From an uncultured delta proteobacterium (GTDB taxonomy: Bacteria; Desulfobacterota; Binatia; UBA9968), in the NCBI GenBank assembly GCA_963727625.1, contig CAVSHR010000012.1:224001-288000 (forward strand): DNA of 64,000 bases, in the 5' to 3' direction. The notes beneath the pieces are model-generated. The model was not told the origin of the DNA. It was given only the letters and a program-made list of their open reading frames with translations, and did not search any database. How positions within the stretch are numbered: position 1 is the first letter of the stretch; every line of letters starts with the position of its first letter. A program made the translations under genes and the position numbers. Below, piece by piece: positions 1 through 64,000 of the stretch.

Positions 1-434
1 AACGGCAGGGGATCGCGGACATCATGGCGCAGGGCGGTGATCGCATCGGTTAAGTTTAACGCCGCTGCTCTGCGTGCAATATCCTTGACACCGTTCTCGG
101 CGTAATCGACCACGGTTACCTGAAATCCATTCTGGGCGAAAAAAATCGTATCCCGCCCCTGTCCGCCGCCGAGCTCGAGAACTTTCCCAATTCCTTCCCT
201 CTGAAAAAGCTCCAGCGCCTTTTGCGCCGGAGCGCTCGACTGCGCGCCAAACATCTCTGGCTTGCGCGCAAATGAATCTTCCCACTGTTGTTGTTGCTGG
301 TCCAAGATTTTTCCTCCGGCATACGGGTTGGAAATTCTATGCCCAAACCCGGTGCACTCCCCGATGCGTCTGGATTCAATCGAAAGCACTAGAAGTCACC
401 AGCGGAATTATCCGGGCTTCAGCACAGTTTAACG

Positions 435-463
435 TTGACAATCTGAGTCGATCAACCTACTGT
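435..463 (+). promoter_or_regulatory. sigma70-type promoter upstream of the sigma factor gene
   Basis: TTGACA (435-440), 17-nt spacer, TACTGT (458-463). Confidence 0.5.
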
Positions 464-630
464 AAAATCCACACATTTCTCGCAATCAAATAGATTGGTC
501 CAGCATTCGTTTCCCGGACGTTCCGCATCTAAGGATCACCGGCGCCGGCCCTCTGTCAGTTGCTGCCCGTCTAATTGCGCCCCGCTTTACGCGACTGTGC
601 CCATTAGAATGTTTCCGCTGACACGGCAAG

Positions 631-2208
631 GTGAAGAAAATGACGGAAAAGATTGCAGACGCTTCGGAAAACGCTCGGGGAATGCCAGATGGCATGGACG
701 ATATTACCGAGCCGGCCATACCGGCGTGCCTTCCAAGCGAAAGTTGGCCTGACGATCCGCTCCTTGATACCGATAACGAAATTGCCAAGCAGGATTCGCC
801 TGATGTGCCTTCGGCAATCGAGGAGCCGGACAGTGGGGCCGACAGCGACTCGTGGCTTGCCGCAGCGGACCCGATTGCGCGTTACCTTCAGGACATACGC
901 GCGGTTCCGCTGTTAAGCCGCGGCGAGGAAATCAGGTTAGCGCAGCAGATTAAGGATGGAGAAAACAGGATCGCCGAAGAAGCGCTCTCGTCTCTGATCG
1001 CGCTTCGATGCGCCCTCGAACTTGGTGCGGCGGTCGCGGCCGAAAGATTGAATATACGCGATGTCGTCAAACTGCGGGTGGAGAATTCCGGAGAGCATTT
1101 TATCGACGAGACGATTCTGTGCAGCCGCTTTCGCGCGGGCGTGAGAAAGCTCCAAAACCTGGCAAACCATTGCCAACGGGCCGTCTTGCAGCCGGCGAAA
1201 TCACCAACGCCCGCTCGCCGATCCGCATCCGACGCAAAGATCAAGCGACGGCATCAAAAGATCGCCGAACTGATCAAATCCCTCGACCTCAACCGCCAGC
1301 AGTTAGAGGCCATCATCGAGCGACACCAAGAGATCTACCAAGAAGCAAAGGGACTCAAGGACAATTCACCCGCACAGGCGCATCAAGCTAAAAAAATCCG
1401 CGCCGTAGAAAAAGCTATCGGGATGCCGATTGCGGAACTCGGGCGGAAAGTCAGCGTCATCGTCGACAGCAAGGCACAAGTCGCCGCGGCTAAGCGTGAC
1501 TTCATACAGGCCAATCTCCGGCTGGCGGCGGCGGTCGCGAAGAAATATTGCGGGCACGGGCTCAGCTATCTGGACCTCATCCAAGAAGGCAACATCGGCC
1601 TGATGCGAGCCGTCGATAAATTCGATTACCGCCTCGGTTTTCGCTTCGCGACCTACGCGACTTGGTGGATCCGCCAAGCCGTCAGCCGTTCGCTCGCGGA
1701 TTATGCGCACACGATCCGCATCCCGGTCCACATGGTCGAGCTTGCAAATAAATTGACGCACACGATGGATGATCTCGGGCGCCGGCTCGGGCGCAAACCC
1801 ACGGCGGCGGAACTCGCCGCGCACATGGGGACACCGGAAGCTAAGGTTCAAACGGTTCTAAGCTTGGTCAAAGAACCGATCTCGCTCGACGCTCCCCTGG
1901 GCGAGGACGGCGACAACTGTTTGGCGGACTTGATCACCGACGAGCACGCCGGAGATCCCGAAGCGCTGCTCATCGATGAAAAGTTCAAGGAAGCGATGCA
2001 AAGACTCTTGACGACGCTCAGCCCGCGGGAGGAAAAAATCATCTGTATGCGCTTCGGCATCCGGCAAAAGTCGAATTGCACGCTGGAGGAAACCGGCAAG
2101 GTATTCGGCATCACCCGCGAAAGAATCCGCCAGATCGAGGCCATCGCTCTCAAGAAACTGCGCCGGCATGATCCGGACTTGCGACGACTCGCCCCTGAGA
2201 CCAAATAG
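631..2208 (+). CDS. RNA polymerase sigma-70 factor, RpoD-like (probably a secondary paralog)
   Basis: [10 protein letters not shown] (region 1.2), [19 protein letters not shown] and [10 protein letters not shown] (region 2), [20 protein letters not shown] (region 4.2); no canonical region 1.1. Confidence 0.93.
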
Positions 2209-2428
2209 GTCGCTTCAGGAACGAGCCGTTTTCATAAGTCCTCTGCCTCAGGAGAATCATAAATTCCCATGGCGCCGTTTTCGATCGTGCGCCGAAACGT
2301 TTTACGCCGGCGCGGCAGGTCGTTTAGGATCGAAAACGGGCCGCACTCCGGCAGCGATTCGACAGCTGCGACGCGTGCGTTGGCGCCGCGCAGAAATTGC
2401 GGCTAATATCGACACCCAGCCGGCGCGT

Positions 2429-2944
2429 CTATTGGTTCTTTCGCTCTGCTACCCCAGTCAAATCCGCCGGCCTCTGGCCTAACGGACAAGGCGCGGCGGG
2501 CGTTTGCTGGTTGAACACCTCCGGTTCAATGTTGATAGCGCTCTTGATCGAGTTGGAGACGAAACAATTCTCTTTGGCTTTTTCCAGAATGCGCGGCATG
2601 CGCGCGATATCGTTGGCGGCGGCGAGAACAACTCTCGGCTTGAGGGTGATTTCAGTGATCTGGTAACGGCTGCCCTGGACTTTTTCGAGTTTTCCCTTAG
2701 CGGCGCAGGATAGGCTTGCCAACCCGACCTTGGAAAACTCGGCGATCGCGAGCAAAGTAAGCGTGTAACAGCTATTGAGGGAAGCGACGAACAGCTGTTC
2801 GGGAGACCAATTGCCGTCACGACCCTTAAATTCCGGCGGCGCACCTGCCTCGATCACCGGCAGCTTGCCGCCGCTAAGCTTCAGCTCCTTGTTTCCCCTC
2901 CACTCAACTTCGTTTTCGTAAAAATACTTGTTTGTCTCAGCCAT
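2429..2944 (-). CDS. OsmC/Ohr-family protein
   Basis: GAPPEFKG..WSPEQLFVASLNSC and EKAKENCFVSNSI two-Cys OsmC pattern; AGGA RBS. Confidence 0.88.
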   Translation of the reverse strand: MAETNKYFYENEVEWRGNKELKLSGGKLPVIEAGAPPEFKGRDGNWSPEQLFVASLNSCYTLTLLAIAEFSKVGLASLSCAAKGKLEKVQGSRYQITEITLKPRVVLAAANDIARMPRILEKAKENCFVSNSIKSAINIEPEVFNQQTPAAPCPLGQRPADLTGVAERKNQ

Positions 2945-3000
2945 GCCCGTAGTCCTTATTGGGCGAATTGTGTCGCCCGTCGATTTGAAGACCGGATGAC

Positions 3001-3071
3001 CTCGCGCAAAGACGCAAAGATCGCCCCCTCCGGCATCACGTTCCCTTTTCGGCCTGTGCGACTTGGCGGGA
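3001..3071. repeat. REP-like imperfect inverted repeat
   Basis: ctcgcgcaaagacgcaaag (3001-3019) pairs with ctgtgcgacttggcgggag at 15/19 positions; intergenic. Confidence 0.5.
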
Positions 3072-3116
3072 GATAGTCCGAGCTTTGCATGCGCTTAGCT
3101 CGCACAGGGCGCTTCG

Positions 3117-4082
3117 TCAATGACCATCATCGCGACCGACAAACTCTCGTAAAAGATCGGTGTAGGTGATCATGCCGACGACTTTTTCGTGAACGTCGAC
3201 CACCGGCAGCCCGCCGATGTGCCAACGCAGCATAAGCTCGGCGGCATCTTTCAGCGTGGTTTCCGGCGTCACCCGGATCGGGTCGAAAACCGCCGCCTGC
3301 TGCACCACCATCGACCAGAGCTGCACGGCGGCGTCGTTCTTGTCGACGAACGCCAGCGAGGGGCGAATCAAGCGTACGTCCCGGTCGCTGAGCATGCCGA
3401 TCAGCTTGTCGTTCTCGTCGACCACGGGGAGGTGGCGGAAGTGGCCATGCTCCATTTTCCAAATCGCGTCTTTAAGTCCGTCGTCGGGATTCACGGTGGC
3501 AGGGTTTTTCGTCATCCGCTCTTTGATTTTGGCGGCTTTTTTGTCCCTTCGCGGAGACAACGCTGGTCCCGTCGTAAAAGGAATGTGTTTGAGGTATTCC
3601 GCTTCGAAATTTTCATATTCCACCAAATGCACGCGACCGCCCGCCAGGATATCTTCGACTTCCCGCGAGGCCGCTACGCCCTGCTCGATCCAAAACATCG
3701 ACACGCCCTTGTCGACGGCCGCCTGGGCCAATTCCGCGTAGTCGATGGCGTCGTTTGGATAGACTTGCACGACGTCGATCTTGCCCGGCACCTCGCGCAA
3801 AGTTTGGTAGCAGCGCAGACCGAGAAAACTGACGCGATCGGCAAAGACCGGGATGATTTCTAGTCCGAGCCCAAGAAGTTTTTCGATCGCAATAAAGCTC
3901 GCGCTGCTCGGATCTCCGCTGGCGCCAATCACGGCCATCCGCCGGCACTGTTCGAGAACCGCTTTGCGCTGGCGGCGCAGTAAATAAATTCGACGGTTCG
4001 AATTCCCCGCCCAGTATTGGTTCATTTGGCGATCCCTGATTTGGGTCGCGGAGACATTCACGCTTTCCGCCTTTGAAGCCAT
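3117..4082 (-). CDS. CoA-binding (YccU-like) domain + tandem CBS domain fusion protein
   Basis: AVIGAS...YQTLREVPGKIDVV (CoA_binding_2-like), then MTKNPATV..FRHLPVVD and IGGLPVVD..VGMITYTDLL (CBS pair). Confidence 0.85.
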   Translation of the reverse strand: MASKAESVNVSATQIRDRQMNQYWAGNSNRRIYLLRRQRKAVLEQCRRMAVIGASGDPSSASFIAIEKLLGLGLEIIPVFADRVSFLGLRCYQTLREVPGKIDVVQVYPNDAIDYAELAQAAVDKGVSMFWIEQGVAASREVEDILAGGRVHLVEYENFEAEYLKHIPFTTGPALSPRRDKKAAKIKERMTKNPATVNPDDGLKDAIWKMEHGHFRHLPVVDENDKLIGMLSDRDVRLIRPSLAFVDKNDAAVQLWSMVVQQAAVFDPIRVTPETTLKDAAELMLRWHIGGLPVVDVHEKVVGMITYTDLLREFVGRDDGH

Positions 4083-4153
4083 AGACCGCGTTCCTCACTT
4101 GCTGGCAAGTCTGGTCTCGCCGGAATAAAGTCCTTCTGTGATGAGTATCAACA

Positions 4154-4168
4154 GCAAGAGCCATACCA
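4154..4168 (-). promoter_or_regulatory. sigma54 (-24/-12) promoter candidate
   Basis: TGGTAT-GGCTC-TTGC on - strand (GG-N10-GC), ~70 nt upstream of 4082. Confidence 0.5.
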
Positions 4169-4177
4169 GCTTAGATC

Positions 4178-4545
4178 TCAATTATTCGGCGACTTTTCCG
4201 TCGATCTTGGCAAGGTTGGTAAAATCGCCGGAACCGATTCGCAAAGCTGCGAGCGACACTGAAAGTCGAGCAGCTGCAGTTCTTCGGGCTTAAAGCCGCG
4301 CCGCAGCAAGCCCTGGGGTTTCACTTTTACCGGCCCGATTTGATCCGGGCGCAGACGATCGAAGTCAACCAACACGAAAAGGTGCGAAAAACCATCGAGG
4401 CCACCCAACCCATCGGCGAATACCGGAAAAATCTCCAGTTCCCCTTCGCAATCGCCCCCTTTCCCTGGCTTCGGCGTCGCTGCCCTTGGTGTGAATGATG
4501 CCGATCGGTTTAACGGCAATTTCCCTCGGAACCTTTTGACTGGCT
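4178..4545 (-). pseudogene. TrmO/TsaA-like tRNA methyltransferase remnant
   Basis: EIAVKPIGIIHT in one frame continues as GELEIFPVFADGLGGLDGFSHLFVL in another; no start codon and C-terminal half missing. Confidence 0.7.
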
Positions 4546-4658
4546 ATTGAGTCGCCACGCAGCGAATACCAACTCGGTCCGACGACTCGCCCGACCCGAA
4601 AAAACGCAACATTTATTACAGCATGGCGGGAGCTAAACTCGGCCAAGCGAAGCGATCC

Positions 4659-5657
4659 TTAGCGCATCAAGTAAACAGCCGCCACGGCGTACAAATAAAC
4701 CATGGCGATGGCGAGCGAATCCCAGGCGAACAGAAACCGCTTCTTGCTTACCCGGTAGGTCAGACCGATCACGGCAATCGCGGTCATCGCCATCGCCCCG
4801 TTTGCGGTCACGATATGGCCCGGCGCGGCGGTGGTGAGCAGCGGCGCCTTGGCATATAAAATATCATCGAGCGCCAATATCGCCATGTTGAAAAGGTTGC
4901 TGCCGAGCAAATTACTAAAAACCAAATCGATCGCGTCAAGTCGCAATGCGCCGATGGAAACCACGAGCTCGGGCAGTGAAGTCGTCAAGGCGATAAAAAT
5001 ACTGCCCACGAAGGTGCGCCCGAGTCCCGTCGCCTCGGCAATCTGATCGCCGAGATGGGGCAAATAGCTCGCCGCCCCGACCACCAACACGGCATTCGCC
5101 GCGTAGTTGACGTAAGCATGCTTTGAAGAAATCTTGTCATAGCGGGCGATCTCGGCCTTCTGCTGAACGAACTCGACGATGCGCTTCTTCTCGAAGAGAA
5201 AAATCATCCGCATAGCAACAGCATAAGTCAGAATCAAAGCGAACGTCGCCGGACTGATCCAGCCGAAACCAGGCAAGCTCTGCCCTGCGTTCAAACTAAT
5301 CGCAGCAACACCGAGCATGAGGACACCGAAGCTGGCCGCGAGCACATGGCCCTGGTGCGCTTTAGCGGAGATGGGAGTTGGGCCGCTCAGTGCATCCATC
5401 GTAGCAAGGATCAGAAGATTGAACATACAACTTCCAAAAACATCCCCGACGGCGATGTTCGGCAGGTCGAAAATGGCCACCGAGCTAATCCCCGTAATTA
5501 ATTCCGGCAACGACGTTACCGACGCCATCAATATGATGCCGACCCAGGTTCGGCCCATGCCGGTTTTTTCGGCGATCACGTCGCCGTATTTGGATAGGTT
5601 TGTGCCGGCAAAGACGATCACGCCGGTCACGACCGTGAATTGCAGCCAAAGAATCAC
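4659..5657 (-). CDS. Na+/Ca2+ antiporter (CaCA family) membrane protein
   Basis: Two alpha-repeats TSLPEL with GSCMFN / GSNLFN; likely GTG start at 5657 overlapping the ATPase stop (GTGA). Confidence 0.9.
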   Translation of the reverse strand: MILWLQFTVVTGVIVFAGTNLSKYGDVIAEKTGMGRTWVGIILMASVTSLPELITGISSVAIFDLPNIAVGDVFGSCMFNLLILATMDALSGPTPISAKAHQGHVLAASFGVLMLGVAAISLNAGQSLPGFGWISPATFALILTYAVAMRMIFLFEKKRIVEFVQQKAEIARYDKISSKHAYVNYAANAVLVVGAASYLPHLGDQIAEATGLGRTFVGSIFIALTTSLPELVVSIGALRLDAIDLVFSNLLGSNLFNMAILALDDILYAKAPLLTTAAPGHIVTANGAMAMTAIAVIGLTYRVSKKRFLFAWDSLAIAMVYLYAVAAVYLMR

Positions 5658-8356
5658 TGGTTCATGCTCCGCTCCGGGATCGCATCGAACCAGCCGCGCC
5701 GCACCAGCCACTTCACCAGCTCGAGAACCGGAAAAATGCTCGCGGCTACGCCGAGCAAAACCGCCCACTCGGCCGACGATAAACTCGACGTGCTCAGCGG
5801 CCGCTGCAAAAACGGCGCATAAACAACCGCTGCGAGTAAAACGATTTCCCAGGCGACGGACAGGTTTAACCATTTGTTGCTGAACGGTCGACGCAGCACC
5901 GAATGGCGATCCGAACGATAGTTGTAGGCTTTGAAAAACTCGATGAGCGTGAGACCGGCAAACACCATCGTCATGGCCTCTTCGAGGCTTCGCCCCGAGT
6001 TAAGCGCCCAGCGAAACATCGTCAGATTCACCAGCGCCGACCAAAGCCCGCCGGCGAGCATCAGGGCGACGACGGGCCGGGTAAAAATTCCCCGCCTCGG
6101 ATCGCGCGGTTTTCGCCGCATGAGATCTTCTTCATGGGGATCGACCGCGAGCGCCAATGCCGGCAATCCGTCGGTGGCGAGATTGATGAAGAGAATCTGC
6201 ACAGCGGTGAGCGGCAACGGCCAACCGAGAATCGTCGCACCCCCGAGCACGAGGATTTCCCCTAAATTCGAAGACAAAAGAAACATCAGATACTTCTTGA
6301 TGTTCTCAAAAACTGCCCGGCCCTCTTCAACCGCGGCGACGATGGAGGCAAAGTTGTCGTCGGTCAACGTCATGTCCGCCGCTTCTTTGGTGACATCGGT
6401 GCCCGTGATCCCCATGGCGACGCCGATATCGGCCTTCTTGAGTGCGGGCGCGTCGTTGATGCCATCACCGGTCATGGCGACGGATTCACCGCGCTTCTGC
6501 AGCGCCGTTACGATGTTGAGTTTATGCGCCGGTGAGACCCGCGCGACTACCGTGAGATTCTCCACTTCCCGTTCCAGTGCTTCGTCGGATAACGCGTCGA
6601 GCTCAGCGCCGGTGACGACCTTGCCGTTGGCGAGCATGCCCAACTCTCGCGCCACGGCGCCGGCCGTGAGCGGATGATCACCGGTAATCATCATAGTGCG
6701 AATGCCGGCGCGCGCGCAGGTTTTGATGGCGGCTTTTGCCTCCGGTCTGGGCGGATCGATCATGCCCACCAAGCCAAGAAACACCATGTCCCGTTCGGCG
6801 TGTTCGAGCTCCGCGTCAGGCTTGTACGCCACCGCTAAAACGCGCAGCGCTTCTGCCGCCATCTGCCTGGCGATCTGCACGACTGACTCGTTGGCCGTAG
6901 CGTCTAACGGCACGACCCCGTCCTCGCCCTCGACCCGTGCGCAGGAGTTGAGAACCACCTCGGGCGCGCCCTTGGCGTAAGCGACCGTTCCACCGTTAGC
7001 TGCGTGCAGCGTCGTCATCCGTTTCGACTCCGAAGTAAAGGGTATCTCGTTTACCCGAAGAAATTTCGCGTCGAGCTCGGCCTTATCGAATCCGGCCTTA
7101 GCCGCGGCCACCACCAAAGCGGCCTCGGTGGGATCGCCTTTGATTTTCCAGCCATCATGCTCCGTGTCGTGCATTAACTGCGCGTCCGAGGCCAGAGCGC
7201 CGGCTTGTAACAGCAGCGCCAGCGGGCCGCGCGGCTCGACACCGCGGTTGTGATCGGTAAATTCGCCTTTCGGCTCGTAGCCGCTGCCGGACACGGCGAT
7301 CATGCGTCCGGCGACGAGCATTTTCCGCACGGTCATCTCATCTTTGGTCAACGTGCCGGTCTTGTCCGAGCAGATCACCGACACGCTGCCGAGGGTTTCC
7401 ACGGCAGGGAGCCGACGCACCAGCGCGTTGCGCCGCGCCATGCGTTGCACGCCGATGGCGAGCGAGATGGTCACGACAGCGGGCAGAGCTTCGGGAACCA
7501 CCGCGACCGCCAGCGCGATGCTAAAAATGACCATGTCCAGCAAGGGCTGGCCGCGCAGCAATTCAAGGCCGGCGACCAAGACGACGATCAGCAAGGCGGC
7601 TTGAGCCAGGGTTTTCCCCACCCGATCGAGATTTTTTTGCAGCGGTGTTCTGCCGGTCTCAAGAGTTCGCAGCGACTCGGCGATCTGGCCGAACTCGGTC
7701 TTCATCGCGGTGGCGACGACCACGGCGCGGCCGCGCCCATAAGTAACCGTCGTGCCGGCGTAAACCATGTTATTACGATCGGCGATCGCCAGCTTGCCCG
7801 CTTCGAGAGCCGCAGTCTGCTTTTCCACGGGCATGGATTCGCCCGTGAGCACCGCCTCGTCGCATTTAAGATTGACCGCGTCCACCAGCCGTCCGTCGGC
7901 GGGAACCTTGTCGCCGGTGCGCAGAAAAACAATATCGCCCGTGACCACTTCGCGCGCCGGGATGCTCTGCTCCAGGCCGTCGCGCAGCACCGCCGCAGTG
8001 GGTGCGGACAGTTGGCGCAAGGCGTCGAGAGCGCGCTCGGCGCGATATTCCTGGTAAAATCCCAGCCCCGCCGCGAACAATACAATCACCGCGATGGCGA
8101 GAGCCTCGATCGCATGACCGAGCAACGCCGAGAGGACGATGGCGCAGAGCAGGATAATGATCAGAACGTTCTTGAACTGCTCCAGCAAAATCGCCCAAGG
8201 AGAGACCGGCGGTGCCGCCAACAGCTCGTTGGCGCCATGGCGAGCCAGACGGCGGCGCGCCTCCGCCGCGCTCAGTCCGGTCGCAGCGTCGCTGGCCAAT
8301 TGGCGCAACACGGCGGCGACATCGCTCTCATAGGGCTGCCGGTCCGTCATGGTCAT
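5654..8356 (-). CDS. P-type cation-transporting ATPase (type IIA, Ca2+-type)
   Basis: [51 protein letters not shown]. Confidence 0.95.
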
Positions 8357-8520
8357 TTATTTTTCGTGTTAGCGGTTCCATCCGTATTCTTGCGTCGATC
8401 CTCGACGTCACAAGCACCGGACATTCACGTCGGCACACCGAGGCGCGGCAGCACCCAACGCATGAGCACGATGTAAACGGCGAAGAATATAATGAACCCC
8501 AGCCATTCGGGCATAGTCAT
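8353..8520 (-). CDS. candidate 55-aa membrane selenoprotein (in-frame UGA at codon 32); missing from the ORF track
   Basis: AAAGGAG RBS; [55 protein letters not shown]; final TGA overlaps the ATPase ATG; SECIS-like hairpin after the UGA. Confidence 0.72.
8389..8414 (-). promoter_or_regulatory. bacterial SECIS-like hairpin
   Basis: CUUG-UGA-CGUCGA-[GGA]-UCGACG-CAAG; apical loop starts 24 nt after the in-frame UGA (8425-8427). Confidence 0.62.
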
Positions 8521-8607
8521 TTCTCCTTTCTATTAACGACCGCTCATCCCGCGCCTGAGAAATTCGTACGGCGAGGGCAATTTTTTGGCTACGCTTTTGC
8601 TGCGATC

Positions 8608-11600
8608 CTAAACATGGGCTGCCTGAGCGCCGCGCCGTTCGCTCAAATAATACAACACCGGCACAGCGAGCCGTGATAACAGCGTCGATGCCACCTCGCC
8701 GGCCATGAGAGAAATTGCCAGGCCTTGAAAGATCGGATCGAAGAGGATGACCGCGGAACCGACGACCACCGCCGATGCTGTCAGCAGCATCGGTCTAAAA
8801 CGCACCGCCCCGGCGTCGATCACCGCGTCGGCCAGATTCATCCCTTCGCGGCGCCGGAGTTCGACAAAATCGATGAGAATGATCGAGTTACGCACGACGA
8901 TCCCCGCGCCGGCGATGAAGCCGATCATCGACGTTGCAGTGAAAAACGCGCCCATGAGCCAGTGCGCCGGCAGAATCCCAACCAGAGAAAGCGGAATCGG
9001 CGCCATGATCGTAAGCGGAGTTTTGAAAGACTGGAACCACGCGACCACCAAGATATAAATCAAAATCAGCACGGCGCCAAATGCCAGGCCAAGGTCGCGA
9101 AAAACTTCGTAAGTCACGTGCCATTCACCGTCCCATTTCATCGAGTAATCGTTGGTCGAAAACGGCTGGCGGGTCATCAAAGTCGGGACGCCGCTTTGAC
9201 CCGCCGGCGTCGTGAGGTTGCGGAGATCCTCGTCGATCCGCAAGATCGCGTAAATGGGGCTTTCTTCCCGCCCCGCGACGTCGCCGGTAACGTAAACCAC
9301 TCTCTGCAAATTTTTCCGGTAGATGTTCGGCTCCTGCTCGCTCGATACCACGCGCGTGAGTTCGGCGAGCGGCACGAGATTGCCGGCAGCGCCGATGATC
9401 TTGAGATTCTGCAGATCGACGATCGCCGAGCGCTGGGCGCGCGGCAGTTGCAGAAAGATGCCAACGTCCTCTTTTTCCCGGCTCATGTGCGCCAGCCCGC
9501 TTTGGCTTCCTGCAAGCGCGGTCTTGAGCGACTGGTTCACCTGCTCGGTGGAAATTCCGTTGTACGCGGCCTTCTCGCGATCGACGACGAAACGAATTTT
9601 CTGCTGGGCAGCTTCGACATACCAGTCCGTATCGACAACTCCCGGCGTCGTTTCAAAAAGCCTGCGGATCTTTTCCGCCAGCGTAATTTGCCCGCCATAA
9701 TCGGGGCCGTAGATTTCAGCGACCAGCGTTTGCAAAACCGGCGGCCCCGGCGGGGCTTCGGTCACTTTCACCCGCGCGCCGAACCGGGACGCAATCGCTT
9801 GAATCCCCGGCCGGACGCTTTTGGCGATCTCATGACTTTGCCGGCTGCGCTCGCCTTTCGCTAGGAGATTGACCTGAACGTCGGCGACGTTGGGGCCGCG
9901 CCGCAAAAAGTAGTGGCGTACCAGGCCGTTGAAGTTAAACGGCGCGGCGGTTCCGACATAGAGCTGATAGTCGGTGACCTCGGCGCTTTGGCCGACGTAA
10001 TTGCCGATGGCGCGGCTCACCTTGGCGGTTTGTTCCAGGGTCGTTCCCTCGGGCATGTCGATCACGACCTGGAATTCGCTCTTGTTGTCGAAGGGCAGCA
10101 TTTTCACCGTCACCCGTTTCGCGTAGACCAGCGCGCACGAAGCCAGGAGCAGCAGCAAAACCCCGACGAGAAAAACCCCGCGCCACTTCCGGTCATGAAT
10201 CAGATGGCCCATGAGCCAGCGATAGAGCAGTGTCGCTTTGCCTTCCTTTTCTTCTGGTTGTTCGCCGCCGCCGCGGCCTAGCACGTGAAGCGCCGCCCAG
10301 GGCGTAATGACGAAGGCCACCGCCATGGAAAAGAGCATCGCGGTCGACGCGCCGACGGGAATCGGCCGCATGTAGGGTCCCATGAGGCCGCGCACAAACG
10401 CCATCGGCAGAATCGCCGCGATCACCGTGAACGTCGCCAGGATCAGCGGACTGCGCACCTCGTTCACCGCTTCCACCGTCACGTCAATCAGCGGCCGACC
10501 GCGGTTAGCCGGCATGCGAAAATGTCGGACGATGTTTTCGACGTCGACGATCGGATCGTCGACCAGAATGCCGATGGAAAAGATCAAGGCGAACAGCGTC
10601 ACCCGATTGAGCGTGTAGCCGTAGATGTAATAGATAAACAGGGTCAGCAGCAACGTGACGGGCACCGCCGTGAAGACCACCAGCGCCGCTCGAGCGCCGA
10701 GAAAGATCGCGATCAGAACCGTGACCGAAATTGTCGCGATGAGCAGATGCTCGAGCAATTCATTGGACTTTTCCTTCGCCGTGTCGCCGTAGTTCCGCGT
10801 CACCGTGACATGCACGTCGCTTGGAATGAGCCGGCCCTTTTGCTCCTCAACTTTTTTGAGAACGCTTTCGGCCACCGTCACGGCGTTCGTTCCCTTGCGC
10901 TTCGCCACTGAGATCGTCACTGCCGGCGAGACGCCGCCTGGCGTTGAAAGCTTCTTTGATTCGGCGGCCGCGCCGGCGCCGAAAAGGACATAATCTTTAA
11001 CTTCTTCCGGTCCGTCGATGATTTGGGCTACGTCCCGAAGATAAACCGGACGCTGGGCGAAAGTCCCGACGACCAGATTGCGCAGTGATTCGGCGTCGAC
11101 CAGGAACTCGCCCACGTCGACCAGCACTTCGCCGTTGGCGGCGCTGTAACTGCCGGCGCGCAATTTCTGATTGGCGCCGTTGAGCGCCACAAGCAAACGC
11201 GGCGGATCGATCCGGAAAGCCGCCATGCGCGCGGCGTCGAGGACCACGCTCAGTTGGCGTCTTTGACCGCCGATCAACCCGGTGGCGGCGACATCTTGGA
11301 TGTCTTTGATTTGATCATCCAACTCGGCAGCGATGCGACGCAGGGTGAAATGGTCGTAGCGCTCGCTCCACAAGGTCAGCGTCAAAATCGGCACATCGTC
11401 GATAGAGCGCGGTTTGATCAGAGGTTGCGATGCGCCGGGCGGGATGAGGTCGAAGTTGGAATAAAGCTTGTTGTACAACCGGACAATCGCGTCCTCTTCG
11501 TTCTCGCCGACATAAAAACGCACAATCGCCATGGTTCGCCCGGGAGAGGTGGTGGAATAGATGTATTCCACGCCTTGAATCTCCGCGAGTTTTTTTTCCA

Positions 11601-11811
11601 TCGGGATGGTGACCCGCTGCTCCATCTCGCGAACGCCGACGCCGGGCATGTCGACGAAAACGTCCGCCATCGGCACGATGATTTGCGGCTCTTCTTCGCG
11701 CGGCGTGGCGATGATGGCGAAAGCACCCAGGCACAGGGCGGCAAGGATCGCCAAAGGAGTGAGCTTTGAATCGATGAAGGCGCGAACGATGCCTTCCATG
11801 AAGTTGTGCAT
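8608..11811 (-). CDS. RND efflux transporter permease (AcrB/CusA superfamily)
   Basis: [33 protein letters not shown]; likely start MHNFMEG at 11811. Confidence 0.93.
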
Positions 11812-11822
11812 TCGCGCCGCTC

Positions 11823-12983
11823 CTATTTCTCCGCTGAGGGCTCGATCCGGCTTCCTTCGGCAATGCGCTCGGCGCCCTTGACCACGACGCGCTCGCCGGC
11901 GTTTAACCCGGAAAGTATTTCCACTCGACCGTCGTGCCGTTTGCCGACCTTGATGAGTCGGAATTGGATCCACCCGTCTTTGTCAGCGACGAAGACGCCG
12001 GTGAGCTGGCCGCGTTCGATCACCCCTTGGATGGGCGCGAGCAAGGTTTGTGTCTGACCGCGTGAGAAACTCGCCTTGCCGTAGACTCCCGAGCGCAGCA
12101 GGGGACGCGCCGGCAAATCGATTTTGATGGTAAAGGTGTGGCTTTGCGGATCGGCCGCCGGCACGATCTCGCCTACCTTGCCGGTCAACGCGGCGTCAAG
12201 CGAGTCGATGGCGACCGGCACTACCATGCCAAGCTTCACGTGAGCGAGCGACGATTCGCCGACCTGCACTTCCAGGCGATAGCGTCCGGCCTGCTCGACG
12301 GTCATCAACGGAGTCCCCGGTGACGCCAACACTCCCACCTCGCCGCTCTTCGCTGTCACTATCCCATCAAACGGAGACACAATCTTGGTATAACTGAGAC
12401 GTGTTTGAGCGTATGCAAGCTTTGCCTCGGCTTGTTTCTTTCTCGCTTCGAAGGCACGAAGATTTTTTTCGGCGCGCTCCAGTTCAGCATTGGCAACCTT
12501 GTATTTCGCAGTGACCTCGTCGAACTCCTGTGGGGTGACGGAACCTTTCGCGACGAGGGGCTCATAGCGCTTGAACGTCGCGGCGGCTAACTCCTTTTGT
12601 CCGCGCGCCGAAGCCACCGCTGACTCGGCGGCGCCGATAGCCGAATGGGCTTCCTCCAACGCCGCCTGCGCGCCTTGAAGTTCGGCGCGAAGGTCGCGAT
12701 CGTCGATCTCGATCAGTCTTTGCCCTTTCCTGACCCGATCGCCCTCCTGCGCCATCACCGAGACGATGGTTCCAACGGTTTTGCTTGAAAGCACCGTGCT
12801 CATTCCCGCCTTAACGGTTCCCACCGCTTCAAATGAATCTTCCACCGTCTCCGGCCGAACCCATGCGACTTGGACGTCCCTAACGATCGGTTGTTCGGCC
12901 GTCTCTTTGGAAACTTTCTCCTCCCTGGAGCATGTCCAGAGAAATATTAAGAATAAAACCAAGATGGCTCTGCCGTGCTTCAC
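11823..12983 (-). CDS. RND efflux membrane fusion (periplasmic adaptor) protein
   Basis: EGDRVRKGQ lipoyl-like half, coiled coil, [20 protein letters not shown]. Confidence 0.92.
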
Positions 12984-14320
12984 GGGCGTTCCCCCGTTGC
13001 CAGTTTCAGACGGGCGCGGAAGATCTGACTGCGCACCTGGGCCAGGAGCAGGTCCTGTTCGGCTTTTTTCAGCGCCGTCTCTCCATCCAACACATCCACG
13101 TTGCGAACTAATCCCGCCGTGTAACGATCCGCTGTCATGCGCAAAGCTTCCTGGGCTTGGACGACGTTTTCCCGCGCGACGGCGACCTGCCGGCGCGAAG
13201 TGACCAGGCCCAAGTAAGCCGTCTCAACTTCCAAATCCGCCCCTCGCAAGAGATCTTCATGCAGCAGCTTCGCGCGTTTGTGAAGCGCCTCTGTTTCGAC
13301 CACCTTCTCCTGTGTGGTGAATCCGTTGAAGAGGTTCCAGCGCGCGTTCACGAAAACCGCAAAGCTTTCCCCGCTGCGGCTAAACTTCCGGGTATTGCTT
13401 TCAATTTGGGTGACAAGACCCAACGAAGGGTAATAAGCCGCCCGCGCGGCTTGAATACTTGCCTGCGATCTTTCGACTTCTTTCAGTGCCGCCTTAAGAT
13501 CGGGGCGCTGTTCCTTCGCGCGGATTTTCAGAGAACCCAAATCCTCCAGGGGCGTATTGTCCACCTTTACAGGGTCGATCAAACCGAATTGTCCTGCATC
13601 AACGCCGAGCGCCTGCCGCAGGCGCGAATGATTGATAATCACCAAATTTTCGGCTTCCATCCGCTCCCGTTCCAGACCTCCCATCAGAACCTGAGTGCGA
13701 AGATAATCGGCGCGCACGGCTAAGCCTTTCTCGTACAAGTCCTTGCTTCGTTTCAATTGAGCGCGCGCGGACTCGAGGGCCTTATCCACAACTTTCGCGT
13801 TCCCGTCGGCCAAGAGAACCTGGTAATAGGCTTCGATGACTCCTACCACGACCTCCTGTTCGGTTCGTTTGGTGCTCTCGCGGGACGCCTCTGCCGAGGC
13901 TTTGGCCTGGCCAAGGTTCGCCGACAATTTTCCTCCCGTGTAGAGCGGTTGCTCCAAGCGGATCTGGCTGCTCAAGTTTGTGAGTGGAGTCGGCTGATTG
14001 AGCGAGCTCACAGCGAAATTAGTCTGCTTGAAGCTTGCCTGATCCAGCAGATTGGAAAAAACCAGCGTCGGTTTGTCGGAGTATGTGAACCCCTCGATAA
14101 CATCGAGCCGCGGGAAAAATGCCCCGCGCGCCTGACCGACGCCGCTCAAGGCTGCCTCGGTTCCTTGACGTGCCGCTTGAAGCTGCCGATTGTTTTTCAC
14201 GGCGAGCTGAATGGCATCGCTGAGAGTGATCGGCGTAACCTTTTGGGCATAAACCACAGGAACCCAGGCAATCGAGAGGAAAAGCATAATGATCCCTTGC
14301 ACCTTTACGAGAAACTTCAT
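12980..14320 (-). CDS. TolC-family outer membrane efflux protein
   Basis: Signal peptide, ITLSDAIQLA, QPLYTGG, WNLFNGF; overlaps the MFP start. Confidence 0.92.
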   Translation of the reverse strand: MKFLVKVQGIIMLFLSIAWVPVVYAQKVTPITLSDAIQLAVKNNRQLQAARQGTEAALSGVGQARGAFFPRLDVIEGFTYSDKPTLVFSNLLDQASFKQTNFAVSSLNQPTPLTNLSSQIRLEQPLYTGGKLSANLGQAKASAEASRESTKRTEQEVVVGVIEAYYQVLLADGNAKVVDKALESARAQLKRSKDLYEKGLAVRADYLRTQVLMGGLERERMEAENLVIINHSRLRQALGVDAGQFGLIDPVKVDNTPLEDLGSLKIRAKEQRPDLKAALKEVERSQASIQAARAAYYPSLGLVTQIESNTRKFSRSGESFAVFVNARWNLFNGFTTQEKVVETEALHKRAKLLHEDLLRGADLEVETAYLGLVTSRRQVAVARENVVQAQEALRMTADRYTAGLVRNVDVLDGETALKKAEQDLLLAQVRSQIFRARLKLATGERP

Positions 14321-14390
14321 ACCGGCCTCCTAACCCGTGCTGTTGAACTCACCAGCCCAAGCTCCACAAAGCGATCGTCGTGAAAACGAA

Positions 14391-16079
14391 TCAGAAATAT
14401 GCCTTCAACACATACTGCTGCAGCATCCGATGAGTATTGAAGAATGAACCGTTGAGTGCGATCGCGTGGCGCATCACGTCGAGATAATCGTCGCGGTTAT
14501 GGTAAAAGAGCGGCATGACGATCCGTTCGAGTTTCTCGTACAGCGAAGCGGCATCGTTGCCGCGATCTGCGCTTACGCCTGCGGTCCCGTCCGGCGGGCC
14601 GATCGACCAACCGGTAACCCCTTCGATACAGCCTTCGATCCACCAGCCGTCGAGCACACTAAAGCTAGGCACGCCGTTGATCGCCGCCTTCATGCCGCTG
14701 GTGCCGGAGGCTTCCATCGGCGGCAGCGGCGTATTGAGCCAGACATCGACGCCCGCAGTCATGATCTTGCCGATCTCCATGCTGTAGTTTTGCAAGTAGG
14801 CAATTTTAATCTTGTCGTGCAGCCGCTCGCGGGCGCGAAAGACCTTTTGAATCTGTTCCTTGCCGGCTCCATCCTGGGGATGGGCCTTGCCGGCGTAAAC
14901 GATCTGCAAACCGCTGCCCTGGGCGGCGATTGCTTTGAGCCGCTCGATATCGGTGAATAGGAGATCTGCCCGCTTGTAGGTCGCCGCTCGGCGCGCGAAG
15001 CCGATGGTAAAAATGTCCGTCTCCATGCCGACGTTGGTTTCGCGATTGACGTAATGCAGCAAGGCTTTTTTCGCCTCTTGGTGGGCCTGCCAGATTTCCT
15101 GTTTGGGAATGCTGAGCGCGTAGCGCAGGCTGCAGTTATCCTGGTGCCAGCCGGAAATATAGCGGTCGTAAAGCTGCGCCATCGGCGCCGCGGCCCAAGT
15201 CAAGGCGTGAACGCCATTGGTGATGGCGTCGATGGTGTAACCGGCGAACAAGAGTCTCGATATTTCTCCGTGCCTTTTAGCCACGCCATTGACGTAATGG
15301 CTCAGATTGAGAGCCAAAAATGTCATGTCCAAGCGATCGCCGCAGTAAAAGGCATTGCGTACCTCGTCAACCTCAGGCCGGCCGAGAATTTGATCTGCTA
15401 GCTCCTTAGGAAAGGAATCCTGCCCCGCGGGGACCGGCGTATGGGTTGTGAAGATGCATTTCTTTCTCACCGCTTGCACGTCATCGTGGGTGAAAGATTG
15501 TCTGCCGTCACGCCGAGCCTCCTCATCCAAGAGCTCCAGCGCGAGTAGACTTGAGTGTCCTTCGTTCATGTGGAACCGTTCTATCTCTTTAAGACCCATG
15601 GCGCGCAGCATCCTCACCCCACCGATTCCGAGAATGACTTCCTGGCACAACCGGTAATGCTGATCGCCGCCGTAGAGATAGTGGGTCAGGGTTCTGTCCC
15701 ACTCGGAATTTTCCGGTAAGTCGGCGTCAAGAAAATAGACCGGCACGGAGAAATCTCCCGGCCCGGCGACGTCGTATTTCCAGGCGTGGAGGGCAACCGT
15801 GCGGCCCTCGATGGTCACGGAGACCCGCTCAGGCAATTCCGTGAGAAAGTCATCCACTGCCCAGTCCACCGGCTCTTCAATCTGCCGCCCAGCGCTGTCG
15901 ATACGCTGGTAAAAGTAGCCTTTGCGATCGAGCAGCGTCACCGCCACCATCGGCACTCGGAGGTCGGCGGCGGCGCGAATCGTATCTCCGGCCAGCACGC
16001 CGAGCCCGCCGCTGTAAGTCGGCAAATCAGACACTAATCCAATTTCCATGGAAAAATAGGCGATGGCTCGCTGGTTCAT
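14391..16079 (-). CDS. glgP: alpha-glucan (glycogen) phosphorylase
   Basis: [47 protein letters not shown] (PLP lysine). Confidence 0.95.
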
Positions 16080-16158
16080 GCAGGAGACGACCTCACGCTT
16101 TCCTGAATCATTCTTACTACGAACCGAGATCAACCTGCCGGCCGCAAGAACTTAAAAC

Positions 16159-16173
16159 GCACAGTTTGTGCCA
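16159..16173 (-). promoter_or_regulatory. sigma54 promoter candidate for the glgP-RND operon
   Basis: TGGCAC-AAACT-GTGC (GG-N10-GC). Confidence 0.5.
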
Positions 16174-16395
16174 CAAGATATTATTAAGAATGCGCCTGAT
16201 TTCTTGCGGAAGTGAGAATTTTAGATCGGTGCATTCCCAGCCATGGGAAGCAGTTAGGGAACAATTGCCAAATCAGCAGAGAACTCTCGCCGCAAGCTGT
16301 AAAAACTGCGGAGGGGCGTGGGGCATGTATATTGCTCACTTAACCGCTGAAACTCAGTCAGACGGTTGGCACAACTAAATCGGAACCGGATCGTG

Positions 16396-17763
16396 ATGGA
16401 AGGCGAGAAGGGCAAAAGTGCGGCGCCAGAGCGAGTGCTCATTATCGGCGCCGCAGGACGGGATTTTCACACGTTTAACGTTTGCTTGCGGGACAACGCC
16501 GACCATCGAGTCGTGGCCTTTACCGCCGCACAAATCCCCGGCATCGAAACGCGACGCTACCCGGCGTCCTTGAGCGGACCGCTCTACCCCGAAGGTATCC
16601 CGATCTATCCCGAGCAAGATTTGGCAAAGCTGATTCGCGAGCAGCATGTCCAACAGGTGATCCTCGCGTACAGCGATCTTGCCCATGTCGCGGTCATGCA
16701 TCTCGCCTCGCGCGCCTTGGCCTGCGGCGCCGACTTTCGCATGATCGGTCCGGATCGGAGCTCGCTACCATCGTTACGACCGGTCATTTCCGTCTGCGCC
16801 GTGCGCACCGGCTGCGGCAAAAACTCCGTGGTCCGGCGCATCGCGACGCTGTTGAAAGAGCGGAGATTGCGGCCGGTGGTCGTGCGCCACCCTATGCCTT
16901 ATGGCGATCTGGCCGCTCAAGCGGTGCAGCGCTTCGCGACGGTGGAAGATTGCGACCGCGCCCACTGCACCATCGAAGAACGCGAGGAATACGAACAGCA
17001 TATCCGCAACGGCGTCGTGGTATACGCCGGCGTCGATTACGCGCGCATCCTCGCCGAAGTGGAAAAGGAAGCCGACATCATTTTATGGGACGGCGGCAAC
17101 AACGACTGGCCGTTTTACCGCTCTGATCTGGAGATCGTTTTGCTCGACCCGCACCGCGCCGGCCATGAGTTGCTCTACCATCCCGGCGAGACCAATTTTC
17201 GCCGAGCCCGGGTGCTGATCGTCAATAAAATGGATTCTGCGCCCGTGGCCGCGATCCAAGAGGTCATGAACAACATCGCGGCTGTCAATCCCAGTGCAAC
17301 GGTGATTCAGGCTAACTCGAACGTCAGCGTCGACAAGCCCGAATTGATTCGTGGCAAGCGCGTCTTGCTGATCGAAGACGGGCCAACCCTCACCCACGGC
17401 GAGATGGCTTATGGCTCTGGCGCGGTCGCGGCGCGCAATTACGGCGCCGCCGAGATTGTCGATCCGAAGCCGTTCGCGCGCGGCAGCTTGCTCGATGCCT
17501 TCAAACATTTTCCCTGGGTCGGCAGGGCTTTGCCGGCGATGGGTTATTCCGCGTCGCAACTGGACGATCTCGCGGCCACCATCGCGGCGGTCGACTGCGA
17601 CACCGTCGTGATTGCGACGCCGGTGGACCTTGCCCGCCTGATCGCCCTGGCCAAGCCCTGCTGCCGCGTGAGCTACGACCTGGAAGAAATGCATCATCCC
17701 GATCTCGCCGACATCGTCGCGACTTTTCTCGACACCCACGCCGAGCGCATTCGGCGCCGTTAA
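16396..17763 (+). CDS. COG2403 P-loop NTPase, cyclic 2,3-diphosphoglycerate synthetase / arginine synthetase (ArcE)-like
   Basis: GAAGRDFH, RTGCGK, RHPMPYGDL, TIEEREEYE, WDGGNND, EDGPTLTHG, LPAMGY. Confidence 0.8.
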   Translation: MEGEKGKSAAPERVLIIGAAGRDFHTFNVCLRDNADHRVVAFTAAQIPGIETRRYPASLSGPLYPEGIPIYPEQDLAKLIREQHVQQVILAYSDLAHVAVMHLASRALACGADFRMIGPDRSSLPSLRPVISVCAVRTGCGKNSVVRRIATLLKERRLRPVVVRHPMPYGDLAAQAVQRFATVEDCDRAHCTIEEREEYEQHIRNGVVVYAGVDYARILAEVEKEADIILWDGGNNDWPFYRSDLEIVLLDPHRAGHELLYHPGETNFRRARVLIVNKMDSAPVAAIQEVMNNIAAVNPSATVIQANSNVSVDKPELIRGKRVLLIEDGPTLTHGEMAYGSGAVAARNYGAAEIVDPKPFARGSLLDAFKHFPWVGRALPAMGYSASQLDDLAATIAAVDCDTVVIATPVDLARLIALAKPCCRVSYDLEEMHHPDLADIVATFLDTHAERIRRR

Positions 17764-17766
17764 ACC

Positions 17767-20319
<2,553 letters not shown>

Positions 20320-20431
20320 GGTAGAAGCGCGGTTATTGGCGAGGCCAATCGATGACTCCGGACGCGGCAACCCGGCAGCGGCTCCGGCAAATCGAAATTG
20401 GCTTTATTTGCGGGCAATCGTCGCGATTTTG

Positions 20432-20929
20432 TCACAACGCGGAGTCGTAGCCCGCTCGCGCCAGCGCCCGGCGGGTGGCGTCCATCACAAACGGACTATC
20501 GACGTGCGGCACGACCCTTACATCCGCTGCGGCGCGCAATTGCTGCAAAATCTGCTCGGCGTCGGCTCCCGCCAATTCCTCGCATTGATCATACATACCA
20601 CCCGGATCTTCTTCGAGCGGATTGTGGAGCGTGAGAATTGCCCGAATCGCCGCGACCACCCGCACGGTCGGCGAAGGCACCAGCAAGGCGGCCGGCGCAC
20701 CGTGATCCAGTCGCAGCTTCGCTGCCACAGAAAGCGGTTCGCCACCACGCCGTTTTTGCGACGCAGGCAGGAGGATCTTTTCTTCCATCCCGATGTGCTT
20801 GAGTTAACCCGCGCGGAATTCGACGTAGGCCGAAAGGTTGATGGCCGGTGGATTGGCAACAGCGCGCTGGAGAAGAGCATCCAAGCGCGCGTGGTCGTCA
20901 GTGAGAAAACGATGAATATCTCCGGGCAT
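20432..20929 (-). pseudogene. hemerythrin/HHE-domain protein with nonsense codon (paralog of 28487-28984)
   Basis: MPGDIHRFLTDDHARLD...FRAG*LKHIGMEEK; in-frame TAA at 20804-20806 where the paralog has Leu. Confidence 0.8.
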
Positions 20930-20980
20930 GACAGCGTCCTTTAGATGAGTCACCGCGGAAGAGCGAAAACATCGGTCCTG

Positions 20981-23284
20981 TTATGATTTACGGACTAGAG
21001 ATTGTCTCATTGACAGGTAGGTCCAACCGCTGGCAACAACCGCGGGAATTACCCCCGCAATGATGAAAATGACATCGGCCGGCAGCCGGGCCCACTCGAT
21101 GTAACGCACGATTCTTTCGTTCAGGAACGCTGGGCTCCTGGCATGCCAGTAGCCGTGGTTCAAGACATCGGCGAGCTGAAGCACGCCAGCTGGGAAGAGA
21201 TTGCTCACGACCATCAGCGCCAAGCCAATATTGAGTCCCCAAAAAGAAATTCGGAGAAATTTTTCCGGCGTCTCCCACTGAACATCGGTTAATACCTGGC
21301 GCAAAGCGAAAACCAGAAGCGCCATTGCAAGCATGCCGAAGACTCCCATCATGGCGGCGTGGCCGTGATTGGGCGTCAGGATCGTGCCGACTTCAAAGTA
21401 ACTGACGATCGGAAGATTGATGAGAAAGCCGAACACGCCGGCGCCGACGAAATTCCAAAACCCGACGGCCATGAGAAAATAAAAGGTCCACTTGTGCGGC
21501 ACCGAAATGGTTTTGTTGCACACATCGCATTTGCCTCGGCTCAGTTTTACAAAATCCCAGGCGTCGAGCGTCAGCAGCGTCAGCGGCACGACCTCCAAGG
21601 CCGAAAACATCGCCGCAAGGGCCATCGTGATATGGGATTGTCCGGTCCAGTACCAGTGGTGTCCGGTGCCGACGATACCGCTGCCCAGGTAAAGAATCGC
21701 GTCGAGGTACACCACCCGCGCTGCCGTGACATGGGAGACGATGCCGAGCTGATAAAAAATGACCGCGACCATCACGGTAGCGAACAGCTCAAAGAAGCCC
21801 TCGACCCAAAGATGGATGATCCAGAAGCGCCACATATCAACCACGGAGAAGTGGCTGGTGCTGTCGAAGAACATGGCTGGGAGATAGAATAAAGGAATGG
21901 CCAAGGCGGCGTATAAAAAAAGCGAAGCGATCTCGCGCCGCTCCGCATGGTTCCTCGACGGCGCAATGCCTCTAAACAACAAGATGAGCCAGAAGATTAG
22001 TCCTAGAGCGAGCAAAATCTGCCAAGCGCGACCGAGCTCCAAATACTCCCATCCTTGGTCGCCGAACCAGAACCATAGCCGTCCCAATAACTGGTTCACA
22101 CCGAGCATCTCGCCGAGCAGACTGCCGGCGACGACGACGATTAGGGCGATAAACAGGAGATTGACGCCTATGACTTGGCCGGCTGGATCCTTTTCGCCGA
22201 GAGAGGGCGCGAGGAACAATCCGCCGGCGATATAAGCGGTAGCGATCCAGAAGATCGCCAACTGAAGGTGCCATGTTCGGACCAGATGGCTGGGAAACCA
22301 TGCGGATAAATCGACGCCATAAAATCCACCGGGCTCGGCGCGATAGTGAGCCGTAGCGCCGCCGACAACAACCTGCGCAAAAAACAGCAAGGCAACGACG
22401 AGAAAATACTTAATCACCGCCTTCTGACTCGCCGTCGTCGTTCCCGGTAACATTTGCGGATGGATATGCTCACCTTTGCCCTTCCAGCCGAGGTAATCGA
22501 ATTTTCCAAACGCGAATAACACCGCGGCGATGCCGGCGAGCAAGGCGATGAGACTCAGCGCGCTCCAAAGCAGCGCGTCGCCTGTCGGCGAATTGCCTGC
22601 CATCGGATCGTACGGAAAGTTGTTCGTGTACGAGTAGGATTTGCCGGGGCGATTGGCGACGGATGCCCACGCGGTCCAGGCAAAAAAAGCCGTAAGCTGC
22701 TTGATCTCATTGGGGTCTCGGATATACCTTGCGGGCAAACCGCCATTCTTGCTGGGCTCAAAAAAATAAGAAGTCCATTTTTCGATCTGTCGCCGGTAAG
22801 AGAGAGTTTCCGGTTCGCTAAAACCCAAGGACCGGGACTCGATATCGTACCTGTTCTGTTTCAAAAGCTGCTGCGCTTCCGCGCTCACAGCGCTTTGCTC
22901 CACCGCGGAAAGCCGTGTAAAGGGGCCGCCGTATTTTTGTTCCGCAATCATGGCACCGGTATCGAGAGCAAGCTCGTGCAAATAGGCGGCGGAAAAGTCG
23001 GGTCCTAGATAGGCCCCATGGCCCCAGATGGTGCCGTTATCCATCAGGCCGTATTTCAAAAACACGCTCTGTCCTGCCTGGATATCTTCCCGAGTGATTA
23101 CAGTGTCACCGCCAGGGCTAACAATCTTTTCTGGAATGGGAGGGGCGTCCTTGTATGTCCGCACCGAGAGCCAGATCAAAATCGTGAAGCCAAACAGCAA
23201 TGTGAGAATAACGGTATGGCGCCACCAGGGTGAAAGTTTTTCTAAAGATTCGCTTGTCGCCACGTGAACAGCTCCTGTTACCAC
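20981..23284 (-). CDS. norB: quinol-dependent nitric oxide reductase (qNor)
   Basis: GHGAYLGPDF, YTNNFPYDP, HLWVEGFFELF, GTGHHWY, HGHAAMMGVFG; 767 aa single subunit. Confidence 0.95.
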   Translation of the reverse strand: MVTGAVHVATSESLEKLSPWWRHTVILTLLFGFTILIWLSVRTYKDAPPIPEKIVSPGGDTVITREDIQAGQSVFLKYGLMDNGTIWGHGAYLGPDFSAAYLHELALDTGAMIAEQKYGGPFTRLSAVEQSAVSAEAQQLLKQNRYDIESRSLGFSEPETLSYRRQIEKWTSYFFEPSKNGGLPARYIRDPNEIKQLTAFFAWTAWASVANRPGKSYSYTNNFPYDPMAGNSPTGDALLWSALSLIALLAGIAAVLFAFGKFDYLGWKGKGEHIHPQMLPGTTTASQKAVIKYFLVVALLFFAQVVVGGATAHYRAEPGGFYGVDLSAWFPSHLVRTWHLQLAIFWIATAYIAGGLFLAPSLGEKDPAGQVIGVNLLFIALIVVVAGSLLGEMLGVNQLLGRLWFWFGDQGWEYLELGRAWQILLALGLIFWLILLFRGIAPSRNHAERREIASLFLYAALAIPLFYLPAMFFDSTSHFSVVDMWRFWIIHLWVEGFFELFATVMVAVIFYQLGIVSHVTAARVVYLDAILYLGSGIVGTGHHWYWTGQSHITMALAAMFSALEVVPLTLLTLDAWDFVKLSRGKCDVCNKTISVPHKWTFYFLMAVGFWNFVGAGVFGFLINLPIVSYFEVGTILTPNHGHAAMMGVFGMLAMALLVFALRQVLTDVQWETPEKFLRISFWGLNIGLALMVVSNLFPAGVLQLADVLNHGYWHARSPAFLNERIVRYIEWARLPADVIFIIAGVIPAVVASGWTYLSMRQSLVRKS

Positions 23285-23305
23285 AAAGAGAACATTTGCA
23301 AGACC

Positions 23306-23679
23306 TTATAGCACAGCCCCCAGCCGTTTCTCCAAATACTGCTTTAGCGCGACAGCGTTGTTGTGTTCAACGTCCCGGGCGGCAAAAAGGAGGGTGACGT
23401 TGCCCTTGCGCGCCGCTTCCAGGATTGGCTGCCAGGTTTCCGGTTTGGCATCGAGCTCAGCAAAATAACGCTGTCGAAACACTTTCCATTTGCGGGCATC
23501 GTGGGCAAACCAACGGCGCAAGGCGTCGCTCGGGGCCACCTCTTTGAGCCAGCCCTGCAATCGCAGGTATTCCTTCTTAACTCCACGCGGCCAAAGCCGA
23601 TGTACCAGAAAGCAGGCGCCGTCCCCGTTTCGTACGGTTCGTAAACGCGTTTCACTCGAATCACTGTTGGACTCGCCAT
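23306..23679 (-). pseudogene. DUF488/YeaO-family protein, frameshifted
   Basis: IRVKRVYEP in one frame, WLKEVAPSDALRRWFAHD..HNNAVALK in another. Confidence 0.78.
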
Positions 23680-23712
23680 TCCCAGGCGTTCCTCACGCCG
23701 GCTCAGAGGCTG

Positions 23713-24105
23713 TTAGGTTAATTTCATTGCACTGAATTTTAGCTTTAGATATTCGCCGATCAACAGCGCAGCGGGATAAAGGACTTTCTCTTCCGTTTTT
23801 GCGTGCATCATCAGTTTTTCGGCAAAGTGGGCATGTTCCGGTTTCTTTTCTCTTTTTGCTGCCGCAACCAGTTTTCTAAGCGCAGCCACGACGGCTTTAT
23901 GCTCGCGCAACATTTTCGGCAGTTCTTTTTGCAGCCGGTCGGTCATAGCAAGAACAGCGCGCATCGACCGGTCGACTTTGCCCCGAGCCAATGTAGATAA
24001 CAGGCCGATGGGCGGCAGGGCAAATTCCTCTTCTTTCACGAAATGAGCGTGGAGAACTTTTGCCACGGCTTTTGCCGCTGCTGCCGTCTTGCCGCCCGCT
24101 TTTTT
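23713..24105 (-). pseudogene. hemerythrin-like protein, 5'-truncated
   Basis: AGGKTAAAAKAVAKVLHAHFVKEEEFALPP..EH..HAKTEEKVLYP; in-frame stop upstream and no first His helix. Confidence 0.65.
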
Positions 24106-24185
24106 TCCGGATAAGTTGCCTGAGCAGATAAGCCGCAGAAAAATTTGGGTCCGAGATACGCGCCGCGCTTGTTTCGACTATCCCA

Positions 24186-25094
24186 TCATCTCCATAAAAG
24201 CAGTCCGACCCCGGAACCCAAACTGTAGAGTACAAAGGAAAGTAGAGTCATCGCCTGCCCCGGAACCACCCGTGCGGTGATTTCGCCATCTCGGAGCAGA
24301 ATTCTGCCGGCAACAGCTGCCGGAATCATAAACAGCGCGCCCAGCCAGACTGCCACGGGAATTCCTGCCAGAGGCAACATCGTGAGACCGACCGCCGCTG
24401 CCGTCAACATCGCCACGAACACCCGCGCTGCCTTGGGACGCCCCAGCCGCACCACTAAATTGAGTCTTCCCGAGGCCGAGTCGGCGCGGTAATCGGGAAA
24501 CTCATTGATCCAGAGAAAAGCTACGATCAGGAGGCCCAGCAGGCTGGATACCAGGAACACCTCCAGCGTCACGGTGCCGCGCTGGACGAGGTAGGTGCCG
24601 GCGGTGATCAGCGGACCATAACAGATGCCGACGGCTAACTCTCCAAACCCACGATAGGAGAGCTTGAAGGGGGGCGCTTGGTAGAAATAGGCAAGGGCCA
24701 CTCCCGCGAGCCCAAGCCAGAGAATCTGTGGCTCTCGATAGATGACGATGAACAGTCCCCCCGCGATGCCGAAAGCATAGCCCGCCGTGGCAATTCCTGT
24801 CGTCTGGCGCCGGGTCAAAAGACCATCAATGAGCACTCGTTTCCCGCCGGAGAACGGGCTCCGGTCCTCGGGTGCCACAGCCTGGTCGGTTCCGGAGTCA
24901 AAATCGACAATTTCACCGGAGGCGTTCTTGGCCACCTCGATAAAAAAAATTCCCAAAACCGTGAGGGCCAACCATGGCCACGAGAGAAGTCCATCCCGCG
25001 CCGCCACGCAGGCGCCGAGAAACATCGCCGCGAAGGATGCCAATGAAATTTTTGGATCAGCGAGTCGCCAGAGACCTAAGCAGAAATTTTTCAT
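24186..25094 (-). CDS. UbiA-superfamily prenyltransferase (MenA-like)
   Basis: NASGEIVDFDSGTD, PFSGG, PPFKLSYRGFGE, INEFPDYRAD; multiple TM helices. Confidence 0.85.
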   Translation of the reverse strand: MKNFCLGLWRLADPKISLASFAAMFLGACVAARDGLLSWPWLALTVLGIFFIEVAKNASGEIVDFDSGTDQAVAPEDRSPFSGGKRVLIDGLLTRRQTTGIATAGYAFGIAGGLFIVIYREPQILWLGLAGVALAYFYQAPPFKLSYRGFGELAVGICYGPLITAGTYLVQRGTVTLEVFLVSSLLGLLIVAFLWINEFPDYRADSASGRLNLVVRLGRPKAARVFVAMLTAAAVGLTMLPLAGIPVAVWLGALFMIPAAVAGRILLRDGEITARVVPGQAMTLLSFVLYSLGSGVGLLLWR

Positions 25095-25285
25095 TTTTCC
25101 GCGGCTTTTTCCCGCTCTCCTTTGACCGTTCATGAACCCGATCATTCATACCTCGGAGGTAAAGATTGCGGTCTGTTTAAGTACCGGAATTATGAACTTA
25201 TGACTGATCGATCTGCTAAAACGCTTAGAGAGATAAGCCAAAAATCGTTTCCGGTGTCCCGCCGCGGCGAAGAACGAGATGACGT

Positions 25286-25621
25286 TTATGATCGCTTTTT
25301 TTTGGCTCGTTGCGATCCTAAAACATCGTCGATCCAACTCAGCGCTGCCATCGTAGATGGGAAGCCTAAAGTGGTCAGTCCAAGTAGAGCCACGTGGCGA
25401 ATCTCCGCGGCCGTAGCGCCATCCTCAAGAGCTCGGCGCACATGAGCGTGAACAGCGCCTTCCATGCGCGCTCCCATCGCCATCGCCAATTTTACCAACG
25501 CACGGCTCTTCTTATCTAACGGGCCAGCTGCATGCGCCAACCCGCCGAGCCGATCGTAAACTTTCCAAAGGTCCGGATGAGCGCGCTTAAAAAGTTCATA
25601 GGGTCTTGGTAGCTTCGCCAT
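25286..25621 (-). CDS. carboxymuconolactone decarboxylase (CMD/AhpD-like) family protein
   Basis: GPLDKKSRALVKLAMA..EGAVHAHVRRAL..TTLGFP. Confidence 0.85.
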   Translation of the reverse strand: MAKLPRPYELFKRAHPDLWKVYDRLGGLAHAAGPLDKKSRALVKLAMAMGARMEGAVHAHVRRALEDGATAAEIRHVALLGLTTLGFPSTMAALSWIDDVLGSQRAKKKRS

Positions 25622-25735
25622 GGTTTAGTCTCCTCTTCATTATTCGCTGTCGGTATATCGCAATCCACCCGGCGAACGCAAAAAAAGCTCCCCCAATTCC
25701 CGCCGCGTGCCAAACAGCGGGAGGATCTCGACTGT

Positions 25736-25936
25736 CTAGACGGGCTTAGCCTCAAATTTGGGCTTGTTTGAGACTGGACAGCTTGAGGAGTAGAAACATT
25801 TTTTGCAGCCGGGGTCGATCATCGGCAGCATGGTCAGGCAACGCGGACAGCGAGCCGTAAATGGGTTCGTGATTGGGCACTCACAGCGCGGACAGAGACG
25901 CGCTTCTGACCGCAACTTCTCGTCGAGGCCGGTCAT
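25736..25936 (-). CDS. small Cys-rich protein coupled to feoB (66 aa)
   Basis: ATG overlaps the feoB TGA (ATGA); CPRCEC, CPRC, CKKC, C (8 Cys). Confidence 0.7.
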   Translation of the reverse strand: MTGLDEKLRSEARLCPRCECPITNPFTARCPRCLTMLPMIDPGCKKCFYSSSCPVSNKPKFEAKPV

Positions 25937-27834
25937 ATCAGCACCTGCGAAAGCAAGCCGCCAACCAGGAATGCAACGACCCATGTGCCACACCAGACGA
26001 TCGACGCCTCCTTCAGCCCACGTTCCTTCAACATGACCATGACGGAGGCAATGCAAGGAGTAAAAAGGGTAATCGTAACCAAAGCCACAACAATCTGAGA
26101 AGGCGTTAACGCGAGCTGGTAAAGACCAGCTGCGCCGAAATCTCTTCTGACCATGCCCATCACAAAGGCATTGGCTGCCGCGCGCGGCAGTTGCAACCAA
26201 CCGGTGGTCACCGGCGCAAGAATGTCCTGCCACAGCGCCAAGAGTCCGGTTAGCTGCAGAGTGCCGATGCCTAAAGCGCCAGCGAAGAACCACGGCGTCG
26301 CTTCTTTCATGAAGAAATAGGAACGGTAGGCGGTTTTTCGCACGAGATTGTCGAGCCGAGGCAGACGCATCGGCGGGAGATCGATCAAGAAGGGCGTGGT
26401 CGTGCCGGAAAGCAGCCGATGAAGGACCGTACCGATGATCACGAACACGCAGAAGATTGTCACGGTGTAAATCACCATCGCGCCAATTCCTGCGCCGGCC
26501 AGCAGCGCCGCGACGACTGCAAGCTGCGCGGAACAAGGAATGGCGAATTGGAGAATTGCCGTGGCGATCCGCTTTTCTCGGTTGTTGCCGAGCAGTCGAG
26601 TGGAAAGGGTAGCCATGGTGACACAACCGAAACCGAGGATCAGCGGAATGACGGCGCTGCCGTTCAATCCGATCGCGTTCAGGCTGCGGTCGACCAAGGT
26701 CGCCAGACGCGGCAGGTAGCCGCTATCTTCCATGATCGCGAGCGATAGATAGAATCCGATAACCAGGGGCAGCAAGAGAAACAGCAAGTAGGTTACGGTC
26801 ATGGTCACGACCCCGAACTCGCCGACCAAAAGGGTGCCGAGCCACGACGTCGGAGCGATATATTGAGCTACCATCGCGCGCACCCACGGCTCCCACAGCT
26901 CTTGGCCGAGCTTCACCTCGGTGAATTTCACCAAATCCTGGGCGATGAGTTTGCCGACAAAGAGGTAGATCAGATAAAGCACCACAAAAAGCATGGGAAT
27001 CCCCGACCAAGGGTTGAGCGCCCAGCGTCCGAGCGTCGTAGCAAGGGAGGTGCGGCGACGATTCTCGACGAGCACTTCATCGATGATTGCGTTGACCCGA
27101 TTTCGTCGGTCGATGTAAATAGCTTCGCGCCCGTCTTCTGCCGGCACGCCGTGGCGCTGCGCCACGGTTTCATCGCCTTCCAAGATCAGCAGTGCCTCGG
27201 CCTCCGAACCGGTAGCGGTCAGCATCGTGTGGATCTGCTGATGCAGCGCAGGATCTTGCCGGCCGCGCCGGGCATTTTCAATCGCAGATTCCATATGCTC
27301 AAACCCGGCCCGCTTCGTCGCCGTCGTTGTGAAGATCGGCACACCGAGGAGGTCCGACAACCGCTTCGCGTCGATTTGCAGGCTGAGTTTTTCCACTTCG
27401 TCCATGCAGTTCAGGAAAAGTGAAACCCTTTTTCCCATGTCGATCAATTGTAGGGTAAGAAACAGATCCCGTTCGAGATGCGCGGCGTCGGCGATGTTGA
27501 GAATCACATCGGCTTGGAGGACAACCTCCCGTGTAACCCGCTCTTCATCACTAAAGGAGGAGATGCCGTAGACCCCGGGCGTGTCGACAATATCAAATTC
27601 CTTGTAGCGGCCGGTGGTGAACTCAATGGTCGTTCCCGGGTAATTGGAAACGTCAACATACATACCGGAGAGATAATTGAAAAAAAGCGACTTGCCCACG
27701 TTCGGGTTGCCCACCAGCGCGACACTGATCTGCCCCCCCAGCCGTGGACCCCAATTGCCACCCGCATGCTTATGTCGTTCGATGTGCGTGATACCGGCGG
27801 CGCCGTTGACTCGGCCAACCGAATGATTGTGCAT
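25933..27834 (-). CDS. feoB: ferrous iron transporter B
   Basis: GNPNVGKS, NYPGTT, DTPG, EDSGYLPR, GFGC, IPCSAQ, FTPCIAS. Confidence 0.95.
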   Translation of the reverse strand: MHNHSVGRVNGAAGITHIERHKHAGGNWGPRLGGQISVALVGNPNVGKSLFFNYLSGMYVDVSNYPGTTIEFTTGRYKEFDIVDTPGVYGISSFSDEERVTREVVLQADVILNIADAAHLERDLFLTLQLIDMGKRVSLFLNCMDEVEKLSLQIDAKRLSDLLGVPIFTTTATKRAGFEHMESAIENARRGRQDPALHQQIHTMLTATGSEAEALLILEGDETVAQRHGVPAEDGREAIYIDRRNRVNAIIDEVLVENRRRTSLATTLGRWALNPWSGIPMLFVVLYLIYLFVGKLIAQDLVKFTEVKLGQELWEPWVRAMVAQYIAPTSWLGTLLVGEFGVVTMTVTYLLFLLLPLVIGFYLSLAIMEDSGYLPRLATLVDRSLNAIGLNGSAVIPLILGFGCVTMATLSTRLLGNNREKRIATAILQFAIPCSAQLAVVAALLAGAGIGAMVIYTVTIFCVFVIIGTVLHRLLSGTTTPFLIDLPPMRLPRLDNLVRKTAYRSYFFMKEATPWFFAGALGIGTLQLTGLLALWQDILAPVTTGWLQLPRAAANAFVMGMVRRDFGAAGLYQLALTPSQIVVALVTITLFTPCIASVMVMLKERGLKEASIVWCGTWVVAFLVGGLLSQVLI

Positions 27835-27843
27835 GATGTTATC

Positions 27844-28101
27844 TTACATCTGACAGGTGCCATCCGCATTGGCGTAAACGACGAGGATGGTCTTTGCCAG
27901 CGTGGCGCCGATGGCGATCTCCTGGCGATTTTTTTCGATCACCACTGTCCCTCCGGGAAGCCTCTCGATGCACTTGATCAATTGACCCTTGAGTATCCCG
28001 AGACGGATAAGCCGCTCCCGGCTCCGCCCCTCAGGGATATCGATAATGAAGAGCGAACTGCCCTTAGTGACATGGTCCAGCGACATCCGGTTACTTTTCA
28101 T
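27844..28101 (-). CDS. feoA: ferrous iron transport protein A
   Basis: RERLIRLGILKG..PGGTVVIE..EIAIG; directly upstream of feoB. Confidence 0.85.
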   Translation of the reverse strand: MKSNRMSLDHVTKGSSLFIIDIPEGRSRERLIRLGILKGQLIKCIERLPGGTVVIEKNRQEIAIGATLAKTILVVYANADGTCQM

Positions 28102-28141
28102 CAGCCCCAAAGCACGAACAGACCTTTAACCATTTTCTGCC

Positions 28142-28156
28142 GCAAACGTTGTGCCA
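28142..28156 (-). promoter_or_regulatory. sigma54 promoter upstream of feoA
   Basis: TGGCAC-AACGT-TTGC, consensus match. Confidence 0.7.
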
Positions 28157-28486
28157 CCAACAACTTGGGCGGTTCTGCGCCAATTGCGCTGACGGCGTGA
28201 TTAGCTTTGGCCTTGCGTGATTATTACATTTGCGAATAATAGTGCGAATTTTATCGGTTAGTGGAAATGTTGAGCGCTCACCGGAAACATCGCCGTTTTT
28301 TGGTTATACGCTAGGGCGCCGCAACGCGATTCATAAAGACGGGCGGGACCATTCTTAAACTAAACTAGAGCGGTAATTCGGGGAAATGCGTATCGCCGAC
28401 CGGGAAGTTGAGCGAGCGCCTCAGCGCTGGATCGCTTAGTCTCGTCTGTCGCACTCCGTGCCAAACTTCAACGGCTGAAGCTCTTG

Positions 28487-28984
28487 TCACAATTTCAGGC
28501 TATAGCCCGCTCTCGCCAAGGCCCGGCGGGTGGCGTCCATCACAAACGGACTATCGACGTGCGGCACGACCCTTACATCCGCTGCGGCGCGCAATTGCTG
28601 CAAAATCTGCTCGGCGTCGGCTCCGGCCAGTTCCTCGCATTGGTCGTACATCCCGCCGGGGTCCTCTTCGATCGGGTTATGGACTATAAGGATCGCGCGA
28701 ATGGCCGCGACAACCGGCGCAGTCGGCGTGGGCACCAGCAACGCGGTTAGCGCGCCGTGATCGAGACGCAGCTTGGCCGCGATGGGAAGCGGTTCACCGC
28801 CGCGCTGCTTTCGAGCCGCGGGAAAAAGCACCTTTTCCTCCATCCCGATATGCTTGAGCAAACCCGCGCGGAATTGCGCATAAGCCGCGGCGTCGATCTT
28901 TTCCGGGTCGGCCATGGCGCGATCGAGCAAGCCGTCGAGGCGGCGGTGATCATCGGCGAGGTAACGGTGGATTATTCCGGCCAT
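28487..28984 (-). CDS. hemerythrin/HHE-domain protein
   Basis: DDHRRLD, HIGMEEKVLFP, RLDH, HNPIEE. Confidence 0.85.
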   Translation of the reverse strand: MAGIIHRYLADDHRRLDGLLDRAMADPEKIDAAAYAQFRAGLLKHIGMEEKVLFPAARKQRGGEPLPIAAKLRLDHGALTALLVPTPTAPVVAAIRAILIVHNPIEEDPGGMYDQCEELAGADAEQILQQLRAAADVRVVPHVDSPFVMDATRRALARAGYSLKL

Positions 28985-29060
28985 GAAACCACTTTTCCGA
29001 CAAGTTAATTCGCTGCGCCCTCAGGGGATGGCTTCAACCTTCCGCCTTTACGACCGTGGA

Positions 29061-29687
29061 CTAGCGCTTCTTCAAATCGACGTTGAGCACGAACACCTCG
29101 CCGTCGCGGACAAGCTCAACGGTTTCGCTCCGGACCTCGAGGTTCGGGTGCCAGATCTGGACGCGCAACCTGCCCAACGGGACATTCTTGATCTCGTAAA
29201 GTCCCCGGCTATCGGTGCTGGAAAAAAACGGATGAGCCTTCACGACGACGAACGCCTCCATACTCGGATGCACGTTGCAGAGAATGCGCGAGACCCCGGC
29301 CTTGTCGAATTTCTTACTTCGAGTCTTCCCTGGAGGGTAAAGACCAAGATCGAAATCGTTTGCGCCGTCCTTGGAGTAAACATTGTGCCAGGTCTTGTCG
29401 TAATTCGGAAAGTCAACCGTATCGCCGACCATAATCGCCACGACGGTGGGATGGAATTTCAGGTCCTTCTGATCCATCGCCTTTTTCTGCGGCTTCATGG
29501 TCGCGACCTGCGCTTTTATTTGCGCGCTTGAAAGACCTTCGACAGAGACCACCGCATCGGCAGTCGGTTTGCCGTCAAACGTAATCATGCCCTTGACGAT
29601 TCCCACACCGGCTGGCTCCGCCGCCAGAACTATCGACGGTAAGGTCAGCAGCATACCGATGATCATCCGCTGGACTAACTTTTTCAT
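29061..29687 (-). CDS. exported cupredoxin-like / carboxypeptidase-regulatory-like domain protein
   Basis: Signal peptide MKKLVQR..; FPNYDKTWHNV, CNVHPSM, WHP; ATGA overlap with the upstream gene. Confidence 0.75.
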   Translation of the reverse strand: MKKLVQRMIIGMLLTLPSIVLAAEPAGVGIVKGMITFDGKPTADAVVSVEGLSSAQIKAQVATMKPQKKAMDQKDLKFHPTVVAIMVGDTVDFPNYDKTWHNVYSKDGANDFDLGLYPPGKTRSKKFDKAGVSRILCNVHPSMEAFVVVKAHPFFSSTDSRGLYEIKNVPLGRLRVQIWHPNLEVRSETVELVRDGEVFVLNVDLKKR

Positions 29688-30424
29688 TTTTTTACCCCCG
29701 GTGACGTTGTGAAAGTGAAGTCCACCGTTTGCGCCGCGCCGGGCTTGACGTCGATACGCTTCACCTGGGTCCCCAGGCTCTCGTGCCAAACTTTCAATCG
29801 ATAGACCCCCGGCGGCACATCAGAGAGCTCATATTCTCCGTAAAGATCCGAGATCGCATGATAAGGATGCTCGGTCACGACGATATACGCGCTCATCCAG
29901 GGATGAACTTCGCAGCGGATTTTGACCACGCCGGCAGCGATCAGCGGCTTTCGGCTAACCCGTCCGGGATACAACCCGACATTGAATTGCGGCTGTTCCT
30001 TGGTGAAGAACGCGTGCGCCGTGTGCAGAATAGGATCGGAGTTCTTGAGGATCACGAACTGACCGACGCTCGCCGCCAGCACATGCGGGCTGAAGCGACA
30101 CTCGATATTGTCGAGCTCGTGGGTGGTCTCCCTTTCCACCGCTTTTCCTTTAGTGATACCTTCTAACGTCACCACCGCGTAACGAAGCCCCCGCCCCGGA
30201 CCGACGATCAGGGTTTCATTCGGCACGTCCTTACAGATCTCCTTATTCTTCGTGATCTGCAGCGGCGCCGGCTGCGGCAAATTCCCTTCGACCTTCACGC
30301 TGCCGCGAATGGTCGCGCCATTCTTGACTACGATCTCCTCATAAGCATAAAGAGGTTGGAGCCAACTGCCCAACAGGAATACCGCCAAACCCAAGCCAGC
30401 TAGTTTCAATGTTTTTATCTTCAT
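29684..30424 (-). CDS. exported cupredoxin-like / carboxypeptidase-regulatory-like domain protein
   Basis: Signal peptide; CRFSPHV, NSDPILHTAH, CEVHPWM, WHESLG. Confidence 0.75.
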   Translation of the reverse strand: MKIKTLKLAGLGLAVFLLGSWLQPLYAYEEIVVKNGATIRGSVKVEGNLPQPAPLQITKNKEICKDVPNETLIVGPGRGLRYAVVTLEGITKGKAVERETTHELDNIECRFSPHVLAASVGQFVILKNSDPILHTAHAFFTKEQPQFNVGLYPGRVSRKPLIAAGVVKIRCEVHPWMSAYIVVTEHPYHAISDLYGEYELSDVPPGVYRLKVWHESLGTQVKRIDVKPGAAQTVDFTFTTSPGVKK

Positions 30425-30441
30425 AATGCTTTTTAGTATCA

Positions 30442-30456
30442 GCAATGGCTGTGCCA
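30442..30456 (-). promoter_or_regulatory. sigma54 promoter
   Basis: TGGCAC-AGCCA-TTGC, consensus match. Confidence 0.65.
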
Positions 30457-30483
30457 TATAATGTCACGTTGTGAATTGCGCCC

Positions 30484-30924
30484 TCACTTGGGCGGACGAA
30501 TCGATAACACCGGACAGGTTGCGCGGGCGACCACTTTGGCCGTGACGCTGCCCAGCATTACTTGCTCCAAGCCGGTGCGGCCGTGGGTGGACATGACGAT
30601 CAAATCCGCCTTTTCTTCTTCCGCCCTACGCACGATCTCTTTGTACGGGACGCCGACTTCGACGATCTCGCGATGAATCACCTTGCCGAAAAACTCGGCG
30701 CAATTTTCTTTAACGAATTCGGCCAATCGCTGTTTCTGCTTGGGTACCAACGCGTTCGCTGGATTTAGCGCGTCATCCTTATCAAACCAATCGCCGTCTT
30801 CGCTGATCACATGGTACACCACGACCTCGGCGCCCTGGGCCAGGGCCATATCCATGGCGTAGCGCACCGCCGCGCGCGATAGCTTGGACAGATCCGTTGG
30901 CGCGATAATCTTGGTGAACTTCAT
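30484..30924 (-). CDS. universal stress protein (UspA family)
   Basis: KIIAPTDLS..DLIVMSTHGRTG..LGSVTAKVV; GGAGG RBS. Confidence 0.93.
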   Translation of the reverse strand: MKFTKIIAPTDLSKLSRAAVRYAMDMALAQGAEVVVYHVISEDGDWFDKDDALNPANALVPKQKQRLAEFVKENCAEFFGKVIHREIVEVGVPYKEIVRRAEEEKADLIVMSTHGRTGLEQVMLGSVTAKVVARATCPVLSIRPPK

Positions 30925-30978
30925 TGTCGACCCTCCTCCACCCGCCGGCTTCCCCATGGCCTCTACAGCGACGCTATG

Positions 30979-30993
30979 GCAATAACCATGCCG
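30979..30993 (-). promoter_or_regulatory. sigma54 promoter candidate upstream of usp
   Basis: CGGCAT-GGTTA-TTGC. Confidence 0.5.
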
Positions 30994-31278
30994 CCGTCCA
31001 GACTTAGGGTTGCCTGCGAATTCATAACGGATGGGGGCAACGACTTTGCAAGCATGGGGAATTAACAAAAAATTTTCTCAAAAATGGTAAATATTTTAAC
31101 AAGACGGCAGATGACGGCTGCGCCGGCGCAAATCGCAAGGCCCGCCGCGCAACCTCGCTTAACAGATTGTTGGTAGCTGTTCGCCGCTCAACAGATCGAT
31201 CACCCGCTCGGTGGCCAGTTGGGTTTTTAGCACGACTCGATCAGACGAACCGCCGCTCGCTTTGCCGATGAAAATCTA

Positions 31279-31293
31279 TGGCACGAAGAGTGC
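31279..31293 (+). promoter_or_regulatory. sigma54 promoter candidate upstream of the CBS gene
   Basis: TGGCAC-GAAGA-GTGC. Confidence 0.5.
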
Positions 31294-31354
31294 ACCTTGG
31301 CTCTGTGGAGGACGAGAAGATACAACAGCATGGAACCGATAGGAACCCATAACC

Positions 31355-31786
31355 ATGAATGGTAAATACCATTGGATGAAAGTTGTCGACGTGATGACCA
31401 GAGCCCCCTATACCATAGAGCCGTCCGAGCCCATCGGCCGCGCCGTGGAGCTGATGTCAGCTCATGGCATTCGCCATCTGCCCGTAGTCATGGGAAAAGC
31501 CTTGGTCGGCATCATCAGCGACCGCGACATCCGTTCCAGCATCAGCGACCCCGAACGGCTCTATCCGAATGGCAAAACCAACGCGCTTGAAATTAAAGTG
31601 GGCGACGCGATGACCAGAGACCCCATTACGCTGTCGCCGGACGACGAGCTGCGCAAAGCCGTTGAGCTGCTGATCGAAGAGAAAATCGGCGGCTTTCCGG
31701 TCGTCGGCCGCAACTCAGAGCTGCTCGGAATCGTCACCTATATCGATGTGCTGAGCTGCTTTCTCAATCGGCTAAGGGAGCAATAA
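31355..31786 (+). CDS. CBS domain-pair protein
   Basis: IRHLPVV..GIISDRD; MTRDPITL..IGGFPVV..GIVTYID. Confidence 0.9.
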   Translation: MNGKYHWMKVVDVMTRAPYTIEPSEPIGRAVELMSAHGIRHLPVVMGKALVGIISDRDIRSSISDPERLYPNGKTNALEIKVGDAMTRDPITLSPDDELRKAVELLIEEKIGGFPVVGRNSELLGIVTYIDVLSCFLNRLREQ

Positions 31787-31813
31787 AGGAAACCGGCAAG
31801 GCTAATTTATACG

Positions 31814-32917
31814 GTGGTCGAACCAACGCTTGCAGCTGCGGAAAGGCTAGCCGTTAGAATTTCCCGGTTAGATTCAACCGGAGAGGAGCCGATGGCGCGG
31901 CAGGTCGATCAACGGTGTTTTCATTGCGAGTCAGCGCGTCGGCACGAAATCAGCGCTTCCGACGCGATGCCTAAGCGCAACCGGCTCGGCCCTCGGATTG
32001 CGTCGCACTCCTTGCTTGTCCGCTGTTTTGTTCTCTTGGCCTCACTCTCACTCTTGCCGATTGCCTCCGCAAAGAGTGAGAACCGACCGCCGCCTTCGGA
32101 ACAGCTCGTCGGCGGCGAGTTTGCCTACGCCGTGCAGAGAGCCGATTCACTCACCAGCATCGGCGCAAGATTCGGCGTCGGCGTCGGGGTTCTCGCGGCG
32201 GATAATAACTTTTCTCCGGGCTCACTTTTGAAAATAGGTCAACTGCTGCGCATCGACAATCGCCACATTGTTCCCGAAATCGTTATCGACGGCATCGTCA
32301 TCAATATACCGCAGCGCATGCTTTTTTACTTTAGGGGAGGGCGGCTGATCCGTTTTTATCCGGTGGCGTTGGGGCGCCCCGATTGGCCGACTCCGATGGG
32401 CCAATTTAGAATTGTCATGAAAGAAGAAAATCCGACTTGGGAGGTGCCCAAATCGATTCAGGAAGAGATGCGAAGAGAAGGTAAAGCCGTAGAAACTTGG
32501 GTTCCGCCGGGTCCCGACAATCCCCTGGGGAAATATTGGCTGGGGCTCAGCATCGGCGGATACGGCATTCATGGCACGATTGCGCCGGCAAGCATCTATC
32601 ACTTTCAGACCCACGGCTGTATCCGACTTCACCCCGACGACATTGCCCGACTGTTCAGCGATGTCCCCACCGGCACGCCGGGTTTGCTTCTGTATCGCCG
32701 CCTGATGATTGCCAGAGTGAACGAGCGAATTTATTTGGAGGTTCATCGCGATGTTTATAACAAAGACTCGGAGACCCGAGACCGGTTCGAAGAACTCTTG
32801 AGAACATTCAACCTCGAACCCCTGGTTGATCGTGATCTCGCAAACGATATAATTCGCAAGCAAGATGGCATCGCTCGCGAGATTACCCGACGAATTGGAG
32901 TTACGAATTCTCGATGA
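31814..32917 (+). CDS. LysM-containing L,D-transpeptidase (YkuD/ErfK family); start uncertain
   Basis: YAVQRADSL (LysM), PPGPDNPLG, YGIHGT..THGCIRL. Confidence 0.9.
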   Translation: MVEPTLAAAERLAVRISRLDSTGEEPMARQVDQRCFHCESARRHEISASDAMPKRNRLGPRIASHSLLVRCFVLLASLSLLPIASAKSENRPPPSEQLVGGEFAYAVQRADSLTSIGARFGVGVGVLAADNNFSPGSLLKIGQLLRIDNRHIVPEIVIDGIVINIPQRMLFYFRGGRLIRFYPVALGRPDWPTPMGQFRIVMKEENPTWEVPKSIQEEMRREGKAVETWVPPGPDNPLGKYWLGLSIGGYGIHGTIAPASIYHFQTHGCIRLHPDDIARLFSDVPTGTPGLLLYRRLMIARVNERIYLEVHRDVYNKDSETRDRFEELLRTFNLEPLVDRDLANDIIRKQDGIAREITRRIGVTNSR

Positions 32918-33516
32918 AGAACCACGCGAAATCTCTACGTCAAAGAAGTGAACCCTCAGGCGAAGACAAACACCGGGTAAGCCGGCGAACTTTAATCAAG
33001 CTCGGCATGTTGGCTGCTGCAGCGGTAATTTTGCCGCGCGCCGCCTTCGGCTCCAGCAACAGCCTGTCCGTCGGGGAAAAATCATTGGCGTTTTACAACA
33101 CCCATACCGGCGAGACGCTCAAAACCGTCTACTGGGCCGAAGGCAATTACTTGGGGCAATCCCTGCGCGAGATCAATTTCATCCTACGCGACCCGCGCAA
33201 TGACAAAATCCATGACATCGACACCGGGCTCTTGGATCTGCTCTTCGCGATTCGCAATGCGATCGACGCGCCGCAGTCCTTTCACGTCATCTCGGGATAC
33301 CGTTCCCCGGCGACCAATGCATACCTGCGCGCCCACACGAGCGGCGTGGCGAAAAACAGCCTCCACCTGGTCGGCCAGGCGATCGACATCAGATGTCCCG
33401 GGCGCGAGCTGCGCGTTCTGCAAAAAGCCGCCGTGGCGTTGAAGGCCGGCGGCGTCGGTTTTTATCCGAAATCGGATTTCGTTCACGTCGATACCGGGCG
33501 GGTGCGCTACTGGTAA
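32914..33516 (+). CDS. DUF882/YcbK (MepK-like) M15 peptidase with Tat signal
   Basis: SRRTLIK twin-Arg; NTHTGE, ISGYRSPATN, SLHLVGQAID, FVHVDTG. Confidence 0.9.
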   Translation: MKNHAKSLRQRSEPSGEDKHRVSRRTLIKLGMLAAAAVILPRAAFGSSNSLSVGEKSLAFYNTHTGETLKTVYWAEGNYLGQSLREINFILRDPRNDKIHDIDTGLLDLLFAIRNAIDAPQSFHVISGYRSPATNAYLRAHTSGVAKNSLHLVGQAIDIRCPGRELRVLQKAAVALKAGGVGFYPKSDFVHVDTGRVRYW

Positions 33517-33666
33517 ACGCGGCTTGAGGTGTGGCCGAATTCAACGATTCTCTTCCGCTCAAGCAGGTTGAGCAAACGGTAGATTGTCCCGCGATTCTTA
33601 AAGTTTTGCCGATACTGTTATGCTAAACGAACACACATCCGAGGGTTGGGCCGCATCGGAGGCAAA

Positions 33667-34317
33667 ATGACACGGATCAATACCGCCGCCTTGTTTCTGC
33701 TGATTTTTGCATTGCCCGGCTGCGCGCTCATCGCTGCGAAAACACCGACGCCAACCGCCGGCATGCAAGGTCGGATCGACGGCAACGTCTATATCAGTCC
33801 AAACGAAAGCTTTCGTTTGCGCTTGCCGACATTGTCGAAGACAGCACCCAGAATCAGCGACGAAGTGCCGTCTGCGAATACCTTGCTCCTGACGCTGTCC
33901 GACGATCTCTGCCGCGAATTTATTGTTTCCGAACGGCCCGGCATTCTCGGCGATCAAAAAATTGATGCCTGGGTCGAGCAAAATATCGTCCAACCCCTTG
34001 CCTCCTCAGGGTTCAAGCTGCAGAAGCCCAAGACGCTGCAAACCCGGCTGGGCTCGGTCGTCATGCTGCGCTACCAGGCCCCAGACGCCGCGCCCTGTGT
34101 TCAAACCACGGTGAAAGACGGCAAGAAAGTGGAATCGACGCCCAATGCCGACGTCGGCTGGTATGTATTCTATCACTCGGGCAAGTTCTATCGGCTGATT
34201 TACGTGCTCGGCGTCGGTCCGGATGTGAAAAGCTCCTGGCTCATCCGCCGCGCGCCCGTGGACACCGTCCTCGAACAATTCGCCGAGGGGTTCGAGATCC
34301 CCGGCATGAAAAAATAA
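33667..34317 (+). CDS. hypothetical lipoprotein
   Basis: GGAGG RBS; hydrophobic signal with LPGC lipobox; no family recognised. Confidence 0.7.
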   Translation: MTRINTAALFLLIFALPGCALIAAKTPTPTAGMQGRIDGNVYISPNESFRLRLPTLSKTAPRISDEVPSANTLLLTLSDDLCREFIVSERPGILGDQKIDAWVEQNIVQPLASSGFKLQKPKTLQTRLGSVVMLRYQAPDAAPCVQTTVKDGKKVESTPNADVGWYVFYHSGKFYRLIYVLGVGPDVKSSWLIRRAPVDTVLEQFAEGFEIPGMKK

Positions 34318-34377
34318 AAGACCGTCCGGCGACCGAAGAAACACAACCACCGACCTGCGGAAAATTCAACGTGCGAT

Positions 34378-34710
34378 TTAATCGCGGGCGCTATGAGCGC
34401 GCTCTGCGCTGCGCTTTAGCTGCCGATCGAACTTTTCGTAATCGCCCAAATGCGCCCGCATCAACGATTTCCAGAGCTTTCCGTGGTGCGGTACGGAAAA
34501 ATGCAGAAGCTCGTGGACAATCACATAATCGCCGATTTTGCGGTCCATCGAAAGAAGCTCCGTGCTGAAGTTCAAGTTGCCCGCCGTCGAGCATGACGCC
34601 CATTTGCTCGACATCGGACGGACGGCGAGGGACCTCACTTTGACATCAAACTGCCGAGCCCACTCCAGAACGCGCGCCTTAAACTCTTCTTTGCTGTTCC
34701 ATCGCCTCAT
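34378..34710 (-). CDS. short M48/YgjP-like metallopeptidase-domain protein
   Basis: KWASCS..DYVIVHELLH..HHGKLW; typical position after hsdR. Confidence 0.8.
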   Translation of the reverse strand: MRRWNSKEEFKARVLEWARQFDVKVRSLAVRPMSSKWASCSTAGNLNFSTELLSMDRKIGDYVIVHELLHFSVPHHGKLWKSLMRAHLGDYEKFDRQLKRSAERAHSARD

Positions 34711-37655
34711 TTATGATGTTCCCGCCTGCTGAAGCACGCCGAAGATGGCATCGACGATCGCCGTGACCTTATCAAGATCGTCCTCTTCGGCGAAGATCGC
34801 GAAGGTGACTTTCTTTCTGAGTTCGCGCAGCTCCTTTTCACTCTGCCGCCAGTTGGCGAACTCGGCGAAGGCCGCGCGCACCTTCTTGCTGGCCATTTCG
34901 GCGTTGGCGATGCCCTCGTCGGTCAACTTGCACAAAACGAAGTAAGTCAGACCGTCGAGTCCCTTCGCCGTCTGGATTTTCTTTCGTTCGTCGTCACCTT
35001 CGATTTGCTTGATCAACTCGGCCAGGGCCTGTGCGGTGCTCTGCTGGCGATCCTCAAAACTCTCCTGGACGGCGCGCGCCCGCACCGCCATCGCTACGAG
35101 AAAAGGATCGTCGCTATTCTCCAAAGCCGTTCGCTCAATAGATTTGATCAGATTGATGACCTTGACCGCCTTCCCCTCCTCGGCTTTTTTGATGGCATCG
35201 ATGGCGGCACGATCGAGTTTCACGAATTTATCGCTCTGCTCCATGACCGCGGTGTCGATGTGTTTTTGCACCAGTTCGTTGGTTTTGCGCTGAAATGCCT
35301 TATCGACGTAAACAGTCGTGGCGTAGGCTTTTCGCACCACGGCGTAGATCGACGACAAGGTCGCATAGTCGTCCAGGAACGGCCGGAGAAAAGCGTCGGG
35401 CGAAATGATCTCGTAAAGCATTTCGATCTCTTTATATTCTTTGAAAAACTCCTTGCGCCGATCTTTGTCGCGAAAATGCTCGATCAGATTGTCCACATCC
35501 TTGTCGTTGAAGTTCTGCGTCACAAGCGCCAGGTACTCCGGCGCCTTGCTTTCCATCTTGGCCTTGAAGAGCTGCTTGAGCAGGCCGATATCTTTGACAA
35601 TCGCGTTCACTTCGTCACTGTCGAACGCCAGCGCCTTTTCCAGCTTGTCGAAGATACCGACGAAGTCGAGCACGAAGCCGTGCGGCTTGACCATCTCCTC
35701 TCGTTCGTTCTCATAGGGACGGTTCACCCGTGCGATCGCCTGCAAGAGCGTGTGGTCGCGCATGGGCTTGTCTAGATACATGGCGTAGAGGATTGGCGCG
35801 TCGAAACCAGTCAAAAGCTTCTCGGTCACGATCAAAATCTTTGGGTCTTCGCCGAATTTCGTGAAGTTCTTCCGAATTTGCTTCTCTTGCTTGTCGTCGA
35901 GGTGCCACTTTTTCATATGCGGTGGATCGTTGTTGTTGCCGGTATAAACAACAGCGGAGATACTCCGGCTTCAAGAAAGGAATCGAAGGCTTCTTTGTAG
36001 AGCGCGCACGCCTCGCGATCCACCGCCACCAGGAAGGCCTTGTAGCCTAGCGGCTCGACGTTATCGACGTAGTGAGCGGCGACATGACGGCCGACCTTGA
36101 TTATTCGCTCCCGCCCTTTGAGAAAATTCTTGAGGTTCACCGCCCGCTCGAGGATCTTATTCAGCTCTTCTATATCCGCGATCCCCTCGGTTTCGGCGAG
36201 CGCCAGGAATTCCTTTTCCATCACTTCGTGCGGCACGAGCATCTCGTTGGGCGCCAGATCGTAATAGAGCGGCAGCGTGGTGCCGTCGTCGATGCTCTCG
36301 CTGATCGAATACTTGTGCAGATAGCCCTTGTCGTCTTCGCAGCCAAAGGTCTTGAACGTTCCCTTGCCGTAAGCGGTCTTGTCCACCGGCGTCCCGGTGA
36401 AGCCAATGAACGTCGCGTTCGGCAGGCCCGCCATCAGGTAATTGCCGAGATCGCCGCCGGTGGTCCGGTGCGCTTCGTCGATCAGCACATAGATATTCGA
36501 CCTAGCGTTGATGTTTGCCGGCATGTCGCGGAATTTTTGCATTGTCGTGACAATGATCCCCCGATAGTCAGACTTGAGCAGCCGGTTTAGCTCCGCGATG
36601 CGATGGGCGTGGGCCACGTTGCCCAGCCCCACGGCCGCGAGATTCTTGAGCATCTGATCTTCCAGCTCATTGCGATCGATCATCAGCAAAATCGTAGGTT
36701 TGTCGGCCTGCGGCGCTTTGAAGAGCATCTCCGCGGCTTTGATCATCGTATACGTCTTGCCGCTGCCTTGCGTGTGCCAGATGAGGCCGCGAGAGAGCTT
36801 TGAGTCCAGCGCCCGCGCTACTACCCGGTCCACGCCCGCCGTCTGATGCTGGCGCAGCACGACCTTCTGCAGCTCTTCGTCCTTTTCGGCAAAAAGAATG
36901 AAGTCTTTCAGCAAGCGCAGCAGATGCGGCACGGCGCAAAACGTCTTGACCTTGGCTTCGAGATTGCCGATCTCTTCATGCTTCCAGCGAAAGATGTTGC
37001 GCCGGACCGTATTCCAGGTCGCGCCGTAGTCGAAACCGAGCGCCTCGGTCGCGGTGAAGAGCATCTGCGGCACCATGACCTCCGGCGTCTCGATGTGATA
37101 GCGGCGGATCTGATCGACGCCGAGCGCGATTCCTTCGTCCTTGGTCGCGTTCTTACACTCGATCACCAGCACCGGGATGCCGTTGATGAGAAAGACCAAG
37201 TCCTCGCGCGTGCCGTAGCGGCCGCTGTGGAAATAAAACTCCTCGGTGATTTCGTAGATATTGCGCCAATCGTTCCGGGACCGAGTCAGATCGCCACAAT
37301 CGATCAGCGTGATGTCCAGCTCGCGGTTGTCTTCCGCCGAGAAATACTTGTGCTGGTTGCGCAGCGCGGTCAGAAAATCGCGGTTGCCGTAGATATCCGA
37401 ATGAAATCGCTGGAATTCGCCGACCAGCGCACCCTCGGCTTCTTTGTACTTTGGATTGAAGGCACGAACCTGTGCATGCAACAGATCGCCGAAGAACAAA
37501 GAACTCTTGCGTGCCCGTTCCTCCGGCGTAGCACCCGCAGGATCAAACCCGCGCCGCCGCTCAGCCTCATCGCGCGGCACAAAGGTCCAGCCGATCTCTT
37601 GAGCGTAGGCTAAAATACGCGCCTGGACGGTCTTGTGCTCGGTCGGTCCCGGCAT
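34711..37655 (-). pseudogene. hsdR: type I restriction endonuclease subunit R, frameshifted near 35960-35980 (possibly assembly error)
   Basis: DLVFLINGIPVLVIECK, WHTQGSGKT, DEAHR, GFTGTP; second ORF has KLLTGFDAP and LLQAIARVNR. Confidence 0.9.
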
Positions 37656-37659
37656 GTGT

Positions 37660-38168
37660 TTAGTGGAACTCTTCCACTTCTTGAATAATTTCTTCCAACA
37701 GGCTGAGGCGAATGTGTAACGTTGAGGCGGTAGGAAGAGACCTCAATAAGCCAACGACTTCATCTTTTGATTTGTGTTTGCGGCGGATAGCCCGAAGAAG
37801 CACTCCAATCGTCCCATGTGTTGCCAGACCAAGGTTGCGCGCGGCCAAACGGGCCGCGGTATCGTCGGTCAGAACCAGACATCCAGGATGCGTTTGCGCT
37901 ACCTGCAAAGCCTCCTGTTCTCCGCGATGTAATCCCAGAAGCCGGCTTAACACATCAAGTTCGGTCGACAAGACTTCAGTCACCGTCATTTTGTGAAAAC
38001 GCACTGCGCTGTAGATGAGCGCAGCCGGTCGATGTTTCGCCACCTCGTCCCACACGGCTAATGGCACTAGCACTTGGGGAAAGTCTGCTAGCAACTCCAC
38101 GCACTCCACTTCATCCAAATGGATGAGGGGACCGGCATCACACACAACAATCGGTGACGTTGGGTCAT
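37660..38168 (-). CDS. PIN-domain toxin (DUF3368/VapC-like); natural ATG appears off-frame by 1 nt
   Basis: IVVCDAGPLIHL, LHRGEQEAL, LTDDTAAR, HGTIGVLL. Confidence 0.8.
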
Positions 38169-38362
38169 TCCCGGCCACGCAACCCCCAGGCCACGTCCTC
38201 CCGGATAAACGATTCGGCAAGCCGCGTAGAATGCGATTCCAGGTAGCGGCGCAGCGCCTCTGCCAACAATTCGTTGAAGTCGCTTACGGAGCCCTGCTCG
38301 ACAAACGCACGCGCTTCCTTGACTAGTTCCTCCGGCAGCTCAGCCTGAATTGCAGTTTTCAT
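38165..38362 (-). CDS. RHH/CopG-type antitoxin
   Basis: MKTAIQAELPEELV..LLAEALRRYLE; stop overlaps the toxin 5' end. Confidence 0.75.
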   Translation of the reverse strand: MKTAIQAELPEELVKEARAFVEQGSVSDFNELLAEALRRYLESHSTRLAESFIREDVAWGLRGRE

Positions 38363-38391
38363 AGATTTGCCTTTCCTAAACACATCCAGGT

Positions 38392-38769
38392 TTAGCGCGC
38401 CAAAAGTTCGGCGTCGCGCTGTTCAATACGCGAGATTAGCTCGCGCAACACCTGAGGCATTCTAGCCTGGAAGACTTCCGTGCCGCAAATTCGCTCAGGC
38501 CCGAAAAGCGCCGCATAATGCAATATCCCGTCGGCATGGACACTCACGGACAAAGTCTGCCGAGTCGATCGATACCATTCGAAAGTCAGCACCCCATCGG
38601 GCTCGGCACCGACCTCGGGGGCAGGCAGAGCGGAGTCGAGCGCATCGGCAAAGGCGCGCGCGCCCGTCACTGCCGCAACCGTTACGGCCTTCGCTCCGTA
38701 GCCGTCCCACCCCGCCACATTGCATTCCAAGGCGACCTCATCGATTTGTCGTCTAAGTTCCGCGTTCAT
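38392..38769 (-). CDS. hypothetical protein (WDGYGA...PDG...EW motif)
   Basis: 125-aa ORF co-oriented with the R-M operon; function not recognised. Confidence 0.6.
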   Translation of the reverse strand: MNAELRRQIDEVALECNVAGWDGYGAKAVTVAAVTGARAFADALDSALPAPEVGAEPDGVLTFEWYRSTRQTLSVSVHADGILHYAALFGPERICGTEVFQARMPQVLRELISRIEQRDAELLAR

Positions 38770-38864
38770 TGGATTATCTGTCTACGGCAGACTCGGCCAT
38801 TTTCATTGTGCTTTGATCAGAGCCCAACTCAGACCAGTTTTGTATTCGCCGGGCGAGGGCATGC

Positions 38865-40001
38865 TCAGGGTTTATCCTCAATGGCTTCTTTCACCACAGC
38901 CAGCAATTGCCGCTCGCTTGGCAGCTTGCCTTTGAGTGCCTTCGGCAGCTTCTCGGTCAGGTGATATTCCGCTACGCCGATGGGGTTGGTCTTCGACTTG
39001 AGGGAGAACTCTACCACGACGTCGTCTTTCTCTGCGCAGAGGATAATACCGATGGATGGATTGTCCCCAGGACCGCGCTCCTTTTGGTTGAGCAGATTGA
39101 GATAGAAGTCCATCTTGCCCGCATATTCCGGCTCGAATGCTCCGACCTTCAATTCCACAGCCACCAGCGCCTTGAGAAAGCGGTGGTAGAACAGCAAATC
39201 GATGAAATACTCCTTCTTGCTCAGCGCCAGCCGATGCTGGCGCCCGATGAAACAGAACCCGTAGCCCAGTTCGAGAATAAAATCCCGCAGCCGCTCGATC
39301 AGCCGGTCCTCCAGCTCCCGCTCCTTCACTTCACGCCGGATACCCAGGAACTCCAGGTTGTAGGAGCTCTTGAGTGCCTCCTCCGCCTGCTCGGCCAGAT
39401 AGTCCGGCAGGACAGCCGGGAAGTTATGCGTCTTGCCCTCCGCCAGCGACCGTTCATAGGCCTTGGCCTTGATCTGGTTGAGCAGCACGTTGCGGCTCCA
39501 GCCGAGTTTCGCTGCGGCCCGGAGGTAGTAAAGACGAGCCCGAGGTTCTGCAATCCTCTTGAGAATAAGCAAATTATGTCCCCACGGAACGGCAGCGACC
39601 AGGTGCGCAGCCCGTTGCTCCGCGACTTGTAAATCTGGAACAGGCTGTCCCAGATTTTCGGCGCTTCCCAGCTCCGATTCTGTTTCTGGGACAAGCTGTC
39701 CCAGAAATTCAGCTTCAGTGTAAGCGGCATAGAGTTGCCGCATTCGCCAGAGATTGTCGGGAGAGAAGCTGTTAGTCGAAGGAAACTCTTTGGTAAGATC
39801 CTTGGCGAGTGTTTCCACGACGGCTTTCCCCCAACCAAGATGGGCCTGCCTCTCCAGAATTCCTCGCCCGATGTCCCAATACAGAAGGATCAAATCCCGG
39901 TTCACCGCCCGCGCCGCGGAAATACGCGCGGATTGAATACGGCTCTTCAGCTCGGTGACAAACTCGGCATATTCATGGGTCGATGGGAGCTTGGTCTTCA
40001 T
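38865..40001 (-). CDS. YhcG/DUF1016 PD-(D/E)XK nuclease-like protein
   Basis: YWDIG..WGKAVVETLA, LELGYGFCFIGRQ, IDLLFYH, ELK, GKMDFYL, IGIILC. Confidence 0.92.
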   Translation of the reverse strand: MKTKLPSTHEYAEFVTELKSRIQSARISAARAVNRDLILLYWDIGRGILERQAHLGWGKAVVETLAKDLTKEFPSTNSFSPDNLWRMRQLYAAYTEAEFLGQLVPETESELGSAENLGQPVPDLQVAEQRAAHLVAAVPWGHNLLILKRIAEPRARLYYLRAAAKLGWSRNVLLNQIKAKAYERSLAEGKTHNFPAVLPDYLAEQAEEALKSSYNLEFLGIRREVKERELEDRLIERLRDFILELGYGFCFIGRQHRLALSKKEYFIDLLFYHRFLKALVAVELKVGAFEPEYAGKMDFYLNLLNQKERGPGDNPSIGIILCAEKDDVVVEFSLKSKTNPIGVAEYHLTEKLPKALKGKLPSERQLLAVVKEAIEDKP

Positions 40002-40204
40002 CGTTGCTCAGAAACTCCAACAGCCGTTGGAGAATTTGACGACAGGCTGCTGCCAACTTCTCTCAGAGGCTGTGAGAGAAGTTCTTGCACACCCTGCGCG
40101 AGAACTTCGTCCCAGTCAAAATCATGGACCCGAATCTGCGTCCACATCAACTGCTGCAACGAATTGCGCGACTGGACGGTCTTGTATTCGGTGGGATTAG
40201 CCAT
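39998..40204 (-). pseudogene. chimeric remnant: HsdR N-terminus fused to HsdS C-terminus
   Basis: MANPTEYKTVQSR resembles HsdR MPGPTEHKTVQAR; RNSLQQLMWTQIRVHDFD resembles HsdS RTLLHQLMTAQIRIRDID. Confidence 0.7.
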
Positions 40205-40373
40205 CAGTTGAGCCGAACCCATATGTCCACGTCTTGGACACATTTCTGGGATACGTCCAAAAAACTGGACTTTTTGAACATATCCCGTTCCCGCCGCATC
40301 AGGGCGTTGATAGCCGGTTCAGAGATTCGACTGTCGTTCATCCTTATTTCGCCGGTGCAAACAGGATCTTATC

Positions 40374-41777
40374 TCAGCGCCATGTTTGGTGCCAAGCCTG
40401 ATACTCCGAGGGGCGCAGGCGATAACGGGCAATATTCCCCTCGTGAAGACTCGTCAGCTCAGCTTCGACCACCTCAATGAAACGTGCTCGATCTTCCTCC
40501 GACACCCGGTCGGCAGCGCGGCGCTTGATGAATGCGGCTGCGTCCTTCTTATTCATCCCGCCGCGAACAACCGCGGCGACTATTTCAATCATCACAGAGC
40601 GGTAACGCAAACGAAACGGGTCAGGTTCGCCGAGTGATTGGCGCACCGCTGCGTAGCGGGCACTTGAACGCTCGTAAGCCCAGACAAAAACGTCGCGCAG
40701 CAATTCAACGCGATTTAACTCGTACACTGCGAGGAGGCCATCGATGTAAGCCCGCTGCGGCACATCGATGAACGACAAAGGTGAAAGATTTTGCCGGATA
40801 AGCGGGATATTGGCGGCCAGTCGTGAAACCCGTTTATTCACGTCCTCGAACGGTTGCAGATACGGCAAGTGAACCATCACAAAGAACCCTTGCTCAAATG
40901 GATCGGTAATGGCGGCGGCCGTATCCAGAATTTGCTGGAAGCATTCTTCGACTGACTGCGGCACTTCCAAGGGGTGATAGCTCGATCCGTCGATTCCAAC
41001 GGCAATCGCGCGCAGTCGTCCGGTGGCCCGCGAATCGGCAAGCAAGTTATCCGACAGGAGCGCATGCAGGTTGAGAATGGTGTAGCGGTTGAAGCCGATC
41101 TCGGCGGCCTGCTCGACCAATAGCTCTATGGCGGCTTTGTGATTCAGAATCATTTGCGCTTCGCGCGCATCTTTACCGTCGGCGCTCTCTCCCAGTTCAA
41201 GCAAACGCTCGGTTTCAAGCAGCGAGTACGTGTTGCCTTCCAGGCGGCTCGAGTTCCATGACAGGTCGATGAGCAGACGATTAAGATCTGCCGCGCGTAC
41301 GTTCCCGCCGGACGCTCACCGCCCGAAGATCGTCCGAAGCCTAAGAGATGTCGCCGGGTTTCGGCGGACAGGTAGAAAGTTTCGTTGGGCCGATAAGCGT
41401 CGAGAAATTCACGGCGATATCCGACCAGGCTGACGGTTTTGAATCGGCTGGCGAACGATTTTTTCAATAGCTTCGCCCGTCGGTGGAAAGTGGGATTCGA
41501 AGCTCACTACGACCCTCTGCTTTAATTTCAATCGTCGCCTCACCTCGTCCTTCCGCAATTCTGGGGAGGCGATAGCGGCTTGCGCGACCGCGTCCTTCAA
41601 TTATTAGCTTGCTTTTGTTTGACAAGTCTGCGCCAAACGTCGCTGCAGCGTGCGGTGCGGCAGTCCTTGAGTGCAAGGGCGAGAACGAATTTCTTCGACC
41701 GAAGCGCCTTGCGGAAAAGCTGGCCACCGCGGCGAGAATGGCCTGTCGAGATCCTTCTTGGGCGACTGTTTCGGCAT
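40374..41777 (-). pseudogene. Fic-family protein, multiply frameshifted in the 5' half
   Basis: HLPYLQPFEDVNKRVSRL Fic motif variant; 5' fragments GYRREFLDAYRPNETFYL and LPHRTLQRRL in shifting frames. Confidence 0.8.
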
Positions 41778-41791
41778 CAGGGCCTTCGTTA

Positions 41792-41879
41792 GTGGCGCGA
41801 TTTTAAAATCGCGCCACAATCGCGCCACATAGATCGTTTTATGGCGCGATAGTATTATCGCGCCACTTAAAGTGGCGCG
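41792..41879. repeat. array of six (G)TGGCGCG(A) half-sites in inverted pairs, probable operator
   Basis: Perfect 26-bp palindrome gtggcgcgattttaaaatcgcgccac at 41792-41817, plus further copies at 41818-41828, 41842-41865 and 41872-41879. Confidence 0.75.
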
Positions 41880-42029
41880 CAAGACCTTATAGTGTTGGCA
41901 GATCTGCTAATTAATCTGGATAGACGGGCTTGGATGAAGTCCAACGATATCTCAACAAAGCGGTTTTTTTCGACATATTCTCGACGCAAGCATGTCGTTA
42001 GGCAAACGCCCGTTACAATTCGTCTGCAT

Positions 42030-42243
42030 GGCAAGTTCTCGATCTCCGACGACAACTTCGCTTCCTGCAAAACCATCGCGTTGATCAAAACGCCCTGATT
42101 CGGAATCAAATCCCCCGCGCCCTTCAGCTCCGCCAGCGCCTTGTTCGCAGCGATCGCTTTCCTCAGCACCGCTTTCGTTTCAAGCTCCGCCTTCGGCGGC
42201 AGCAGCGGAAGATCGTTGTATGGCTTATCCGGATAAAAGGCAT
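42030..42243 (-). pseudogene. Fic_N-domain remnant of a second Fic protein
   Basis: PDKPYNDLPLLPP..ALAELKG..IPNQGVLIN..LQEAKLSSEIEN, then truncated. Confidence 0.8.
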
Positions 42244-42306
42244 CAGGACATTTCTTAAAAGTACGTGCGAACTCAATTTTCGTTTTATGTGAAGCTAAGT
42301 CTGTCA

Positions 42307-44063
42307 TCACATCATGCTGAATCCCCAATCCTTCCACTTCTGCACGTGTTTGTCGAAATGAGCGGCGGGAAGTCCTACGACGAGGAGATGTCGAGCACGA
42401 GTCATCGCGACGTACGCCACTCGTCGTTCCTCAGAACTTACTCCCTTGGAGACCGAATCGACAACCGCATTGAAGAACTTAGCGGAGCCAAGAACCAGTA
42501 CGGCGTCGATACTCTCGCCTTTGACTTGATGGATCGTCTCTTGCCGTATCGGCGGAAAGAGTGTCTGACCGACGAAGAGGGGAAGCTCCATTTGACTGAC
42601 GTCGAGCCCCGTCTTTTTCTGATCTTTTGACCAAGATTAGGGACCTCCTTGATGCCAAGCTCGGTTATCAGCTTTCCAACGCCGTGGCGAAGTCGCGAAA
42701 TCCATTCGCTCCCATTCAGGCTCACTGATGGAAGACCGTACGGGGACTTTACGAAACGCCAAATGGCTAGCTTCACTCGCGCAGCCTCGTCGGATTCGGG
42801 CTGCTCATCGACTTTCTCCCAGAGGTCAGAATCTTCAACTATCGAGCGCACCGAGCTCTCGACGATCTGGAAGGCTCGCTTGTATTCCTTTCGGCAATCG
42901 CGAAAGAACGATGCTTGGGCGAGGTCTTTGGTTTGGCCTTGTAGGTCGGTGTAGTTCACCTCGCCACGGATGGATTCGAGCTGTTGGTGTGCTCTACATA
43001 AAATTGCACTTGTCGCTTCATCGATTCCGGCTCGTTCGAGTGCCCGTTGAAACTCTGCAATGCTATGTGCAAATCCTTTTGTAGGCTCCCTGATGACGAT
43101 GGGCCGTCGGTGCTCATTCTTGCCATCCCCGCATCCGGCGAAGGAACTATTCCCGCCGATGTTGCGAACTGCTGACGGCAATACATTGTTGCACCTAAAG
43201 GACTGGGGCGAAGTGGCTTCTCAGGGATAGTCCATTTGTTTCTGAGCGCTGGGAGCGAGGTAGCATCAGCCATGCTGAACTCGTAGATGCACTGATCTGG
43301 GTCGCCGATAAGCGCAATATTGGTTCCCTTTCGCGGAGAAAGTTAAGCAGGATCAGCAGCCACACGTTCGTATCCTGGGCTTCATCAACGATGATTTCAG
43401 GGAACCGCCTGGCGATCAGTTCCGCGATGTGGGGGTCAAACAGGACGCGGCATGCCCAGAAGACGCGCTGTGCGTGCGTATAGAACCCAAACTCAGAAGT
43501 TCTTTCATTGGGTTGTAGCCTGCGAACTGGAGCTTGTTCCCTCCGAACGTTTTCGAGGCCCTGAAAGCGACTTTGCCATTGTCTGGATATGGAATGATCT
43601 CCCATGCTGGAACTTGACGTTTTTTCCCTCCTTTCAACTCTGTCCACATTATAAGCTTCTTGTTGTTCCAGTCTCCGGGGCTGGGAGCAATGAAGAGCTT
43701 TGGGCGTTTTGACGAGCCAATAATCAGATGTCCAAATGGCGAGAGAATGAAGCGCTCAACGAAGGCATCGAACGTGCCGACGAAATTTGGGGTCGGATAA
43801 AAGGTCGCGTCTTCCAACCTCTATTGTTGCTTCGTGGAACTCCCGAATGGCTGCATTAGTGAAAGAGAGGAGTCCGAGACCACCTGCAGCATGTGACCAG
43901 TTCGCACCGCGCCAGATAAAACGCCGCAAGATGTCCACGTTTTTCCGCTTCCCGGCGAGGCCCGGAGGAGAAACTCCAGCTCCTCAGCAAATATCGCGTC
44001 CTTCTGTTGGTCGGTCGGTTTCTGAGACAGGATTTGATCCCGCAGCGTTTCCAGCTTGTTCAT
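42307..44063 (-). pseudogene. UvrD/Rep SF1 helicase (GajB-like), several frameshifts
   Basis: ASPGSGKT, LSFTNAA, GTFDAF, IIVDEAQD, TIHQVKGES, YVAMTRA spread over shifted ORFs. Confidence 0.82.
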
Positions 44064-44070
44064 TTTTCAT

Positions 44071-45758
44071 TCAGGTTTGATTACGCCCAAGAATTGTTAG
44101 AGCCGCCAGAATGTAACTTGGAGCGGCTTCGGCTTGTAACCCGGAGGTTTCCAGCAGTGCAGCCAGTTCCTGGGCGAAGCGCCCTTTCGAAGTCCTCGTG
44201 TTAAGGAACGCAGCAAGGAACACGTCGGCTTTCTTGTCGTCCGAATCTAGCCCACCGACAGCTTCTTTTAGGGCTTTTCCATTAATTGGATGCATAATCT
44301 CAAAAGCTTCGAGATCAGCGGTAGAATACCAGCAGAACGCGCGAGTTCATGTTCAAAGGTGATCTCTGAATACTCTACCCGCAGGTTGGGAATATCCGCT
44401 TCCTTCGCCTTCAGTCCGGTGGCGGCAGCTGAAGGTGAATCACCAATCTTAGCGGCATCACCGTCAGTCAAAATCGCTACAGGGAAGCCTAGCCGTTTCT
44501 CTCCGAACAGGGGCAAGAAGGCGTTAAAGTTAAGTCCATCGGCGTTGAGCACGGTGACCGCTGATTCTTTGAGGGACCCGCCCGCGAGCTTTGCAAAAAC
44601 TGGTAGAAGAAGGGCTTCGGCGATGCCTTCGACCATAAGTATTCTACGGGCGAAGAAAAGCTCTCCACGGGTAGCGTCGAGAAACCGCTGGAGCTTCTTC
44701 TTTAGATCCCCTTCCATCTCGATGGTGCAAACCGATACAGCGCTCACCTTGCCATCGCGCTCGTGAACCGAAACCATCGAGTCAATCGGTGCTTGGCTCG
44801 CTAAGATCGGGGAGTGACTGCTCGCTATCACCTGAACTTCATTGCCCCCCTCTTCTGCAGCGACGTTCGCCAAGTGGCGCAGGAGAAGCACTTGAAGCTG
44901 GGGATGAAGGTGGGCTTCGGGTTCCTCGACGAGGATCGAACGAAATGAAAACTGAGCGCTTCGCCGCAAGGTTCCAAGAGTAGCGGCGGTGAACACTAGA
45001 TTGTTGTAACCGAGACCGTTGAGCGAGAACGGGAGCCCTTCGATTTCAGGCTGAAGTCCCGCGATGATTCGGTAAAAGGTGGGATCGCTGAAGATCAGTT
45101 CCGTCTCCTGGGCAAGCTCTTCGCCGGCGATTGAGGCCATCTGAGCGTTGATGTCCTTCCTCGCATCGACGACGGGTTTCAGTTCTCGAATCTTGTCGTT
45201 AGCATCCTTCGCAATAGCTTCGAATTGCCCTTGTTCGGCCTCGTCCGTGAGGCAGTCAACGAGGCGTGATACTTGGGAATGCCTACCGGGCCGAAGGCCG
45301 CTTTCTGGATCTCTGAGAGGCTGGAGATAGATTGACGCAAAGCGGTCATAGAGCTTTGAAGGTATAGTGCCGCTCTCCGTCTCGCCTCCCCACATTTTGA
45401 CATTCGGCCTACGCGTGGTTTTATTGAATTCGACGCGCGCATTCAGCCGCATCTCGAACTTACCTTCTCCAATATCGACGAGACACTCTTGAAAATAAAC
45501 TTCGTCTTCGTCAGTGAGGTGACAAAAAGCGCATGAGATTTCGATTGGCGCGTAATCCGTGCCGTTCCTGAAATCGTCTTCGTTGAGGCGAAGAGCATCG
45601 AAGTCGCGGCTCGAAAAGAGCATGAGACGCAACGCGTCGATGATCGCTGTTTTTCCTGAGTTGTTCTCTCCAACCAGTACGCAGAGTCCGCGCGGGAGAC
45701 TGACAGTAAGGTTTTCGATCTTCCGAAAATTTCGAATCTGGAGTTCTCGCAGTTGCAT
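44071..45758 (-). CDS. OLD-family ATP-dependent nuclease (ABC ATPase + TOPRIM; GajA-like), frameshift near the 3' end
   Basis: GENNSGKT, NGLGYNN, VEEPEAHLHPQ, SSHSP, VEGIAE, TDGD, TFEHEL, SKGRFAQELA. Confidence 0.88.
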
Positions 45759-45776
45759 AGGGACTGGCCATCCGAA

Positions 45777-47092
45777 TTAAGTTGAATAGGAGGGCACGTG
45801 CTTCGTCACGTCTATGTCACGAATCCGAATCTGTGCCGTCATCAACTGGTGGAGCAGGGTCCGGAAAAGGTCGAGTAAGTGTTTCCCGTTTTTCTTCGAG
45901 GATCTGAAGCTTTCGCCCGACAAGATGAAGATAGTGAAGAATCTCTTCTTGCTCATCCAAGCGAGGCAAAGGGAGCAGCACTCGTTTCAAGGTACCTGAG
46001 TTAATGTTGAACTTTCCGTCGGCGGTGCGAATGGCCTGACCCGCTAAGAAACTACGGCCGCGTTCAGTCCCTGCATATTCATTCACAAATTCAGGGAGCA
46101 CTTTCGATAAATCAACGCGAACCCGGATAAGATAGGACGCGAAATAGCACTCCTCAAGTTCCCTACGGAAAAGCGCGCATCGTCCCGCGTTTTCCAGCAC
46201 GCCATTAGTTCGGACGAAAAGCAAATCACCGTCGCGCAGCCGCAGCGCCTCCAACTCCGTTCGTTTTGGTAGACCGTGCTTGAGGTCTCGGAGATCAATC
46301 GACCCACCCACAACATTCGGAATGCGGAGCACTGGGAACCCGGCTTTACCTCGCTCGCATTTCACGGAGGTGCCGTAGTCAAACGATAGAGATGTATTCT
46401 CCAGCGTGGCAACCTCCCAACTCTCCGGCACGGGGCCGATTTCGGTTTGTTTTTGGGGTTCGCCGCGGAGGCCTTCGGTGAAGAGTTTGTGGAGAAGCGC
46501 CTTTTTCAGTTCCGTGGTCAGCGCGATCAGCCGCTCCTGCTGCTCGATCGCCCGCTGCACCAGCCCCAACACCGCCGCAATCTTTCGCTGCTCACCAGAG
46601 AGGTGGAAAGGCAGTATTGAACTCGCGTAAACTGACCCACGATTGCGGGGATGTTGCACGCCGGATGTCGTCGCTTTTGCGTGGACCGTGAATCGTCCGA
46701 TATGCGTCAGAACACATATGAACTGGCTGAGAAAGTGCGGACATCTCGCGCTTCGCGCGAACACTAAGAGATCCGTTGAGGCAGAACACGGACGTCCGCG
46801 ATCTACGATCACGGATTTACGTCGGTAAGACGAAGATTGAGCGAAGAGCGATATCACCGCCGCAAAACGATGTCTTCCCGACCTGTGCCGGGCACTCGCG
46901 AACGGACTGTCGCCAGTCCCACCAGACGTCGGTCAGTCGGAATTCGAAGTACAAGCCGAGATCGTGACCCTCGCTCATCCGTTGAAGCGCGTAGGCCGCA
47001 TCGTGGACTCGCAGATACAAACGTCAGCGGAGCGAGCTTGCAGTCCAGTCGTGAGCGTGCCGATCTAACCGTTTCAACCAAAGTCAGTTCAT
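45777..47092 (-). pseudogene. hsdS: type I R-M specificity subunit; 5' TRD heavily indel-corrupted
   Basis: EQRKIAAVL..LKKALLHKLFTEG..QTEIGPVPESW, LPRLDEQEEI, RTLLHQLMTAQIR. Confidence 0.85.
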
Positions 47093-48654
47093 TATACCGC
47101 AAGTTGAGTGCAAGCATTTCTTCGAGCATAGCGTCGGTTCGCTTTCGATACTTCGTCTTCAAGTCATCCAACTCCTCGACAATTTCCAGCAATCGGCCGG
47201 TATTCGTCTGCTTCACCCGTGTGGATATAGCGACTCGGCGAAATGTTGAAGTCGTTCTTGGCGATCTCTTCGCGCGTGACGATGCGGCTGAATTTTTCTT
47301 CTTCGCGCCAAGATTTGAAAGTCTCGGCGATGCGGAGGATCGCGTCGTCGGGTAGATAGTTTTTCGGGTCGCCTTTGGCGAATTCGCGACTGGCATTGAT
47401 CAGAAAGAGTTTGCCTTTGCGGTCGTCCGGCTTGGCGTTATTTAAAAAGAGGATGATGCCCGGCGCGGTGGTGTTGTAGAAGAGATTTTCCGGCAGGTAG
47501 ATGACGCCTTCGATCAGGTCTTGCTCGACGAACCATTTGCGCACGTCTTTTTCTTTGTTGGTGTTGGCGTTGCCGGAGCCGCGGGAGGCGGCGCCGGTGT
47601 CGAGGACGACGGCGGCGCGGCCTGAATCATTCAGACTCGCGAGCATGATTTGCGCCCAGCCCCAGTCGGCTTTGCGGCCGGGAAATCCGGCGCCTTTGGG
47701 GAAGCGGTCCAGCTCGTCGTTGTCGTAGTCGGTTTCCTTCCACCAGTCCTGGTTCCACATCGGATTGGCGATCACGCGGTCGAAGGTCTGGAGGCGATTG
47801 GCTTTGCGGAACTTGGGATTTTTGAAGCTGTCGCCGATCTCGATCTGGCCCTGCATGTCGTGGATGATCATGTTCATGTTGGCCATGGCCCAGGTTTCCG
47901 GCGTGTACTCCTGGCCGTAGAGCTGGAGCGGCGCGTAGGTTTTGCGCGAGCGAAGATTCATCTTCTCTTCGAGCGCCAACTGGCACTTGATGAGCAGTCC
48001 CGCCGAACCGCAGCAGGGATCGTAAACGGTCATCCCCGGCTCGGGGTCGAGGATGTGCGCCATGACCATGCCGACTTCCTTGGGCGTGTAGAATTCCCCG
48101 GCGCTCGACACGCTGCCCTCGGCGAACTTGCGGATGAGATACTCGTACGAGCGACCGATGATGTCCGCCTCGACGTCGTTCAGCCCCAAACGCTTCTCGC
48201 TGATGCGCTCGATCAAATTCGATAGCCGATCGTCGTCGAGATCGCGCACACCGTGGGTGGTGGCGTTGAAATCGACCCGGTCGATGATTCCTTTGAGCAA
48301 AGAATTCTCATCGGCGATGTCGCGCAGCAGGGTCGTCAATTGCTCGCCGATCTTATCGGCCAGCTTGCGAATCACCGACCAGACGGAATCGTCGGGATTC
48401 TTCGGCTCCAAGGGCAGGAAGAAGCGAACCAGCTTCTTGTCGTGCTTAACGAGCTTAAAAGCCTTGGCCCGCGAGCCGACTTCCTTGGCGATGCGGTTCA
48501 ACTCATCGTCGAACACATCGCAGAGCCGCTTGGCGAAGATCAGCGGCAGGATATATTCCTTGTACTTCGGCGCGTCCTTGGCGCCGCGGATCGAACAGGC
48601 CGCATCCCAGATCCACGATTCGAGAGATTTATCGCCGTTGCCGTTAATAGCCAT
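47092..48654 (-). CDS. hsdM: type I R-M N6-adenine methyltransferase; frameshift in the last ~30 codons
   Basis: GEFYTP, YDPCCGSAG, YGQE, ANPMW, ENLFYNT. Confidence 0.93.
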
Positions 48655-48740
48655 GAATTGCCGCCAATTCTACTCAATTTAACGGCGGGGTGCCAAGAGA
48701 GAAGTCCGGAAAGAATGAAGAGGTTCGATGACCGAACCGC

Positions 48741-49307
48741 TCATTTGATATGCCGCAACGCGGCATCGAATTCATCCACGTCGAACTCCTCCGGGTCGAA
48801 TTCGCCGCCGATCCAGTCGAGATATTCATCGTGTTCCTCATGGTCGGGATCGCGGATCGCCGCCAGAAAGTTTTCGTAACCGCCGGTGCCGCCGCAATCC
48901 TCCGGCGGGCAGGCGCGGGCGCCGCCGATGCAGCGCGGATATCGGACACCGGCCTCGGGCGACAAAATTTTCTCGAGCAAGATCCCGTGCTCCCAGCCGT
49001 CGCCGAAGTCGTATTCGTAAACGATCTTTCGTTTCGGACTCGACAGAACCTGGCTGAGCCGGGCTTTTTTTTCGTCTTTGAGGTCAACGCCCAAGAAATC
49101 GTCCTTGCTCGGGACGCCGTAATAGGTTTTGCCGACGATAAACTGATGCAGATGGGAATCATACCAGCCCATGGCCACCTGGATGATTTCGTGCAGCTTG
49201 GCGAGGGTGACATCGCCGCTGACTTGTATCCGGCGCCAAATGGGAGGCCGCGTGTATCTCAGTGAAATCTTGAGCTGATAAATCTCCTGCGAATGGACGC
49301 GTTTCAT
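48741..49307 (-). CDS. plasmid pRiA4b ORF3-like protein
   Basis: PPIWRRIQV, LHEIIQVAMGW..HLHQF, YEYDFGDGWEH, ACPPEDCGG. Confidence 0.9.
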   Translation of the reverse strand: MKRVHSQEIYQLKISLRYTRPPIWRRIQVSGDVTLAKLHEIIQVAMGWYDSHLHQFIVGKTYYGVPSKDDFLGVDLKDEKKARLSQVLSSPKRKIVYEYDFGDGWEHGILLEKILSPEAGVRYPRCIGGARACPPEDCGGTGGYENFLAAIRDPDHEEHDEYLDWIGGEFDPEEFDVDEFDAALRHIK

Positions 49308-49489
49308 GATGTTACTGTCCGCCTTTCGTTTAAAATCAAAATTGTTTTCTTTAGGAGTCCACGGCTCTGCATCGTCGAAACAAATCTCGCAGGATGCCGC
49401 GGGACAAACAACATCACGGCGTCCATTGAGGTCTCGATTACAACGACACCGGTCGCGCTGATCAGAGTCGCCTTAAACTGAGCCGTTTC

Positions 49490-49640
49490 CCCCCGGGCGG
49501 AGTCGCGGGCTCGATCTCGTACTCGGCGAGCCATTCGATCATGGCCTGACGCAGGCGCCCGTCCCGGAACCCAAACCAACGCTCGCGTTCCGCTGGATGT
49601 TTGGAAAGGACGTCTTTGAAGCGGCAAAACGCGGCGCGGT
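49490..49640 (-). pseudogene. C-terminal remnant of a UPF0158-like protein
   Basis: AFCRFKDVL..PAERERWFGFR..EWL with no start codon. Confidence 0.6.
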
Positions 49641-49655
49641 CAAGATCGGATTGAG

Positions 49656-52121
49656 TTATTCGCGGGTCGGCGTTTCCTGGATCAACAACCCCGCCCGCCG
49701 CGTGTCGAAGATCCGGTACGCCGCCAGCTTGACGCGATCGTTTACGAAGAACCACGCCAGGGCATAGCCCCACACCCCCAATGCCCAGCCCCAGCCGATC
49801 GCCGGCATCAAGATTCCGTACACCGCCAGAAGCGTGGCGACAAGCTGGGTTCCCATCACCGCAGCGAGCAGAACCCGCGCCGGGCGTGTTGACCAAAAAG
49901 GACCGCGGGTTCGAGTCACAAAAATCGTCAAATGGCCGGCCACGGAGAGCTTCAAGTACATCAACGATTGGATGGTATCACGGTCGAAATGAAAAACCCG
50001 CTCGCCCAGGTAAAATAAACCGAACGAAGCGAGCACTCCGGCGACGCCGAGCACGGTCGCGATTCCCAGCACCACCGGCATGTTCCAGGCTTCGGGCGCG
50101 TTCGAGTAACGCACCTGATCATAAGCGATGGATAGGATTGCGCCGTCGTTGAGCAACGCCAGCAAAACGATCATCACCGCGGTTACCGGATAAAAGTCGA
50201 ACACCAGGATGGATAGGGTCATGAACAACAACACGCGGATCGTTTCGGCGATACGATAGATCGCGTAGCTGTTCATGCGCTGGAAGATTTTGCGGCTTTC
50301 CTTGATCGCGTCGATGATGACCGACAGGCCGGGCGTCAATAGGACGATATCCGCCGCCGCGCGGGCCGCGTCGGTGGCTCCGGATACGGCGATGCCGCAA
50401 TCGGCCTTTTTTAGCGCCGGCGCGTCGTTGACCCCGTCGCCGGTCATGCCGACGATATGGTCACCTTGCTGCAGAACGTCAACAATGTGGAATTTGTGCT
50501 CGGGAAAGACCTGGGCAAAGCCGTCCGCTTTCTCGATGGATTGCGCCAGCTGCGCAGTCTCATGATGACGAGTATCAGCGAAACCGCCGGCGTCTAAAAT
50601 GTTAGCGCCCATTCCCAGTTGATCGGCGATTTCTTTGCCGATGGCCAGTTGATCACCTGTGACCATCTTCACCTTCACTCCCATCTGCCGCGCCATGGCG
50701 ATGGTCGCTTTGGAATCCTCCCGCGGAGGGTCGAAGAGCGGCAAGATCCCGAGAAATTGCCATTGTCCTTGGTCGTCGGTGCGCGCAACCCCCAACGACC
50801 GAAAGCCGCGCGCCGCAAAGTCCTCGATCGCTTTGTCAACGGCAGCGCTGGTCTCGGCAGCATTCGCGGCCAACGCTTGAATCACCTGAGGCGCGCCTTT
50901 CGTGACCTTGAACTTCTTGCCGTCCCGGCTCTCGACTGCGGCTTCGGTGCGCTTGTGAACCGGATCAAACGGTTGAAAATGAATGACGCGATAGCCCTGT
51001 AAGCTTTGATCATCTCGGACGCCGCCAAGAACCGCCAGGTCGATGGTGTCCTGACTTTCGGCGCGGGACGCCAACGCAGCGGCGAGGATGATTTCTTCAC
51101 CGCTGACGCCGTCCACGACGAAAGGCTCTCCCAGGGTGAGCTTGTTTTGCGTCAACGTGCCGGTCTTGTCCGAGCACAGGACGTCCATGCCGGCGAGCTC
51201 CTCGATGGACGCCAGCCGGCTGACAATGGCCTGCTTTGCGGCCAGCAGCCGGGCTCCGACCGCCATTGTCACCGATAGCACTGTCGGCATCGCCACCGGG
51301 ATCGCCGCCACCGTCAGCACGAGCGCGAATTGCAGGGTGGTCGCCATGGGGTCGCCGCGGAACAGCGCGACGGCGAGGATTAACACCACCAGCGCCACCG
51401 CCAAGACGATCAAGTAGTCGCCGATTTTCAACACGGCGCGCTGGAAATGACTGACGGTGTGCGCCTGCTCGACCAGCTGCGCGGTCTTGCCGAAGTAGGT
51501 ATTCTGACCCGTGCCGTAAACCAACCCGTCAATTTCGCCCTGGCGAATAATCGATCCCGAATAAGCCGTTTCGCCGCTCTTTCGCGCGACGGGCAGAGAC
51601 TCGCCCGTCAACGCGGACTGATCCACCTCCACCGGATCGCCTTCCAACAAGCGCGCGTCCGCCGGGACGATGTCACCGAGCCGTATGTGAACGAGGTCCC
51701 CAGGCACAATCTCGCGGGCCGGGACGATCATCCACTTGCCGTCGCGCTTCACCCGCGCTTGTAATGCGAGCTTGGCTTTCAGCGCCGCGATCGCATTGCC
51801 GGCTTGAAATTCCTCCCAAAATCCGACGATCGCGTTGGCCACAAGCAGCATGAGGATGATAAAGAAATCGGCCCAGTGACGCACCAATGCCGAGAGAATC
51901 ACTGCCGCTTCAATCATCCAGGGAATCGGACCCCAGAAGTAGAGCAGGAACTTGAGAACAGAGTTGACTTTTTCTTCGGTAATTTCATTCGGGCCGTATT
52001 TTTGCAGGCGGGTTTGCGACTCCGTCGAGCTCAGCCCGTTTGGACTGGACGCGAGCGTCTTGAACAACTCAGGGAGTGAAACTTCCTTCGCTTCTTCCGC
52101 GGCCAATGGTGCGGCCTTCAT
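49656..52121 (-). CDS. plasma-membrane-type proton-efflux P-type ATPase (type IIIA)
   Basis: WGPIPWMIEAA, IPVAMPTVLSVTMAVGA, CSDKTGT, FDPVHKRT, FAQVFPEHK, LLNDG. Confidence 0.93.
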   Translation of the reverse strand: MKAAPLAAEEAKEVSLPELFKTLASSPNGLSSTESQTRLQKYGPNEITEEKVNSVLKFLLYFWGPIPWMIEAAVILSALVRHWADFFIILMLLVANAIVGFWEEFQAGNAIAALKAKLALQARVKRDGKWMIVPAREIVPGDLVHIRLGDIVPADARLLEGDPVEVDQSALTGESLPVARKSGETAYSGSIIRQGEIDGLVYGTGQNTYFGKTAQLVEQAHTVSHFQRAVLKIGDYLIVLAVALVVLILAVALFRGDPMATTLQFALVLTVAAIPVAMPTVLSVTMAVGARLLAAKQAIVSRLASIEELAGMDVLCSDKTGTLTQNKLTLGEPFVVDGVSGEEIILAAALASRAESQDTIDLAVLGGVRDDQSLQGYRVIHFQPFDPVHKRTEAAVESRDGKKFKVTKGAPQVIQALAANAAETSAAVDKAIEDFAARGFRSLGVARTDDQGQWQFLGILPLFDPPREDSKATIAMARQMGVKVKMVTGDQLAIGKEIADQLGMGANILDAGGFADTRHHETAQLAQSIEKADGFAQVFPEHKFHIVDVLQQGDHIVGMTGDGVNDAPALKKADCGIAVSGATDAARAAADIVLLTPGLSVIIDAIKESRKIFQRMNSYAIYRIAETIRVLLFMTLSILVFDFYPVTAVMIVLLALLNDGAILSIAYDQVRYSNAPEAWNMPVVLGIATVLGVAGVLASFGLFYLGERVFHFDRDTIQSLMYLKLSVAGHLTIFVTRTRGPFWSTRPARVLLAAVMGTQLVATLLAVYGILMPAIGWGWALGVWGYALAWFFVNDRVKLAAYRIFDTRRAGLLIQETPTRE

Positions 52122-52137
52122 TTTTTAAGCCCCCCAT

Positions 52138-53520
52138 TCACCACTCAAACGCCTCGTTAAACTTCGGCATCTCGACCTGTGTGTTATGGAGAAGCGCCGC
52201 AAAGCGCTGCATGACCGCTTCGTCGCCATGCACGAGAAAAGTGCGGCTGGCATGGGTTTGGCCGTGCCAGTCGAGCAGTTCGGCCTGGTCCGCGTGGGCG
52301 GAAAATCCGCCTATGGTATGGATGCTGGCGCGGACCGGGATCTCTGCACCGAAGAGGCGCACCTGCTTTGCGCCATCAACGATATGGCGCGCCAGGGTGC
52401 CATTGGCGGCATAGCCCACGAAAATAACGCTGGCCTGCTTGCGCCCGAGATTATTTTTGAGATGGTGCCGAATACGACCGCCGGTGCACATGCCGGATCC
52501 GGCCATGATAATGGCTCCGCCGGTGATGCGGTTGATGGCGATCGATTCGGCCGTCTCGCGAGTGAAATGAAGTGCCGGCAGGTGGAAAGGATCGTTTCCC
52601 TCTCGGAACATCTCCCTCGTCTCGCCTTTGTAACATTCCGGATGGTGTTCGAAAATTTGCGTGGCCGAAATCGCCATGGGAGAGTCGAGAAACACCGGAA
52701 GCGACTCCGGCAGGCGGCCTTGTTCCCTCCCCGCTCGCAGGAAATAAAGCAACTCCTGCGCGCGTTCCAGCGCAAAGGTCGGAATGATGACGTTACCGTC
52801 GCGCCGGAAAGTAGCCGTCACCACCTCATAGAGTTCCTCCACTGAGGCCGGCAGGGACTTGTGCTTCCGGTCCCCATAAGTGGTTTCCATCACCACTGAA
52901 TCCGCCTTTGCCGCGACGGGGACGCGGAGCAGCGGTCGCCCAGCGTTGCCGAGATCTCCGGAGAAGAGCACGCTGCGGCGGGCCGCCTGTTCCTGAAGCT
53001 CGATTAGCACGCTCGCCGAGCCGAGGATATGGCCGGCATCCAGGAAAGTGACGCGCAGGCCGGCGGCAAGCTCCAAAGGCTCTCCGTAAACCGCAGTACG
53101 CCCAAAATACTCAAAGCTATTTAATGCGTCGAGCGTAGTGTAAAGCGGCGCATCTTCATGATCGGCATGACGCTTTTCTGACTTGCGTTGCCGATAGCGC
53201 GCTTCCTCCTCCTGCAGGTGCGCGGCATCCAACAGCACCAGACGGGCTAATTCCCGTGAGGCCGATGTGGTGACGATCTCCCCGTTAAATCCTCGCTGGA
53301 CCAATAGCGGCAAACGGCCGCAATGGTCCAGATGCGCGTGGGTGAGCAGGACATAATCAATGGCGGCGGGATCGAAGCCAAACGGTTCTGCGTTTTCCTC
53401 ATGGAGCTCCCGACCGCCTTGATACATTCCACAGTCGATCAAGATGCGGCGTCCAGCGCATTCGATCAGATGGCACGAGCCGGTAACGCCACGATCGGCG
53501 CCGTGAAATGACAACTTCAT
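52138..53520 (-). CDS. metallo-beta-lactamase/beta-CASP ribonuclease-like hydrolase
   Basis: VTGSCH, THAHLDH, AGHILG, ETTYG, FSAHAD, LVHGD. Confidence 0.92.
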   Translation of the reverse strand: MKLSFHGADRGVTGSCHLIECAGRRILIDCGMYQGGRELHEENAEPFGFDPAAIDYVLLTHAHLDHCGRLPLLVQRGFNGEIVTTSASRELARLVLLDAAHLQEEEARYRQRKSEKRHADHEDAPLYTTLDALNSFEYFGRTAVYGEPLELAAGLRVTFLDAGHILGSASVLIELQEQAARRSVLFSGDLGNAGRPLLRVPVAAKADSVVMETTYGDRKHKSLPASVEELYEVVTATFRRDGNVIIPTFALERAQELLYFLRAGREQGRLPESLPVFLDSPMAISATQIFEHHPECYKGETREMFREGNDPFHLPALHFTRETAESIAINRITGGAIIMAGSGMCTGGRIRHHLKNNLGRKQASVIFVGYAANGTLARHIVDGAKQVRLFGAEIPVRASIHTIGGFSAHADQAELLDWHGQTHASRTFLVHGDEAVMQRFAALLHNTQVEMPKFNEAFEW

Positions 53521-54482
53521 CACAAACTCCTTGGTTGTAACGGCTCGCCGTTTATTTCGTGCCAATGCAGGATACCGTCCCAGATCTCCTGAGCGGTCTC
53601 GGCGAACCAGAACAGTTCCCGATCTTCCAGATCGATAACGCCTTCATCGACGAGAAAGTCCACGTTGAACGCGCGACGCCAGTACTGCTCGCCGACCAAT
53701 ACGACAGGAACCGGCTTGATCGTGCGGCTCTGCACCAACGTCAGGGTTTCGAAAAGCTCATCGAAGGTGCCGTAACCACCCGGAAAGGCGACCAGCGCCT
53801 TGGCGCGCAAAAGAAAATGCAGCTTCCGCAGCGCGAAGTAATGAAAGCGAAAACAAAGATCGGGGGTGATATAAGGGTTGGGATACTGTTCATGGGGCAG
53901 GCGAATATTAAGGCCGATGGATTTGACACCGACGTCATAGGCCCCGCGATTGGCAGCCTCCATGATTCCCGGGCCGCCCCCGGTCATGATGACAAGGTCG
54001 TAGTTGTGGCCGTCCGGCCCGCGGCTTCCCACCAAACGCCCGAATTGACGGGCTACATCGTAATAACAACTATTGGCGAGAAGACGCTCCGCCACTTCAA
54101 GGCGACGGGTCAGAATCGTATTGGTCGGGTCGGTCGCCAGAGCTGCGCGCAACGCCTCGATATCCCGCTGAACCGCCGCCCGCTCCCGAATGCGAGTGCC
54201 GCCGAAGACGACGATCGTGTGCCGGATGGAATGCTGCTCCATCAGGAGTTCGGGCTTGAGGTAATCGACCTGGAGGCGCAGGCCACGGAGATCGTCGCGG
54301 TTAAGGAAGTCGACGTCCTTGTCCGCCTCCCTATAGCTGGGGCTTTCCAGAATGGCTTTGATTCGCTGCTGTGCTTCCGGCTCCTCCTCGATCGGCTTCG
54401 GCCGCTGCCAAGGCAGCGGTTCGCGGCGCTGGGTTGGGTGCGGCGGCGTTGGAACTCGTGCTGGCGTCTGCTGTTTGGGCAT
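53520..54482 (-). CDS. LOG-family (TIGR00730-type) nucleotide phosphoribohydrolase
   Basis: TGGGPGIMEAANRGA, YFALRK, FPGGYGTFDELFE. Confidence 0.9.
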   Translation of the reverse strand: MPKQQTPARVPTPPHPTQRREPLPWQRPKPIEEEPEAQQRIKAILESPSYREADKDVDFLNRDDLRGLRLQVDYLKPELLMEQHSIRHTIVVFGGTRIRERAAVQRDIEALRAALATDPTNTILTRRLEVAERLLANSCYYDVARQFGRLVGSRGPDGHNYDLVIMTGGGPGIMEAANRGAYDVGVKSIGLNIRLPHEQYPNPYITPDLCFRFHYFALRKLHFLLRAKALVAFPGGYGTFDELFETLTLVQSRTIKPVPVVLVGEQYWRRAFNVDFLVDEGVIDLEDRELFWFAETAQEIWDGILHWHEINGEPLQPRSL

Positions 54483-54690
54483 ATCTTCCTCTCAACGATC
54501 TCGCTCTTGGCTTACTTACTCGGGCCGGTTCGATTCGACATTCGACTTATTCACGCCGTTTCCAATCGCGAATCTCCGGCAGATTTTCGCCGTGGCTGTG
54601 AGTGCAGGCTTTGTGATCGAGCAACTTGTCGCGCAGAAATTGCTTGCGCAGGCGGCATGGGACTTGTCCTTGACCCTCTTCTAATCATGA

Positions 54691-55806
54691 TTACAGGCGA
54701 AACTCCTGCAGCGTGCGCAGAAAGCTGATGACGTCCTGCCGGGAAAGCATACCGATCACCTGTCCGTCCGTCATCACCGGCAGTTGATTGACTCCGTCAC
54801 CGTCCATCTGCTGGAGCGCGCTCCAGAGCTCTGCGGAAGGGCTGATGCGCTTGCATTGCTCCAGCGGGAGCATGGCCTGAGACGCGGCGGTCGTCGCCCA
54901 CTCCTGGCGCGGCACTTCTTTGACCCTGTGCGGAGTGATCAGGCCGACAGCCTTTTGGCCGCGAGTAACGATCAAACAGCGCTGCGCCTGGCCGAGGATC
55001 TGTTCGTCCACCAGCTCTTGCAGCTTAAGATCTGCGGCAACAGTAGCGCTCTGCCGGCTCATCGCCTGAGAGACGGTGTGTCCCGCCAGCAATTCTTTAA
55101 ACATCGCTTGGTGCAGCTCGGCAGTGGCGGCGTTGTCCAGAAACCAGCCGATGAACGCAAACCAAAAACCGCCGAGATCGCCGGCGAAGACGCGCCAGAA
55201 GCCTATAAAAATAAACAAAAAACCGAAAAAACGCCCGACCTTCGCGGAGATCAGGGTGGCGCGTCGCATGTTGCCTGTCAGCGCCCAAACGATGGCACGG
55301 AAAACGCGACCGCCATCGAGCGGGTAACCGGGGACCAAATTAAACAACACCAGCGTCATGTTGATATAGGCTAAATACTTGGCCAGCGCCCACAGAGGCT
55401 CAAGACCGGCAACGAGGGGTTCCACGGTGGAAAAAAAGCCCGCGAGAACGAGACTGACGATGGGGCCGGCGATGGCCACGAAAAATTCCGCGGCGGCGCT
55501 GGGGGGTTCCGCGCCAATCTGCGCGACGCCGCCAAAGACGAAAAGCGTGATGCTGCGCACGGGAATTTTATACCGCAATGCCACCACGGAGTGGCCCAGT
55601 TCATGGAGCAGCACGCTGGCGAAGAGCATGAGCGCCGTGACGGCGCCCATGACCCAATAGAGAGGCGGCGCCCAGCTCTTAAACTCCGCGGGGTAGTAAC
55701 TTCCTGCCAGCGCCCACGTGAGCAAGGCAAAGATCACGAACCAGGAATAATCCAAGCCGATGGGGATTCCGATGATCTTGCCCAGCGGAATGTTTTGTCG
55801 AGTCAT
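54691..55806 (-). CDS. site-2 (M50) protease with CBS domains
   Basis: HELGH, FNLVPGYPLDGGR, C-terminal CBS pair. Confidence 0.92.
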   Translation of the reverse strand: MTRQNIPLGKIIGIPIGLDYSWFVIFALLTWALAGSYYPAEFKSWAPPLYWVMGAVTALMLFASVLLHELGHSVVALRYKIPVRSITLFVFGGVAQIGAEPPSAAAEFFVAIAGPIVSLVLAGFFSTVEPLVAGLEPLWALAKYLAYINMTLVLFNLVPGYPLDGGRVFRAIVWALTGNMRRATLISAKVGRFFGFLFIFIGFWRVFAGDLGGFWFAFIGWFLDNAATAELHQAMFKELLAGHTVSQAMSRQSATVAADLKLQELVDEQILGQAQRCLIVTRGQKAVGLITPHRVKEVPRQEWATTAASQAMLPLEQCKRISPSAELWSALQQMDGDGVNQLPVMTDGQVIGMLSRQDVISFLRTLQEFRL

Positions 55807-56168
55807 GACCGCGCCGATTGTCGCATATCGCCGCCGCCCATTACCGCTGCCATAGGATGCGCGTCCGTTCCAAGGGAACTTGAGCGCCGCAATGAAACGG
55901 CACCCCCCGCGGCGTGTAGTCCGTGGCGAGGCGGGCCAAGGCCATAGATTGGCCGGCTGACACGGGGTTGTTGGCTCATGGTTTGATGTCCCTTTGCTTC
56001 TCAGACGGCACCGCGAGAGTGTCCGGTTATTTTTTTGTGAGACTAAATCGATGTAAGTTCTCGCTCGGCAATCTCCAATGCCTTCCGAGCTGCCTCAGTG
56101 GCGCGCTTGAAATTGCCCCGTTAATAGCCGGTTTACCTTGATGACCGACGTTGTTTGTTGTTGTAAGT

Positions 56169-56183
56169 GCAATCCCGGCGCCA
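56169..56183 (-). promoter_or_regulatory. sigma54 promoter candidate for the M50 operon
   Basis: TGGCGC-CGGGA-TTGC. Confidence 0.5.
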
Positions 56184-56495
56184 AGTTGGCCTTGCGCTTT
56201 TCCGTAGGATTACAAATCGATTGCCCGCAAAACTGCGAAAAATCGTCAAAGAGTTTTGCAGAGCTGCGATAGAATCCTGGCAGGTTTGGCTGTCTGGCTT
56301 ATCAACGGGAACTTCTATGATGAAGATTGATCGGCAGGAAGAACCGATCGGTCAATCGGAGAGCGAACAAAAAATCCATCCACGCCGTCTCCCTCAGACG
56401 CACGCCGATGCGCGGGCGCAGCTGGCTACTCGCATGGTTACACAGCAAAAACTTGTCAGATAATCGCGTATTTATATTTTCTCCGGTTCACCCGG

Positions 56496-56990
56496 TCATT
56501 CAATTGTCACTTTGGCTTCCTCGATGATCACATCGTATGTGTATCCGGCGCCAAAGTCTTTATCGAGCATAACGGTTCCTTCGACCAAAACCGTGTCGCC
56601 CACTTTCGCCTTGGCCTGGGTGGTCACGGTGAGATCGTTGGCCGGGTCCTTGCCGGTGCCATCGCGCAGGTGAAGCCAGTTCTTGCCCATGATGGCCTCG
56701 TGATACTTGACGACTTTGCCGCGCAGCGTCACTCGTTTGCCCTTGAGCTTGACCTTTTCTTGATAAACTTCCCGCACCGTCTTGCCGCCCTTCGGCTTGA
56801 CGATCTTCGAGAAATCGAGCTTGGGCGCGGCGGGAGCGGTGCTGCCGTGCCCGTCGATCTTCGGATGGCCTTCGGGAAGTGGCGCGCTGGCCGCCCGGGC
56901 GGCGGCGTAATGATCCAACGCGATCGCACTCGAGCCTGAAATGCTGACCGCTAATAAGAGCCTTGCCGCTGTGTAAAAAGTTTTCCTCAC
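56496..56990 (-). CDS. exported OB-fold domain protein
   Basis: Signal peptide, LPEGHP motif, GKVVK..IMGKNWLHLRDG..DKDFGAGY; AGGAG RBS. Confidence 0.75.
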   Translation of the reverse strand: MRKTFYTAARLLLAVSISGSSAIALDHYAAARAASAPLPEGHPKIDGHGSTAPAAPKLDFSKIVKPKGGKTVREVYQEKVKLKGKRVTLRGKVVKYHEAIMGKNWLHLRDGTGKDPANDLTVTTQAKAKVGDTVLVEGTVMLDKDFGAGYTYDVIIEEAKVTIE

Positions 56991-57190
56991 TGTTTCTCCT
57001 TCGCTGAAACATTTCTGCCGGACTGAATGGCAATCATCGACGACGTTTCCACTCTGTTTACCGATATCATGAATCCAAAAAAATATTAATCAGCAGGCCA
57101 GGAGGCCAGGCGGATTGCTCACGCCGGCTCGATCCATCCAAGGCGCGAGCGCGGCGGCAAAATCGGCGTCATAAGCTAGGAGAGCGGCGG

Positions 57191-59242
57191 CTAGGAAAGC
57201 AGGCCGCGCGCCCAAACGAAGAGCGCTCCTGAAGGAAATGGAAGTTGGATGGCCCAACCGAACAGGCCATAGAAAAACACCCAGGAGAGCAGAGCGAGAG
57301 CGAGACTGGTTAGCCATTTCTCTCTCGCCGCAACCTTGAGGTAGAGAAAAGTCAGTACCGGAGCGGCATCGATAAATCCCAAGAGCCAAATGGCGGCAAA
57401 AAATCCCGTGAGCCAACCCACCATTGAAAGCGTTCGGCGCTGAGCTGGCCTGAGGTCCTCCATGGGCTTAACTTTGGCCTCAACCGGAACCGGGCGGCGT
57501 ATCACCGGTCGAATCTCCGCGGCCAGGACGATCAGCGCGAGCGCCAAACCGGGGATTCCCACGACGCGTGGAAAAAGCGCCGCCGAAGGGAAATCTGCGC
57601 CATAGCCAAAATAGGCTTGATAAACTAGGTAGCCAAAGATCAAGGCGAAAAAGAAAGCAAAGAGTGCCCGGTAAATTGGACTTCGGATCACCACCTGCAG
57701 CTCAACATCAGAAGGCGCACGTTCCCCTTTGTGGGGCCGGTGCGCCTCGATGACCGAATAAACCAGCACTCCAACCATCAGCAGAAAAATAATAATCACG
57801 CCGGGGTGGGTCAGCCACTTATATCCATAGGTGGAGGTAGCGATAAAGAAATTGCTTTCGGCGATATCCCCCAAAACTAGACCCAGGACCATCGGCGGGC
57901 GCGGCCAATCGAATTGAACCATGAACCAGCCGATCACCCCAAAAATAAAAACCAGGAACAGATCTCCGAAGCTGTTTTTCACGGCAAAGCCACCGATGTA
58001 AATCAATAAAAGGACAAAGGGGATTAGGAACGTGCCTTTGACGTGGGTGATATTCGCCAGCTGCTTCAGAAAAAGAAATGAGGCGGCGACGGTTATAAGA
58101 TTGGAAACGACGACGACCCATACGAGAGAAAAGGTCAGCGTTAGATACTTGGCCGGATCGAGCATATCCGGGCCCGGGACGATACCCTGCATGATGAAAG
58201 CGCCGAGCAGAATTGCCATCGAGACGCTTCCCGGAACGCCGAACGCAACTGTGGGGATCAAAGCTCCGCCCTCTTTTGCGTTAGTGGCGGCGCAAGGACC
58301 AATCACTCCTTCGATAGCGCCTTTGCCAAACCGTTCCTGATCCGGCGAGCTTTGGACCGCGTGGGCGTAGGCCAGCCATTGCGCCACCGACCCTCCCAAT
58401 CCCGGCAGCGCGCCGATGTAGCTGCCGAGAATGCTGCAGCGCAACACCAAACCCCAGTGGCGAAAGACATCCTTGACGCCCTCCATGACTCCGCCCAGCT
58501 TGCCGATCCGCTCCCGCGCAATGCTTGATCCTTGAACTCCTAGGTCGATAATTTCCGGGATCGCAAAGAGACCGATGGTGACCACGACCAGGGAAATGCC
58601 GTCCCATAAGAAAAGCGAAACGTCTTCGCCGAGAAAGCGCTCCAGGGTATATCGTTGAATCGAGTTGATGGGGTCGAGCCCTACCATGGCAAGGGCTAAA
58701 CCCAGGGCTCCGCTGCTCAGCCCTTTCAGGAGATTACGTCCACTGAGCGATACGATGAAGACAATCCCGAGGATCGCGAGCATGAAGAATTCGGCGGAGC
58801 CAATTGAAAGAACGATGGGGCGCACGATGGGAATCGCGAGTGCGAGCACAAAGGCGCCGAAAATCGCGCCGATGAGTGAACTCACCAAAGAGGCGCCCAA
58901 GGCGCGCCCTGCCTCGCCTTTCTTTGACAGCGGATGGCCGTCGACGATGACGGCCGCCGTCGTCCCTTCACCCGGGACACCGAACAGTATCGAAGTAATG
59001 TCGCCTGCAGTCGCTGTAACCGAGGCCATTCCCAAGAGAAAGGCAAATGCCTGCGTGGGATCCATGTCATAGATGAAAGGGAGCATCAGCGCCAGGGTGG
59101 CGGCCCCTCCGATGCCGGGAAGGATGCCCACCCAGAAGCCGACGAAGATGCCTATCAGCATGAACAGGAAGGCCTGCTGCCCATGAGCGCTGAACGGCAG
59201 GATCGCGATCAGTCCATGGTAGAAGGCCTCGAGGTATGCCAC
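57191..59242 (-). CDS. tctA: tripartite tricarboxylate transporter TctA fused to a TctB-like C-terminus
   Basis: GILPGIGG, GVPGE..DGHPL, IPTVAFGVPG; extra C-terminal TMs with FPRVVG. Confidence 0.88.
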   Translation of the reverse strand: MAYLEAFYHGLIAILPFSAHGQQAFLFMLIGIFVGFWVGILPGIGGAATLALMLPFIYDMDPTQAFAFLLGMASVTATAGDITSILFGVPGEGTTAAVIVDGHPLSKKGEAGRALGASLVSSLIGAIFGAFVLALAIPIVRPIVLSIGSAEFFMLAILGIVFIVSLSGRNLLKGLSSGALGLALAMVGLDPINSIQRYTLERFLGEDVSLFLWDGISLVVVTIGLFAIPEIIDLGVQGSSIARERIGKLGGVMEGVKDVFRHWGLVLRCSILGSYIGALPGLGGSVAQWLAYAHAVQSSPDQERFGKGAIEGVIGPCAATNAKEGGALIPTVAFGVPGSVSMAILLGAFIMQGIVPGPDMLDPAKYLTLTFSLVWVVVVSNLITVAASFLFLKQLANITHVKGTFLIPFVLLLIYIGGFAVKNSFGDLFLVFIFGVIGWFMVQFDWPRPPMVLGLVLGDIAESNFFIATSTYGYKWLTHPGVIIIFLLMVGVLVYSVIEAHRPHKGERAPSDVELQVVIRSPIYRALFAFFFALIFGYLVYQAYFGYGADFPSAALFPRVVGIPGLALALIVLAAEIRPVIRRPVPVEAKVKPMEDLRPAQRRTLSMVGWLTGFFAAIWLLGFIDAAPVLTFLYLKVAAREKWLTSLALALLSWVFFYGLFGWAIQLPFPSGALFVWARGLLS

Positions 59243-59243
59243 G

Positions 59244-60305
59244 TCAAACCTGCTTTTTGCCTCGCCCGATCAGCTTCTCCAGCAGCTCTATGGCCTTGTG
59301 TGACGTGGAAAGCGTCTCGTTGACCAATTGTTCGATTTCCTCGCCGGAAACGGAGGCTACGATAAGATTCGATTTTTTCGCATCGGCCTTGAATGCCGGG
59401 TCTTCGAGTGTTTCCTTCACCGCAGTCCGGAGAATCTCAAGTCGCGCTTTGGGCGTTCCCGGAGGCAGGGACAGTGGTTGAAAATATTTGTATGCGTTGA
59501 GCCACGCCTTGAAGGCCTGCAAATTGTCCTCGCCCTTGATGACCTCCGTGAATTGAGAAAGATCTTTAACTTGCGGCGCATCCCATTTTCCCTCGATGGC
59601 AAACGGAATCAGCCTGTCCCCGTCCTTGGCATTCAACATAGCGCTCGCTGTCGTCCTCATGGATTCCCAAGTCCAGCAGGCGCCATCCAGCTCTTTTCGC
59701 TGCATGCCGATGCGAATTCTCGAGGTCCCTTTATAACCGCGAATCACCTTGAAAGGCGCATGCATCAGGCCGATCATGAGCCTCGGCAAATCGTCTGTGG
59801 TCGATCCCGCGCCCGTGGAGCCCATTCTTAGCTGTTTCTTCGAGTGGAGCACGTCTTCCAAGTTCTTGTCACCCGTGAACGCCATGATCGCGCAAATCGG
59901 TGACCCGGTCCTGATCGAAGCGATCCATTCGAACTTGCGGGCGTCGAACTGAATCCCCTTGAGGCCCAACGCCTGCTCGGTAACTAGCCCGCCGCCGAAA
60001 GAGCCGATCGTGAGTCCGTCCGGATCGGCCTTTTTATAGAGGTAATTCGCCGCGATCAGACTTCCGGCACCGGTCATATTCTGCACGATGACATTGGGAT
60101 TCCCGGGAATGTGTTTACCCAGGTGGCGCGCCAGCGTTCGAGCGTAGGTGTCGTATCCTCCTCCAGCAGCGTAGCCGACGACGATACTGATGGTTTTGCC
60201 CTGGTAAAAATCTGCTGCGCTCGATCGACCCGGGCAACCGGCCAAGAGAAGAACCGTAACGAGCGCCATCACTGATTGTAGAGGTAAGCGAATTTTCTCC
60301 CTCAT
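59244..60305 (-). CDS. tctC: Bug/TctC-family substrate-binding protein
   Basis: DFYQGKTISIVVGYAAGGGYD, NMTGAGS, PDGLTIG, PPGTP; AGGAGG RBS. Confidence 0.9.
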   Translation of the reverse strand: MREKIRLPLQSVMALVTVLLLAGCPGRSSAADFYQGKTISIVVGYAAGGGYDTYARTLARHLGKHIPGNPNVIVQNMTGAGSLIAANYLYKKADPDGLTIGSFGGGLVTEQALGLKGIQFDARKFEWIASIRTGSPICAIMAFTGDKNLEDVLHSKKQLRMGSTGAGSTTDDLPRLMIGLMHAPFKVIRGYKGTSRIRIGMQRKELDGACWTWESMRTTASAMLNAKDGDRLIPFAIEGKWDAPQVKDLSQFTEVIKGEDNLQAFKAWLNAYKYFQPLSLPPGTPKARLEILRTAVKETLEDPAFKADAKKSNLIVASVSGEEIEQLVNETLSTSHKAIELLEKLIGRGKKQV

Positions 60306-60478
60306 AAAACCGTCCTCCTTCCTTATCCGTTCTTTACCGATTTTGGTTCGCATGGCTCGCGGGACTCAGATCGGCACCCCACTGCGCGATCAGGCTGACT
60401 CGCGCGCATCGGATTCCAGTTAAACTTTCCCGGTAGTGATCGAGCCCGACAGCTCCGCCTCACACACTTTATGTTTGA

Positions 60479-60493
60479 GCAAGACTAATGCCA
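60479..60493 (-). promoter_or_regulatory. sigma54 promoter candidate upstream of tctC
   Basis: TGGCAT-TAGTC-TTGC. Confidence 0.55.
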
Positions 60494-60733
60494 CGGTGAG
60501 AACTATGGAAGTGGTCGCATTCGATCGAAACCAGGCTCGACCGATTCGTTGACTGTGGCAAATCTGTGGGTCCATGTGGAATTCTGTCTCACTTGTTTAT
60601 TCTCTCGATCTCCTAGCTGGCGGCAGCTCCGGCATTCTTCGCATCGCTGTTCGGAGCCTGGAATTTTGTCCGGCAGAAGCTATGCTATGAGAAAACCCTT
60701 AATGAACCGAGATCACTCTCGCGAAAGAAACTC

Positions 60734-61417
60734 ATGCACATCCTGGTTGTCGAAGACGAGAAGAAAGTCGCCAGTTTCATCAAGCGCGGGCTTGAGGCGG
60801 CCAACTATTCTGTCGATGTGGAGCACGACGGCAAGGCGGGACTGAATCGGCTTATGGAAGGCGGATTCGATCTGGTCATTCTCGATGTCATGCTTCCAAC
60901 GCTCGATGGTCTTAGCGTCATGAAGCAAATTCGCCAGGAGCGGGTCAGCGTGCCGATTCTTTTGCTCACCGCACGGGTCACCGTAGCGGACCGAGTCAGC
61001 GGTTTAGATCTAGGCGCGGATGACTATCTCACCAAGCCGTTTGCCTTTGAAGAATTGCTGGCACGCGTGCGCGCTTTACTCCGGCGCGGCGGCCCGGCGG
61101 CGCCGCCGGTATTGACCGTGGCGGATTTGCGCCTCGACCTGGTGACCCACGAGGTAAGCCGCGGCAATCGGCGCATCGAGCTGACGCCCAAGGAGTTCGC
61201 CCTGCTCGAGTTTCTCCTCCGCAGGCAAGAACAGATCCTGAGCCGCGCGGTGATTGCCCAGCACGTGTGGGGAGTCGACTACGATACCTTTACGAACGTG
61301 ATCGATGTCTACGTTAATTACCTGAGGAAAAAAATCGACGATGACTTCGATGTAAAGTTGATCCACACGGTGCGCGGCGTCGGCTACGTTTTGAAGGAAG
61401 AGCCGCCAGCGTTATGA
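60734..61417 (+). CDS. OmpR-family response regulator (CusR/CzcR-like)
   Basis: ILVVEDE, LDVMLP, GADDYLTKPF, NVIDVYVNYLRKK, TVRGVGY. Confidence 0.95.
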   Translation: MHILVVEDEKKVASFIKRGLEAANYSVDVEHDGKAGLNRLMEGGFDLVILDVMLPTLDGLSVMKQIRQERVSVPILLLTARVTVADRVSGLDLGADDYLTKPFAFEELLARVRALLRRGGPAAPPVLTVADLRLDLVTHEVSRGNRRIELTPKEFALLEFLLRRQEQILSRAVIAQHVWGVDYDTFTNVIDVYVNYLRKKIDDDFDVKLIHTVRGVGYVLKEEPPAL

Positions 61418-62847
61418 GCTTGCGTCCGACGACCCTGCGGGGTCGATTGACACTTTGGTACACCGGCGTCCTAACCGTGATGCTCGTCCTGGCGGGGGCA
61501 TCATCTACCATCCTGCTGGATCACGGCCTGCGAAATACCGTGGATGACTCGCTGAATTCTTTGGCGCATGCCATCGCCGATTCGGTTCGCCAGACCTCCT
61601 TGCCGTCGCCTGATATCGAAGATTCGCTCCAGTCGCTGCTGGGGCCCCGACTGGCCGAGCGGTTTTTCCAATTGCTCGATCCGTTTGGCCAGGTTGATCC
61701 TCGTCTCGTTCCTCCGAAGCGAGCGCGACTACCCTTGAGCGCGGCAGCGCGGCGTAACGCGGAAAGAGGTCAAGCGACTTTTGAAACGATCACCTTCCCG
61801 GCGGGAACCAACAAGGTGTTTCGGCTGCTCACGATGCCGGTCATTAGAAACGGCGCGACGGCTAATATTGTTCAAGTCGCCATGTCCTTGGAAACCGTCG
61901 AAGGCGCGCGTTCCAGTTTCGTTTTCATCCTTCTCGCTCTTTCCCCTTTGGTTTTGGCCGCCGGGGCGCTTGGCGGCTGGTTTCTCGCCCGGCGAGCATT
62001 GGCGCCGGTCGACGCAATCGTCGAGGCGGCGCGAAAGATTGAAGCCGAGCAACTTAGCAAGCGCATCCCTGCTTTGTCGCAGGACGCTGAATTGGGCCGG
62101 CTGATCGCTGTGCTGAATGATATGCTCGAGCGGATCGAAGCTGCTTTTGCGGCGGTTCGGCGTTTCAGCGCCGACGCCGCCCATGAATTGCGGACCCCGC
62201 TAACGATTCTCAAGGGAGAAATCGAGGTCGCGCTCGGTTCGTCACTCTCCTCTGAAGCGGCTCGGCGGACGTTGCTAAGCTGCTTGGAAGAAGTGGACCG
62301 GCTGAATTCGTTGGTGGCAGACTTGCTATTGATGGCGCGGATTGAAAGCAATGCGTTACCCATAAATCCGCGGCCGGTCAACCTGGCCGAGACGATGGAG
62401 GATGTAGCGCCTGCATTGATGGAACTGGCAGCGCGAGCCGGAAACCGCTGTAAGGTCAATGCGCCTTCACCATGTTGGGTGCTGGGTTCTGAGTCGCTGC
62501 TTTTTCGGCTGGTATTTAACTTGGCCGAAAACGCGATCAAATATACTCCAGCACAAGGATTAATCGAAGTTACCTTGCGCCAAGATGACGGCGCCGCCGT
62601 CTGGGAAGTCAAGGATACCGGTCCTGGAATAGCGCCGGAGGTGCAGAAGCGTCTTTTCGAGCGCTTTTATCGCGGCGATCCGGCCAGAGAGGGCAACGGC
62701 ACCGGGCTGGGATTGGCACTGGTTCGCTCTATCGTTCAACTGCACCATGGCAAGATTGAAGTCTCCAGTGCCGCGGGCGAGGGCAGTTCCTTCCGCGTAC
62801 TATTGCCGCTAGTCCCGCCACCCGCTTCCCCGCCCAGCGAAGATTAA
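61414..62847 (+). CDS. HAMP-containing sensor histidine kinase (CusS-like)
   Basis: Two TMs, AAHELRTPL, NLAENAIKY, DTGPGI, GTGLGL. Confidence 0.95.
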   Translation: MSLRPTTLRGRLTLWYTGVLTVMLVLAGASSTILLDHGLRNTVDDSLNSLAHAIADSVRQTSLPSPDIEDSLQSLLGPRLAERFFQLLDPFGQVDPRLVPPKRARLPLSAAARRNAERGQATFETITFPAGTNKVFRLLTMPVIRNGATANIVQVAMSLETVEGARSSFVFILLALSPLVLAAGALGGWFLARRALAPVDAIVEAARKIEAEQLSKRIPALSQDAELGRLIAVLNDMLERIEAAFAAVRRFSADAAHELRTPLTILKGEIEVALGSSLSSEAARRTLLSCLEEVDRLNSLVADLLLMARIESNALPINPRPVNLAETMEDVAPALMELAARAGNRCKVNAPSPCWVLGSESLLFRLVFNLAENAIKYTPAQGLIEVTLRQDDGAAVWEVKDTGPGIAPEVQKRLFERFYRGDPAREGNGTGLGLALVRSIVQLHHGKIEVSSAAGEGSSFRVLLPLVPPPASPPSED

Positions 62848-62850
62848 AAA

Positions 62851-62896
62851 ATTTTAATCCGCCTCTCATTCTCCTCTCATCGTCCGCGTTTATAAT
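62851..62896 (+). promoter_or_regulatory. OmpR-type direct-repeat box plus -10 element upstream of degP
   Basis: cctctcat at 62862 and 62873 (11-bp period), TATAAT at 62891-62896. Confidence 0.6.
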
Positions 62897-62970
62897 TCCA
62901 GTATCGAGAGTTAAGGTCTTTGTATGGAAACAATCAACGTGGACGCGTTCCACAAAAAGGAGAAGTAGAA

Positions 62971-64000
62971 ATGAAATCGAAACAAGCAATTGTTGCCACA
63001 ACGGCGCTGGCATTCGCCCTGGCGGGAGGGGGTTTCGCCGTCGGTCGAGAAACCCAGAAAGCGGTAACACCGGCCAATCCAAACGGAAACCATCTGCCGG
63101 CGGTTTCTGGATCTCAGAACGGCTCTTTCCCTTCCTTCGCTGATTTAGCCGCCCGGGTTTCCCCCGCGGTGGTTAACGTCAAAGTGACCTCGGTCGAGAA
63201 AACCGCTTTCTCCGACCAGCTTTCCGGCGGAGACTTCCCATTTCCCGGATTCCAAATTCCTGTTCCCCAGCAGCCCCAAGAATTCAGAAGGCAGGGAACG
63301 GGCTCGGGATTTATCATCAGCAAAGACGGACTGATTTTGACCAACTACCACGTCATTGATAACGCCCAGGCGATCACGGTGACGCTGAGTGACAAAGGGC
63401 AGTACAAGGCCAGGGTCGTCGGACGCGACCCGAAGACCGATCTCGCGGTCTTGAAGATCGAAGCGAAAGAATCTTTGCCCACCGTTGCGCTCGGCGACTC
63501 GGGCGCGCTCCGAGTCGGAGACTGGGTCATGGCAATTGGCAACCCATTTGGTCTCACCAACACCGTGACCACGGGGATCGTCAGCGCTAAGGGAAGGACG
63601 ATTGGCGCCGGCCCCTACGACAATTTCATTCAAACCGACGCGCCGATCAATCCGGGTAATTCCGGTGGGCCGCTTTTTAACATGGCCGGCGATGTCGTCG
63701 GCATCAATACGGCCATCTTCAGCCAAAGCGGCGGCAATGTGGGAATCGGCTTTGCCATTCCGGTGAACTTGGTCAAGAGCCTGCTGCCGCAACTGGAAAC
63801 CAAGGGGACCGTCACGCGCGGTTGGCTGGGCGTATCGATTCAACCGGTGACCCCCGAACTGGCTCGCTCATTTGGCCTCAAACAAGCGCAAGGCGCGCTA
63901 GTCGGAGACGTGACGGCTGAAGGCCCGGCGCAGAAGGCCGGAATCAAGCGCGGCGATGTGATCGTCAGCTACGACGGGAAAAAAGTTGACAGCGCCGCAA
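62971..64000 (+). CDS. degP: DegP/HtrA (Do-family) serine protease, runs off the window end; missing from the ORF track
   Basis: AAGGAG RBS; MKSKQAIV signal, [47 protein letters not shown]. Confidence 0.92.

Follow-up and report, generated by a model that had tools for sequence, protein, structure and literature searches.

Stacked defence units with hsdR and hsdS stubs at their borders in the hsdS-hsdR slot of a type I restriction-modification operon

We identified a type I restriction-modification operon in the window, the whole 64,000-nucleotide stretch of DNA that was analysed. The operon comprises hsdM, hsdS, a variable slot, hsdR and an M48-type peptidase gene. All described features lie on the minus strand, and an ORF check of the window confirmed the coordinates of a preliminary description of this DNA. 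In operon order, the features are:

47164..48654, minus strand: hsdM (Pfam N6_Mtase and HsdM_N), out of frame at the 3' end from about 47205
45777..47100, minus strand: hsdS, main frame 45817-46932, stop at 45777
44071..45758, minus strand: gajA, OLD-type ATPase plus Toprim (Pfam AAA_15 and OLD-like_TOPRIM; PADLOC GajA, E = 2e-134)
42307..44066, minus strand: gajB, UvrD-like helicase in at least six frame pieces (Pfam UvrD pieces; PADLOC GajB on four pieces)
41867..42337, minus strand: SoFic-type N-terminal fragment (Pfam Fic_N only; PADLOC SoFic profile positions 11-70 of 361)
40374..41503, minus strand: Fic-family gene in about three frames (PADLOC candidate PDC-S04)
40218..40285, minus strand: 68-nt double-hairpin element (TGTCCAA...TTGGACA, twice; nhmmer E = 4e-18)
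40166..40204, minus strand: stub 2, hsdR part, 13 codons (MANPTEYKTVQSR), ATG at 40204
39998..40165, minus strand: stub 2, hsdS part, from the 3' terminus of a long-tailed hsdS allele, beginning NSLQQLMWTQIRVHDFD
38865..40001, minus strand: yhcG, DUF1016_N plus YhcG_C PD-(D/E)XK nuclease (PADLOC candidate PDC-S02), intact, 378 aa
38836..38862, minus strand: stub 1, hsdR 5' end, nine codons (MPSPGEYKT); the ORF continues to a stop at 38803
38392..38769, minus strand: p125, a 125-aa protein of unknown family, without a Pfam or PADLOC match
37660..38362, minus strand: RHH-PIN two-gene pair directly before hsdR, with only weak Pfam matches
38165..38362, minus strand: 65-aa ORF of the pair, by our reading an RHH-type antitoxin
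37660..38178, minus strand: PIN/DUF3368 gene of the pair, GTG start (PADLOC PDC-S70)
34711..37655, minus strand: resident hsdR in two frames, 35913-37655 and 34711-35916 (Pfam HSDR_N, SWI2_SNF2, T1R_D3)
34378..34710, minus strand: YgjP-like (M48-type) metallopeptidase gene (Pfam), the last gene of the operon

The backbone genes have the features of type I subunits. HsdM is recognized by its N6_Mtase match (Pfam, E = 6e-92) and is 88.6% identical to the HsdM of related locus L003; alignment with that protein places an additional base after ...EYRPIA at the frame break. HsdS has two target-recognition domains and conserved central and C-terminal regions. Its first target-recognition domain is 50-52% identical to those of the L007 and L027 HsdS, and its central region and second domain share 76.5% identity with L013 HsdS. 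The first ~75 codons of hsdS are out of frame. The C-terminal end that the preliminary description gave for the real HsdS, LLDLFRTLLHQLMTAQIRIRDIDV, is present and conserved, but it is read only past a +1 frameshift near 45876. HsdR starts at the ATG at 37655, begins MPGPTEHKTVQAR and combines an N-terminal nuclease region with an SF2 motor (Pfam HSDR_N, SWI2_SNF2, ResIII and T1R_D3). It is 91-92% identical to HsdR relative P0002, with a frame change at residues 566-570 (near 35916-35960) and indels relative to L001; its relatives are 980 aa long. A YgjP-like gene follows hsdR in 75 of 80 related loci.

Frameshifts affect hsdM, hsdS, hsdR, gajA, gajB and the Fic gene of the window, and the sequence as given has no intact set of hsdM, hsdS and hsdR as expected of an active system. 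The frameshifts in the hsdS-proximal half (hsdM, hsdS, Gabija and Fic) and in hsdR represent either real decay or consensus error. Their large number could reflect a poor consensus in a strain-variable region.

At least four units follow one another in the slot: Gabija (gajA-gajB), the SoFic fragment with the Fic gene, yhcG, and p125 with the RHH-PIN pair. PADLOC matches (GajA, GajB, SoFic, PDC-S04, PDC-S02 and PDC-S70) place known or candidate defence families on the minus strand between 45777 and 37655, as in an embedded defence island. Gabija is recognized by the adjacency of an OLD ATPase-Toprim gene and a UvrD-like helicase gene. The gajA reading frame covers 496 aa and its C-terminal piece (44071-44346) lies in a different frame; since gajA and gajB are both broken, Gabija activity is doubtful. 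Intact relatives of the Fic-family gene encode 463-516 aa, and L072 has the same arrangement of a SoFic fragment plus a Fic gene. p125 recurs as cargo, with tblastn matches in 14 related loci.

Two borders between these units carry pieces of hsd genes. Stub 1 opens 2 nt past the yhcG stop and runs into unrelated sequence after MPSPGEYKT, which is the exact N-terminus of six of the 120 listed HsdR relatives (P0002, P0003, P0005, P0009, P0010 and P0049). MANPTEYKTVQSR of stub 2 is the exact N-terminus of one of the same 120 (P0015). On a position matrix built from 114 family HsdR N-termini, stub 1 scores 33.2 bits and the hsdR part of stub 2 scores 40.7 bits; all reversed-sequence decoys across the intervals scanned stayed below 12 bits. 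At the DNA level, 25 of the initial 28 nt of stub 1 match the hsdR start of L028 (manual count on the alignment). We also ran a within-window chance test (six frames, 100 dinucleotide shuffles). Here stub 2 scores 48 against the hsdR start (shuffle maxima: mean 30.1, sd 2.8, top 40) and 48 against the hsdS end (mean 27.4, sd 3.1, top 37), and stub 1, at 27-28, is not above chance. Judged by sequence, both stubs are unambiguously recognizable as hsdR 5' ends that belong to other alleles in this type I family, as the preliminary description had proposed.

The hsdR part of stub 2 is fused in frame to its hsdS part, MANPTEYKTVQSR running directly into NSLQQLMWTQIRVHDFD, and the TGA of the fusion overlaps the yhcG ATG as ATGA. 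The hsdS part is 77% identical (DNA, 166 nt) to an hsdS stub preceding yhcG in L072, and its tail aligns with HsdS tails adjoining yhcG in other loci. The in-frame fusion to an hsdS end that had been described earlier is thus confirmed. yhcG sits between an hsdS 3' end and an hsdR 5' start, and the slot that the preliminary description saw in this arrangement has counterparts: yhcG is the only cargo between hsdS and hsdR in L028, L044, L049 and L053. The yhcG-hsdR gap in these four loci is 2-3 nt, as between yhcG and stub 1, and L028 has the window's ATGA overlap, there between the hsdS stop and the yhcG start codon. At these borders, with an hsdS 3' end before the unit and an hsdR 5' start after it, the window shows two junctions that retain ends of hsd genes from the unit's previous locus.

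A 45-codon ORF (40204-40341), earlier described as a coding remnant coupled to the 40204 stub, finds no support as such. It contains the double hairpin, which is conserved between genes in five other loci, and the ORF is probably this element rather than a coding remnant. The window has a weak second copy at 41927-41983. A consensus fold from seven copies shows slight covariation (4 of 24 pairs), and the element has no Rfam match.

The survey covered the best 80 of 365 relatives, every one of them on a metagenome-assembled contig. Across many phyla the operon backbone keeps ~80-90% identity, with 67-90% for HsdR among the surveyed loci. Counts refer to the 52 related loci whose hsdS-to-hsdR interval is complete. 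Cargo is present in 51 of these intervals (1,008-8,913 nt), the single empty one being a 2-nt gap. Together with the window, the 52 loci encode 189 cargo ORFs in 108 clusters, which differ among relatives around a conserved backbone. The slot between hsdS and hsdR is a hypervariable location for defence genes. Its cargo families include Gabija, SIR2-HerA, a SIR2 gene beside a short pAgo, Thoeris parts, Kiwa, PifA, GmrSD, ABC-3C, YhcG, RhuM, Fic and HipA. The L022 interval contains distant methylase-like and specificity-like ORFs. A search of a plasmid collection gave no match.

Extra hsdR 5' stubs occur in 17 of the 52 loci, measure 9-109 codons and all lie on the operon strand. Sixteen of these loci were detected by the matrix, with no decoys, and L004 by HMM; the L007 stub is weak (18.9 bits). 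Seven loci have extra hsdS 3' ends. In line with the earlier proposal that multi-cargo loci keep such stubs, they are present in 15 of 19 intervals of at least 3.4 kb versus 2 of 33 shorter ones, and the median interval is 4,865 nt with a stub versus 1,816 nt without (Mann-Whitney p = 1.9e-6). The matrix gave 18 hits in 163 kb of intervals, and three clear non-resident stubs plus four weak hits in 1,039 kb outside them.

Stubs mark the boundaries between units (Gabija, SIR2-HerA, GmrSD, YhcG, RhuM and others) that are found singly in other loci. The single-cargo loci that the preliminary description had envisaged exist for Gabija (L051 and L070) as well as yhcG. Fic genes (L024, L039 and L068) and the RHH-PIN pair (L069 and L080) also occur directly before hsdR elsewhere. 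Spacing between cargo and stub equals that between cargo and hsdR (yhcG, 2-3 nt; DUF6119, 20 nt). hsdS stubs lie 5' of yhcG or RhuM, both of which directly follow hsdS in single-unit loci. An invariant motif is retained in 5 of 14 stubs (those of at least 15 aa) versus 59 of 67 resident genes, indicating relaxed constraint on the stubs. Ten stubs are closer to the hsdR of other loci than to their own. Four have the resident hsdR of their own locus as nearest match (L058, 90%; L064, 93%; L069, 96%; L034, 86%), a pattern that also fits local duplication or gene conversion. In L069, which looks like a young case, a junction resembling an empty slot precedes a 370-nt hsdR 5' repeat (94.6% identical), RHH-PIN and hsdR, in that order.

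These observations support stacking of units in the hsdS-hsdR slot. Sequence comparison suggests that each unit probably arrived from some other allele of this locus through one hsd-backbone crossover and an illegitimate joint, with later trimming. The incoming unit would derive from another hsdS-hsdR allele, and the homology would be supplied by a single crossover within the conserved hsd backbone; we infer homologous exchange in these genes. At its other end, the incoming DNA would be joined illegitimately near the slot border, so that resident cargo would be retained instead of replaced. Subsequent deletions may then have cut useless hsd pieces back to their cargo-proximal ends. The stubs would be decaying relics, with no involvement of an integrase or a fixed recombination site.

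The joints, between an hsdR stub and an hsdS end or cargo, link unrelated sequences at variable positions. Because the breakpoints vary, we consider the joints illegitimate, neither site-specific nor purely homologous, and the range of stub lengths argues against a fixed site. Since every hsdR and hsdS remnant is short, this reading has to assume trimming or some process specific to the borders. Divergence at the junctions is too great for microhomology to be read, and the relatives examined include no near-identical genome pair before and after a stacking event. The preliminary description had invoked recombination at hsd termini and an integrase-free cassette array. Stacking stands, but with illegitimate joints at variable positions. 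A transposase/integrase-type gene in only one of the 52 intervals (rve, an IS, in L063) agrees with the integrase-free part; the cassette part finds neither a recombination site nor cassette mobility to support it.

Other histories could leave hsd ends between cargo genes. Two or three head-to-tail type I operons might have collapsed, deletions sparing only the hsd ends. A deletion from within hsdR into the next hsdS would give the hsdR-stub/hsdS-end fusions of the window, L004 and L008, and stepwise deletion between selected cargo genes would spare cargo-proximal ends. This reading is unlikely, as its intermediates are missing: none of the 52 intervals has a piece of this family's hsdM, hsdR 3' half or YgjP gene, every stub stops within the first 109 of ~980 hsdR codons, and no second family hsdM lies within 10 kb past the M48 gene, where L029 has one hsdS-like hit. 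We give still less credence to an artefact in which the assembler linked alleles from several strains at conserved hsd ends. In its favour, metagenome assemblies are the source of the window and of all related loci, the locus is rich in frameshifts, and contigs L001 and L080 begin at the RHH gene, which we read as an assembly branch point. The hsdR start and hsdS end nevertheless share no common repeat for an assembler to cross, and the stubs are diverged and truncated, unlike clean repeats. The pattern also recurs in 17 independent contigs, including the 3.57-Mb L063 and the 1.53-Mb L064, and a weak stub occurs in L007, a record titled 'chromosome'.

Site-directed movement of cassettes, by a recombinase or HUH-type enzyme acting on hairpin sites such as the 68-nt double hairpin, would account for where that element occurs, namely at borders between units in the window and in 5 of the 17 loci with stubs versus 0 of 35 stubless ones (Fisher p = 0.0024). 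An IS200-like Y1 transposase domain lies in frame within L039 hsdR, with similar-size inserts in five other loci. We nonetheless consider such movement very improbable: 12 of the 17 stub loci have no double hairpin, the transposase-insert loci differ from the double-hairpin loci, stub breakpoints are spread over 9-109 codons, the intervals contain no integrase apart from the IS in L063, and hairpin covariation is slight. It is also improbable that stubs are retained for use, either as leader ORFs handing translation to the next cargo or as homology arms for unit loss or gain, given that their conserved residues decay, the start codon is lost in L018 and is TTG in L003, frames differ in L008 and, in our judgement, 27-39 nt seems too short for efficient homology. 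Consistent with use are the in-frame hsdR-hsdS fusions that end at or overlap the next start codon (window and L004), the ATG or GTG kept in 16 of 18 matrix-detected stubs of related loci, and repeats of 183-370 nt in L058, L064 and L069.

Beyond serial stacking from other alleles, we tentatively raise the possibility that the conserved hsdS 3' end and hsdR 5' end of this pan-phylum family are portable homology arms, which would make the slot an integrase-free platform for gene capture and exchange. Whole defence systems would then move between phyla as hsdS end, cargo and hsdR start, and units could be stacked, reordered or looped out via stub repeats. In that case the double hairpin may serve the platform as a common control or recombination element.

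Defence genes embedded between hsdS and hsdR have been reported before. In the portions of the reports available, the site is called 'a potential recombination hotspot' (PMC12255303), TgvAB, RloF and PrrC are described as embedded genes (PMC11411939, PMC12707154), and embedding is frequent in type I systems (bioRxiv 10.1101/2024.01.29.577857). The available text of this last preprint does not use 'recombination', 'remnant', 'truncated' or 'hsdR'. Known examples include PrrC in EcoprrI, Campylobacter Rlo genes, TgvAB in Vibrio VPI-2 and DarTG2 in the EPEC RptR island, as well as 'guilt by embedding'. The window resembles these systems in place, strand, operon layout, the M48-type peptidase gene after hsdR, and cargo from known or candidate defence families. 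As far as the available portions of those reports describe, they have one unit per operon and no arrival footprint, whereas here up to four or five units occur with hsd stubs at borders. Our literature searches gave no description of such hsdR/hsdS stubs.

Phase-variable hsdS shufflons and invertons, in which an invertase acts on inverted hsdS halves to change specificity (PMC7672463), also place partial hsdS copies within type I loci. Compared with the part of that source available, the copies here are direct, non-functional 3' ends beside cargo, and there is no invertase. Integron arrays share co-oriented, promoter-less units with one transcription direction that vary among relatives. Unlike integrons, the array lacks intI and an attC-like site at each border, its breakpoints vary, and its units are whole multi-gene systems. 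No recombinase, of the intI tyrosine type or any other, is present among the ORFs at 34.3-49.3 kb of the window, and the sole recurrent palindrome lies at one window border, with a weak copy at a second; the remaining window borders have hsd stubs or nothing. Integron borders are recombination sites, whereas the borders here are pieces of flanking genes.

P2/P4 phage and chromosomal defence hotspots have conserved flanks around fast-exchanging defence cargo. The slot is similar in this respect, but its flanks are subunits of one defence operon, and partial flank copies accumulate inside. A possible mechanistic parallel is homology-facilitated illegitimate recombination, known in naturally transformable bacteria, in which one homologous anchor and one illegitimate joint add DNA beside the anchor. 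Such a process would join a resident hsdR stub to a donor hsdS end or cargo. On our preferred reading, the stubs record how several defence units, each found alone at the same spot elsewhere, were joined serially inside one operon without a dedicated mobile-element enzyme.

The type I restriction operon of the window holds two truncated hsdR 5' starts between hsdS and hsdR, termed stub1 and stub2; in stub2 the start is joined in frame to an hsdS 3' end. All three hsdR starts and both hsdS ends lie where the preliminary description had placed them. The genes of interest are all on the minus strand and are listed below from 5' to 3'.

Features of the operon in the window, 5' to 3'
48741-49307, minus strand: PRiA4_ORF3 gene (context), directly upstream of hsdM; Pfam E = 1e-73
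47164-48654, minus strand: hsdM, 3' end out of frame
about 47100-45777, minus strand: hsdS, both ends out of frame
45758-44071, minus strand: gajA, C-terminal piece in a different frame
44066-42307, minus strand: gajB, at least 6 frame pieces
42337-41867, minus strand: SoFic N-terminal fragment, Fic_N only
about 41503-40374, minus strand: Fic-family gene (PDC-S04), in about 3 frames
40285-40218, minus strand: 68-nt double hairpin, within a '45-codon ORF'
40204-39998, minus strand: stub2, hsdR start fused to hsdS end
40001-38865, minus strand: yhcG, intact
38862-38836, minus strand: stub1, hsdR start
38769-38392, minus strand: p125, a 125-aa gene of no known family, intact
38362-38165, minus strand: small RHH-type ORF (RHH by our own reading), intact
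38178-37660, minus strand: PIN/DUF3368 gene, GTG start, intact
37655-34711, minus strand: hsdR, in two frames
34710-34378, minus strand: YgjP/M48-type gene, last gene of the operon

The genes hsdM, hsdS, hsdR, gajA, gajB and the Fic gene are out of frame. These frameshifts cluster at 34711-37655, 45777-47205, 42307-45758 and 40374-41503, and neighbours such as yhcG are intact; they reflect either local decay of the genes or a poor consensus sequence where strains vary. An intact 821-aa ORF at 49656-52121 is, by our reading of its sequence, presumably P-type ATPase-like. The PRiA4_ORF3 family was not found in the related loci described below, save for a weak match downstream of hsdR in one of them (L064). 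A promoter and terminator scan gave counts no higher than in shuffles.

Both halves of stub2 score above chance within the window (48 versus shuffle maxima of 40 and 37; 100 shuffles). Stub1 scores 27-28 within the window, no better than chance (the shuffle maxima average 30), and we retain stub1 as real on the basis of comparison with the HsdR family. Its MPSPGEYKT is the N-terminus of 6 of 120 listed HsdR relatives, and MANPTEYKTVQSR of stub2 is the N-terminus of the listed relative P0015. Each stub thus corresponds to an N-terminal variant present among the HsdR relatives. In its hsdS part, stub2 has the conserved block plus a long tail, which aligns with an hsdS stub preceding yhcG in locus L072 (77% over 166 nt). 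The start of this tail also aligns with full HsdS tails directly before yhcG in L028, L044, L049 and L053.

HsdR relatives number in the thousands (7,730 of 8,000 scored candidates at E <= 1e-20), with source names that include Bacillota, Pseudomonadota, Acidobacteria and Deltaproteobacteria, among others. The 119 best, the window's own protein aside, are 79-92% identical. We searched genome contigs with HsdR residues 1-580 and kept the best 80 of 365 relatives with 10-kb flanks (loci L001-L080, all from metagenome assemblies). Both an hsdS stop and an hsdR start are present in 52 loci (50 delimited automatically; L064 and L069 by hand). Only L015 has an empty interval (2 nt); the remaining 51 intervals span 1,008-8,913 nt. 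Together with the interval of the window, these 52 intervals encode 189 ORFs (length cutoff 60 aa) that fall into 108 clusters; almost all of the ORFs lie on the operon strand. Pfam and PADLOC assign names to many of them: YhcG, Fic/SoFic, RhuM, Gabija, SIR2-HerA, ThsA/ThsB, Kiwa, PifA, GmrSD, ABC-3C, DUF6119, HipA, an RloB-AAA_21 pair, toxin-antitoxin pairs and a SIR2 gene beside a short pAgo. The L022 slot (7631-9998) holds two ORFs with distant PADLOC matches of the type I methylase-like and specificity-like kinds; these ORFs may belong to another modification module, unrelated to the first, that serves as cargo. A plasmid collection searched with the first 110 HsdR residues returned no match and so lends no support from finished plasmids.

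An HMM of these 110 residues misses short stubs (stub2 scores 9.4 bits and stub1 goes undetected). We therefore adopted a prefix-scoring matrix, built from 114 family N-termini, with decoys scored alongside. By this matrix, on which no decoy reached 12 bits, 16 loci carry hsdR 5' stubs; the HMM added one in L004, for a total of 17 of 52 loci. Two loci (L039 and L064) have two stubs each. The stubs span 9 to 109 codons and lie on the operon strand in every case. Extra hsdS 3' ends occur in seven of the 52 loci (L004, L008, L019, L040, L063, L064 and L072), each at 19.3 bits or more versus a decoy maximum of 15.1. An hsdR stub is fused directly to an hsdS end in the window, L004 and L008.

Inside intervals the matrix gave 18 hits in 163 kb; the 1,039 kb outside, 65 resident starts aside, contained three clear stubs (L011, L017 and L071) and four weak hits of 15-17 bits. 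The median interval is 4,865 nt with a stub versus 1,816 nt without (p = 1.9e-6). The expectation that multi-cargo loci keep stubs is borne out, as stubs fall mostly in long intervals (15 of 19 of at least 3.4 kb versus 2 of 33 shorter ones). The M48 gene of L071 is followed downstream by a stub of about 70 codons (5644-5898) that has an RHH gene before it, and L063 has a Fic gene (14966-15868) downstream of the operon; relics and cargo are thus not limited to the slot between hsdS and hsdR. In L031, an hsdS end and roughly the first 50 codons of hsdR are inverted upstream of hsdR (2203-3370 and 3646 onward), and the downstream hsdR begins at codon ~47. This arrangement looks like an inversion with one end within the hsdR 5' region.

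Stubs divide cargo into units, examples of which are listed below.

Order of units, stubs and hsdS ends in stub-bearing loci
L004: ThsB-TIR, stub, RhuM-PDDEXK
L008: PifA-like, stub, GmrSD
L019: SIR2-HerA, stub, p125, hsdS end, RhuM
L024: DUF6119, stub, ... Fic
L039: PHP-AAA, stub, YhcG, stub, Fic
L046: Gabija, stub, hsdR
L064: SMC-like, stub, SoFic, hsdS end and stub, DUF1186-PDDEXK

Such units also occur singly between hsdS and hsdR: YhcG in four loci, Gabija in two, SIR2-HerA in five, GmrSD in two, RhuM in two and DUF6119 in one. The gap from the last cargo gene to the stub equals that to a real hsdR (2-3 nt after yhcG, 20 nt after DUF6119). Unit order varies, with the Fic unit before yhcG in the window and after it in L039 and L072.

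A three-gene unit, u265-p125-u140 (about 260, 160 and 140 aa), recurs directly after hsdS in L009, L025, L027, L035, L041, L043, L055 and L072. All three genes were found in seven of these eight loci; the middle gene of L027 was found by tblastn only. Window positions 38392-38769 correspond to the middle gene without its partners. Three representative genes had no Pfam or PADLOC match, and the unit is a candidate new defence unit.

The breakpoints differ between joints, and the joined partners (hsdR-hsdS or hsdR-cargo) are unrelated in sequence, implying that the joints are illegitimate, neither site-specific nor homologous. Collapsed tandem operons could also be proposed as the source of the stubs. 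Against this, no interval contains a family hsdM, hsdR 3' half or YgjP piece, and the flanks lack a second same-family operon after the M48 gene. Ten stubs are nearer to hsdR genes from other loci than to the resident hsdR; for four, the resident gene is the nearest. The stubs decay: of the 14 that are 15 aa or longer, 5 retain an invariant motif, compared with 59 of 67 resident genes.

One event looks young. In L069, an hsdS/stub junction that resembles an empty slot comes first; then follow a 370-nt repeat of the locus's own hsdR 5' region (94.6% identical), RHH-PIN and hsdR. RHH-PIN-hsdR is also present at 95% identity on L080, a second contig of the same bin; this contig starts 6 nt upstream of the RHH gene and so lacks the donor side of the joint. 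Two independent contigs, L001 and L080, start at position 1 only a few bases from the RHH gene before PIN-hsdR, which may mark an assembly break where upstream content differs among strains.

We infer that homology in the hsd backbone would anchor an exchange, that an illegitimate joint near the slot border would close it and that trimming would follow. The stub observation is confirmed, and the proposed stacking of cargo is supported by the stubs between units; its mechanism is only partly resolved.

The preliminary description had also read a 45-codon coding remnant upstream of stub2. This reading probably does not hold: the ORF overlaps a 68-nt element conserved elsewhere, and the only protein matches to it in the loci are short ones that stem from the palindrome and fall on both strands. 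The element consists of two hairpins built on TGTCCAA/TTGGACA and is intergenic at unit borders.

Positions of the 68-nt element
Window: 40218-40285; weak copy 41927-41983
L003: 8716-8783
L019: 7766-7833
L063: 8253-8316
L064: 7157-7241
L072, three copies: 3123-3189, 8623-8689, ~5460-5510

The element is confined to stub-bearing loci (5 of 17 versus 0 of 35). Its hairpins show little covariation, and an Rfam search of window positions 34.0-49.5 kb, which include it, gave no match. Candidate identities are an operator, a terminator and a small repeat. In L039, an in-frame insert at ~7579-8340 (hsdR codon ~230) encodes an IS200-like Y1 (HUH) transposase domain (Pfam Y1_Tnp, E = 4e-9), and hsdR remains a single open frame of 1,263 codons. 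Inserts of like size (about 720-880 nt) are present in hsdR of L060, L067, L069, L075 and L078. We rejected a link between the 68-nt element and the Y1-transposase insert, as they are found in different loci.

The islands described here bear on two questions, the assembly of defence islands and the movement of defence systems that lack an obvious mobile element. They appear to carry their own record, each acquisition being marked by short relics of the hsd genes on either side of the slot. About a third of the related loci have stubs that divide units known alone elsewhere. The stubs thus offer a simple signature in the sequence by which functional defence units can be delimited, unknown ones such as u265-p125-u140 included, and a means of ordering events within an island. 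Annotation also gains, since small 'hypothetical' ORFs at unit borders are hsd relics.

Our literature search found no report of hsdR-fragment or remnant footprints between hsdS and hsdR. Large-scale embedding is described in bioRxiv 10.1101/2024.01.29.577857, the main text of which does not use the words 'recombination', 'remnant', 'truncated' or 'hsdR'. Defence genes lying between hsdS and hsdR have already been published, for PrrC (PMC12707154) and for TgvAB and RloF (PMC11411939). DarTG2 likewise occupies this site, together with an M48 gene, in a study that names the site a potential recombination hotspot (PMC12255303).
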